Origin: Prorocentrum cordatum
Taxonomy: Eukaryota
Assembly (NCBI GenBank): GCA_963575745.1
Contig: CAUYUJ010000040.1
Coordinates: 62,001 to 119,220 of the forward strand
Direction: 5' to 3'
Length of the DNA stretch: 57,220 nt
Shown: positions 1-57,220 of the stretch, one piece after another
How the letters are laid out: every line of letters starts with the position of its first letter
How positions within the stretch are numbered: the stretch's first letter is position 1
Notes under the pieces: generated by a model
The model's input: only the letters and a program-made list of their open reading frames with translations
What the model was told of the DNA's origin: nothing
Database searches by the model: none
Translations under genes and position numbers: made by a program

Positions 1-324
1 GTACCCATTCTTTCAGTACCCATTTCGTGCGTGCAGATGTTTGAGCTCGTGAATGCTGGAGCTCATCGGTCTTCGCATCCCTCGGAGATTCCAAAAGGGT
101 TGGGTTCCTTCTCTGAAGGATGCGACGGACGTTGACCTCAAGAATTCTCTTGCTCAAGCGGTGTGTCTGACATGGCCATGGTGAGCATGACGATGATGAT
201 GGTGTTGATGATGATGTCGTCTCCGCAACCATCGATCTGACAGATGCGACACGTGCACTCGCAGTGAAACGTCTTGCACCGATCGGCCAGGAGCGAACTG
301 CGTATCACCAGCGAGGAAGTTCAA

Positions 325-612
325 TCACCCCTCAGAGTCGGTTGGAATCTCGTGCCGCATTTGTTCAACGAGATCGGTGTCTCGAGCCTTACGGCATTCA
401 TCACAATCGCAGGCTGCTTGCGCAAGGCTCACGATCGAAGACGCACGCTTCTTTAGCACACGGAGTCGGACCCCTTGCCTGAAATTCTTCATCCTCAACA
501 CGCGCACCAGTTTGAGCAATGCACGGAAACGCCTCTTCACGATGGGGTTCGATTTGGTGATGTACACGGGAACTTTGGCCGGCTGCCATCTCAGATTCTT
601 TTTTATGGCCAT
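325..612 (-). CDS. Small basic hypothetical protein (95 aa, MAIKKNLRWQ...CDCDEC...), possible element cargo
   Basis: Non-repetitive K/R-rich ORF with ATG at 612. A DinoSL-like core AGCCATTTGGGC (668-657) lies about 45 nt upstream. No family recognised. Confidence 0.3.
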   Translation of the reverse strand: MAIKKNLRWQPAKVPVYITKSNPIVKRRFRALLKLVRVLRMKNFRQGVRLRVLKKRASSIVSLAQAACDCDECRKARDTDLVEQMRHEIPTDSEG

Positions 613-719
613 CGGGTGGTGTATGCTGGAGTTGAAAATCGATGGAGTTGAAAACCGCCCAAATGGCTCGAGCACGAACTGCCTCTACGGAATTGTTGTG
701 CCCAGGGTGGTTGCCAAGT

Positions 720-930
720 GTTGCATAGCATTGCGTAGCATTGCATCGTATTGCCACGCCCAGCATAGCATAGCGTTGCACAGCCTGTTTTGTTACGTCC
801 AACTTAGCATTGCATAGCGTTGTTTGTTGCATCCAACGTAGCATCGCACAGCGTTCCAGAACCTAGGATAGCCGATAGCATAGCATAGCATAGCATAGCA
901 TGTTCCATGCAGCTTCATTCGCATAGCATG
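720..930. repeat. Degenerate (GCATA)n pentamer tract
   Basis: gcatagcatagcatagc runs and variants seen directly. Confidence 0.8.
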
Positions 931-1057
931 CGCAAGCTCCCGATGCATCAGTCAGTATACTTGTTGTCTCTATGCCGTCCGAGCCGCGCTAGGTCACACC
1001 CACCCGCAGGGGAAAGCCAGATGCGCTTGGTCGCCACGGTTGGGACTCCTCCCCCCA

Positions 1058-1265
1058 TCCTCCTCCTCCTCCTCCTCCTCCTCCTCCTCCTCCTCCTCCT
1101 GATTCTCCCCCTCACCCTCCTCCTCCTCCTCCTCCTCCTCCTCCTCCTCCTCGTCCCCCTCCTCCTCCTCCTCCCCCTCCCCCTCCTTCTTCTCCGCCAC
1201 GAATGGATTCGGCTCGAGTTCTTTGTCAGAGCTGGCTCCCAACAAAGGGAGAGAAAGAAAGAGAT

Positions 1266-1322
<57 letters not shown>

Positions 1323-1345
1323 CCAAGAGCGAGAGAGAGAGAGAG
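1058..1345. repeat. (CCT)n followed by (GA)n microsatellites
   Basis: Seen directly. Confidence 0.9.
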
Positions 1346-1389
1346 TGGGTCAGGTGGATGAAGGGTGATGCATCTTCTCTTACTCAAGG

Positions 1390-3783
1390 TCAAAGACGCT
1401 TCGGCGTGTAAATCCGAGAGTCCAATCCGAGATCGGCGATGATGTGAAACGACTTAAACACTCGATGCTCGAACTTGTTGGCATGCGCGTGCTCCGCAAC
1501 GGTTCTGAATATCAAATTCAGTGCCTCATCTTTCCACACAGCATACCAAGTTGGATTTCCGTGCCATTGGATCCTGGTGGAACTTCTCGGACAACCGACC
1601 GACGACGGGCACGAGGACGAGGAGCAGGAGCATCCGAGGACGAGGGGGACAGGGAGAGGAAAGGAGATGAGGAGGAGGACGCGGAGGAGGAGGCGGAGGA
1701 GGAGGCGGAGGAGGAGGCGGAGGGGGAGGAGGAGACGAGGAGGAGGATGAGGAGGAGGAGGGCTAGTAGCCCCTCGCCTCCTCGTCCTGCCTCCTCCTCC
1801 TCTCTACCTCGTCCTCGTGCCCTCAGTCGGTCGGGTGTGCGAAGCCCCGCTCCTCTCCGCAAGGTGGGCGCTGAAATGAAACTTAGGAACGAAGTGCGCG
1901 TGGGCGCGTCCACACCGTAGCAGACAGGATTGCATCATGTCGAACAGTTTCTGAATGCTAGGGCGGGGCACGGCGATTGGCTCATCCTTCAGCGCAGTGT
2001 AGAAATCCCAGACAGACATGGCAGCCGCCAACACGTGTTTGTGGTATGGGATGTTGCGAAACCTGTCTTGATCGGCCAAATAAATAGCAAACTGAAGCAT
2101 TATCAAACTTTCATACGATTTTACCCTCATTGTGCCACCAATGAAAACCCCGTCGTCGTTGCACTCCGACTCCACAGGCTCCCCACCCAATGTAGATAGA
2201 GTAAGGTCACCAATTCTATCCCCCCAAGGAATTTCAGCTTTGACTTGCCACTCCATCAACATGTCCCTCATGTGCTTGCATCCCATGTCGAGTCTCGCTT
2301 CTTTGGTCCCATGGAGATTCCAGGGGTTCGATAATATTATCCTCCAGATAACCGTGCTCGCAATTCTCATAATTGGCCCACCGCAAAGCGTGTGCATTGT
2401 ATCTATTGCGCAGCCTGTTGTAGGATCAATACCTAAACCTGAAAACAATGGATTTCTATGAACTGCAGGGCCACACCTCTTATTTGTCTCGTCCTTCTGA
2501 AATCTCCACATCACAGCTTTGAAATGTGGCTTTGCAGGAAACACGTGCTGTGGATTTTGGAGCGTGTCCGACTGAGTTAGCACGTCTCCTGCTTTCAAGG
2601 ATAGGTGATCGAACTCGAGATCACTGCGCAGCGTTGGGCCATATCCTGTTTTGCCTTTGTTGAGCGATATCTTGTTGACAAGTTTTTGCAGGGTTGCGTC
2701 GTCATCCACATCCAAAGTGAATTCACACATCTTGCAAAAATCTTCATAGTCCCCCTCTAACACGGGTTCCCAAGGGATCTCGCTCAAGCTCATTTCGGCA
2801 TACCCATCATGCATGCTATGCTTCGCGCAGCAACAGAAGGGGCAAGGATTGTTTTTAGAACTGGCGCTGGGCAACGCGTGCGTCGACCCCACGTCCGACC
2901 AATCCCCCTTAAGCCAACGCACTTGGGCGTTGAAGCCTAAATCCTCACCGAAATCGTTCAATGCAGTTTTCATGATATGATTGGCTGGCCATGCGTTGCC
3001 ATTCACATCATGCAGAGGCCGTCGTCCATTGGCAAGAGCTTTGAAACAATAGTGTAGATATCTCAATATCGCCCACGTCGAATGCCAGCCCCTGCAACCG
3101 CACCTGCAAGACTGACTGTGGCGCCAAACCGCCCCGAGGTGTCGTTTTCCAGTGGCGACGTTTACTACCCAAAACCCCGTCATAGAGTCGACGTTGCTTG
3201 CCAATGGACTCTGGTATCTGACACCGTCCGTGTACAGTGCCAGAGGGATCGGCGCGCGGCGCTCGCTCCTCTCGCATTCCTTAAAAACAGGGTGGCGGTG
3301 ATAACACTCTGGCCATTCCATCGCCGCAACTTTATCGAAAAGCCCTGGCGCTGATGCAACCTCATCTGCCAGGCTCTCGAATACAAGGAGGACCTGAAGA
3401 TCAACACTCAACTCTAAACCCTTTTTCGGAGGTGCCGAAGGAACGTTGATCATATCATACAAACGTGTGTCCGAAAAAGCTGAGTCAAGTTTTGTCTGAT
3501 ATTTTCCGCTTTGGAGGTCTGGTGGCAAGGCGTATTTTGCAAACTCTCCTCCCACGCAACCCGCCGCATCAGCGTGATGACGCGCGATTGCAAAGTCTCG
3601 AGCTGAGATCTTCCCCACGGCGTATAATGACTTCAGATGGCGCAACAAATTCCAACCAGCAATCCGAAGATCATGCATCATATCATTGTATTCTTGTTTT
3701 TCGTACGCAGGCACGTAAGATTCAAGATCAATGAAACGGCGCCGTCGTTTGAAACCTTGGCCATGGGCAGGTGTGGGCATCAT
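1390..3783 (-). CDS. CMC/EnSpm/Plavaka-like DDE transposase, 2 exons (3783-1853, 1573-1390), 704 aa
   Basis: Motifs in order: PIPLALYTDGV (D1), CRCGC, WLKGDW (D2), PCPFC, AIDTMHT, FVPKFH. After a 279-bp GA-AG intron the frame continues in register as RIQWHGNPTWYAVWKDEALN (catalytic E) to TGA at 1392-1390. Spliced length is 2115 nt (705 codons) with no internal stops. Confidence 0.8.
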
Positions 3784-3929
3784 GGCGCATAAACCTGAGG
3801 CGAAACGCTTGCGGAAAATGTCAGTGGGGTTCCGTCTTCTCTCTCATTCTCTCAAGGGCCCCCATGTTAGTCCTCAAGGTTTCTAGGGTGGATCGTTCAG
3901 GGGGCTGAGATACTTAAGAGGCAACCTCA

Positions 3930-4260
3930 GAACCCTTTGGATTTGCCCTCCCCCCCTTCCCCCACCGAAGACAGCCCTCCTAGACATGCCCCAAGACCCC
4001 AATAGCCTAAGCTCGCCAAGACCGTAAGACTCCCACACCAAGACCACCAAGACTTTAAGACCCCACAACCTTAAGGACTGCACATCTCCCAAGAACCTCG
4101 AACCCCAGGGCCCCAAGACTTCCCCAATCCGAATCGCCAGGACCCCAAGATCCCCAAGACCCCATGTCTCCGATCCCCAACAGATCCCCAAACAACACAA
4201 TCCCAAAGAGACCCCAGGACCCCCAAAGAGACCCCAGGACCCCTAACGCCGTATCCTCCC
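3930..4260. repeat. Degenerate CCCCAAGA short-period repeat
   Basis: Repeated ccccaaga/ccccagga units. Confidence 0.6.
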
Positions 4261-4892
4261 GCCCCCCCGAGCCAATCGACTTACCGCGAGGCATCCCGCC
4301 TGCGGTCTCGAGTCGGCCCGAGGGGTCATGGAGTATATGGCGATGGGGAGGGTGAGGCGGGGCGTCCATGGGCCTGTCCAGACGCGCCGATTCGCGAAGC
4401 ACGATCAATCGGCACTCACAGCCGCAATTCTGCATGATCCCGAGGCTGGCAGTACCCAATCCCTGTAGGACAGGGGGTGAAGGGACGATGAGGATCAGGT
4501 AGGGAGGAGATGGCTGGGAGGAGGAAGAGGAGGTAGGCAGGGAGGAGGAGGAGGTAGGGGGAGGAGGAGGTGGGCAGGGGGAGGCAGAGAGGAAGGAGGT
4601 ATGGAGGAGGAGGAGGAGGAGGTAGGAGGGAGCAGGCATGGAGGAGGAGGAGGTAGGCAGGGAGGAGGGAGCTGGCAGGGAGCAGGCAGGCAGGGATCAG
4701 AGAGGGAGCAGGCAGGCAGGGAGATGGGCAGTCCGAAGCGGTTCGGAGGAGGATCAGGTGAGGGAGCAGGCAGGGATTTGGTAGGTCAACAGAGATTGCC
4801 GAGATAACGGCCTGATCCGCCCGATCAGTGTAGGAAAATTTGGTTGGTCACGGCCCCCAGCGGTTCTGATCTGTCAATCTCGGGCCAGCCCC

Positions 4893-5227
4893 GACTCAAC
4901 GGACCTCACCGGGTCTCAACGCGTCGCGTTGAGACGCGTTGAGTCTCACCATCCCTGTAAAAACACAGGGTCCCAGGGCCCACTCAACGCGAATCACCGG
5001 GTCTCAACGCGTCGCGTTGAGACCCGTTGAGTCCAGCTTTTTCCGTCACAGGAAGGGTGATTCCAGGTTTTTCCGTCCCAGTCCAGGTTTTTCCGTCCCA
5101 CTCCAGGTTTTTCCGTCCCAGTCAAGGTTTTTCCGTCCCAGTCCAAGTTTTTCCGTCCCAGTCAAGGTTTTTCCGTCCCAGTCAGAGTTTTTCCGTCCCA
5201 GGAAGGGTGAGTCCAGGTTTTTCCGTC
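4893..5227. repeat. Two nested palindromes followed by nine copies of a 20-bp unit (GTCCAGGTTTTTCCGTCCCA)
   Basis: GTCTCAACGCG-T-CGCGTTGAGAC at 4913-4935 and, with longer arms, 4998-5026. 20-mers start at 5031, 5061, 5081, 5101, 5121, 5141, 5161, 5181 and 5211 (last one partial). A 10-bp spacer GGAAGGGTGA occurs at 5051 and 5201. Confidence 0.92.
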
Positions 5228-5724
5228 GGTTGAGGTGTCGGTTGAGGGATCAGGGCCTGCCAGCAGCGCTCAGCATGCTCTCGGCGTGCTCCCCGCACGC
5301 CCGCATGCCTGACCAGGGGCTGGAGGCCTCCCCCCACCTCTTCCTCCTGGTCCTCAGGGTCCGTCCTTCCCTCGAGCCCTGGGGTCCTGAGACGTTTCCG
5401 AGCTCCTCCTCCTCCTCCACCTCCTCCTCCTCCTCCTCTCTCCTTTCCCTCCTCATCTTCCTCCTCCTGTTTCCATCTTTCCCCCTCCTCTCTCCTCCTC
5501 CTCCTCCTCCTCCTCCTCATCATCACCATCATCATCATCATCATCATCATTCTCATCCTCATCCTCATCCTCATCCTTTTCCTCATCCTCATCCTCTTCC
5601 TCCTCCTCATCCTCTTCCTCCTCCTCCTCCTCCTCCTAGTTGCGCCTCCCGTGCGCAGCACCCCGCGTGCTGCCCATCTCCGTGACGCCGAAGCCCACGG
5701 AGTGCACGATCGTCGCGAGGACGA

Positions 5725-7677
5725 TCAGGCCGCAGACGAGCTCCGCATGCGCTTCTGGCCATCTGACTTGTTCGCGAGCTTCGCGCTCTCGGTGACCCAC
5801 GCGTCGTGCATTGACACAATCATACGCGTCGCCTTCACGAGCTTGTTGCTTCCAGGGTTCACCTTCTCGCTGAAGTCCTGCAGCCAGCGCTCGAACTGAG
5901 AGATGGCATCCTCGTTCTTCTTCGCCTTGATCTTCTGGAGCATCTCCGCGACGTCGCCGCTGATGAACTTCGAGAAGTTCACATTGCTCTTCAGCTCCTT
6001 GTCGAGGTTATCCCTGGCTTTCAACACCTTTCCGATGTGGCCTGGCGTGTCGAACACGGTCCAGCTTTCGTCGGTACCTTTCACGTCGGAGATCAACGCA
6101 TCTGCTGCGGCGATGGCCATGCTGTAGGCGAGCTTGGCAGCCTTGGCATCGCTGATCAGAGAGTTCGCCTTCCTCTTCTTGGGTTGCTCTTCTGGAGTTG
6201 GAGGCTCTGCAGCTGGCTGCTCAGGACCCTTGCGCCTCCTCCTGCGACCCTCAGGCTCTGTGGGAGGCTCTGGCTGCGTCTCATCCTCGGCTTTCGGCTC
6301 TGCCGTCTCCTCTGCCTTCTCCTCTGCCGTCACCTCGGGCTTCTCCTCGGGCTCCACCTGCGCCTCTGCAGGCGGTGCAGGCGGCGCAGGAGCCGCCTCA
6401 TTCTGCAACATTGCAGCCCTCGTGCCGATGCTCAGCCAGGAGTCCTTGTTCTTGATATCGGTGCTGCCCGAGCTGTAGGCCGTCTTCGTCAGCTGCCAGC
6501 GCTCCTCGTACGACTCCTCGGTGCCGTCGATCCTGTAAAGGTACAGCCAGTCCTTGCGCCACGTGCACCACTTGTAGAACGGTGGCCCCATCGCAACGCA
6601 TTTCAACGTGTAGTTGATCGCGTTCTGTTCTCCTCTCTTGCCCCCGCCCTCCTCCGTGATGATGCGGTTCAGCGCGTAGTGGCGCTCGTCAGAGAAGGTC
6701 CTCTTCGACAAGCGCTCCATCTTGACCTTCTCCTGCTTCCACTCCGTGAACTGCTTCTTCATCCACCTCGCGCGGAAGTCGCGCTGCGCATCGGGGTTGC
6801 GGCCAAGTGCTTTGTAGTTCTGCTTCGCTTCGATGCTCTCTTCGCTCTTGCCGTTGATGAATCTGTCCCACTGGCCGCCCGCTGGATTGCCAGCGGCACC
6901 CCGAGCATCGAATTTCCAATCCTGCGCCATCATCTGCTTGAAGAATTTCGCCCTCGGCTCATTCAAGTTCAAGACATCCATATCCGACAACAAGTTATCA
7001 TTGCTGGTGGCCTTGTGGGCGTCGGCCATGAGCTTGTCCATACTCGCTGGAAGGTCGCGACCTGCGCTCATCAGGCTGTTGGCCTCATCCTCAAGCATGG
7101 CCTCCAAGTCGCGTGCTCGACCAACGTCACCATCCGAGCCTACCCAAGATGACGCAGCTGTCGATGGCACGGCTGTCGAGGCCTCGACCCCCGTCTCCTT
7201 CATCGCATAAATCTTCATGCTGGCCTCCGTCACCCTCTTGGCGAAATCCACATCCACGTCCTCGCTATCCTCGGCGCAGGCGTCTAGCAGCCCGTCTGCG
7301 TCCTCCACCTCTTGCTCCTCAATCTTCATTTTGAGCTGGTGGAGGTAGTCCTGCTCCTCGCCATCATCGGAGCTGACCTCCACCATGTCGGCATACGGAT
7401 CCTCCAGGACCTGGCTGGTGAACGCCTGGTCCATCGATGCCTCAGCCATCGTTGCATCGATCTCAGTCTGAGTAGCTGGCTGGGTGTCGGAGCTATCGTC
7501 CTCGGGCTCGGTGCCGCCGTTGCCCTCGCAGGGCGGCATGAGGGCCACGGGCTCGGCGGGTTGCTCGCTGTCTGCCTCGACCCCGAGCGTCTGGGTCTCG
7601 ACGGGGGAGCTGGGCACAGTCTCGTCGGGACCCTGATCATTGCTGTCAGGCAACGACTCTGGCTCCTGAGACGCCAT
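5725..7677 (-). CDS. Hypothetical 650-aa protein: acidic N-terminus, W/Y/K-rich central domain, P/E linker with basic NLS-like motifs, helical C-terminus
   Basis: Long uninterrupted, intronless ORF with GC3-rich codons and non-repetitive protein-like sequence. No family recognised. Confidence 0.75.
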   Translation of the reverse strand: MASQEPESLPDSNDQGPDETVPSSPVETQTLGVEADSEQPAEPVALMPPCEGNGGTEPEDDSSDTQPATQTEIDATMAEASMDQAFTSQVLEDPYADMVEVSSDDGEEQDYLHQLKMKIEEQEVEDADGLLDACAEDSEDVDVDFAKRVTEASMKIYAMKETGVEASTAVPSTAASSWVGSDGDVGRARDLEAMLEDEANSLMSAGRDLPASMDKLMADAHKATSNDNLLSDMDVLNLNEPRAKFFKQMMAQDWKFDARGAAGNPAGGQWDRFINGKSEESIEAKQNYKALGRNPDAQRDFRARWMKKQFTEWKQEKVKMERLSKRTFSDERHYALNRIITEEGGGKRGEQNAINYTLKCVAMGPPFYKWCTWRKDWLYLYRIDGTEESYEERWQLTKTAYSSGSTDIKNKDSWLSIGTRAAMLQNEAAPAPPAPPAEAQVEPEEKPEVTAEEKAEETAEPKAEDETQPEPPTEPEGRRRRRKGPEQPAAEPPTPEEQPKKRKANSLISDAKAAKLAYSMAIAAADALISDVKGTDESWTVFDTPGHIGKVLKARDNLDKELKSNVNFSKFISGDVAEMLQKIKAKKNEDAISQFERWLQDFSEKVNPGSNKLVKATRMIVSMHDAWVTESAKLANKSDGQKRMRSSSAA

Positions 7678-8050
7678 GGTCCCGCGCTGCGCAGGTCTGT
7701 GTCCTTCGGGCCAGGGCGCCGCTCGGGCACCAGGACTTGGGCCAGAAACTGGCTGAGGGTTGGGGTTGATTTGATTCGTGTCTGAGTGCTTCGAATGTCA
7801 TCTGAAAAAAAAAAAAAACTTATCCTCTCACGCTTCCCCGTTCTCTCCCTCCTCTCGCCCTCTCATCTCCCTCCTGTCCCTCTCCCTCCCCTCTCGTTCC
7901 TTCGTCCGTCCCTCCTCCGTCCTCCTCGGGGCCTCCTCTTCCTGCCAGTCCATCGGCTCCCAACTTGGGCCTCCCCGAGGCCCTGCCCCGTACGTTCAGT
8001 CGTGTTCCGTTTTTTTCTGGGCCCCCGCTTGGTTGGCAACAGCCTCGAGT

Positions 8051-10459
8051 CTAGCGGACGGCGTCCCTCAGATCGAGTTGGTTCATGAAGTTCTCTGGCG
8101 GCGAGTCCATGTCGGACATCTCTGCCTTTCGAGGGGAGCGATGATGGGCAAAAGATGGACAGGTGGGGGAGAGGTGCAGGATTGGTGGCCTAGTGCGACG
8201 AGAGTTTCTTGTCGAGCTGTGCCCTCAGCTTAATGTACTCGGAGACTTCCTTAATGGAACTGTTTAAGATCGGTTTGAAAATGGGGGGGGGGGGGGCGAG
8301 TGGGACCAGGCGGTCCTTTAACTTGCTGTTCTCCCTCCAGCGGCAGATGAAATCGACCCTGGCCCGTTGTATTCTGGCACGAAACACCGCTTTAGTTTTG
8401 GGGTCCATCAAGCTGCACTGTTCTGGCCTCAGCCTGTCAGACACGACCTCGGGCATGATGCTGGGAGCGGGTTCCATGTCCTCGATTCGCAGCCGAATGA
8501 CCGAGAGTAAGAGAAGAAAGGCGAGGAGTCAGAGGAGGCAGACTAGGATAATGAAGAGCAGGAGGAGGAGGATGATGATGATGATGATGGGAAGGAGGAG
8601 GAGGAGCGGCAGCAGCAGCAGACGGCTGAGGATGACCTCGGTTTCGAACTGCAGCTTTTCGATGTGATACTTGCCGTGGGCCGCCAGGAACCCATGTCTG
8701 TCGTACGTGGGGGGGTCGCAGCTGTGGTCGACGAAGTGCTGCGGTTTCGGTTCGACCGATATCGAGGGAGCTGGATGAGGATGTGAGGATACATCAGGAG
8801 AAGGAAGAGTAGGACGTCGACCTCTGCGTCTTCCCCGATAGTGCATAAGTAATACACAAGCCGTCGATATTCGGGCGGGATCTGGGGGGCAGGAGGTCAG
8901 GATAACACGGCGAGGATGAGGAGGAGAATGAGGGAGGGGAGGTGGATGAGAAGGATGAGCAGGAAGGGGAGGAGGAGAAACAGGAGGAGGAGGGGGAGGA
9001 GGCGAAGAGGGAGGAGGCGGAGGAGGAGAAGGAGGAGGAGGAGGAGGATACTACCCTTTCCATTCCCAACGCCTCCGTTGTCGCAGCAATCGGCGCTGGC
9101 GACGTAGCCGTCGGTGCTGAAGTAGCCTTCGGTGTTGGCGAAGTAGCCTTCGGTGGTGGCGAAGTAGCCTTCGGTGCTGAAGTAGCCTTCGGTGTTGAAG
9201 TAGCCGTCGGTGCTGAAGTAGCCGTCGGTGCTGAAGTAGCCTTCGGTGGTGGCGTAGCCGTCGGTGCTGACGTAGCTCTCGCTGCTTTCGCAGCTGGGCC
9301 CGCTGGCGAAGCCGCTGCGGGTCGCTTCATACCCGCTGGTTGGTTAGCAGCAATTCCGTCACCGATGTCATCGCTGTCAGAGAACGTCCACGGGCTCGGC
9401 CTCCTCAATATGTTCCTCCTCGTCCCCCTCAGCGCGTTCGGTGTCCTCTTCGGCGGCGTCGTCCATGTTCTGAGCCTCCGCGCCCGATGGCCGTTTGGCA
9501 ACAGCGGCCGGCCGCTTCAGAACTGCGCAATTTGGCAATGGTTTGAACACGTGCTTTTTCTTGGCCTGCTCCGCCTCTGATTTACTCATCTCTCCACGGG
9601 CCATCTGCTCGACGAACCCCTTCATCGCCTCAATCGCTTCCTCCTTTGCTGATGGCTCGTGGTGTGTAATCACAAGTTGAAGGCGCGCGACCTCGTCCTT
9701 GGCCCCTTCTCCCCTCATCTTGATCCGCAACATGTTGACGACGTTGTCCTTCTGGGTCTCGTTCTGCTCCAGCAGCCTCCACGTAGTGCCCTTGTACTCG
9801 TACCTGTGTAGCTCATGACATCTACTTCCCTTTCGAGCTGCATGGTGCTTTTGTTGATTGAGCTCGGCGTATGTTAAGGATGGAATCTCCCATGTCCCAC
9901 CGCCCGTCCACTTCGCAACCACGCAATCTGTATCATCTGCGGCGTCGTCCGTCACTAGGGGCAAAGACGGTTGCCTGACGCCGAGGCCGCCCCTTGATAA
10001 AATCTCGCAGCGGTAAGCCAACATCTCGTCCTTCTCAAACTTGTACTCGTAGTTGCGGCATGCTGAGCTTCCTGAGATACCACTTGTCGGGGCGTCATTC
10101 AGGAAAAACACAAGCCACTCTGGTGGCTCATCCGACTGCGCCGCCTTGTGTATTATGATTGCCTGGTCGACGTCGCGCCGTAGCGCGCGCATTCTGTGCG
10201 CCATCTTGTCGCTGTATGCGTCAATCTCTGCTCCGAGTTTCCAATCCTTCTCCCTCTCACGAGCTGCAGCGGCCACTGCTCTAGCCATCGCTTTTTGGGC
10301 CATCCCATGAGGTATGCATCTGATTAACTCTTGGTAGCGTGTAATCATCGGCGTGTCCCGAGGTCCGCACAACTGGTCTCTGTAGGCGATCAGCGCAGAG
10401 CTGTCCAGGAAATCCAAACAACCTTTTTTGACAGCCTCCTGGTCTTCGCTCAAAGACAT
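8051..10459 (-). CDS. Probable multi-exon hypothetical gene, possibly frameshifted, with KRPAA motifs and an ATSAP/ATSP repeat
   Basis: Main ORF runs 10459 (or 10519) to 9377, then continues in another frame as SDSDD...MKRPAAASP(ATSAPT)n. Candidate downstream exons: 8881-8822, 8770-8637, 8480-about 8317 and 8125-8051 (AEMSDMD...DAVR*), separated by CT-rich intron-like tracts. Exon phases are not fully consistent. Confidence 0.5.
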
Positions 10460-11291
10460 CGTGCGCAGAGCGTGTGACCAGCACGCCAGCGAAAGAAATA
10501 TGGAGTGAAACAACTTCATATATACATAACTTCGTCGAAGCGTCGAAGAAATGCACCTATCGCGCCAAAACGGCTACACACGGAGGAGGACAGGCGGGGG
10601 GGAGGACGGGGCGACATTCGTATCAACCCTTGTCTTCTAACAGGGGAACCGTACGTGTGAGGGGTGTTCTGAAATGAATGGTGTTTGCGCGTGCGGTCTG
10701 TGCCACTGGAGTCATCGGTGGAGCTGCCTTAGGGATGTGCCGAAATGGGTGCCGTTGACGCATGTGGCCTGTGCTGCTGAGGCTTTCGGTGGAGCTACCG
10801 AGGGGTATCTGTCAAAAGAAATGCCGCCGACCCCTTTCAGACGGCCGCCAAGCACGTGATCAGAATTCGCCGACCTGGGGAGGTCGCTAGGCGTGTGAGG
10901 CTTACGCTGAATAAGGAATTCGCCGACCTCATAAGAGGCCCCCAGGCGTGTGAGAACTATCATATGGGTATCGTATGGACGCTACACAGCAAAGCGCACA
11001 TATACTTTAGTGTAATATTTAACAGATGTTGCACAATTGTATGTTCTCTTAACACAGCTAGAATATATATATATATATATGTATATATATATCATAATAT
11101 ACCATGTGTATACATACTATACGTACACTATGTCACGCGTACACGATGTATCAGTGTATGCACAGATGCACACGCTGTGCACTACACAATCTATATATAT
11201 ACATATACATAATATATGTATATGTGTGTATGTATATAAACATATATATATATAGAACAATACATGCATATGACTAATACTACACACTTGT

Positions 11292-11438
11292 TGGTCGCGC
11301 GGATCAGATTTGATCCCTCGGATCAGATTTTGTAGTTTGGATCTATTTTGTCCTCGCGGGAAACCGCGGATCAGATCCGACCTCTTGGATCTGACCCGAG
11401 CCGTTCGGAAACGCAGGATCTGAAAAATAGATCCTGTG
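11292..11438. repeat. GATC-rich subterminal repeat block and putative transposon end
   Basis: About nine GGATCAGAT/GGATCT/AGATCC motifs in both orientations within about 140 bp. Terminal hairpin CAGGATCT-gaaaaat-AGATCCTG, then TG. Confidence 0.6.
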
Positions 11439-11439
11439 G

Positions 11440-12807
11440 ACCCCAGGGAAGGCGTTGAGTGGCGCCACGGCTCCTTCGACCAGCGCCTCGGTCTTTGCCC
11501 GCTGGCGCCGGGCGAGGTGGCGGATCACACCTCGACTCTTCGCTGCCCGTCGAAGGCGAAGCGGCAACGGAAACGGCCCGCCCCCGGCGACCTTGGCGCC
11601 GCCGCCGGAGGAGAGCACAAGAAAGCCTCGGGGTCGAGGCTAGCCCTTGTCCTCGTCCTTGTTATTGTCCTTGTCCTTGTTGCTCCAGCGCTTGTCCTCC
11701 TCCTCCTGGTAATGCTGCTGCTTCGTCGTGGGCGCCGCATTCTGCTCCTCCGCCGCCCGCCGCGCGAACTCCCCCGGCAGCGCTCCGCCGGGATAGTCCA
11801 TCGTGGACATGGTCATCAGCTCGGCCCCACGGCCCCGCGGAAGTCGGGGTTCTTGAGGTTCCTCTTCGTCGCCTGGTGGATCTGGGGAACCAGGCGGCCG
11901 ATCATCTCCGCGGAGGAGAGCTGCCCGAGGTTCAGCTATAGCGCTCAGCAGTGGTGGAGGATCGTCATCAGATCCCGGTGCTTCATCGCCACTGGCGAGT
12001 CCAGGTTCACCCCCGACGCCGGCGCCCAGGAGTCGTGGAACCCGGCCAGCTCCTCCCCCGCCGCTCGCGCCGCCAGCAGCGCCTCGCGGATCGCAGGCGT
12101 CGCCGTCGCCGAGATGGGCCAATCGGCCGGAATCTTCCGTCTCGAAGAACTTCATCACTATCAGCTCTGCGCGCATCGAGAAGTATCTGGCTCGGCCCAC
12201 CTCGCAGCGCACTGACGGCGCTCGAGGGCCCCGGCCTGGCCCTGGCCGCTTCTCCTCGCTCCACTCGTCCACGTCCTGGTCGCCGGCCCTCTCCACGAAC
12301 GCCTAGAAAGTCTCGCCCTCCTCCTTTTTCCCCGCGGGTCCGACGGGCCCGCGCGCCTGGAGCCGGAGTGGGTTCCCGGCGATCTCCGGCGGCGCCGGCC
12401 CCCCGAGCTTGGCCTCGCAGAGGCGACGTCTGCGAACCTCCAGTCGGCCACCAGACCTCCCGCCGCAGGCGCCGCTCCCGCGCCAGCAGGGGCGGCCTCC
12501 AGCGCATTGCCCAAGGCGTCCGCCTCGATCCTCGCAGCCGCCAGCTCGTCCTCCGCCATCGCGTCTGGCCCGCGCAGGTTCCCCCGCGCGCGCGCTGGAG
12601 CTGGCGCCCTCGTCGGGATGGGGCGACGATGTGGTTGGCCAGATTGCTTGCCGCCACATCGAGGTCCGGCATCCAGCCCACGCAGCGACCGTCCGCCAGG
12701 CGGACTCGCAGGACCCTCGCGTGCCATCTGAAGTTCGGGTCGTCGTCGAAATTGATGGCCAACTGGGGCCCGGGGATCAGGGGCGGCCGAGCCGCCGCCG
12801 CCGCCAT
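11440..12807 (-). pseudogene. Decayed ORF1/gag-like sequence, probably from a DIRS (tyrosine-recombinase) retroelement
   Basis: INFDDDPNFRWHARVLRVRLADGRCVGWMPDLDV resembles the WHxRxL...W...TPD N-terminus I recall from dinoflagellate DIRS-like ORF1s. Multiple frameshifts. Recognition is from memory only. Confidence 0.4.
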
Positions 12808-14435
12808 AATACCTCAAGGGCGGCTCTAGCGGCGGCTGGGCGCCCAGGCTGACTCCTCGAGCTCCGGCTCCGCGCCCCGCCCCGAAGAGGCAGACGAGCG
12901 AGGCGAGCGCCGCGCTCGCCCCGCTCGTCTGCGGCGCGCTCAGCGCGGCGCAGCCGATGGAGCGCCAGCTGCGCCGCCGCGGCTGGCGGGCGCCTCGCCC
13001 AGCGCCGCGAGGCCAGGCCGCGACCCCGGCTGCCGGGCGCTGCGCCGGCGCCCCCGCGCCCAGACCTCCCCGGCAGCGAAGACCGCGGCTGCCGCGAGCC
13101 CGCCGGGCCCGGCGAGGACGGGAGCGAGAGCCCCGGCCGCTGCTGCCTGGCCCCGCGCGCCGGGCGCGCCGAGCCCTGGCGGTCGCAGACGACCGCCGGG
13201 CACGAAGGCGGCGGCGCCGCCGCGGAGCGCGCCCCGCAGGCGAGCCGCGGCTCGCGCGGGCAAGCCGGGCACGGCGGCGAGGCTGATCGCGCGGCCCAGC
13301 CCCCGATGGCTGATGCGGCCAGCTTGCTGGCGAAGCTGGCGGCCGCAATCAGAATCTCGCGACCCACCCGCCGGGGTGGCAATGACTCGAGAAAAAGCTG
13401 CAGGGGCGCTGGCGCGAGGGCTATAGGGTGCAAGCACCCTATAGAAACTTTCTGTATCATGCCGCCTCTTTCGTCGCCCCCCCCCTGCCACTTTCCCCCC
13501 GCTGCTGCGGCGGCGGCTTTTCGGCCTCCCTTCCCGTCCTTCTCGTGCCATTCGTTATCGCTGCCGCTGTTCTCTCAGCCCGGGCCTCGCTCCTCGCCCT
13601 TCCATCGCAGTCCTGCGAGTCGAACGTCGCGCGCGCGAATGACGGCGCCTGCGCTGTCGTTGATCATGAAAGTATTGGCCAACTCCCCTTGTCAATTGAT
13701 GCGAATGAGTCGGGTGCGTCGCAGGGCAATTACGGTTCGATCGCCCTCCTCCGTCTCCTATTCGTTTTCCTCCTTTCATCATCCCTTTTCCTCTCCTCCT
13801 TGCCCCCCCCCGCCCCCCGCGACGGACGCCCCCCTCAAAAAAAACACGCAAAACAACCTCGCGTCTTGCTGATGCTGCCACAACCTTCGCCAACTATCCC
13901 TCATCCTCCTGCTCGTCGCCGCCCGCCATTATTCTCTGGCGCGTCGTCGCGCGTGTCCACCCGCCCGGCGGCGCTTCAATTGTCGCCCCTCGCCTTCCTG
14001 TTCCGCCCCCGCGCCCCGCCCCCCCCCCCCCCCCCCCCCCCGTCGACTTCCATTGGCCCCCCGACGTGCAAAACAAATCCCGCCAGCCCTCTGGGCGACA
14101 GGTGGTCTAGCGATGTTTGTTTTCCTGGTCCAAAAGCTTCTTCTCTCACTTCGGGAAGGGGCTTGAATCTGCCGGGGCCTGGGGGGCCCAGCCAGCAGCT
14201 TCGCGCCGGGCGAAGCCCATGTCCAAGGAAAACTAGCCCCAGGAGTAGGATATCGTCGCGGGAACGAGGGGCCATCTCAAGCGAAGATGTTCTCGGTCTC
14301 GATAGCAAGTAGCGCGCGTCGCGCTGAGGCGCAGTCGCGTCTTGGCGGCCGGCCGCTCGAGTACAAACGGCCGCGGACGCGCGCTCGCCATCTCTCGCCC
14401 TTGCCCCGGTTCTCTTTAGAGTCGGGGGGGGGGGG

Positions 14436-14830
14436 GGTCAGTTTCAGTGGGGGAGCAGTGAAACAGGTACAGTGAGAACAGAGAGGGAGAACAACCCTCA
14501 GTGAATGAGCCCATTTGCCTGTTTCGTCCATAGCAACTTTGGCGCAGGCTGCTTGCTAGCCTGTGTGGTGATTTACAGCATCTCACCTCGGTCCGAAGCT
14601 CAGGGGGACCAAACGCGATATCCTGGATTGATTATAAAACGGAATATCTATTTTCCCTTCACGCCATCCCGCCAATCTTCCGCCACTACGTGCCCTCCGC
14701 CGACCCTGGGAGCATCCTGGACTCGTCTTTGAGACACGTTCGCGGACATAGGCTCAGGACCCCTTTTCAGATTGTGAGGGCATCTCGAAGCGGAAGGCTG
14801 AGATCCGTGGAATAGCACGCTCCACTGACT
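14436..14830 (+). repeat. 5' LTR
   Basis: Direct repeat of 22575-22958, roughly 92% identical by eye, with a 13-bp extra segment near its end. Termini are (G)GTCAGT...ACTGAC(T). Confidence 0.93.
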
Positions 14831-14831
14831 T

Positions 14832-14843
14832 TGGTAGCCAGAC
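14832..14843 (+). promoter_or_regulatory. Primer binding site (TGGTAGCCAGAC), tRNA-iMet-like
   Basis: TGG starts 1 nt after the LTR end. Resembles TGGTAGCAGAG, the complement of initiator tRNA-Met 3' ends. Confidence 0.65.
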
Positions 14844-14891
14844 GAAGTTGCGGCAAACTTCGAGAGTCATAACTCGATCTCCAAGTTTTAG

Positions 14892-16636
14892 ATGGCAAAT
14901 GAGAATGGAGGCGGCCTAAAAATACCGACGTGGAATGGTGAAGCATCAGCTCTCGAGAGTTTGAAGGAGAAGGTCAAACTGTGGGTCCTGGGCACAAAGA
15001 AGGAGGAGCGCATATACCTGGGGCCGCGACTACTGCAGGCCATGGATGAGGACTCACAGCTGTGGCATGAGGCCAAGAAGGTCGCAACAGAGGATTTGAT
15101 CAAAGGACGGAGCCGAACAGGTGGTATCAGCGCTGAAGGGCATCCGAGGTACGGTCACCATGCAGGAGGCAGTTGCGAAGTGGAGAGAATTCATGAAAGG
15201 AGTTTACCGAAACCCGGGAGAAGATCCAAAAATATGGGTTTCGAGATTTGACATCCACCTGAGCAAGATCGGGAAGGCCCTCCATGCAGTATGTGACGAC
15301 ATCCCAGCGACAGGATTCATGCACGAGTTTATATTGGGACTGATTCTCTTGGATGGGACAGGCCTAGATCCATCAGAGCAGGCAGCTGTGCTGGCGACAC
15401 CAGGAGCACGTGGCAACTCATACATGTACAATGACGTGAAGAAGGTGCTGGCAGAGCAGTGGTCAGACGAACAGCTAACGGCGCGAGGTCGACAAAAAGG
15501 TTACAAAGCTCGTAGAGGAGTTCATGCCATCTTCGAGGACTCCGATGAGCTGGCGGCCTACGCGGAGGAGGTCTACGAGGAGGCCTACAAATACGGCTTC
15601 GGGGGGGCCAGCGACCTGACCGAGACAGCGATGACAGCCGCAGAGGACCTGATCTCCTACGCGGGCGCGGACACAGGAGAACGAGCTGAACAAGAAGCAG
15701 GTGGGGATGGACTGGCAGCCGCCGCGTTGCCCAACGAAGGCGGGGACTTCGACGACTGGACGGAGACCGCCTATGCCGCGTCCAGAACGTTCCAAGAAGC
15801 ACGTCAGCTCATCAACGAAGTGAAGAACGCGGGGGCTTCTTCCCGGTGGTAGGGCTTGGGGCCTACGACGCACTACCGGGACAAACTGGTGCCGGACGTG
15901 GACGCGCGGTCAGCCGTGGAGGACCTCCACGGAAGGGCAAAGGCAAGGAAAGGAACCAACCGAAGAGCAATCCCAAAGGCAAGGGCACTGCGCAGGACAA
16001 CACGAAGAACACGACGGCGAACCAGAAGACCATTGACCGCGACACGTGTCGTCTCTGTGGAGAGCGAGGACACCGAGCCAAGGATTGTCCCAATCGGGGC
16101 AACGCAGGAACAGCTGGAGACCGACGCCGAGCATTCAACAGCTTCGTGGGGGCTCTCTACGAGAACGATCCGACGGAGCTCATCGGGGCCGCGAATGACG
16201 ACCAGGAAGAAGAGTGTGACTTCGTGGGGTTCAGCCTGGAGGAGTGCAAGGGCTACGCACTTCTGGACGGAGGCGCCTCGTGGTCGGTAGGAGGCGTCGA
16301 GCAGCTGGAGTACATCAACGAGAAGCTCGAGAAACCCATGGAGGTCGACGTGAACCAGAACCTGGGATTCACGCTCGCTGGAGGGGATCGAGCCGACGCT
16401 CCATCCCGGGCATCGTTCGAGGTCGAGAGCTTAGACCACAAGAGGATCGAGATCTACGTGTTGGATCGGCCTTCGCCAGTTCTCCTGGGCATCGACGCGC
16501 TGGAGAAATGTGGGCAAGTGATCGACTAGGGTAGGAACTCAGTCTACTCACAGAAGCTGGGGAAGGAGCTGACCACGAAGGTGCTCGCATCCGGGCACGT
16601 AGCCATCAGCCTGACCGACCTTGGTCAGCAGAGGTC
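14892..16636 (+). pseudogene. gag: copia gag plus aspartic protease (frameshifted)
   Basis: KIPTWNGE N-terminus, Zn knuckle CRLCGERGHRAKDC (CX2CX4HX4C), protease ALLDGGAS and PVLLGIDAL. Frameshifts near 15110 and 15840; stop at 16527-16529. Confidence 0.85.
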
Positions 16637-17946
16637 TAGCTCGAGCCGCGAATAGGGACAGCACCCTGGTCGCGGCATGGAGACTGTGGAAAAGCCGCCC
16701 CCCAGCGTCGCCACCTCCAGGGAAACAAATGGCGCAGAGGACCTCCCAAGAGAACTCCTGCAGCTTTTAGACTTGAGCCCCAACCTGAGAAATCAATTCC
16801 CGAAGCTATGTGAGGAAATGCTGAATCCCATTCGTAGCTACCTCGCAAAAAAAAAGCACATTGGATCGAAGGAAAGAAAACAGCTAAAGATATATGGGAA
16901 TCGTCTTCGGGTTCTTGTGCCGTATGCACCGGAGAGTTCGATTCCAACGGTGTGACCCTCGAGTTCTCGGAGAGAACAGGTCGAAAGGACTTATTGGGGA
17001 TCGGCTTACCTATATTATTCGTGAAGACGGTGAACGGGTATGACTTCTCGAACGATTTCAAAATCTCGCACGCGCTCGACGAGTAGAAATATATCGCTGG
17101 GTAGGCATATCGGTCTTTCCGAAGTACGTTTCGGCTCAGGCTCAACGCTTGCAGCCAGGGCCTCCCGACACCAGTCTCCTCGTCGGGGCAGTCTATGACC
17201 AGGTCACGCGGCCATCGCAACCAGACCCGCCAGGGGGCGAACGCTTTCATGGAACAAGTGAAATGCAGGGACTGTGGAGAGATTCTCTTCAAATACATAT
17301 TCAATCGGGTGCAGAACGAGCAGTTGGCTCTCTGTGCCCAGTCCCGCGAGAACTTCCAGAGGCTGCAGGCGATGGGACGTGCTCAGGCACCGCCACGACC
17401 ATCATGCAACCCAACATGGAACTCATCATCGAGCAACACAGAGACAGAGACGGAGAAGCCAACGACCGGAGCGCCTACGCCTACTTCGGCCAGACCACTT
17501 CCAAGTCGGCTGTCAGCAGAGGTCATCAGGAAGCTGACGGACACCGAGGCGCAGCAGATCATCGAGAACGAGAGGCAGGCCATCGGGAACGAGGAGCACA
17601 CCAAGCTGGCCAAGGAGATCACCCAGAAGGGCCTCGTCGACACGCCAGGTCTCAACGGCAAGACGGACGTGGACTACAACCTGTTCAAGATGGAGGAAGA
17701 GACCGTGGAGAAGTCCAGGGCCAGCAAGAGGTTTGGGATACCCGAGATGGCCAGCAGCAGCAGCGGCGTCAAGGACGTCAGGAACATTCCAGTGCCAGAG
17801 GATCTGCCGACGCCGTCAGGGATGCCGAGGCCGTTCGGGGACTTGCACGTAGTGTGAAGCCGAAGATGTGGAGTGCTCTGTTAGCAGCGGTGACAGCACT
17901 GAATCATATGCCGGAGTTGGCCTGGGACGCAGCAGAGAACTACTAG

Positions 17947-18570
17947 CGACTCGACTTGGCAGAGGTGGCTTGTGTAGCGGACTCAACGCCATCGAAGGCG
18001 GTGATGGGGCTAGGTGGCAAGGCCGTAAGACTCAGTAACTGGAACGGCTATGACTTCTCTACGCGTACCGGGGCCGGGAAGCTTCCGAATATACTCAAAG
18101 AGAAGAGGCCGAGAAAGATCTGGTTCTCACCAACTTGCGGGGCAGAATGCCCACTTCAGAACCTGAATCCCATCGCCGAGGAGTCCGAGAAGAAGCTGGT
18201 CAAGACGAGGGGGATTCAGAGAAACCTGCTGTGGGTGATCAACAAGCTCAAAGAAGAAGACTTCGGAGACATCTATTTCGAGCAGCCAGGAAAATGCAGA
18301 TCATGGACAGGCAACTTCAAGGACATACGAAGGCAGCTCTTTGGCGCCATCATCCATGGATGCATGTACGACATGAGGGACGAGAAGGAAAGCGTGCTTC
18401 TGAAAATGGAGTGGTACATCGCGACATCGGACGAGAAGTTCGGCGATACCGTTGGGAGAGTATGTCAAAATCTTCATGCTCATCTACCTCTGGAAGGGAG
18501 CACTCGAGTGGCACTCTCAGCGAACTACCCCGTGAACATGTGTAAGCATATTGCCAAGTACTTATTGATC
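17947..18570 (+). pseudogene. C5-cytosine DNA methyltransferase-like domain within copia pol
   Basis: LDLAEVACVADS (degenerate motif I), GYDF, IWFSPTC (motif IV with catalytic Cys, 18121-18138), IYFEQP (motif VI), IHGCMY (VII), KMEWYIAT (VIII-like) and a C-terminal SANYP..MC. Confidence 0.7.
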
Positions 18571-18899
18571 AAGCCCTCGTCAGACGATGCTCTGAGCTTT
18601 CTCGTGAAGGCACACAATGAGCTTGAACAAAATGTATTTGCCGCAAGGCACAGGCACACGACGAAGCGACCAGCGGACACAGATGATCCAGAGCTATGGG
18701 AACCCAAGCGACCAACCCTGGAACCAGCAGAAGTACCACAGGAGCCAGAAGGAGATTATCCAGCAAGAGAGGAAGAGACTCGCGCCTGGAAGGAAGAGAG
18801 CGACGTTCGACCCGAAGAAGGAAGTGAAGCTCTTTCAGTAGGAAATTTTCGACTACCACTTCCGAAAAGCGTGCAAGAGTGCTCCAAGCGAGAGATCCG

Positions 18900-19990
18900 G
18901 GATCTGGAGGCTATCATAGCACATGTACATCGCAACTTCGGGCACTGCAGCATGAGGACAGTCGAGGCAGCACTAAAGAGCAGGAGAGCCAATCAGAAGA
19001 TCATCGACCCGTGCAGCCACTACGAATGTCCCTCCTGTAAGGCAGCTCAACGCTTTCAACTGCGGCCGATTGCGAGTTCCGAGCCATCGGTGGCACAGCC
19101 AGGGAAGGAGCTGGGCTGCGACAACTTCTACTGGACTCATCCTCGTAGAGCATATCATATTCGCGGAGCGCTGTGCGCAGATTACGGAAGCCGCTTCGTC
19201 AAATGCCAGATCCTCGCCAAGAAAGATGTGCTGGAGAGCTGCGGCGATGCAACGGCCAAGGAGATGAAGGAAATGGTTCTCACCACGTGGATTCATCACT
19301 ATGGGAAATCAGATGTACTTCGCACCGATCCTGAAGGTTGTTTCCGCCAAGCTGAACACCGTGCTTGGATGTCAGGCAACGGCGTCGAGTGGCAACCAGA
19401 ACTAGGTGAAGCTCACTGGAGGATGGGCGTGATCGAGGGGGGCATCGAGACGATCAAAGAGATTGCGAATCGCATCGCGTGGGAGCTCCCAGACGACACC
19501 GGCCCGAACGATATTTTCACGTGGGCATGTGCGGCGAACAACGACCTGATGCGCCACAGAGGATACAGTCCGTTCATGCTGTCGTACCCCGTCGGGGCAG
19601 GGTCTAGAAGACGAAGAGAACCCCTCGGTGCTCAGCAATCACCTGATCGACGATAATTTCCAGGACCTCACCGCGGTTAAGAAAGCAGCGTACAATGCGT
19701 GTGTAGACCACTACCTGTCGGAGAAGACAAAGAGGGCGCTGCTGGCAAAGACGCGGCCGTTCCAGACGTGGGAACCAGGCGAGAAAGCCCACTACTGGAG
19801 AAGCTCCAATGGGAACAGTCACACGACTAAGCAGGACATGGCTGGACGATTTCACGGGCCAGCTACCGTACTCATGCAAGAGCGCGAGATTAAGAATGGA
19901 GCATGTGGACGCAGAGGAATAGTCTGGTTGGTAGATGGAGATCGCCTGGTACGAGCGAGCTGCTTCAGCACACCCACGTACTACTACGAA
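18900..19990 (+). pseudogene. copia integrase
   Basis: HHCC finger (HRNFGH...CPSC), catalytic LGCD, LRTDPEG and GVIE, then GYSPF and the downstream GEKAHYWR...RFHGPATV segment. Frameshift near 19590. Confidence 0.88.
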
Positions 19991-20477
19991 GGCAGAGCAG
20001 ACGCTGGAGAACATAACTGCGGGAAGTTCAGATCATTTCAGGAAAATAGTGCACGAACTCACCAAGGGCTCGTTCGACGACATAGTAGATCAAGCCGGAC
20101 CTGACGAATGGGGCGATATCCCAGAAGGCGAAGGAGACGAGCAACCCGGAAGCGGACCACCTGCAGATCACGAACCAGCCGCCCAAGCAGAGGAAGTTCA
20201 CTACGAAGAAGAGGAATCTCCACCAGGACCTCGTCCAGGAGATGAAGAGCACGGAGGTGAGACATCTCAAGACGAAAAGGAGGATGGTTAACGCTCATCT
20301 GCACGACCAGCTCGACCAACTCAATGGGACAGCGAGCCACCACCGGAAGGAATCAATAAGCGCGAGGCCAGTGCAGAACCTCCGTATGATCGTGAGGTAA
20401 AACGTCAGCGAGCTGACTTCATAGGCTATCTGGCAGAGCTCAACAAGAAGGTACCATTCGTTGCGCTGCAAGACACT

Positions 20478-22491
20478 TTGCGAAAGGAACCCGAAGGAGG
20501 AGAGTCAGAAGAATGGGGGGCTCCCTGGGAATTCACCAAGAAGTTCCGAAGAGAGAATCTGATCGGTCACGTCGGAGAAGAAGCTTCAGCACTGGCAGTC
20601 ACTGTGGCATTCGAGGTGGAGGAGAATGACGTGGACCTGCTGTATCAGAAGCCGCAGAAAGCTCTTGCAGCCTTGGTGAAGCAGAATAAAACAGAAGCGA
20701 AGCTAAGGAACCTTACTCCAGAAGAGAAAGCTCAAATGCCAGCAGCAAAGAACAACGAGATCAAGTCGTTCATGAAGTACAAGGTCTGCGAGGCAACTAG
20801 TCAAGCAGGAGTGCATCCCGGAGCGCTGGTTAAGATGCGTTGGGTCATCACTCGGAAAGAATGGGGGGACCTGAAAGACCGACTCGTCGTGCTAGGTTAT
20901 ACCGATCCCAGCCTGGGCCAGATCAAGACCGCATCGCCAACGCGCAGCCGCAGAGCGAGACAGATGTTCTTGGGAGTTGCAGTTTCGATGGGGTTCCAGG
21001 TGTTCAAGGGCGACGGCAAGGCCGCATTTCTCCAAAGAGATCTTGGAGAAGAGGATCGCAACGTCCTTGCAGAGCCTGTGAAGGAGTTGCGGGAAGCTAT
21101 GCGGCTGGAACACCACCAGTGCATCAAGCTGAAGAAGGCAGCCTAGACGTTGGTGGTCACGAGCGAGGAAGGACATGGAGAAGCTTGGCTGGGTCGAGTC
21201 CATTACTGAGCCGTGCCTATGGTGCCTCCGCGACAAGAGGGATAAGCTGTGCGGCTTGGCAGTAGCTCACGTGGATGACTTCACGATTGCCGTCGGCAAT
21301 ACCTCGAAGTTTGCCACTGACGCACTTCAACGACTTACTCAAGCTTACGAGTGGGGCAGCTGGAAGACTCCAGATGTTGTGCAGTGTGGGACTAGGATCA
21401 GACAGGAGCACGACGGTCGCACGAAGACTTGGGGGCGCATTCATCTCAACATGGTCGACAACGCGCAGGAGCTGAAGGAGATCGGCATACCGACGCAGCG
21501 CCGCAAGGACATCGAGTCAGCGGTTACGCCGAGCGAAGCCACCCAACTTCGAGCAGTCCTAGGACAACTGATGTGGCTGGCGACTCAAGGAGTACCTCTG
21601 ATATGTGCAGAGCTGTCCTTGCTACTCGCGGACACGAACACGGCCACCATCGACGCGCTCTTGCAGGCCAACAAGTTGACTCGGAGAGCGAAGATAGAGG
21701 TCCAGAAGGAGCTGATCATGGAGAAGCATCTCAACCCTTGTATCGTTGGGTATTCGGATGCCGCCTGGAATGTTCGACGAGATGGTTCGTCGCAAGGAGG
21801 CTTCCTGATCTTCATGACAGACTGCAGCCTGATGCAGAATAAGGAGGCGCCAATTTCACTAATAGCGTGGGCGTCCGCGAAACTACCTCGAGCGTGTAGG
21901 AGTTCGAGTGCGGCAGAAGCACAAGCGGCCGGCGAGGCGCAGGAGGAGCTGGAATTCTGTAGACTGGTGCTGAGCGAACTCCTACTAGGACCGACACCTC
22001 TGAAGCAGTGGGCGACCCGATGTGCGAAGATTCCAGGAGCCCTCGTACTGGGCTGCCGTGGCGCGTTCGATGCGTTGGACAAGTCGGAGAGCAGCGCGCT
22101 GGGCATGAAAGACAAGAGGAGTGCACTGGAAGCCCTGGCTCTGAAGAGAGGCATGGCGGCGACAGCAACTTCATTGCGGTGGTGTCACAGCGGCGCGCAG
22201 CTGAGCGACTGAGTGACGAAGACCTCCGAGAAGCCGAGAGCGAGCTACAACTTGCGGCAACAAAGAGGAAGCTGGAAGCTGATCTTCGACGCGAACTTGA
22301 TTTCGGAGAAAGCCAGAAAGAAGAATGACATGGACACTCTCGACCAGGAGACGTTCTTCGCAGTGGATGAAGATGATGCGTGGCCACTATATCCGGATGA
22401 ATTGGAAATCGAGACGGAGTCGGAGATCGCGGCAGACTACCGACACCCAGAGGCACGACGTCTGATGATGGAAGACGCGACGCCTCAATAA
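20478..22491 (+). pseudogene. pol: copia reverse transcriptase plus RNase H
   Basis: MRWVITRK..LKDRLVVLG, KGDGKAAFLQ, LKKAA, EPCLW, AHVDDF; RNase H motifs GYSDAAW, SSSAAEAQA and WCHSGAQLSD. Break near 21146-21175 and a stop at 22210-22212. Confidence 0.92.
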
Positions 22492-22574
22492 AGAAGGAGT
22501 TAGACACGCTGGACTACACATGGAGTGTCTTGCCCGAGCTAGAGACCGAGGGCTCTCACTGACGGTTCGGGGCA

Positions 22575-22958
22575 TGTCAGTTTCAGTGGGAGAACAGTGA
22601 AACAGGTGCAGTAAGAAGAACAGGGAGGGAGAACAACCCTCAGTGAATGAGCCCATTTGCTTGTTTCGTCCATCGCAGCTTTGGCGCAAGCTGTTTGCTA
22701 GCCTGCGCGGTGATTTGCAGCATCTCACCTCGGTCCGAAGCCCAGGGGGGCCAGACGCGATTTCCTGGGTTGATTATAAAACGGAATATCTATTTTCTCT
22801 TCTCGCCATCCCGCCAATCTTCCGCCACTACGTGCCCTCCGCCGACCCTGAGAGCATCCTGGACTCGTCTTTGGGGCGCGTTCGTGGACATAGGCTCAAG
22901 GCCCCTTTCAGATTGCGAGGACATCTCGAAGCGAAAGGCTGAGATCCGTGCACTGACA
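22575..22958 (+). repeat. 3' LTR
   Basis: Canonical TG...CA ends with a perfect 7-bp inverted repeat TGTCAGT...ACTGACA. Confidence 0.95.
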
Positions 22959-23126
22959 AGGGGGGGGGGGGGGGGGGCGAAGCGTGAGTCCGCCGCCCGC
23001 TATGCAGCAGACGCTACGCATGCAAAAGGCAACAAACAGCAGGTTCGCAAGGAAGGTGGGTCCGCGCGCAATTGCCCTCGCACGCAAGTTGCCCTGCGAG
23101 CAGATCGCCGTGCTAGCGAGCGCCCC

Positions 23127-24836
23127 TCAGGCAGCCTCAGACGACGTTGTCTGGCCAGCCCGGTGCGGAGTATGACGTTTTAAGTCACGTTTGAAAGATT
23201 GCGCGTCTCCCGTGACATGTCGGAACATATCTCGGCCGGTGATCCTTTTTGCGCGACCGTCCGCGGTCGTGTCGCGAGTGTCGCACCACTGGATACTATG
23301 CGCGATGCCTCGCTCCATCATCTGTCGCATCCAACTGATGTGCCCGAAAAGAATACACTCAGTCGGCTCCTTCGGGCCTTTGCGTGACAAGGGCTTGAAG
23401 ACATATTCGGCATCTCTGGTCAAAGCGACCTTAATGCTCAGGCCACCCATCTCCACTAGATCCTTCAACTGAGTGGGTGGCAATGGTCCTGCGTGGAGTT
23501 CGTGCAGAGTAGCGATCGTTGGATAACGATCCTCCAGATTGTGGGCTGCTGCTACGTGTTTCTGCTAAATAGCTTGAGCGGGCCTGCAAGTGATGAGACT
23601 TGCAGCGCGCATCGGTCAGGTGGGCGGCCAGCGCGCCCGTTGGCGCGTTTCCACTCCGTGGCAGGTCTGCCCCGCGAATACCATGGCCTTTGACCTCGCC
23701 ATCGGCATCTCCACTCAAGCGTCGATAGCCGCAGTCGCTGTGCAGGTCAACTTCGCCCGCTGGGGTCATCGGTCACTAGATGATCTTCTTGGGGCAGGCC
23801 TGCGGCTCTCTGGCAATCGCGTTCAGTCGTCGCACCTGTATGTCGGTCGGTTCGTGGACACGCTGTAGAGAAACAACATATATCATCAACCACACCTGTG
23901 TGATTAACGTGTAAGCCAGCGCGCCTCTGAGGCTGACAAACATGTCAGTAACCATATTTGACGCTCTGGCGTCAGCGTCTGCGCCCGTGAGTTCAGGATG
24001 TCGCATGGGACGGAGCTGTTTGATGTATTCATCTTGATCCAATGTAACGTTGCCGCCCCCATCCGTGGTTAACCTCACGACACAATTGGTAGATGTATGT
24101 TTGTTCAATTTACATTCGCCAAAAGTATCATCAACGCACTTGGCGCAACTGTCAACGGTGTCCTCAGTGCCGGCCGTAGTGATATCTTCAACGTGCTTGG
24201 CTGTGAGAAGGTCACTGCTTGTCTCGAAATACTCGTCGTACGACGTGGGTCTGAGACCGAAGCCCCTCGTGGTCTTTCTGACCCTCAGTGAGAACTCCCT
24301 GGGTGCATCCTTGGTGCCGGTACCTAGCTCGAGGCGCTGGAAACAGTGCTTGGAGTCATCGTGGAGGATCGAAGCGCAGATGCTGATCCAAGCGGCAGCG
24401 TAAAACGAACCGGGCGTTTTGCACGTTGCTGCGCTTGCGAGCCGCTGACTCGACCGCCGCGCCGCCCCTGAGAATGTTTCCACGTCGAGCCTCAAGGTCT
24501 AAGAAACCCCGAAGAACAAGGTTTATTCTGATGGCCCGTTCCATCTCGCCCTTTTCGTTCTTTGTGAACATCTACTTATATACGTACCTCGACGTGATGA
24601 TGTTTGGCGCCTTTCCTATAATCTCGCATCTTGAAACACTCGTTGTTAAACCGTGTCTTGAGTTCCGTGCATAGGGCCTTTGATACCTTGACTGGGTTCG
24701 CCTGAATACTGGCCTTCGCGAGGAGGTCGTCCTCTCTGGCAACCGCAGCTCGCTTTGCGGCAGCGGTCACATATACTCGCATTGTGGTTGCGCGGAAGCA
24801 GGGACCACCTTTGCCATGCCTGCGCTGAAGCAGAGT

Positions 24837-24874
<38 letters not shown>

Positions 24875-26260
24875 CACTTTTCGGCCGAATCCAATCCGTA
24901 AATAGAATCTTCGCTCGTGGAACATAATGGGACATGATATGTATCCGCGATGTCGGAGTCGCGTGGATAGCCCCACGTAGGCAAGTGCCCCCGCTGTTCT
25001 TCAGCTGCCGTAACTAGCACACTGTTGTCAGTGATAGTTTGTGTGGGTACTGTGTAAAGGTCATCTAATGGAGCTGCCTCCAGTAATTCGCTTTCTTCCT
25101 GTAGCCCTGTGCACCGCACTTCCATGACATGTGCCTCAAGGTCCGCTTCCGATTCCTAGTAGACCGTAGGAAGCCATCCGTCCTCCTGCGGTGGTTCGGC
25201 CTCTGGAGCTTCTCTGGCGTTGTTGTCTTGTGTCGGTGCGTCTGCTCGTTCCTCAAACTTCGTCACGTCTTGGTCGAAGCCAGCTTGAGGTTTAGTAACT
25301 TTAGGCAGTGGATGATCCTAGAATGTGCTGATCTGGTTCTGTCATGCACATTCAGGGCAGTGCCTTCGACTCCATCGTAGTGGAACCCTGATACCACGTC
25401 GCTCTCATAATGCACCGATGTACAGCTGTCAGTATAAGCCACCGGGGGTAGCTTGTGAATACTCTTACCTAATCTGACAGAGACTACGGCCTCGATGCGA
25501 AAGAAGTTCCTATGAAAGTAATGGAGAGCTAAAGATACCTTAGGATATAGTCGTTTCGCACTTGTCATCTGAAGCGTTCCCTTTTTGGTCATTAGGGACG
25601 CAGCCAAATGTCATAGCAGGTCTCCCCGCATATAGACTGGCGACGAATGTCAGCACTGTCCGCAGCGCAGTGTTGCCTGAGCCAATCTTTCGGGCGATCA
25701 AAACTTCGATGTATAGTGAACGTCGTGCGTCGCCGATTGGACTTGTACATCGCGGTTTCCCACTCGGATAATAGCTTGGCCCATGTCGGGATCGTTCCGT
25801 ACGACCGAGAAAAGGCCACTCCAGCCTTCCCAGTCGCCCTTCATAGTCGTGGGACGATGATAGTCGACCAGGTCACCTTCGTCGTAGTAGTGTTGGCCAA
25901 CGATAGTCGTCTTAGTACGTATTGCACGAGTGGTTTTCGCTACTGCAATAGTTTGTGCGATAGCCTCACTGCATGCCCGGCGGATCACCTGTTCTCGAGA
26001 GTGATCGGGCGTCTTTGTCTGCTGTTCGTGATCCATAACACGCAAGTCGGGCAGCATTGCTGGCTGCCGTCCAAACAGGGCGCTGCAGGGAGACACCTCG
26101 TTGTAAACATGTGAACGCATTGGCGGCAAACAAAGCTTCATGCAGTAGTCGTGTGACAACAAGAGGTATGTCCAACCTTTTGAATTCATCCGCCATGACG
26201 TGAAGTAATATGCCCACTCTCTACTACCATTGCTCGTTATGAGGTGTCAATGAAATCTTC
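23127..26260 (-). mobile_element. Heavily decayed, 5'-truncated second copia-type element (INT C-terminus, RT, RNase H remnants)
   Basis: Minus-strand fragments in copia order: PCSALFGRQPAMLPD/GDLVDYHRP (INT C-terminus), RINLVLRGFLD and AKHVEDI (RT), LHSDCGY and IQWCDTRDTTADG (RNase H). A (TA)n tract lies at about 24841-24872. No LTRs identified. Confidence 0.75.
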
Positions 26261-26699
26261 ATGTTCTAAGATTTCGTTCCGATCTAGTCAGCACGCTCTT
26301 GCTCTCATCCCCGATCTCTCTATTTCCAGCTATTTGCCCTCTATTAGTTGCTCTCTCTCTCTCTACATATACATGTGTATCTACATATATATATATATAC
26401 ACATATATCAGTCGCACCTCTCCGAGGGAGTAAAGCTCAGAGGCGATTGATGCGTACGCGGGGCGCCGCGTCCGCGATGTTTCTGGCCGTTTCGCTAGGG
26501 ACATCCTCGAAATTAGGGAAATCGTGGCACCCCTCACGCAGATCGTGACGTCAGGATCCAAACACACATGGAAATTTCAACATGTGAACAGAAAGCCTTC
26601 AAACACACATGGTAATTTCAATAATTGCGACACCGAGTCTCAGATAATGGCGGTTTCGCCTGAAACATCCTACCAACATCGAACCCCGACGTACCCTCT

Positions 26700-27120
26700 G
26701 GTACCCCAGACCCCGCCTCGGAGCCTCCTGGGGGCCTCCTGCAACCTCCTGGGGTTTTCTGAACCTTCCTGTGCCCCAGACCCCGCCTCGGAGCCTCCTG
26801 GGGGTCTCCTGAAACCTCCTGGGGCCTCCTGCCTCCTGGAGCCTCTTGGGGCCTCCTGAAGCCTCCTGGGGTCTCCTGGGGCTTCCTGAGGCCGCCTGGG
26901 GGCCTCCTGGGGCCTCAGAACTACATGCACACACAGAGACACAAATCACGCCCAACACATCACACGCTAGACAAACATAACACGCACAACACCTGCAACG
27001 CACAACAAGCACGCACAACACAGAGCACACATCACACACAACACTCACAATCCTGGGGCCTCCTGGAGCTTCTTCTGGTATCCAAGTCGGGCCTCCTGAG
27101 GCTTCCTGGGGGGCCCTGGC
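26700..27120. repeat. GGGGCCTCCT-type degenerate minisatellite with a CA-rich insert
   Basis: Seen directly. The same motif family recurs at 32900-33570 and 55180-55410. Confidence 0.75.
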
Positions 27121-27216
27121 ACACACATCGCAAGGTGTGGCAACCCCACTTGCGCTCGAGTGCGACTTCGCTGTTGCATTTCACTCCTGCTTATGAGCCT
27201 GGGCACACACGTGCCA

Positions 27217-27265
<49 letters not shown>

Positions 27266-30088
27266 CTCACAGCTCTCTACCCCGAACTCCATCTACATGT
27301 TACATCATACTCTCTCTCTCTCTCGCCCCTCTTTAGCTAGCATGCGCCCAAGGGCCCGAGAACTCGTAACGGGGAACCTGGAGACATGGAGCTTGGAAGG
27401 TCCAACTCCCCCCACGTCCACACAATCTCGGAAAGCCAAGAAACCGGCCGCCCACTTACCGAAATCGGCCCCACACGTTCGCAGGAAATGGCGTCGCCCT
27501 TGTCATATTCGCAAGCTTCCACGGAGCGAGTGGAGCCCTTCTGGCGGCAGCCGCGCAACGCATACGCGAGTAATTACGAAGCGCTGCTGATCTTCAGGGT
27601 GATGCCAGTTGGTTCCTCCTCGTATTCGCATGTCCTTCGGCGAGAGAGGAGCTATCACTCAGAGGCAGGGGACTGCATGCGGCGTTCTCGGCGGCAGTCA
27701 CTCAACAACAGCCAGATCGCCCCCTCCGCGTTCCCCTCATCACACCTGACACATTGTGCCCCGTGCTGGCTTTGCTGCCGTTGCCCCCCTTCGGGTAGCA
27801 GCAGTCATCAAGAGGATGTCGTCGAAGAAGAAAAACGTGACGACGGCCTGGGCGAAAGGCGAGAGTGGAGGGGAGGGGTCCGAGGCCAAGATAGAGGAGT
27901 GGGGGACGGGGGATGAGCTGGAGCTCTTTATAGGCACCCAGATGCCCCCACAGGCTACCTGGAGGCCTTGGAGAACCCCTGGAAGCCCCCTGGAAGCCCT
28001 CAGAAGACCCCAAGACGCACCCAAGAAGCCTTCTCCTCTTCCTCCTCTTCCTCCTCTACATCCTCCTCCTCCTCCTCCTTCTCGTCCCTCTCCTCCGGTC
28101 TCCCCCCCAGATGTGCCCCCAAGCGTCTCTGCAAAGGCGCGAGGAGCACATGGTCCAATAGTTTTAAGATTACGCCCCAGCGTTGAATCGCATTGGCGTT
28201 CCAACAAGACAAGGGGCGGCGGTGGCTCGCAGTAGGCATCTTCGATACTTTCAAGCACTAGGATGGGTTCATCAATGTTCACTGTCACATGCTGGTCTTT
28301 ATCAAGATGTTCGAGCCGCCAGTGGTCTGGGTCCCCAGGAGTCCACAGATGCATCCAGGCACGTCCACGACCTTGTGACCCCTAGGACGAAAACGCTGAA
28401 GAGCTCGCCATCGTCGACCATGTCCCTCCCCCGTACCCTCCCCCCCATCTTCAAGGGCGACAGCACAGGGGGTGTTTGCGAATCAGCTGCACACAGTTGG
28501 TTTTCTCGGCTTCCGCCCACCCCTTGTTTCCCACCCCACCCCCTCGGCCTCCCAAATCATCCACAACCCCCTCGCCTCTCTGGCTTGGGAGTGGCGCGGG
28601 GGGCGGGGCCTCTGCGACGAGAAAGAACACCACGAGGACCTTCGACCACGCCTTGCCGACCTCGCTGCTCGCCGCTTGGCGACGCGGGCACGGCGGCGGC
28701 GCGTGGTAGGGTGCAGCCGACGCGACCACTGAGAACACTTCCAAGACGACCTCCGCCTCGAACAGAAGTCGCTTCGTGGTGACCGTTTTTGTTGGAAGTC
28801 ATCCTTGTGCTCTGTAAGCTCATTTCGAGCCATTGGGCCATCGGCAATCGACCCACGATGAAAAACTGACCCCTGGGAAGACGCTGGCGAGCCACCGGGG
28901 CCGGCGGTCATCGACAAAAGAAGGAATCTTCGGAAGTCTGGGGTTGAGAACACAATTCGCCTGCGATGCCTAGGCCCGCTGGCTTCGTTTAACCTGTTGA
29001 GCAAACGCTGGGCAAGACTCGCGAGAATTTGCAGTGGACTGGGGCACCAGGCCAACTTCCCGCTTCCTAGAAGCCAGCACGAAGATGGGACATATTCATG
29101 CGATAAGCGCAATCGAGCATGGTCAGAAAAGAAAAGGATGCTCCCAAGACAACCACAAATGCAACTCGCAAAGGCCCTGGAAGTCATTTCGAACACGATG
29201 GCCCCCAAGACCGCAAACATGTCCCACGAGGCCCCCAAGAAGCCTCCAGAAGGCACAGAAAATGTTTGGAAAGGCTCCCCAAAAGCCGCCCTCAAGGCTT
29301 CCGGGATGCCCCAAAAAATCCACGCGACAGATGCGGAGGAAGACAAGGACTAATCAACAACAATACATGCACAAAACGCGAACAAACACGGCAAACCATA
29401 TACGACATCGGGAGCCGCAGATCTCCTCTTCTGGGGGTCGGCGGAATGGAGCAAGCCGCTAAACTAAACAACATCGAACATCCAACGTCGACAATTGCCT
29501 GGCGCCCCAGGACCTCGAATCGGTCCTAAATCGAGCCCGGTAACTTCGGGGTGTAATTGCAATCGAAATCTGCACTGGGCCCCAGTCCGGAATCCGTTCG
29601 GACGTTGCAACCGAAATATTTTCAGAAGAAACGTAAGACTTGGAACGGAGTTATGCTTCTCCCCAAACTGGGTGGAGGTGTTCTGTTGGACGTTCAAGAC
29701 GTAGTAATGAGACATCTCAAAGCCACATCACCTTCCGAACACAATGTGTCTATTCCTCATGTCGACATTCATGCTGTATCGTCCATGTCGTACACTCGAC
29801 AAACAGCCGCCAACAATGACACGGAAAGGAAAAAGTTCACCGATCATGCAGTGGAGCGAGGAAAGCGAGACGGCCACGACGATGCATTGACAGCCACGAA
29901 ATTCCATGACGTCCGCCAGGACGGGGGCAATGTGATTTATGACCTAACAGCGAAGACTGATAGGTTTCTAATAGACTTAAAAAGAGAGCAGCACATTACT
30001 CCACAGGGGGGTCTGGGCAGCCGTTGGGGAGCGTTGGGGGGCCGTTGGGGTTTGCCGGGGGGGATCGTTTTTCGCATACAGTCACACA

Positions 30089-30434
30089 CTTCGTGCTCTT
30101 CGACCTCCCAGAACTCCATTCCCGGGCGACATTCTGAATGCCCGGAGCCAACTGTAGGCCACTTCGTGCTCTTCGAGTTCCCAGAACTCCATTCCCGGGC
30201 CACATTTTGAATGCCCGGAGCCAACTGTAGGCCACTTCGTGGTCTTCGAGTTCCCAGAACTCCATTCCCGGGCCATGATTTTGGATGCCCGGAGCCAACT
30301 GTAGGCCACTTCGTGGTGTTCGAGTTCCCAGAACTCCATTCCTGGGCATGATTTTGAATGCCCGGAGCCAACTGTAGGCCACTTCGTGTTCTTCTAGTTC
30401 CCAGAACTCCATTCCTGGGCCACATTTTGAATGC
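30089..30434. repeat. 73-74 bp tandem repeat, about 4.7 copies
   Basis: Units start at 30089, 30162, 30235, 30309 and 30382. Confidence 0.92.
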
Positions 30435-31923
30435 TGAGGCAGGCTGATGCTGCGGCCGAGGCAGGCTGAGGCTGAGGCAGGCTGAGGCTGAGGCCGAGGC
30501 TGAAGGCAGACTGAGGCTGAGGCTGAAGCAGACTGAGGCTGAGGCTGAGGCAGGCTGAGGCTGAGGCTGAAGCAGGCTGATGCTGAGGCAGGCTGAGGCT
30601 GAGGCTGAGGCTGATGCAGGCTGAGGCTGAGGGCTGAGGCTGAGGCCGAGGCTGAAGGCAGACTGAGGCTGAGGCTGAAGCAGGCTGAGGCTGAGGCTGA
30701 GGCAGGCTAGGCTGAGGCAGGCTGAGGCTGAGGCTGAGGCAGGCTGATGAGGCTGAGGCTGAGGCTGAGGCAGACTGAGCTGAGGCCGAGGCTGAAGGCA
30801 GACTGAGGCTGAGGCTGAAGCAGGCTGAGGCTGAGGCTGAGGCAGGCTGAGGCTGAGGCTGAGGCAGGCTGATGCTGAGGCAGGCTGAGGCTGAGGCTGA
30901 GGCTGATGCAGGCTGAGGCTGAGGCAGGCTGAGGCTGAGGCCGAGGCTGAAGGCAGACTGAGGCTGAGGCTGAAGCAGGCTGAGGCTGAGGCTGAGGCAG
31001 GCTGAGGCTGAGGCTGAGGCAGGCTGAGGCTGAGGCAGGCTGAGGCTGAGGCTGAAGGCAGGCTGAGGCTGAGGCAGGCTGAGGCTGAGGCCGAGGCTGA
31101 AGGCAGACTGAGGCTGAGGCTGAAGCAGGCTGAGGCTGAGGCTGAGGCAGGCTGAGGCTGAGGCTGAGGCAGGCTGATGCTGAGGCAGGCTGAGGCTGAG
31201 GCTGAGGCTGATGCAGGCTGAGGCTGAGGCAGGCCTGAGGCTGAGGCCGAGGCTGAAGGCAGACTGAGGCTGAGGCTGAAGCAGGCTGAGGCTGAGGCTG
31301 AGGCAGGCTGAGGCTGAGGCTGAGGCAGGTTGAGGCTGAGGCAGGCTGAGGCTGAGGCTGAGGCTGAGGCAGGCTGAGGCTGAGGCAGGCTGAGGCTGAG
31401 GCCGAGGCTGAAGGCAAACTCAGGCTGAGGCTGAAGCAGGCTGAGGCTGAGGCTGAGGCAGGCTGAGGCTGAGGCTGAGGCAGGCTGATGCTGAGGCAGG
31501 CTGTGGCTGAGGCTGAGGCTGATGCAGGCTGAGGGTGAGGCAGGCTGAGGCTGAGGCCGAGGCCGACGGCAGACTGAGGCTGAGGCTGAAGCAGGCTGAG
31601 GCTGAGGCAGAGGCAGGCTGAGGCTGAGGCTGAGGCAGGCTGATGCTGAGGCAGGCTGAGGCTGAGGCTGAGGCTGATGCAGGGTGAGGCTGAGGCAGGC
31701 TGAGGCCGAGGCTGAAGGCAGACTGATGTTGAGGCTGAAGCAGGCTGAGGGCGAGGCTGAGGCAGGCTGAGGCTGATGCAGGCTGAGGGTGAGGCTGAGG
31801 CAGGCTGAGGCCGAGGCTGAAGGCAGACTGATGTTGAGGCTGAAGCAGGCTGAGGGCGAGGCTGAGGCAGGCTGAGGCTGAGGCAGGCTGAGGCTGAGGC
31901 TGAGGCAGGCTGAGGCTGAGGCT
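30432..31923. repeat. (GCTGAG)n/GCAG satellite with higher-order repeats
   Basis: About 1.5 kb of GGCTGA hexamers punctuated by recurring variants such as GGCCGAGGCTGAAGGCAGACTGA. Confidence 0.95.
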
Positions 31924-32647
31924 GTGACTGCGACTGCTGTTGCCACTGCGACTGCCATCGCGAATGCGACCACGACTGCGAGAACAGCAGAATTCTACAA
32001 CAGGATGCTTATCTGAATCTTAAGGGGAATGCTTCCAGATATGCTCCTACACATCGCTGTTAGGTTGCTTTGCCGGGATAATTATGCAACTGTGCATCCT
32101 CCACCTCCACCACCGCCGCTGCCTGTCGCCTCCTCCTTGCCAAGTTCGGCCCTGGGAACCGTTCAACACACCAAGTCAACAAATGTACATTGATATGTTG
32201 CTTGACGTATTCATATTTCAATGTATTTCGACCGCCCCTCTGGCGAAAATGCGGCGAGCTCAAGCGCAACCGTGAATTCAAGTATATAACCCATCCGTGT
32301 ATATGAATTGTGTGATTACAACTACTCATGATGGGCTTGAGGCTGGCCGGCGGCTCGGCCAGGCAGGAAGCCGCAGTACATTCAATACATTTCTACATGG
32401 CACACGTGAGATTAATTGGTTCAAAGGATGTATCTATATAGCTGTTTACGTTCGACCTCTGAATAAATCGGACAGCAAAACACCTGAACATCTATAACAA
32501 TATGCGAAGATACAAATATCTGCATACAGATATGATTATATATATATATACATATATGAAAAGAATGCTGGGCTATGTTTTCAACCACCCCATGTACATA
32601 TAGAACATGTGTAAACTAGTTTGTGTGTATACAGATGTACATATAAA

Positions 32648-33570
32648 CTAGAACCACGCGCGCGCTTCGCGCGCGCTTAGGTTCTAAGCTAGGAGGCGAG
32701 CTTGAGTCAACGAAAGTCGCAGGGAAGGGGGCAGGGGGAAGAAGGCCAGAGAGCGCTGAAGGATACAAATACTGGAACCCTCTTGTGATTTTGTGGGGGG
32801 CCTCGTCCGGCCGCTCGCTGGGAGTTTGACGTAGCTTCTCGGGAGCCTCTGAACCTGTCGGGGGCCTCCTGGAAGCAGGTTCGAAGCATTTTGGGGGCCG
32901 ATTTGGGGCTTCTCGGGGCCTCCTTTGGGCCTCTTGGGGGTCTCCTGGGGCCTCTTGAGGGGCCTCCTTGGGGCCTCCTGGCGGCCTCTTGGGGCGGAAG
33001 GCTCGAGCTTGCGGTTCGTGGTCCCCCTCTGGGCCCCCTCTGGGCCCGTCTTGGGGCCCTCTTGGGCCATCTTGGGCGCCTCTTGGGCCGTCTTGGGGCC
33101 CTCTTGGGCTGTCCTGGGGCCCTCTTGGAAGCTTCTTGGGCCGTCTTGGGGCGGTCTTGGAGGCCTCTTGGGCCGTCTTGGACGCGGTGAAAGCCCAAGA
33201 TGCGAACATGCGAAACATATACGTTTTCCGATAGGAATGGCACGATTTTTGCTTCTTGGACCTCTCTTGGGGTGCCTCTCGGAACGTCTTGGGGTGCTTT
33301 TGGGAGCCTTTTGGCGCCTCTGGGCGGCGTTTTGGCGCCTCCTGGGATATGTTGGGCCGGAAGCTCGGAATTCGAGAGTGGCTTTCTCCTTCTGGGACCC
33401 CTCTCGAAGTCGTCTTGGGGTTCTCTTGGGCCGTCTTGGGGCCGTCCTGAGCCACTCGTGCGCAAGCCTTGGAGCGCTCCCGGAGGCCTCCTTGGCCGTC
33501 TTGGAGGCCTCTTGGGCCGTCTTTGACGCGGTGAAAGCCCAAGATGCGAACATGCGAAAAATATACGTTT
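32648..33570 (-). mobile_element. Non-autonomous Helitron-like element; 3' end at 32648, running into the gap
   Basis: Minus strand ends GCGCGCGC-GAA-GCGCGCGC hairpin, 6 nt, CTAG|T. The body is TCTTGGGGCC repeats with an internal duplication spaced about 340 bp apart. Confidence 0.5.
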
Positions 33571-33670
33571 NNNNNNNNNNNNNNNNNNNNNNNNNNNNNN
33601 NNNNNNNNNNNNNNNNNNNNNNNNNNNNNNNNNNNNNNNNNNNNNNNNNNNNNNNNNNNNNNNNNNNNNN
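33571..33670. other. Assembly gap (100 N)
   Basis: Run of n. Confidence 1.
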
Positions 33671-35301
33671 GAGGGGGAGAGGGGGAGGTGGGGAGGGGGG
33701 GGAGGGCAAGCTAGGTGCGCTCGCGTCATATCTGACATCCTACCCCTCCCTCCCATCCCTTACCATGGCGCAGGTCCCCTCTCTACTCGCACAGTCGGGT
33801 GTAATGCAGGGCGATGATCCCGAAAGGGTACGTGATGCATTGTAGAGCACGGCATGGCATGGCGTAGAAGAGCACCGCGAAGCGGGAGGAGGACGGGGAG
33901 AAGGAGGGAGGGCAAGAGAGGAGGGAGGAGGTGTTCCCAGATGCCTCCCAGAAGCACTGCAGCGGCTTCCTCACGCTCTGGGCGAAGGGGGGAGGATTAA
34001 TTCCTGGGCAGATCTGCGATAGGAGCCTTATTAGAAAGGGGCCTACACGGGCTCGCCCAGCTCTCAAGCAAGCCTCCGCCCCGAGGCTGCTACAAGGTTA
34101 CTGGCATTTCTCGCTTGGGCGCTCCATCCCAGCGGCACTTTTGCCATTGACACGCCCTTGGGATCCAGCCAGCCAAACGCCCGCTCCGAAGCAGTGGTTT
34201 CTCAGTTTACTCCACTCCTCCTTCGGGTGCTTTTCGCATAGTTCTTGTGCTCTTCTGTGGTTTAGCACCAATCCTGAGGAATGAGAGGACTTACCACTCC
34301 CATGATCCAAACAGCAAGTCGGGATGCGCTTGCACAGAGAGGGGATGTGGCAGCCGTGTTGCACGATGGCTGTCAACATGTGCATCGCCCTGCCCCTGCA
34401 GACGGGAAGGGTGCAAGCTGGAACCGGAACGCGGTGACAAGACCTCACCGCCCTCCACCCCGCCAACGCGAGATGCACTGTTCGTTCCCCCGCGACTCAC
34501 ATTGGGGCGCAGTCGCGCCGGTGGCCGCGGGCCCGCGGCATGTGCGCGCGAAACCCGCCATGGGCATCCCCCGCAGCTCCAGCCGTGGGGCGGCGGGTTG
34601 CCACGACGCTTAGCCAGAAGGCTTTTGGAGAAGGATGAGGACAGAGAGGAGGGCCTGTCAGGGAGGAGGGGGTTCAGGGAGGAGGGGCGGGCGAGGAGGA
34701 GGAGGATGAGGAGGAGGAGGAAGAGGACGAGAGAGGATGCTTGATCAGCTAGGATATGCTAGCTTGGTTGCAGGTGGGTCTCTCTCCCTTGTCGCTTCGT
34801 TTGCTCGATCGTTAACGCACTCGTTCGCGAATGCTCACGCTCGATCTTTCGCTCGCTCCTTCACCCACGCTCGTCCAGACACCCGTTTACCCACCCGGCC
34901 ATCCAGTCGCCAGGCCTCCCATCCATTCGCTCGCCCAGTTCTTCGCTCACCCACTTGCATTCACCTACCCGCTGATTCACCCGCTCGCCCACCAGCGCAT
35001 TATCCCGCCCGCTCTCCTTCATTCACTCGACTCGTCGCTGGATGTTTCCACTGCTGGAGTGAGCCTCCAAATATTTGCCCGCGCAGGTTCGTGCGAAGCC
35101 CATCGTCATCCAGGTCTTCTTCGCGGTGTGGTGGCTTCACGAGCTGGGCGCTTAGTTTTCAAACAGATTTTTTCTTCACCCATTTTGTGGTGTTGGGTCC
35201 TCGTTTTGAAGAGACAGCGCCCCGTGTCCCTCCCTCCTGCCTCCTCCCCCCTCCTCCCTCCTCCCATCCCTGCCTCAGCCCTCCGCACCAGTCAACCATT
35301 T

Positions 35302-36260
35302 CGGCACACCCCTCACACATTTCGTGGCCCCATAGGAAGCTCCACCGAAGGCTCCAGCGGCAGGGTCCTCATGGCGGCGCCGCCCCATTGTGGCGCACCC
35401 CTCACAGGGTTCGCTGCCCAATGGGGAGCTCCACCGACGGCCTCATTAGCAGGGTCCACATGGCGGCGCCGCCCCATTGTGGCACACCCCTCACACATTT
35501 CGTGGCCCCATAGGAGGCTCCACCGAACGTCCCAGTGGCAGGGTCCACATGGCTGGCATGATGGCGCCGCCCTTTTTTGGCGCACCCCTCACACGGTTCG
35601 TGGCCTCATCAGGATCCCAGCCGAAGGCCCCAGTGGCGGGGTTCGCATGGCGGCGCCGCCCCTGTTTGGCGCACCCCTGACACAGTCCGTGGCTTCATAG
35701 GGAGCTCCACCGAACGTCCCAGCGGCAGGGTCCACATGGCGGGCATGGGGGCGCCGCCCAATGTGGCGCACCCCTCACACTGTTCTTGCCCCATAGTGAA
35801 ATCAGCCGAAGGCTCCTAGTGGCAGGGTCCACATGGTGGCGCCGCCCCCTTTTTTGGCGCACCCCTCACACGGTTCGTGGCCCCGTAGTGAGCTCTACCG
35901 AAGGCCCCAGCGGCAGGGTCCACATAGCGGCGCAGCTCCACTGTGGCGCACCGCTCACACAGTCCGTGGCCCCATAGATCAGCCGAAGGCCCCCGTGGAA
36001 AATTCATATGGCGGCGCCGCCCCATTTTGGTGCACCCCTCACACGGTTCGTGGCCCCATAGGGAGATCAGCCGAAGGCCTCAGTAACAGGGTCCACGTGG
36101 CGGCGCCGCCTTTTTGTGGCGCACCTCTCGCACGGTCCGTGGCCCCATAGGGATCTCAGCCGAAGGCCCCAGTGGCAGGGTCCACATGGCGGCGCCGCCT
36201 TTTTTTGGCGCACCCCTCACACAGTCCGTGAGTCCGTGGCCTCATAGGGAGCTCCACCGC
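35302..36260. repeat. Diverged tandem repeat of about 89 bp, about 10 copies
   Basis: Unit ggcgcacccctcacacggttcgtggccccatagggagctccaccgaaggccccagtggcagggtccacatggcggcgccgcc recurs throughout. Confidence 0.9.
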
Positions 36261-36762
36261 AAGCGGTGCTACAACACGGTACCCACGACTGTATATGGCT
36301 GGGTCTTTCGCCAGGATCATTTGCGAACTGGCTACGCCACTACGCCCAGCCGAGCCTGAAACAGATCGCCAGATACGCTTGCAGCGCAGATCGGCAGGAT
36401 ATGCTCGGCCAAAGCAGCTGCAAATCGGACATCCGCGCCGCACTTTTGGGGAGCAGGCGCTCGCAGAGGCTGGCCCGCGTGAGTGGCCCGTGAGGGCCCC
36501 CATACATGGCAGCATGACGCCAGGCTATTCTCCTTGCGACCGCCAGTCCACTCGCCCCTTCTCCCTCTCTCCCTCTGCTCTCGTGGGGGGGAGGTGTGCG
36601 TGAGGAGAGGGAGAGGGGAGGGGCCTTGGTCCGGTCGTCCCCCAAGTTTTCTTTTGCGCACTTGGCTCTCTGCCCCCCCTCGCTGTCGGCCGGATTCAAG
36701 GGGTGCGAGGGTCTCAGCCTCCATCGACAAACCGACCCGCAGCGACAGCGGCAGAGGATACG

Positions 36763-38516
<1,754 letters not shown>

Positions 38517-40153
38517 ACCTTAGGGGGATTGCCAGCCGCCTTCTGTGGCTCTCGTCGCCGACTCGCCGCCGCCGTGGCGTCCGCACTCCGCGCTCCCCGC
38601 GGGGGTACCTTGGGGACCCAGGATCACCCCGGGAGACCTCCGCAGAGTGGGAGAGGATAGGGAGCCAAACCTGTTGCCTCAGCGATGGTCCCTGCAGCAC
38701 TGGGTCGTTTGCTGCCAAGACGCGCCACCTCTGGACACTGCCACAGGAGGCAGCGGCGCCCATGCCCGGCGGCACTGCAGGTGCCGCGCGGGTGTGGTGA
38801 GCGGGGGGAGAGGATCGGAGGGGTGAGGCGCGGCGGCGACGACGACGGTGGGCCACATTGGCCGCGGTGTGGCCAGGGTCTCTCGAACGTGGGGCGCCGA
38901 AGAGCAGGTGGGGCGCCGCTAGGGGCACGGCCGCCTTGGGGAGCCGGGCGCCGAGGAGAGAGGGCAGAGGAGCGGCACCGGGGGAAGGGGACATCTGAAC
39001 GGCGTAGCGGAACCTGGGTCGACTGCGCGAGTTTCGAAGAAGAACAACTGCGTAGATATAAACTTTCAGCGCTCCGCGCGGATTTCTTGGATCGGCGCTT
39101 GGGCCTCTCCTGGGGCGCCTCCTGCGCCGATGCAAGAGATTCGCGCGGACGGGCGAAAGCTTATGCTGATGCCGATTTTCCCTCCTCCAGCATGTTTGGC
39201 TTGTGGGCTCCCCGCGCAAGGTCGCGCGCGAGCGCCCTTGTCCAGGTTGTCCCCGTGGTGTGCCGCGTGAGCGGCCTGCGTGAGCCAGCGCGCAGGGCCG
39301 ACGCGTTCTCTCGGGGAAGCCGTCTTGCCGTCGATCCGAGGGCCCCTCCCGAGGTGGCCCCCGAGGGGGAGGTCCCGAGGTGCCGTGGTGCCCTCTGGGC
39401 ACTGCAGTGCAGTCGGGGCCCTGAAGAAGGAACCCTTTCGTTGGGGAGGGGCTCGGTGTTCCTTGATTGTTCTGCAGTTTGCCTCCGGTTTCCCTGAGGC
39501 CTTCCATGGGACAGCGAAGCTCACCTTGTGGGAAAAAGGGACCTCGTTCCTCATTTAGAGTTCCTCAGGTCAACGCCCCGACGGTACGGGTGATGGCCAC
39601 GTCACTTCTTTTCTCGTTTTTACTTCTTTGTCCAGCGCGCCCTGCTTTGCTCAACGCCCAACACGTCACCCTTGGCGGGAGAAGAGGGGGCCCTTGGAGG
39701 CAGGGTGGAGGCGAGTTCGAAGGAGGAAGCTACAGTCAAATACAGTGGTAAGGATGCAGTGCTTCATCAAGGCTACCCTTGCATCCCTGCCCATCCTTAG
39801 TCGAGCTTGTACGTCAGACCCCAGGAGTGCCAGGGTCGGAGGGTTTGAAGGGTCTTGGGCCCCTTCCTTGCTCAGGTGGCAGACTGCAGCCGCACACCCC
39901 TGGCCTTGCCCGCGACCAGGGGCACCCAGACCACGCAGGCCACTTCTAACTGCTTGGGCCTAGTGGGGCCGCGGACCCCCAAAAGAGTTCTCAACAGGGT
40001 GATGCGCAGTGGTGACCCAATCAGTGGGTGATGCGCGGCGCGAATCTCAACCATGCGGGATGCGGCGGCCCGCGCGGAACACGTGGCGCAGAGGACGAGA
40101 GCGGCGAACGAACGCACGACGACGAGCAGACGCTTCGTTTCTGACAGACGGAG

Positions 40154-40209
40154 GCTGGGCATCGCGCACCGGGACCTGTCCCTCGAGAACATCCTGCTGA
40201 CGAAGCAGG
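40154..40209 (+). CDS. Ser/Thr protein kinase exon (catalytic loop)
   Basis: LGIAHRDLSLENILLTKQ. Acceptor AG at 40152-40153 (or 40146-40147); probable GA donor at 40210. Confidence 0.8.
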
Positions 40210-40504
40210 GAGACCAGGGGCTCCCTCGAGGGCGCGAAGTTATTCGCGCTTCGCGCTTCGCGGTCCTCGTTCCTTCTCCCCCTCCTCCTCGTCCTCCTAA
40301 TCTCCCTTTGGGAGGGCGGCGCGAGAGCGCGAAGTTATTCGCGCTTCGCGCTCCGCGCAGCGCGAAGCGCGAAGCAGGGAGACCAGGGGCAACGTTAGGG
40401 GGGAGAGGTTCGGGGGGCGACGCGTCGACCCCCCGTCGCCCACGAATCGCCGATGTGGGGCACGGCAGCACACCCCGCCCAGGAACAGTGCGGAGGCGCC
40501 ATCA

Positions 40505-40665
40505 TCAGGAGGAAGAGAAACACACAGACACAATCAACCCTCGATTCCCCAGGAAATATAGGAAAATATGGGAAGTGGGGGGGGAGATAAGAGCCCAGAA
40601 AATAGGAGAAGATGGGGAATCTTTTTATTCGTGTGTATTTATTTGTGTGTCCTGGGGCCCCTTCA
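40505..40665. repeat. Dispersed repeat of about 160 bp, inverted relative to 44731-44892
   Basis: Its reverse complement aligns along the full length with 44731-44892. Confidence 0.88.
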
Positions 40666-40937
40666 CATCAGGGGCACAGTGCCAATCTAATGACGACGTG
40701 TCGCCGATTCCAGCTTGATGTTTTCTTCCCCCCTGAGCTGGTCCCCTCCTACAGTCAAAGCGCACAGAAAGGATGAACAACTTTCCAAGTTTACCCTTGC
40801 TTCCTTGCCCCTCCGGCCCATCCTTGGCGACTTTCGCTGGCCAGCCCCGTTCGAAAAACGTCAACATGGCCTTCCAAGGCCTTTGCGCCCTTGCCGCGCA
40901 TGCTGATTATGCGTTTTGATTGTATCGTCCCCCTCAG

Positions 40938-41221
40938 GAGAGGACCACGTGGTCAAGATCATCGACTTCGGGGCAGCGACCGCCTTGCGGCACTGCGGGG
41001 AGGGCGAGTGTCGGGGCAAGCGGAACTACCAGGCCCCCGAGATGCACACGGGCGGCTACGACGCGTTCGCGGCTGACAGCTTCGCGCTCGGCGTGGTGCT
41101 CTTCGCCACCATGGCGCACGACTTCCCGTGGACGTCGACGAAGGCCGGCGCCTGCAAGCACTACAGCTACGCCCAGCGCAACGGCCTGAGGGCGCTCCTC
41201 ACGGCCAGGCGCGCACGCAAG
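40938..41221 (+). CDS. Ser/Thr protein kinase exon (subdomains VII-X)
   Basis: VKIIDFG...GKRNYQAPE...YDAFAADSFALGVVLF...FPW. CAG acceptor ending 40937; AG|GA donor at 41222. Confidence 0.9.
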
Positions 41222-41269
41222 GATCGGCAGCCGCAGAGCGGCATGGGCCGGAGGGCGAATCGGGCGAAG

Positions 41270-41416
41270 AGAACTATGCACATGCACCGATCCTGGCAAG
41301 GCCCATCCTTGACCCAGGATCGGTGCATATGCCTTCCTGGCCGAGGTAGGAGGGCGTATGCACCGACCCTGGGCTCAGGATGGGCCTGGCCAGAATCGGT
41401 GTATGTGCATAGTTCT
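41270..41416. mobile_element. Fold-back MITE-like palindrome (147 bp)
   Basis: AGAACTATGCAC...GTGCATAGTTCT; the arms pair nearly to the centre. A diverged copy lies at 51164-51291. Confidence 0.8.
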
Positions 41417-42368
41417 TTTTCCTCTAGCGAAAACGTACCGATACACCCCGTCTTCTCGTGTCGTGGAGGTCTTGCGGCCAGTGCCGCCGACACCGGAGGG
41501 GGACGGCGGCGGCGGCGGCGGCGGTGACGACGACGACTTTTCGACTCGGGGGGGATGAAGGGGGGGGATGGCAAAGGGTAGGGTAGAGAGTCAGCTCACG
41601 CGGCTGATTTTCCCGGCGCCTCTCGGCGCCGGGAGGCGCCCATGCATCGGGGAATGGGCCCGGCGGCGGGGCCGAAACCAGTTGCATGCAGCAGCTTTCG
41701 TAACCCCCCCTTTCCCTACCCCCCCTTCTTGGGGCTCTCTTGGGAGCCTCTTGGGCTCTGTTGGGCGGCCCCGGTGCCCTGTCTTCTCGCACGTCGTTGC
41801 CCTGACCATCGGTGTCTCTCCCATGGCTTGCTCTCGCTGCGGGAGCGACGTCCAGGGGCCTGCGGCGAGGGCCTGGTAATGACCGAGGCTGCGAGCGCTC
41901 GCTCCCACGGCATGCTTGAGCAAAGGTGCAAATACCGCACAGGACCTCGTTACTGCTTCGGCTCGCGGTACATTTTCACGATTCGCCAGGCGCCCTTCGC
42001 AGCAGGATTGCGTTGCTGTTGCGTCTCGAAGTGCCGAGCTCATGGAATCATCGTTGCTTACTGGTGGTGTTCTTGCTGAGGGGAAAGGGTTCGGGGGGCC
42101 CCCAAGCGGTGTGGTGACAACACCGCGTGGTGAGTCAGTGGTGATTCGGTGTCACCGCACGGTTTTGGGACTCGGGCCGTTCTCCTGTGATGTCTCGGGC
42201 CACTGAGGCATCCGGGGTCCCAGAGAACCGTTCGGTGACGGACCGTGCGGTGAGGTCCTTCGGGATTTCGAGGTCACCGTGCGGTCTGCCGCCACGTGGC
42301 TCTGGGACCCCCAAAAGGTGCTGACACTGCTGCCCCAGATGCGGCCCACCTTCGGGCCCTCGGCTCCG

Positions 42369-43268
<900 letters not shown>

Positions 43269-44339
43269 GAGGGGAGGGGAGGGGTGGGAGGGAGGGAGGG
43301 AGGGAGGGAGGGAGGAGGGCCCGCGCCCTCGGCGGTGGGGCGACGACGGCGACGAGGACGGCGACGGCGGCAAGACCGAGCACGACGACGAGGACGACGA
43401 CGAGAACGACGATCATGCCCGCCGCCGCCACGACGAGGACGGCGACGACGTGCCCCGCCCGCCCGCCCGACTGCCCACGCACGACGAGGGCCTCGCCCTC
43501 GCCCTGAGGGGCCCTCGCCGTCGCGGCCGGAGGCGCCCGGAGCTCTCGATGGGACAGCGCGGCCGCTCGCCGAGTCGCGGGCTCGTTCGAGGGCGAACAG
43601 CCCCGAGGAGGGTCGCCGCCGGCGCGGCCCGCGCCCTTGGCGGAGGGGGGGAGGGAGGCGCCACGCCCTCGGCGGCTCGGCCTCGCCCCCTGTTGGGGTC
43701 TCCCGGGGAGCCCTCGCCGTCGGGGCCAGGTGCGCCTCGAGCTCCCGATGGAGGGCAGCACAGCCACCCACGCTCCCCCCAGCCAGGACCCCCAGCCTAA
43801 GGACGCTCTCGACAATATCATCGCGGGGAGCACCCGAAGGCCTGGAAGCTCTTCTGATTCTGGAGCTCGAGAGGCGGGCCCGAAGGGTTGCGCCGCAGCT
43901 CGTTCCCCATTCAAGAGCGCTGGTGGGCAACTAGCTGGCGCCTCTATGACTGGAGCCCTGGAAACCAGGACCCCAGGAGGGTCCTGCCTGGGTGTGGGGG
44001 ATGGCCTTTTTGGGGTAAGAGCCACCCTCGCCCCCAGTCAGGACTCCCGGGATCATCACGTCGGGAGTGGGGTCCATTCTGGGGGCGGGGCGGGTTGTGC
44101 TGTCCTCATTGTTCAGGACGCATCCCAGGAGAGGTCCGGGGAGCAGCGGTATCGGTACTCCCGTCTTCGCCCAACGGAATACACATCTTCGCCATCGGGG
44201 CTGCCCGTCCCAGGGCGGCCGGAGAGTCCATACCCCGTCCGTTGTGCCATCGTAGGGGTATAGGCTTCCCACCCGGTCTGGGACAGGCGTCGCCGACGGT
44301 GGAGCAGTCCATCTTGCACCACCCTTCGCCCGCCAAAAG

Positions 44340-44504
44340 GAGCCCAGCCGCCGTTTGATCGAGGTGCTGAGCCCGACCCTCGTAGACACGATCGAGGGGC
44401 TGTCGCAGGCGAATCCCAGCCTGCGCCTCAACCTGGGCGAGGCTTGCCGCACGGGCAGTGGCAAGTCCAGCTTCTGGAGCACTCCGTGGGCGCAGGAGGT
44501 TTAA
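44340..44504 (+). CDS. Ser/Thr protein kinase terminal exon (subdomain XI)
   Basis: AAG|GAG acceptor, in phase with the previous exon: RRARK|EPSRRLIEVLSPTLVDTIEGLSQANPSLRLNLGEAC...W..PW...TAA. Contains the subdomain XI Arg (NPSLR). Confidence 0.8.
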   Translation, partial: EPSRRLIEVLSPTLVDTIEGLSQANPSLRLNLGEACRTGSGKSSFWSTPWAQEV

Positions 44505-44730
44505 GCCGCCTCCGGCCGCCCAGGAGGCCTTGGAAGCGTATGGCCGAGGACTGCCAGTCGAGACGAAAGCGGCCCTCTCCGGCGTTGGTGTCCTCCCCGG
44601 GCCTCGTCGCCTCGGGCTGGGTCCGCTTCGACCCCGGGGGAGGGGGGAGGGGTCCGGGTCGGAGGCCTGGGGCCTGGAGGTTGACACCAACGCCAGCATC
44701 GGCGGTGTGCCTCCACCGAGGGAAGAAGAT

Positions 44731-44892
44731 TGAAGGGGCCCCAGGACACACAAATAAATACACACAAATAAACATATTCCCTATATTTTCCCATATTTTC
44801 TGGGTTTCTGTCTTCCCCCCCACTTCCCATATTTTCACATATTTTCTGGGAGTCGACGAATAATTGTGTCTGTGTGTTTCTTTTCCTCCTGA
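44731..44892. repeat. Dispersed repeat of about 160 bp, inverted copy of 40505-40665
   Basis: See partner feature. Confidence 0.88.
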
Positions 44893-46189
44893 AAGATCCC
44901 GATCTCGGTGATGGTGGTCATATTCTGGCTTCCAAGGTGACCGAAATATATTGACACCAGCACCGAAATCTGGGATCGTCTCCCCCCTGTGGAGGCAGCC
45001 CCCTGTCTTGGTGTTGGTGCCCAGTTTCAGGCCTCCAACAGGGGATAGATTTGGGGTGGAGTTGGTCCAGATTGGAGAGCCGACGTTGTCTCAAGTGGCC
45101 CTCCTCCAAGCACGACAGGTTCGTGTCGCGCCGCCGCGGCGGCGGCCCCAGCGGGGGCGCTCAAGCGGAGCAACGCCAGTGGCCTGGAACTGGCCGATAG
45201 CGAATGACCGTGCGCGATCGAAAAGCAGCGATCGCTCGGGGTTGAACGATCCACGCGGCGTCAGAAACCGCCGCACTGGTTGTCACGACACGAGCCTGCC
45301 GTTCAGTGTGCATCTCCCTCCGACGGCATATCCGATGGTGTTTTTTAGCCGCGCTCTGGATTTTTTCAGAGAGCGGCCGTGAGCCCCGGCTCGCAGCACA
45401 TTCGGTTCAACCTTGGGGTTCTATCTATCGTTCCCAGACCCGCAGCGACCTTGCGCAGGCTGCATTCGATGCGCCTGTTCATCATTCCGAGCATGCTGGC
45501 GGGGATCGCGCCGTCGGTTTGCTTCCTGCGTCTAGCAGGGTTTCCTTTCCCAGCGATGGGCTGGGTTCAGAGAAGTTTATTCGCATCCGGAGGCGCCCTT
45601 CGCCTCCAAGTAACTACACTCGGTGCCTGCATCCTGCGTTTAGCGGGGGGCTTCGGTCTGGGCCGGACGAGTTTCCGGTTACCCGTGCAGCGGCTGGTGC
45701 ATGAATATTGAAGATGTGGGATTGGCGCCAGCATTCTGCATTCAGCAGGGGAGCTCGTCTGACAGTGACAGAGACAAGCTCCTATCGATCGTGCAGTCGT
45801 CGGTCTCACCCAATTTTTCTGTATATACGAAGGCCATGCTCTCTGCCGCCAGCATCCCTGGGCTGATCCTTCATGGGGTTGTACTCGGGCCTCTTGTGGC
45901 CATCTTGGAGGCCTTCCTTTTACGAATTGCAGCAGTACAAGGTGAAGGCACAAGACCACGAGGAGAAGGATGAGAAAGATGAGCACGTAAAGTCGGGGGA
46001 TGAGGAAGTAGTAGAGGAATCTGTATTGTGAGGGAACCGAGAAGGAGCAGAGGGATGATGATCAGTAAGAGAAGGAAGAACAGCAGGATGTGTATAATGA
46101 TGAAGAGGAGGATGATGAGCAGGAGGAGGAGGAGGAGGAGGAGTTGAACGATGCGACCGGAGCGCGAGGAAGAGAAGGGCCAATCTCAG

Positions 46190-46489
46190 GATCATGATTC
46201 GGATTAGGACTGCGATGATGCGAGGGAAGGCAAGGTTGACGAGGTTGGGGACGACAATAACGATGAGGATGACGACGACGATGGTGATGGTGATAGTGAT
46301 GGTGGTGGTGGTGGTGATGGTGATGGTGATGGTGACGGTGATACTGGTGATGATGATGATGATGATGATGATGATGACGATGATGATGATGCTGATGATG
46401 ATGATGATGATGCTGATGATGATGATGATTATGATGATGATGATGCCGCTGCTGCTGCTCCTTCTGATGATGATGATGATGATATGATA

Positions 46490-46561
<72 letters not shown>

Positions 46562-46633
46562 TTGATGGTGATGGTGATGTGATGATGATGATGATGATGA
46601 TGCTGATGATGATGATGATGATGATGATGATGC

Positions 46634-46687
<54 letters not shown>

Positions 46688-46730
46688 GGAGGAGGAGGAG
46701 GAGGAGGAGGAGGAGGAGGAGGAGAGGAGA
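46190..46730. repeat. (GAT)n/(GAG)n array
   Basis: Seen directly. Confidence 0.9.
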
Positions 46731-47419
46731 GCCAGACGGAGTAAGAGGAGGAAGAGTAGGACGAGGAGGAAGACGACGAGATAATCGATCGTTTAGACTT
46801 CACAACGCGTCGAACGGCGACGGTTCTCGTTTGTCATGCCCGTTCGTGCAGAAGGCTTTCGCTCGCAATGACCTGGGGACCCCGAGCATCTTGCTGAGGC
46901 TCCTGTCATCCAAGAGTCGGTTGGCAACCACGGGGCTGTGAAATAAGCGAAGCCAGCAAGGCTGAGGATCTAAACTTGACCTCCGCCTTCGATAAGCCCC
47001 TCTCCATGGACCCGTGGTCTCTGATCCAACGTGATTCAACATCGTCTTGGACTCGATATCGAAGAGCCTCAATACGGTCCATACGGGGTGCAACATAGCC
47101 GAATGGCGCCAAAAGCGTTCCAAGGGGCCTTCAATATGGCCCAGGAAGCCTTGAATATAGCCTTCGAAGGGGCCTCGGAACAACATGGAACAGCGCCGTC
47201 TTGAAGTCGCTCTCAGAGGGCTTGCTTCAAGACGGCCCAACACACTTCAAAACGGCTCCCAATAGGACCCTGGAATCCCCCCTGTATGGCCCAAGATCGC
47301 CCAAGAGCGCCCAAGGACGTCCCCAGGGGCCGCCCAGGAATCCTTCAATCTAGCCATCAACTCGACTCAATCACGCAGCACGCGACGCCCAACGCACATC
47401 TCATAATCCACTTCGCACG

Positions 47420-47540
47420 CAACACGGCACAGCACAACACAACACGGCACAACACAACACGACACGACACGACACGACACGACACAACACAACACAACAC
47501 ACCACAACACAACACGCAAGACACAGCACACAACACACAG
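47420..47540. repeat. (CACAA/CACGA)n pentamer repeat
   Basis: Seen directly. Confidence 0.85.
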
Positions 47541-48405
47541 CAGCCATCGCGCAGCACTCTCCAGACAGCGTGCGCATCACGCGCGGCGTGCACGCGCGCC
47601 TGCACAAACGCAAGCATCACACACGTAGCATGCGGCCCACAGCGCACAGCACAGGGTACGCACCACTCAGCACACGACGCACACAGAGAGGCACGCTTTT
47701 TGGCGTCGCGGCCACGCGCGCAGCGGCGCGGCGGTCAGCCGGGCCTGCGGGATCGGCGAGAGGGGTGGTGCGGCGGCCGCGGCCGGGCTCTCGGGCGGCC
47801 CAGAGGGAACGCACACTGCTCGCTCATAGGGAACCTCACTGCAGCATCGTTGATGAGTCTCGAGTTTGCATCGGTCCTCCTCCTCCTCCTCCTCCTCCTC
47901 CGTCCCCCTCCTCGATCCCCCTCCTAGTCCTCCGTCCCCCGCCCGCCTGCCGATTTGTCCGCTGGAGGTCCAGAAACGTGTTGAAAAATATGGGCGGAGG
48001 TTTTCCGTCGCAGTCGGTCTCCAGGGGCCCTCGCCCCTAGCTGGGCCTCCATTGCACGACGTCTCACGTGGGGGCAGCCGAAAGCGGAACGAAAGGGGGA
48101 ACGGCCCGGGGGTGGGGGCACAGGGTGAGGGACAGCAAGGTATTCTACACACGCGTGTGCACGCGTACACGCAACATTCAGGCGCACATGCGCACGCGAC
48201 CAGACACGCGCGAGCGCACTCGTCACGCACCACGCTCGTTACCGGGGGGTTCGTGGCCTGGGAGCCCGTGGATTCTCATGCATCTCTGGGGAGGGGGGCT
48301 GCAGAGCGACGCGGGGTGCGCTGGTGGGGCCGGATGGGCACGCAGATGGGCTTCCTCCTCGCGGGCCTGAGGAACAGGCGCGGGAGATCTCTCGGCGTCA
48401 CCCCA

Positions 48406-48592
48406 ACATACTTATACTATATGTTCGTCGCCCCCCCAGTGGCGGCGCGCGCACCGAGAAATCTTATAGTATATGCGTCGTGGCGGGCGCTTTCTGGTCA
48501 CACCGCTCGGGAAACGATATACTACAATATTGGTATACTATATGATCGGGTCGGACGCGCGCCTCCAAGGAGGACATATAGTACTAGTATGT
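48406..48592. mobile_element. MITE-like element with 19-bp imperfect TIRs
   Basis: ACATACTTATACTATATGT (48406-48424) and ACATATAGTACTAGTATGT (48574-48592), 2 mismatches. Confidence 0.55.
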
Positions 48593-48844
48593 CTTTGTGC
48601 GTCCCAGGAGAGGGCGGAGGAGTAGCAGCACATAAGCATCTAGACTGCCAGCGCTCGCAGTGCTTCAGGCGTTGCCGGCAGAGAAAGAGGAGGGTGGATG
48701 GGGAGGAGGAGGAGAGCAGGGAGGACTGGTGCAGGGGTTGGCGCGTCGCCAGCGGGGCTGCGCTCACGCTGCCGACCGGTTGCTCCGTTGAGTGCCGAGG
48801 ACGGTGTGGCTCCACTAAAACGACGCGAAGATCGGGACAAAATC

Positions 48845-48975
48845 GGATCGGGATAATTCGAAATCTCTGAGAATCGGCGGGTTTGGAGGATGTATTGGGC
48901 GCCGCGGCCGCTCCAGAGCGTTCCGGACCGCTCTGAGAGCGCTCCGGAACGCTCTGGAGCGATTTATCCCGATCC
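48845..48975. mobile_element. MITE-like element with 12-bp TIRs and an internal long hairpin
   Basis: GGATCGGGATAA...TTATCCCGATCC; internal 19-bp perfect stem 48909-48927/48943-48961. Confidence 0.6.
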
Positions 48976-49449
48976 TAGCCCTGTTTTATCCACAGACAGG
49001 AGGAGCAGGTGGTGGACGAAGAGGGGGATGTGGAGTAGGATGAGTGGGAGCTGGGTAGGCCGTTGCAGAGAGAGCCTCGCCTTCGGCGAACCTCGCCCTC
49101 GGCGGAGGCTGGCGGAAGGCCAGCGGAAGGCGGAGAAAAGAGAGGCGAGACGTCAGCATACTTGGATCCAGGGTTTCTTGGGTCGGCCAGTTGGAGTGAC
49201 GTCATCTCACACTTGAAGGTGAAGACGCAGGCACTTGTTGACTCCACAACGGGGGATGTCAGCTCCGCGGCCTGATGGCGCTCAAAAGGGTGCCGGCGGA
49301 TAGCTCCTCGGGGGCGTGCCTTGGAATACAGATTAGGTCGTGCTGCCCAAGCTGCTCGCGGGGCCGACTGCACGCACGCAGGTGGGCAACTTGACCGGGG
49401 GTCAACATGCTGAGGGAGAAGACGGGGAGGAACTGCAAAGGGGCGGCCA

Positions 49450-50043
<594 letters not shown>

Positions 50044-51644
50044 ACCTGTGGAAATTCGAGACGCATCAACAATTTTGCAGTAAAGTAAACTCTCCCTCGA
50101 AATTCCGTCTTCATAGTTCCCTACTAGAATCTTCTTTCCAACCTCCACCAGCTCAGCACTCCCACCTCCAACATCCAGCAACCGATTTTCCTCCAGTTCC
50201 ACCCCCGACTGTCGACTTCCAGCCTCCACCAGCTCAGCATTCTGACATCCACCATCCAGCACCCGACCTTCCACTTCCACCTCCACCCACTGACCTCCAG
50301 CTACCAGCTCAACACTCCGACCTCCACCAACACCAACGCCACTTCTAGTAAAGACCAAGACAGCTAGAACAAAAACACAGCTTGACACCAACACAGGCCA
50401 CCATGGAGCATCAGTTACGACGGCACGCCCGCCCACGACGACTCCAACAACACAGATTTCTCCCACTCCTGCCCTCCCCTTCCGTTTCACATACTTTCTT
50501 TTGTGTCTCGGATGCATGCCTCATTATACGCCATAATATTTGGATGCCACGGCCTCACTCACCTGGTCTCAAGTAGGCCTGGACTGCGGTCCGCATTGGC
50601 GGTCGTTCGTTCGTTGGTACAAGAGTCTACTTTCACTATGGAAATGCCCCGTTGGAAGACAACCGTCTGAGAATCATCAGCCGTGCCCAGATACAATTCC
50701 TGGAGCTTCAGCGCCGATAACCAACTTGACTGTTGCGTGTTGCGTCCTGACGATCCTGAATCGTGACAGAACACCGATCCTGGAACACCGATCGTGTTAA
50801 CCCTATTTTGAAAAAGACCCGCCCTCCATCCTTGAAACTCTCACTTTTAAAGCGAATGCACGCGGCGCCAAAGGGGGAGCCACATTTTGAAACGACCCGC
50901 CATCCAATTGTGAAGCTCTTGCAAGCTTTGAGCTTGAGGACCACAAATGGTTAGGAAGTCTCAGGCGAAACGCCTGGTCCGCCCTACCGACACGTCTGGG
51001 GTTGCGGCAGGGGGGTCGATGTATAAGGAAAAGGCATAGAGGACGAGTAGGGGGAGGAGGAGGAGGAGGAGGAGGAGGAGGAGGAGGAGGAGGAGGAGGA
51101 GGAGGAGGAGGAGGAGGAGGCCGTGCAGGGAAAGCAGGGATCGGGGGACGCCGCCTGTTCACGTGCACGCTGATCCTGGCCAGGCCCATCCTGCGCTCTT
51201 GGTCGGTGGGCGCGCCCTTCTGGCGAGGGGCTACGAGGGCGTGTCCACCACTGTCCTGTGCCCAGGGTGTGGCCTGGCCAGAACCGGTGCAGGCGGATGT
51301 CTGGTGGGACACAATCGAAGAACAAAAAATGGCATAAACACAATTTCTCCGACTCGTATCGGCGTCGGACCCCCCCTCCCTGGCGCGCGGAGTGCGCCAG
51401 GGAGGGGGTTCCAGCGCCGATCCGAGAAATCCTCGCAGAGCTCGGAGCGTGTATGTTCATGCACTTTTTCTTCCTCTAGTGGAGGGTCAAGGGGGATGCT
51501 CTCAAGGAGGCGAGTCCGCGCGGCAAGGCCTGCTCCGGCTTTGAATGGGCTGGCCGAACTTTGGAGCCCGCGGCGAATGGGCACGGCCGTCGGGGTCCCG
51601 ACAACACCACGGCCCGGCTGCCTTCCCCAGGCTGGAGGGGGGAT

Positions 51645-52764
51645 ATGAGGAGGAGTGAGGGTAGGAGGAGGAGGAGGAGGAGGAGGAGGAGGAGGAGGAG
51701 GAGGAGGAGGAGGGAGGGAGGAGGAGGGGGAGGAGGAGGGAGGAGGGGAGGAGGACAAGGAGGAGGGGGAGGAGGGGGGAGGAGGAGGAGGAGGAGGAGG
51801 AGGAGGAGGAGGAGGAGGAGGAGGAGGAGGATGAGGAGGAGGAGGAGGAGAAGGAGGCGTCTCCTCCTTCTCCTCCTCCTCCTCCTTCCTCCTCCTCCTC
51901 CACGTTCCCTCCTCTCCCATCCTTCCCTCCCTCCCTCCCCCATCATCTTCCCCTTCCCTCCATGCCCCCTCCTCCTGACTCTCCTGCCTTCTCCCTTCCT
52001 TCCTCCCTCTCTCCCTCCCTCCACCCCCTTCCTCCCTCCCTCCCTCCTCCGCCTCTATCTCCGAGGGGAGGATGAAGATGAAGATGACGATGACGATGAG
52101 GATGAGGATGAAGATGAAGATGATGAAGATCATGGTGATGCTGATGCAGATCACGATGATGATGAGAAGGACGCTGATGATGAGGAGGAGGCGGAGGAGG
52201 AGGGGAAATGATGACTGACGGATTGTCTGAGCAGACAAAGAAGGGAAGGTGGGAGTGAAACAGAGACTGGGATCGGGGATGGTGATGATCCTGATGATGA
52301 TGCGCTGATGACGAGGATGATGATGACGATGATGAGGAGGATGATGATGGTGATGGTGATGGTGATGATGATGCTGATGCTGATGCTGACGCTGATGTTG
52401 CTGCTGCTGGTGACGATCATGATGGTGAGGATGAGGATGAGGACGAGGATGAGGATGACGATGATGATGAGTATGACGACGACGATGCTGATGCTGTGAT
52501 GCTGCTGATGCTGCTGATGATGATGATGATCATGCTGCTGACGATGATGGTGCTGATGATGATGCGGATGAGGATGATGATGGTGATGCTGATGATGATG
52601 CTGATGATGACGATGCGGATGATGATGGTGATGATGATGATGCTTATGATGACGATGGTGCTGATGATTATGAGGACGGTGCTGATGATGATGATGATGT
52701 TTCTTTTGTATGCTGCTGCTGCTGCTGATGATGATTATGCTGCTGATCATGCTGATGCTGCTGC

Positions 52765-52796
<32 letters not shown>

Positions 52797-52890
52797 GTGA
52801 TGATTATGATGATGCTGTTGCTGATTATGATGATGCTGCTGATGATGATGATGCTGATGATGCTGATGCTGATGCTGATGCTGATGCTGA
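51645..52890. repeat. (GGA)n, (CCT)n and degenerate (GAT/GCT)n arrays
   Basis: Seen directly. Confidence 0.9.
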
Positions 52891-53107
52891 GCCTCAATGG
52901 CCATGGGCAGGCGGGGCAGGCTGGCCCCCTTGAATTGTCACTGCGTCCAGGTTAGGACACATGTGCATATTAGGCTGTGGACCAGCCCGTAAGGAGGCTG
53001 TCCAGCGAGCGTGGCCGAAATCCCAGGCCTGAGTCGGCAAGGCAACCGCGCTTCGCCTTTCAGGCCAATGTCCTTTGCGCTTGCGCCTTGCCATAGGGAC
53101 ATGTTCG

Positions 53108-53128
53108 TCCATAGCCATTTCGGCTAAG
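53108..53128 (+). other. Relict dinoflagellate spliced leader (DinoSL)
   Basis: TCCATAGCCATTTCGGCTAAG versus DCCGTAGCCATTTTGGCTCAAG: 2 substitutions and 1 deletion. Confidence 0.75.
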
Positions 53129-53153
53129 GTTGGAGCTGGGTCTACAGCCCGCG

Positions 53154-53690
53154 ATGGCTGAGGTCCTAGCCGCTACGGCGGGCCTCTGACCCGAAGAAGG
53201 AGCCTCAATCCTCGCGAAATGTGTTACCGCGGCGGACCTTCTGGGCCTCTCTGTAGGCGAGCTTGAGAGGGTGCTGGGTGTCCCTCCGTCGGACGCGCTG
53301 CTTGCGGTGCGTCCGCGTGAGGGCAATGCGCTCCACCAGCGCCTCCAAGCGCCTATAACTGGCGACCGTCCGCCCATTGCATTGGCAGCGGCGCCGACGC
53401 AGTCGGACGCGCTGCGGGTGAAGCGGGCTAGGCAGGCGGTGGTTCAAGCGGGGTAAGTCGCCTAGGGCCGACCTCTCGGCAGCAGGCATGGCAAGGAGGC
53501 TCAAGTCGGGAGTGGGAGCCAGGGAGCCGATCCTCGAGCTCGCCCGCTTCTCGACCCATGGGCTGGAGTTGTAGCAGGCAGCGCACCTCGGCAGGACGCA
53601 GCAGTGCGAGATGCGGTCCTAATCTCTCCAGTGCCTTCCATGATCCTCTGGTGGGGTTAGACATTGATCCAGCCGACTGTTTGACCGATG
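53154..53690 (+). pseudogene. Decayed ORF downstream of the relict SL; possibly the N-terminus of a DIRS-type recombinase ORF
   Basis: MAEVLAATAGL*PEEGASILAKCVTAADLLGLSVGELERVLGV...; later SARCGPNLSSAFHDPLVGLD. Contains in-frame stops and a frameshift. Confidence 0.35.
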
Positions 53691-54760
53691 CTAGGATGTC
53701 TGAAGGACGAGGAGGGGATGAGGGGGGGTGGGGAGGGAGTGGAGAGGAGGGAGTTGGAGAGTCGGTGAGGCAGGGGGGCGGGGCGGGAGGAGAGGGCAGG
53801 GGGAATGGAGTGGACGGGAGGTTCGAGCCGAGGGGAGGAGGAGGAGGAGGAGGGGTCGAGTGGGGCAGCGAGGGGAGGAGGAGGAGGAGGAGGAGGAGGA
53901 GCAGGAGGAGGAGGAGGAGGAGGAGGAGGAGGAGGAATATCTGCCGCGGCTACAGAATGCGGTAGTTCGACCTGTCTGCGTTTTCCAGCAGCGCAGTCGC
54001 AGGGTCGCCGCCGCAGTTGTGCCTGGCAGCTGGGTGCTGGGCCACGGGGTGCTGTCGGGCATGCGCCCTGCGTTTAGGAGGGGGCCGGGCCCAGCAGCAG
54101 GGGCCGTTCTCCTGCGATGGCCACGATGGCTCGTCGGCGTGGTCCGCTGTCGTCTGGGACGGCTCTGCACGCTGGTGGGACCGAATGATTTCTTTGTGTT
54201 TCACAAGACCGATGTCTATCTTGCCTGTCTTCTCCTCCTCATCCACACACTCGTCAGCATAGCGTATTGCGGTGACTGTGAAAATGATTGTGGCAGTGAC
54301 GACGATGTTCGGCCAGGCGGTAGTAGTCATGAGTACGATGTTGTTGATGACGGTGATGATGATGCTGATGATGCTGATGATGATGATGATGATGAAGATG
54401 ATGCTGATGCGGATGCTGATGACGATGATGATGCTGATGCTGATGATGATCATGATGACGATGATGGTGGCGATGCTGATGCTGCTGATGATGATCATTC
54501 TCCCGGGTTGCAACAACAACGGCTCCCGCTTGAGACTTTCTTACAATGTCTTTACGCTTCGCGTATCCCCACCAGCCCATCTCACAGCAGCAACTCTTGC
54601 GAAGCATGCCGACAGTCGTGTTTTTCAGGCGTGTGTCCGCTTGGCCCCGCATATCTCCCCTGTTCATCCTTCCTCCCGCCTCCTTGTACATCCTCCTTGT
54701 GGGGGGAGCGGGAGAAGGACGAGGCGGAGGAGGAGGGAGAGAAAGCGCTCCTCGTGGTTT

Positions 54761-55170
54761 GAGTCGTTTGGGGTTTCTCGTCCTGGTGTGAGTCGTTCGG
54801 GCCCTTCTTCCTGGTGTGAGTCGTTCGGGCTCTTCGTGGTGTGAGTCGTTCGGGCTCTTCGTCCTGGTGTGAGTCGTTCGGGCTTCTCGTGGTGTGAGTT
54901 GTTCGGGCCCCTCATCCTGGTGTGAGTCGTTCGGGCCCCTCCTCCTGGTGTGACTCGTTCGGGCTCCTCGTGGTGTGAGTCGTTCGGGGCCCGCGTCGTG
55001 GTGTGAGTCGTTCGGGCTCCTCGTGGTGTGAGTCGTTCGGGCGCCTCGTCCTGGTGTGAGTCGTTCGGGCCCCTCCTTGTGGTGTGAGGTCGTTCGGGCT
55101 CGTGAGCTCTTCGTTGATGTGAGTCGTTACGGGCCCCTCGTCCTGTGTGGTCGTTCGGGGCTCTCGTGGT
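54761..55170. repeat. 26-29 bp tandem repeat (GGTGTGAGTCGTTCGGGCYCCTCGTCCT), about 14 copies
   Basis: Seen directly. Confidence 0.9.
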
Positions 55171-55179
55171 GCTCTTGTG

Positions 55180-55805
55180 GAGGCCTCTTAGAGCCTTCTC
55201 TCGGGAGGCCTTTCTTGCGGAGCCTCTTGGGGGCCTATTGGGTGGCCTCTATGGGGCCTCTTGGGGCCTCTTGGGCCTCTGGGGCCTTTGGGGTGCCCTC
55301 TTGGGTGCCTCTTGGGGCCTCTTGGGGGCCTCTTGGGGGCCTCTTGGAGGCCTCTTGGGAGCCTCCTGGGGGCCTCTTGGGGCCATCTTGGGGCCTCTTG
55401 CGACCTCCTCAGAAGCGCAAATGAGCGCTGCCCCCTGAGAAGGACAAAATGAGCCCAAAACCTTAGTCAAATCAGTGATTTGGCTATGAAGGAGGATGAG
55501 CGGGGCCCCCTCAGAAGGCCAACATGGGGCCAACACCGTAGTAAAACCAATGATTTTGGCATCACAGAAGAGGAGAGAGTTTTTTCTCCGTCCCCCCGTC
55601 GGGGCCAGAATCCTCGTGAGGGGTGTCGTTTTTTAGCCCTCCCAGGAGTCGAAAGTGACCCCCCTGACGACCCGCGGCCCCCCCTCTCCAGGCCCAGGGG
55701 GAGGGGGTAGGGGGAGGGGTAAACCCCTCCCCGAAGGGGAAGAAGGGGGGTTGAGGACAGAGAGAGCTCGCTAAACCACTCACGCCCAAAGGGCTGGTGG
55801 GATTT
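55180..55805. mobile_element. Probable non-autonomous repeat element with a GGGGCCTCTT body and hairpin-rich end
   Basis: Minisatellite body of the same family as 32900-33570. Hairpin GGGGAGGGGT-AA-ACCCCTCCCC near 55711-55732. Confidence 0.4.
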
Positions 55806-56342
55806 GGCCAGGACCCCCGCTCCCGCCCGAGACGTCCTCGCATTTTATTCAGGAATCGCGCTTTCGCTTGGGACTTCCTTACACTTCATTCAAGAATCGC
55901 TCTCCCACCGCTCTGGAGTCGCGCTCTCGCTGGAGACTTGCTTGCACCTTATTGAAGAATGGCCTTGCGTTGGACTTTCCTGCAATTTGCCCAAGCGCCG
56001 CGCTCCCGACACCCAGGCACCCAGGAGTCGCGCCCGTTGTGGCGTTCGCGCCGTTTGTGGCCCCATGTGCATGCGAGGGTGGTGTGCTGTTTGTCCTTCG
56101 TGGCCGCCTGTCGCCAGTTACACACCCCTCACTGTCTCGTGGCCCAATTGCTACCCTCAGTGGCCGCGTCGTTGCCTTCGGTGGCCCCGCATTATCTGCC
56201 ATTCGTGGCCCCCGCTCGTTAGCGCTCTTCGTGGCCCCATACGCATTCCCTGTGTGTCCCCGCTGTCGCATTTCGTGGCCTACTTCGTGACCTTGGTGGC
56301 CCTGCAGTGTTCTCTCTCGCTCTCGCTTTCGCTCGTTGTCGA

Positions 56343-56378
<36 letters not shown>

Positions 56379-57220
56379 GGGTCGTCGTCGTCGTCGTCGT
56401 CGTCGTGGTCGGTCCCCTGTCCGTCCCTTTTGGGGTCGGGTCGACGGTCCGCGGCCGCCCCGCCGATCAGCGCTGCCGCTGGCCAGGCCGACGGTCTGCG
56501 GCCGCCCCGCCGCTTGCCGGGGCCCGGCCTGCAGGGAAGAAAAGTATACCCCCCAAAAGGGGTTCGATCGACGACGAAGAGGGCGGGTATCGAGGGTTTT
56601 GGGAAGTACGCGTTATTGACACTCGAGGTATAAGGTGCGAACGGTTCTTTAAAATTAATTATTGTTGGTTGTCGTTGTTGTTGAACATTATTAATTCTAA
56701 AGAATAATTATTGTTGGGGCACCTGGTGCACGGCCCCCCTGCGCCGCCTAGGCCGCAGCTACATTTTCATCATTTTCGTGAGGAAGCCTCAGGTAATTCG
56801 ATGTGATCAAGATCCGGTTGTTTTGTTCCCCCCCGCTTTCCCTTGCAAAAAACACTATAAAATGACATTTCTTGTTCTAATATAATCAAACTTCAAGAAT
56901 CCTTTGCAAAAAATAAGGTAAAGTGGACATTCGCGCGCGCAAGACGAAATCCTTCCAAAAGCTTAGTGTTCGGAACGATTTTAACATAAAAACATCAAAA
57001 AACCAATGGTTTTTTCAACAAAAAAATGTCAAAATCTCATCCCGCGCGCTCTTGCGGATTCGTAGGAAAACCAACACTTTTTAAACATTTCTGTCAAACG
57101 GGCTTTTGCGAGAACTTTTTCGAACTTCTGCGACAACGGTTGCGCACCTGCCAGGGCCATCATCCCTGTCAAATAATACCATGCGGGACACATTCGTTTT
57201 TTCTTCGCGCGCGCACGCCG

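What the first reader, a model, noticed from the sequence alone, without database searches (positions are those of the whole stretch)
1..11438. Candidate giant cargo-carrying CMC/Plavaka-like DNA transposon with an intact transposase
Seen: an open two-exon 704-aa DDE transposase, an intact 650-aa ORF, a third gene over 380 aa and a small basic ORF, all on the minus strand. They sit between structured repeat blocks and end at a GATC-repeat terminus (...ATCCTGTG). Unlike every retroelement in the window, the transposase and the 650-aa ORF are undamaged, suggesting a young element. Known: CMC-superfamily elements end in CMC...GKG, and CACTA members have subterminal repeats bound by an accessory protein (TnpA). 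Inference: this is a multi-gene element over 11 kb whose accessory proteins I cannot assign to any family.
Basis: partly seen in the sequence, partly recalled or inferred. Interest (0 to 1): 0.78.

Follow-up and report, generated by a model that had tools for sequence, protein, structure and literature searches.

The report
Dinoflagellate RAG1-fold transposon, ends unproven
This stretch of red-tide dinoflagellate DNA carries an intact gene for a cut-and-paste transposase shaped like RAG1, the recombinase that assembles antibody genes, beside a partner gene that also sits next to such a transposase in a distant relative; whether the whole 11 kb moves as one giant element could not be shown.

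Summary
The ORFs are real. It has no Pfam hit but belongs to a very large unannotated family (2045 clusters). Its AlphaFold model (pLDDT 87) matches the RAG1 core (Z 13.9), ProtoRAG and Transib. Its D-D-CxxC-HxxxH-E motifs have almost the same spacing as RAG1. That places it in the CMCT clade (EnSpm/CACTA, Mirage, Chapaev, Transib, Plavaka and others), so "CMC/Plavaka-like" is right at clade level only.

The 650-aa ORF is a dispersed multi-copy gene in Prorocentrum cordatum. A 29%-identical homologue lies upstream of a family transposase in an independent environmental contig, in the same order and strand. It is therefore probably a companion gene. The 380-aa ORF is an orphan.

ORF3, ORF2 and the small basic ORF each have a worn spliced-leader relic upstream, the mark of mRNA recycling.

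The GGATC cluster at 11301-11438 is real, but nothing shows it is a terminus. I found no inverted copy, no other copy and no TSD.

Verdict: an intact RAG1-fold transposase in a probable multi-gene element; the giant-element boundaries are unproven.

The parts
1853..3783 (-). Transposase exon 1 (residues 1-643 plus two bases of codon 644). It carries D186, the Cys cluster C226/C228/C230, D294, C314/C317, D461/H464 and H636/H640.
   Evidence: ORF list; family alignments with these columns invariant or nearly so; AF2 model pLDDT 87.2; RAG1 fold matches; positions checked.
1574..1852 (-). Phase-2 intron, 279 nt and in frame, low-complexity. It has a GA donor and an AG acceptor and holds the TAG that ends the 659-aa ORF.
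   Evidence: Sequence. Relatives read straight through HL-7 aa-GNP. The intron-encoded stretch has pLDDT below 50. The closest relatives, P0080 and P0167, also lose the frame right after HLA(E/Q)R. The splice model gives the family's 7-residue spacing. P. cordatum annotation used GA donors (PMC10666404 passages).
1390..1573 (-). Transposase exon 2 (60 codons plus TGA stop). It holds the catalytic glutamate E660 in the motif GNPxxY..DExLN.
   Evidence: (blastp to the C-termini of 14 uninterrupted locus ORFs).
5725..7677 (-). ORF2, 650 aa, intact, no known family. It has an acidic disordered N-terminal third, a conserved core at about residues 230-400 and a helical C-terminal part. Probable companion gene of the transposase.
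   Evidence: Identity is 99% to two full-length annotated P. cordatum proteins and 92% to a 201-aa partial one, each of the three on a different contig. A 48% relative comes from ENA. A 29% homologue in L052 lies upstream of that locus's transposase on the same strand. GC3 is 0.79.
7736..7759 (-). Worn spliced-leader (DinoSL)-like relic, 59-82 nt upstream of the ORF2 start.
   Evidence: Gapped scan of the whole window: score 11, tied for ranks 3-6 of all sites on both strands. Coordinates.
9377..10519 (-). ORF3, 380 aa, an orphan. A plausible gene, but not shown to belong to the element.
   Evidence: No relatives, no Atlas hit, no PDB hit, no Pfam hit. GC3 is 0.66. The resemblance to the first gene of L052 is not significant: 7 of 500 shuffles reach the score and unrelated controls score as high.
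10557..10579 (-). Worn DinoSL-like relic, 38-60 nt upstream of the ORF3 start.
   Evidence: Second-best SL-like site in the whole window, score 12. Coordinates.
325..612 (-). Small basic ORF (95 aa; 23 K+R, 9 D+E) downstream of the transposase, with a split SL-like relic at 656-692.
   Evidence: (score 10, rank 7). No Pfam hit.
11298..11438 (.). Cluster of GGATC-containing short repeats and small hairpins.
   Evidence: (family D18). No inverted partner in the window. No such cluster in the 80 related loci.
11040..11280 (.). AT-rich (TA)n/(CATA)n microsatellite between the GGATC cluster and the ORF3 upstream region. L052 has a similar (TA)n just before its first gene.
   Evidence: (family D12).
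4885..5201 (.). Intergenic repeat blocks between ORF2 and the transposase: two palindromic 61-nt repeats (4885-5033) and seven copies of a 20-bp unit (5062-5201).
8794..9330 (-). 178-aa ORF over an 18-bp minisatellite (9104-9276), probably not coding.
   Evidence: GC at codon positions 1, 2 and 3 is 0.42, 0.80 and 0.60, with position 2 highest. Tandem repeat. No Pfam hit.

Best explanation
The region holds an intact, probably functional gene for a DDE cut-and-paste transposase with the RAG1/Transib architecture. It is an RNase H-like catalytic core with D186, D294 and E660, with a zinc site built from C314/C317 and H636/H640. The protein belongs to a very large, unannotated family of dinoflagellates and other protists within the CMCT clade.

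Upstream on the same strand lies a companion gene (ORF2) of unknown fold. ORF2 is dispersed in several intact copies in the Prorocentrum cordatum genome, and it lies next to a transposase of the same family in a deeply diverged environmental relative.

The most likely reading is a multi-gene DNA transposon, or a recent remnant of one. Its transposase would excise and reinsert the unit by cutting at both ends, and ORF2 would be an accessory factor by analogy with TnpA of CACTA elements or RAG2 (inferred). ORF3, ORF2 and the small basic ORF each carry a worn spliced-leader relic, which suggests each is transcribed separately and has been refreshed through mRNA-derived copies.

Shown: the gene structure, the fold, the motifs, the multi-copy state of ORF2 and one case of conserved linkage.
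Inferred: mobility, the role of ORF2, and the membership of ORF3 and the small ORF.
Not established: either end of the element.
For: Family size: 2045 representative clusters at E up to 1e-3 and 387 at E up to 1e-30.

Conserved residues: D186, C226, C228, C230, D294, C317 and D461 are invariant, and C314 and H464 are at least 90% conserved, in 56 sequences. H636 is invariant and H640 nearly so in the 35 full-length sequences.

Fold: AF2 gives pLDDT 87.2 and pTM 0.85. In Foldseek, all rows listed above rank 45 are RAG1 or BbRAGL chains, the best at E 2e-5. VIA-align gives RAG1 Z 13.9 (454 of 550 residues aligned), BbRAGL 12.2, HzTransib 11.4, P element and IS256-type about 9, and integrases about 6.

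Spacing of D-D, D-C, C-C, H-H and H-E: 108/20/3/4/20 here, against 108/19/3/5/20 in pig RAG1 (D603/D711/E965, C730/C733, H940/H945; PMC13056857 passages).

Clade definition: C(2)C plus H(3-4)H defines the CMCT clade (PMC12730594 passages).

Intron: it lies at the same place in the closest relatives, which argues against this copy being a processed retrocopy.

ORF2: three annotated P. cordatum proteins on three contigs fall in its 90% cluster, two of them full length, and identity to P0164 is 642 of 650 residues. L052 has an ORF2 homologue aligned over both conserved parts. It lies about 3.5 kb upstream of the L052 transposase start on the same strand, against about 3.9 kb in the window.

SL relics: 3 of the 7 best SL-like sites in the 57-kb window lie 38-82 nt upstream of the ORF3, ORF2 and small-ORF starts, in sense orientation. 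L052 has clear relics (1 and 3 mismatches) before its first gene and its ORF2-like gene. In the 80 loci there are 15 relic hits in 13 loci, against 0-1 in each of 20 shuffles.
Against: - No terminal inverted repeat, TSD or second copy was found.
- No transposase of 362-1154 aa more than 48% identical was found, although near-identical ORF2 copies are annotated. ORF2 copies may therefore spread without the transposase, or the transposase copies may simply be unannotated.
- Only 1 of the 3 related loci with at least 3 kb upstream of the transposase match (L004, L030, L052), and 1 of the 6 with at least 2.3 kb, holds an ORF2-like gene. No other flanking ORF is shared between loci.
- Codon composition differs: GC3 is 0.54 for the transposase, 0.79 for ORF2 and 0.66 for ORF3.
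- More than 20% of genes in two Symbiodinium genomes carry SL relics (PMC5585692 passages), so the relics fit host retrogenes equally well.
- ORF3 has no relatives at all.
- Co-orientation is normal for dinoflagellate gene clusters (background knowledge).
Confidence: 0.6

Rival explanations
1. Only the transposase gene is transposon-derived, either as a small single-gene element or as a lone transposase. ORF2, ORF3 and the small ORF are ordinary dinoflagellate retrogenes that happen to sit in the same co-oriented gene cluster. ORF2's several copies arose by mRNA retroposition, not by transposition.
For: SL-like relics lie upstream of ORF3, ORF2 and the small ORF but none was found before the transposase. 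ORF2 and ORF3 are single uninterrupted ORFs while the transposase keeps an intron. ORF2 has annotated near-identical copies, the transposase has none. GC3 differs. Retroposition is frequent in dinoflagellates (PMC5585692 and PMC3229502 passages). Most related loci are 2-4 kb with the transposase alone.
Against: The ORF2 family is rare: 2 clusters among 5.8 billion in the length range searched. Yet its only other sighting in DNA, L052, is again upstream of and co-oriented with a transposase of this family, at similar spacing. Short metagenome contigs cannot show neighbours.
Confidence: 0.25
2. One reading: one element of more than 11 kb, of CMC/CACTA/Plavaka type, whose right end is ...CCTGTG at 11438 with GGATC subterminal repeats bound by an accessory protein, and whose left inverted end lies beyond the window start.
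For: The GGATC cluster is real and local. The proposed end closes with TG, as most CMCT termini do (5'-CA..TG-3'; PMC12730594 passages). Base composition changes there, from GC 0.53 to 0.74. L052 also begins with short tandem repeats and a (TA)n tract before its first gene.
Against: An end of GTG is expected by chance every 64 bases, and it was chosen after the fact. There is no inverted partner in 1-1400, no other copy of the 23-mer end, and no GGATC cluster in 80 related loci. An earlier unchecked note on this genome reports different termini for a related element, and those are absent here. Pfam families of CACTA and Plavaka transposases do not match.
Confidence: 0.2
3. The transposase is a domesticated or immobile host gene, one of a large expanded gene family kept for a cellular function, and nothing here is mobile now.
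For: No ends were found. Some relatives sit in permuted or tandem arrangements in metagenome contigs, and many carry SL relics like host genes. The conserved intron suggests vertical descent within a lineage.
Against: The family has 2045 clusters at 50% identity, with the catalytic D, D, E and zinc ligands conserved. That pattern is the one expected of active transposases (inference). Its members are scattered over many short, unrelated contigs.
Confidence: 0.1

Closest known systems
CMCT clade of DDE transposons (EnSpm/CACTA, Mirage, Chapaev, Transib, Plavaka, ESTA, Lanisha) as defined by Kojima 2025, PMC12730594
   Same: [quoted passage not shown] Several genes per element occur in this clade (PMC12730594 describes elements that carry extra genes). 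The proposed right end closes with TG.
   Different: No sequence-level match to any Pfam family of these lineages. There is an extra invariant CxCxC cluster between the first and second D. The insertion between D2 and E is about 110 residues longer than in RAG1 (366 against 254). Termini and TSD are unknown, so it cannot be placed in any named lineage.
RAG1 / ProtoRAG (BbRAGL) / Transib transposases
   Same: Best structural matches over the whole core (RAG1 residues 459-1001, Z 13.9; BbRAGL 12.2; HzTransib 11.4), and near-identical spacing of the catalytic and zinc residues.
   Different: About 10% sequence identity. Nothing aligns to the nonamer-binding domain, since the alignment starts at RAG1 459. 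There is no RAG2-like partner: the low-confidence model of the neighbouring ORF2 (pLDDT 59.7) is mainly helical with a few strands, and Pfam finds no kelch repeat. Heptamer-like ends and a 5-bp TSD were not tested.
En/Spm (CACTA) two-gene system with TnpD transposase, TnpA accessory protein and subterminal repeats (recalled from general knowledge)
   Same: A transposase plus a second, conserved, co-oriented gene; short repeats clustered near a possible end.
   Different: ORF2 shows no similarity to any known protein. Binding to the repeats is pure analogy. The genes here are separate transcription units rather than alternative splice forms.
Dinoflagellate retrogenes marked by relict spliced leaders ('mRNA recycling'; Slamovits and Keeling 2008 as cited in PMC3229502; Song et al. 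2017, PMC5585692)
   Same: Worn DinoSL-like sequences 38-82 nt upstream of three ORFs, within or just downstream of the -50 to -100 zone where relics are best kept. ORF2 and ORF3 have no introns.
   Different: The relics sit in front of genes clustered with a DNA-transposase gene that itself keeps an intron. The same arrangement, with fresher relics, recurs in L052.

Membership tests
CMCT clade (Kojima 2025) | DDE catalytic triad on an RNase H-like fold | tested here: met
   D186 and D294 are invariant, and E660 lies in the conserved DExLN motif. Fold matches to RAG1, Transib, P element, IS256 and integrases.
CMCT clade (Kojima 2025) | [quoted passage not shown] | tested here: met
   C314-x2-C317 and H636-x3-H640, conserved across the family. 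Definition from PMC12730594 passages.
CMCT clade (Kojima 2025) | 5'-CA..TG-3' termini and 2-5 bp target site duplication | tested here: inconclusive
   The proposed right end closes with TG, but the boundary is unverified. No left end lies in the window, and no other copies were reachable.
EnSpm/CACTA (CMC proper) | Sequence membership in the TnpD-type transposase families of Pfam (I recall them as Transposase_21 and DUF4218; no call gave these names) | tested here: not met
   No Pfam family matched the window protein at E up to 1 apart from one chance-level hit, and none matched 35 family members at E up to 0.1 apart from one chance-level hit.
EnSpm/CACTA (CMC proper) | CACTA-type TIRs, 3-bp TSD, subterminal repeats | tested here: inconclusive
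   A GGATC repeat cluster exists. TIR and TSD are not observable.
   No Pfam hit. The proposed end ...CCTGTG fits neither terminal type, but that end is unproven.
Transib / RAG1 | RAG1-core fold with a ZnC2/ZnH2 zinc site next to the active site | tested here: met
   Z 13.9 over RAG1 459-1001 and Z 11.4 to HzTransib. Spacing is 108/20/3/4/20 against 108/19/3/5/20.
Transib / RAG1 | Sequence membership (Pfam RAG1 family), heptamer-like CAC ends, 5-bp TSD, RAG2-like partner in RAG-like elements | tested here: not met
   No Pfam hit. A profile search of PDB sequences finds no RAG1. ORF2 shows no kelch repeat or other known domain. Ends and TSD were not testable.
Dinoflagellate SL-marked retrogenes | Relict DinoSL within a few hundred bases upstream of the start, and an intron-less coding region | tested here: met
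   Met for ORF3, ORF2 and the 95-aa ORF at a degenerate level (scores 12, 11 and 10; ranks 2, 3-6 tied, and 7 in the window). Not met for the transposase, which has no relic of score 9 or more upstream and keeps an intron.

The most novel reading that the evidence does not exclude
Dinoflagellates harbour a distinct, very large lineage of RAG1-fold transposons that travel with a conserved partner protein of a wholly unknown fold (the ORF2 family). This partner would be a functional counterpart of RAG2 or TnpA that arose independently. The element's genes would each be trans-spliced and repeatedly rewritten into the element from their own mRNAs, so that a DNA transposon maintains itself partly through an RNA intermediate.
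Probability: 0.25. Interest if true: 0.7.

Novelty: new variant of a known kind. Interest (0 to 1): 0.45.

Why it matters
Dinoflagellate genomes are huge and repeat-rich, yet their DNA transposons are almost undescribed. Three literature searches found no description of this family: Transib + dinoflagellate (4 papers), dinoflagellate + DNA transposon + transposase + CACTA (4 papers), and EnSpm + Symbiodinium (2 papers).

An intact RAG1-fold transposase from a family with thousands of members, none of them in Pfam, widens the known range of the clade that gave rise to V(D)J recombination. It offers a testable, probably active enzyme. A conserved partner gene of unknown fold would be a new accessory factor for this clade. 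SL relics inside a DNA-transposon gene set would link two sources of genome growth in these algae, transposition and mRNA recycling. It also matters for annotation, because these genes are currently filed as 'unnamed protein product'.

Tried and rejected
- **Whole genome:** none is held for this window, so copy number and boundaries could not be read directly.
- **Sequencing runs:** 9 runs were listed and no RNA holder was listed. One DNA run holds 0.74 of the sampled words and several marine metagenomes hold 0.05-0.21. No read-level evidence on ends, empty sites or splicing exists.
- **Complex prediction:** not available, so transposase-ORF2 binding is untested.
- **Terminal 23-mer:** 0 matches in viral contigs and 0 in metagenome contigs.
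- **Viral contigs:** no relatives of the transposase or of ORF2. The first try with the wide alignment A1 failed for lack of a conserved stretch.
- **ORF2:** no Pfam hit, no usable Atlas hit, no PDB sequence hit. The AF2 model is poor (pLDDT 59.7, 6 sequences) and Foldseek found nothing at E up to 0.001. The fold is unknown, not shown to be new.
- **ORF3:** no relatives of 209-665 aa, no Atlas hit, nothing in PDB. The resemblance to the first gene of L052 was rejected: SW score 60, 7 of 500 shuffles as high, and unrelated controls at 56-68.
- **tblastx of the window against L052:** only ORF2 and the transposase are collinear.
absent here.
- **Ten related metagenome contigs:** their shared breakpoints gave no CA..TG-type end and showed permuted or tandem order. 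I left this, as the subgroup is too distant (28-31% identity).
- **Regex count of loci with an uninterrupted H..H-to-E region:** 21 of 80, with 43 lacking the strict motif. This is too crude to say how common the intron is.
- **Earlier scan notes by sequence:** nothing for the transposase, ORF2 or the upstream DNA.

Full report
**Source and setting.** The window is eukaryotic DNA of about 57% GC, with many microsatellites and one 100-N gap. The 650-aa ORF is 99% identical to proteins annotated as 'unnamed protein product [Prorocentrum cordatum]'. The source is therefore this red-tide dinoflagellate or a very close relative. Its published assembly is 4.15 Gb and repeat-rich (PMC10666404, passages read). 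No whole genome is held for the window.

**The observation.**
- 1804-3783 (659 aa)
- 5725-7677 (650 aa)
- 9377-10519 (380 aa)
- 325-612 (95 aa; 23 K+R against 9 D+E)

The 659-aa ORF ends at a TAG inside a low-complexity stretch, and the same frame reopens further on. An alignment with 55 relatives shows that uninterrupted family members run from 'PKxHxxxHL' through seven residues into 'GNPxxYxTFxDExLN'. In the window that second motif lies at 1573-1393. A GA donor at 1852/1851 and an AG acceptor at 1575/1574 remove 279 nt, restore exactly the seven-residue spacing, and give a 704-aa product with a single terminal stop. GA donors are recognised in P. cordatum annotation (PMC10666404). The exon-2 peptide hits the C-termini of 14 ORFs in related loci. 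The two closest relatives seen, P0080 (77%) and P0167 (48%), lose the frame right after the same 'HLA(E/Q)R', so the intron is shared within this sub-lineage.

**What the protein is.** Pfam gives nothing for it, or for 35 family members, at permissive thresholds. A profile search of PDB sequences also gives nothing. An exhaustive HMMER search nevertheless finds 2045 representative clusters (50% identity level) at E up to 1e-3, and 387 at E up to 1e-30. Most come from short environmental or transcriptome contigs. Conserved columns include D186, C226/C228/C230, D294, C314/C317, D461/H464 and H636/H640.

The AlphaFold2 model, made from a read-through with X at the stop so that exon 2 is included, is confident: pLDDT 87.2 and pTM 0.85, low only at the N-terminus and over the intron-encoded stretch. 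In Foldseek, every row listed above rank 45 is RAG1 or the amphioxus ProtoRAG transposase (best E 2e-5). The independent aligner gives:

| Structure | Z |
|---|---|
| RAG1 core (454 of 550 residues; model 40-789 on RAG1 459-1001) | 13.9 |
| BbRAGL (ProtoRAG) | 12.2 |
| HzTransib | 11.4 |
| P element and IS256-type transposases | about 9 |
| Retroviral integrases | about 6 |

(All.) The linear spacing of the key residues is D186-108-D294-20-C314-3-C317 ... H636-4-H640-20-E660. In pig RAG1 it is D603-108-D711-19-C730-3-C733 ... H940-5-H945-20-E965 (PMC13056857, passages). I could not measure the geometry of the site because model coordinates are not exposed.

[quoted passage not shown] That clade mostly has 5'-CA..TG-3' ends and 2-5 bp duplications. 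The protein meets the clade's protein-level definition. It fails sequence membership in every Pfam family, including those for these lineages. It adds an invariant CxCxC cluster, and its insertion between D2 and E is about 110 residues longer than in RAG1. 'CMC/Plavaka-like' is thus right at clade level and unproven below it. By fold the nearest solved relatives are RAG1 and Transib.

**The other genes.** ORF2 has no Pfam, Atlas or PDB match. Its model is poor (pLDDT 59.7 from six sequences, only three of them distinct lineages) and yields no fold match. It is, however, clearly a real and repeated gene. Its 90% cluster holds three annotated P. cordatum proteins on three different contigs (979, 426 and 1509 kb). 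Two are full-length at 99% identity and one is a 201-aa partial at 92%, and identity to P0164 is 642 of 650 residues. A 48% relative comes from an ENA contig.

The key result comes from the metagenome scan with a tight transposase alignment. Of 599 pattern matches, 113 encode relatives and the best 80 were kept. Among these 80 loci, L052 (8.9 kb) carries an ORF2 homologue: 29% identity over the core at E about 1e-13, and alignable over the C-terminal helical part too. It lies upstream of and co-oriented with that locus's transposase (25% identical to the window's), at a similar distance of about 3.5 kb against 3.9 kb.

The limits of this result need stating. Only 3 of the 80 loci have 3 kb or more upstream of the transposase match (6 have 2.3 kb or more), and only L052 shows the gene. 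No other flanking ORF is shared between loci. Given how rare the ORF2 family is (two clusters found in 5.8 billion), a second co-oriented pairing with this transposase family is unlikely to be chance. I therefore take ORF2 as a probable companion gene.

ORF3 has no relatives anywhere I could search. Its weak likeness to L052's first gene is not significant. The 178-aa ORF over the 18-bp minisatellite has GC highest at codon position 2 and is probably not coding.

**Spliced-leader relics.** There are 15 hits with up to 4 mismatches in 13 loci, against 0-1 in each of 20 shuffles. Most lie shortly upstream of the transposase ORF on its strand. L052 has relics before its first gene and before its ORF2-like gene.

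The window has no such near-exact relic in 1-11438. A gapped scan of the whole window, however, ranks a site upstream of ORF3 second (score 12), a site upstream of ORF2 in a four-way tie for third (score 11), and a split site upstream of the 95-aa ORF seventh (score 10). All three are on the sense strand, 38-82 nt before the start codons. Three of the top seven sites falling in the few hundred bases that qualify, out of about 114 kb scanned, is far beyond chance by my own estimate.

Relics are the accepted mark of genes copied back from trans-spliced mRNA. They are best preserved 50-100 nt upstream of starts and occur at more than 20% of genes in two Symbiodinium genomes (PMC5585692 passages; PMC3229502 passages). 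They support ORF3, ORF2 and the small ORF as real transcription units. They do not tell transposon cargo from host retrogenes. The transposase keeps an intron and has no relic of score 9 or more, so this copy is not a processed retrocopy.

**Ends and extent.** The GGATC cluster is real: 6 of 10 window-wide GGATCWGA matches lie in 123 bp, and the region forms small hairpins with fold z -3.9. Nothing shows that it is a terminus.
- No inverted copy of the end, and no inverted match better than 10-11-mers at chance level, links 1-1400 with 10500-15000.
- No part of 1-12000 recurs in the window.
- The terminal 23-mer is absent from both DNA collections.
- Related loci show no such cluster.

Ending in GTG is weak evidence, since it is expected every 64 bases. 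The claim of a 'young' element also lacks support, because no transposase more than 48% identical in the 362-1154 aa range is on record. A 129-aa transcriptome fragment at 91% and a 148-aa fragment at 77% do exist. GC3 differs between the transposase (0.54), ORF2 (0.79) and ORF3 (0.66), which fits genes of different history.

**Earlier notes of this scan.** After forming the reading above, I found unchecked notes on other pieces of the same genome. They describe RAG1-fold, CMCT-clade, multi-gene transposons, shared cargo families and SL relics in front of transposon genes. They agree with my results but are not independent evidence. The one concrete feature I could test, the termini reported for one such element, is absent here.

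**Verdict.** This is an intact, very probably functional RAG1-fold DDE transposase gene of a large undescribed protist family in the CMCT clade. It lies beside a probable companion gene, in a cluster of SL-marked genes. A multi-gene DNA transposon is the best reading (0.6), but its size, its ends and the membership of ORF3 are open. It is a new variant of a known kind and of moderate interest.

Noticed in passing
P0015, P0170: Two transposase relatives (91% identity over 129 aa; 42% over 533 aa) are filed in EukProt under the green alga Pyramimonas sp. CCMP1952. The 91% fragment suggests that this transcriptome holds Prorocentrum-like dinoflagellate sequence, by contamination or otherwise. It is also the only hint that a close relative is transcribed.
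   Followed up: no
P0164, P0182: The same ORF2-family proteins carry two species labels in NCBI nr, Prorocentrum cordatum and Polarella glacialis. This is a possible labelling problem in the source records.
   Followed up: no
L027, L033, L035, L036, L038, L041, L042, L043, L072, L073: Ten metagenome contigs carry one transposase unit at 90-99% identity, with at least three different upstream flanks meeting at a common breakpoint. L073 and L033 show a permuted order (end of the unit followed by its start). This suggests tandem or circular copies of a family member.
   Followed up: partly
L052:1-600: The contig begins with about 14 copies of a 10-bp tandem repeat. Next come an inverted repeat around an AT-rich loop, a (TA)n tract, and a near-perfect spliced-leader relic just before the first gene. 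The layout loosely parallels window 10520-11438.
   Followed up: partly
window 53101-53145 (+) and 14521-14565 (+): The best spliced-leader-like site of the whole window (score 14; 4 mismatches in 21) lies at about 53.1 kb on the plus strand, and another (score 11) at about 14.5 kb. These are probably relics in front of other retrogenes.
   Followed up: no
window 15690-16526 (+), 40907-41524 (+), 17947-19653 (+): A gag-type CCHC zinc knuckle ORF and a protein-kinase fragment are the only clear Pfam domains to the right of the finding. A 569-aa open frame at 17947-19653 has no Pfam hit. No reverse transcriptase or integrase was detected in the 48 of 97 ORFs of 170 aa or more that were scanned across the two calls.
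   Followed up: partly
window 226-233 of the transposase protein (DNA about 3085-3108, minus strand): An invariant CxCxC(R/K)GW cluster lies between the first and second catalytic aspartates. I know of no counterpart in RAG1 (recalled). It may be a second metal site specific to this family.
   Followed up: no
window 12000-14300: A very GC-rich block (0.70-0.74) starts a few hundred bases to the right of the proposed end. It has long open frames on both strands and no Pfam hits, and its nature is unknown.
   Followed up: partly
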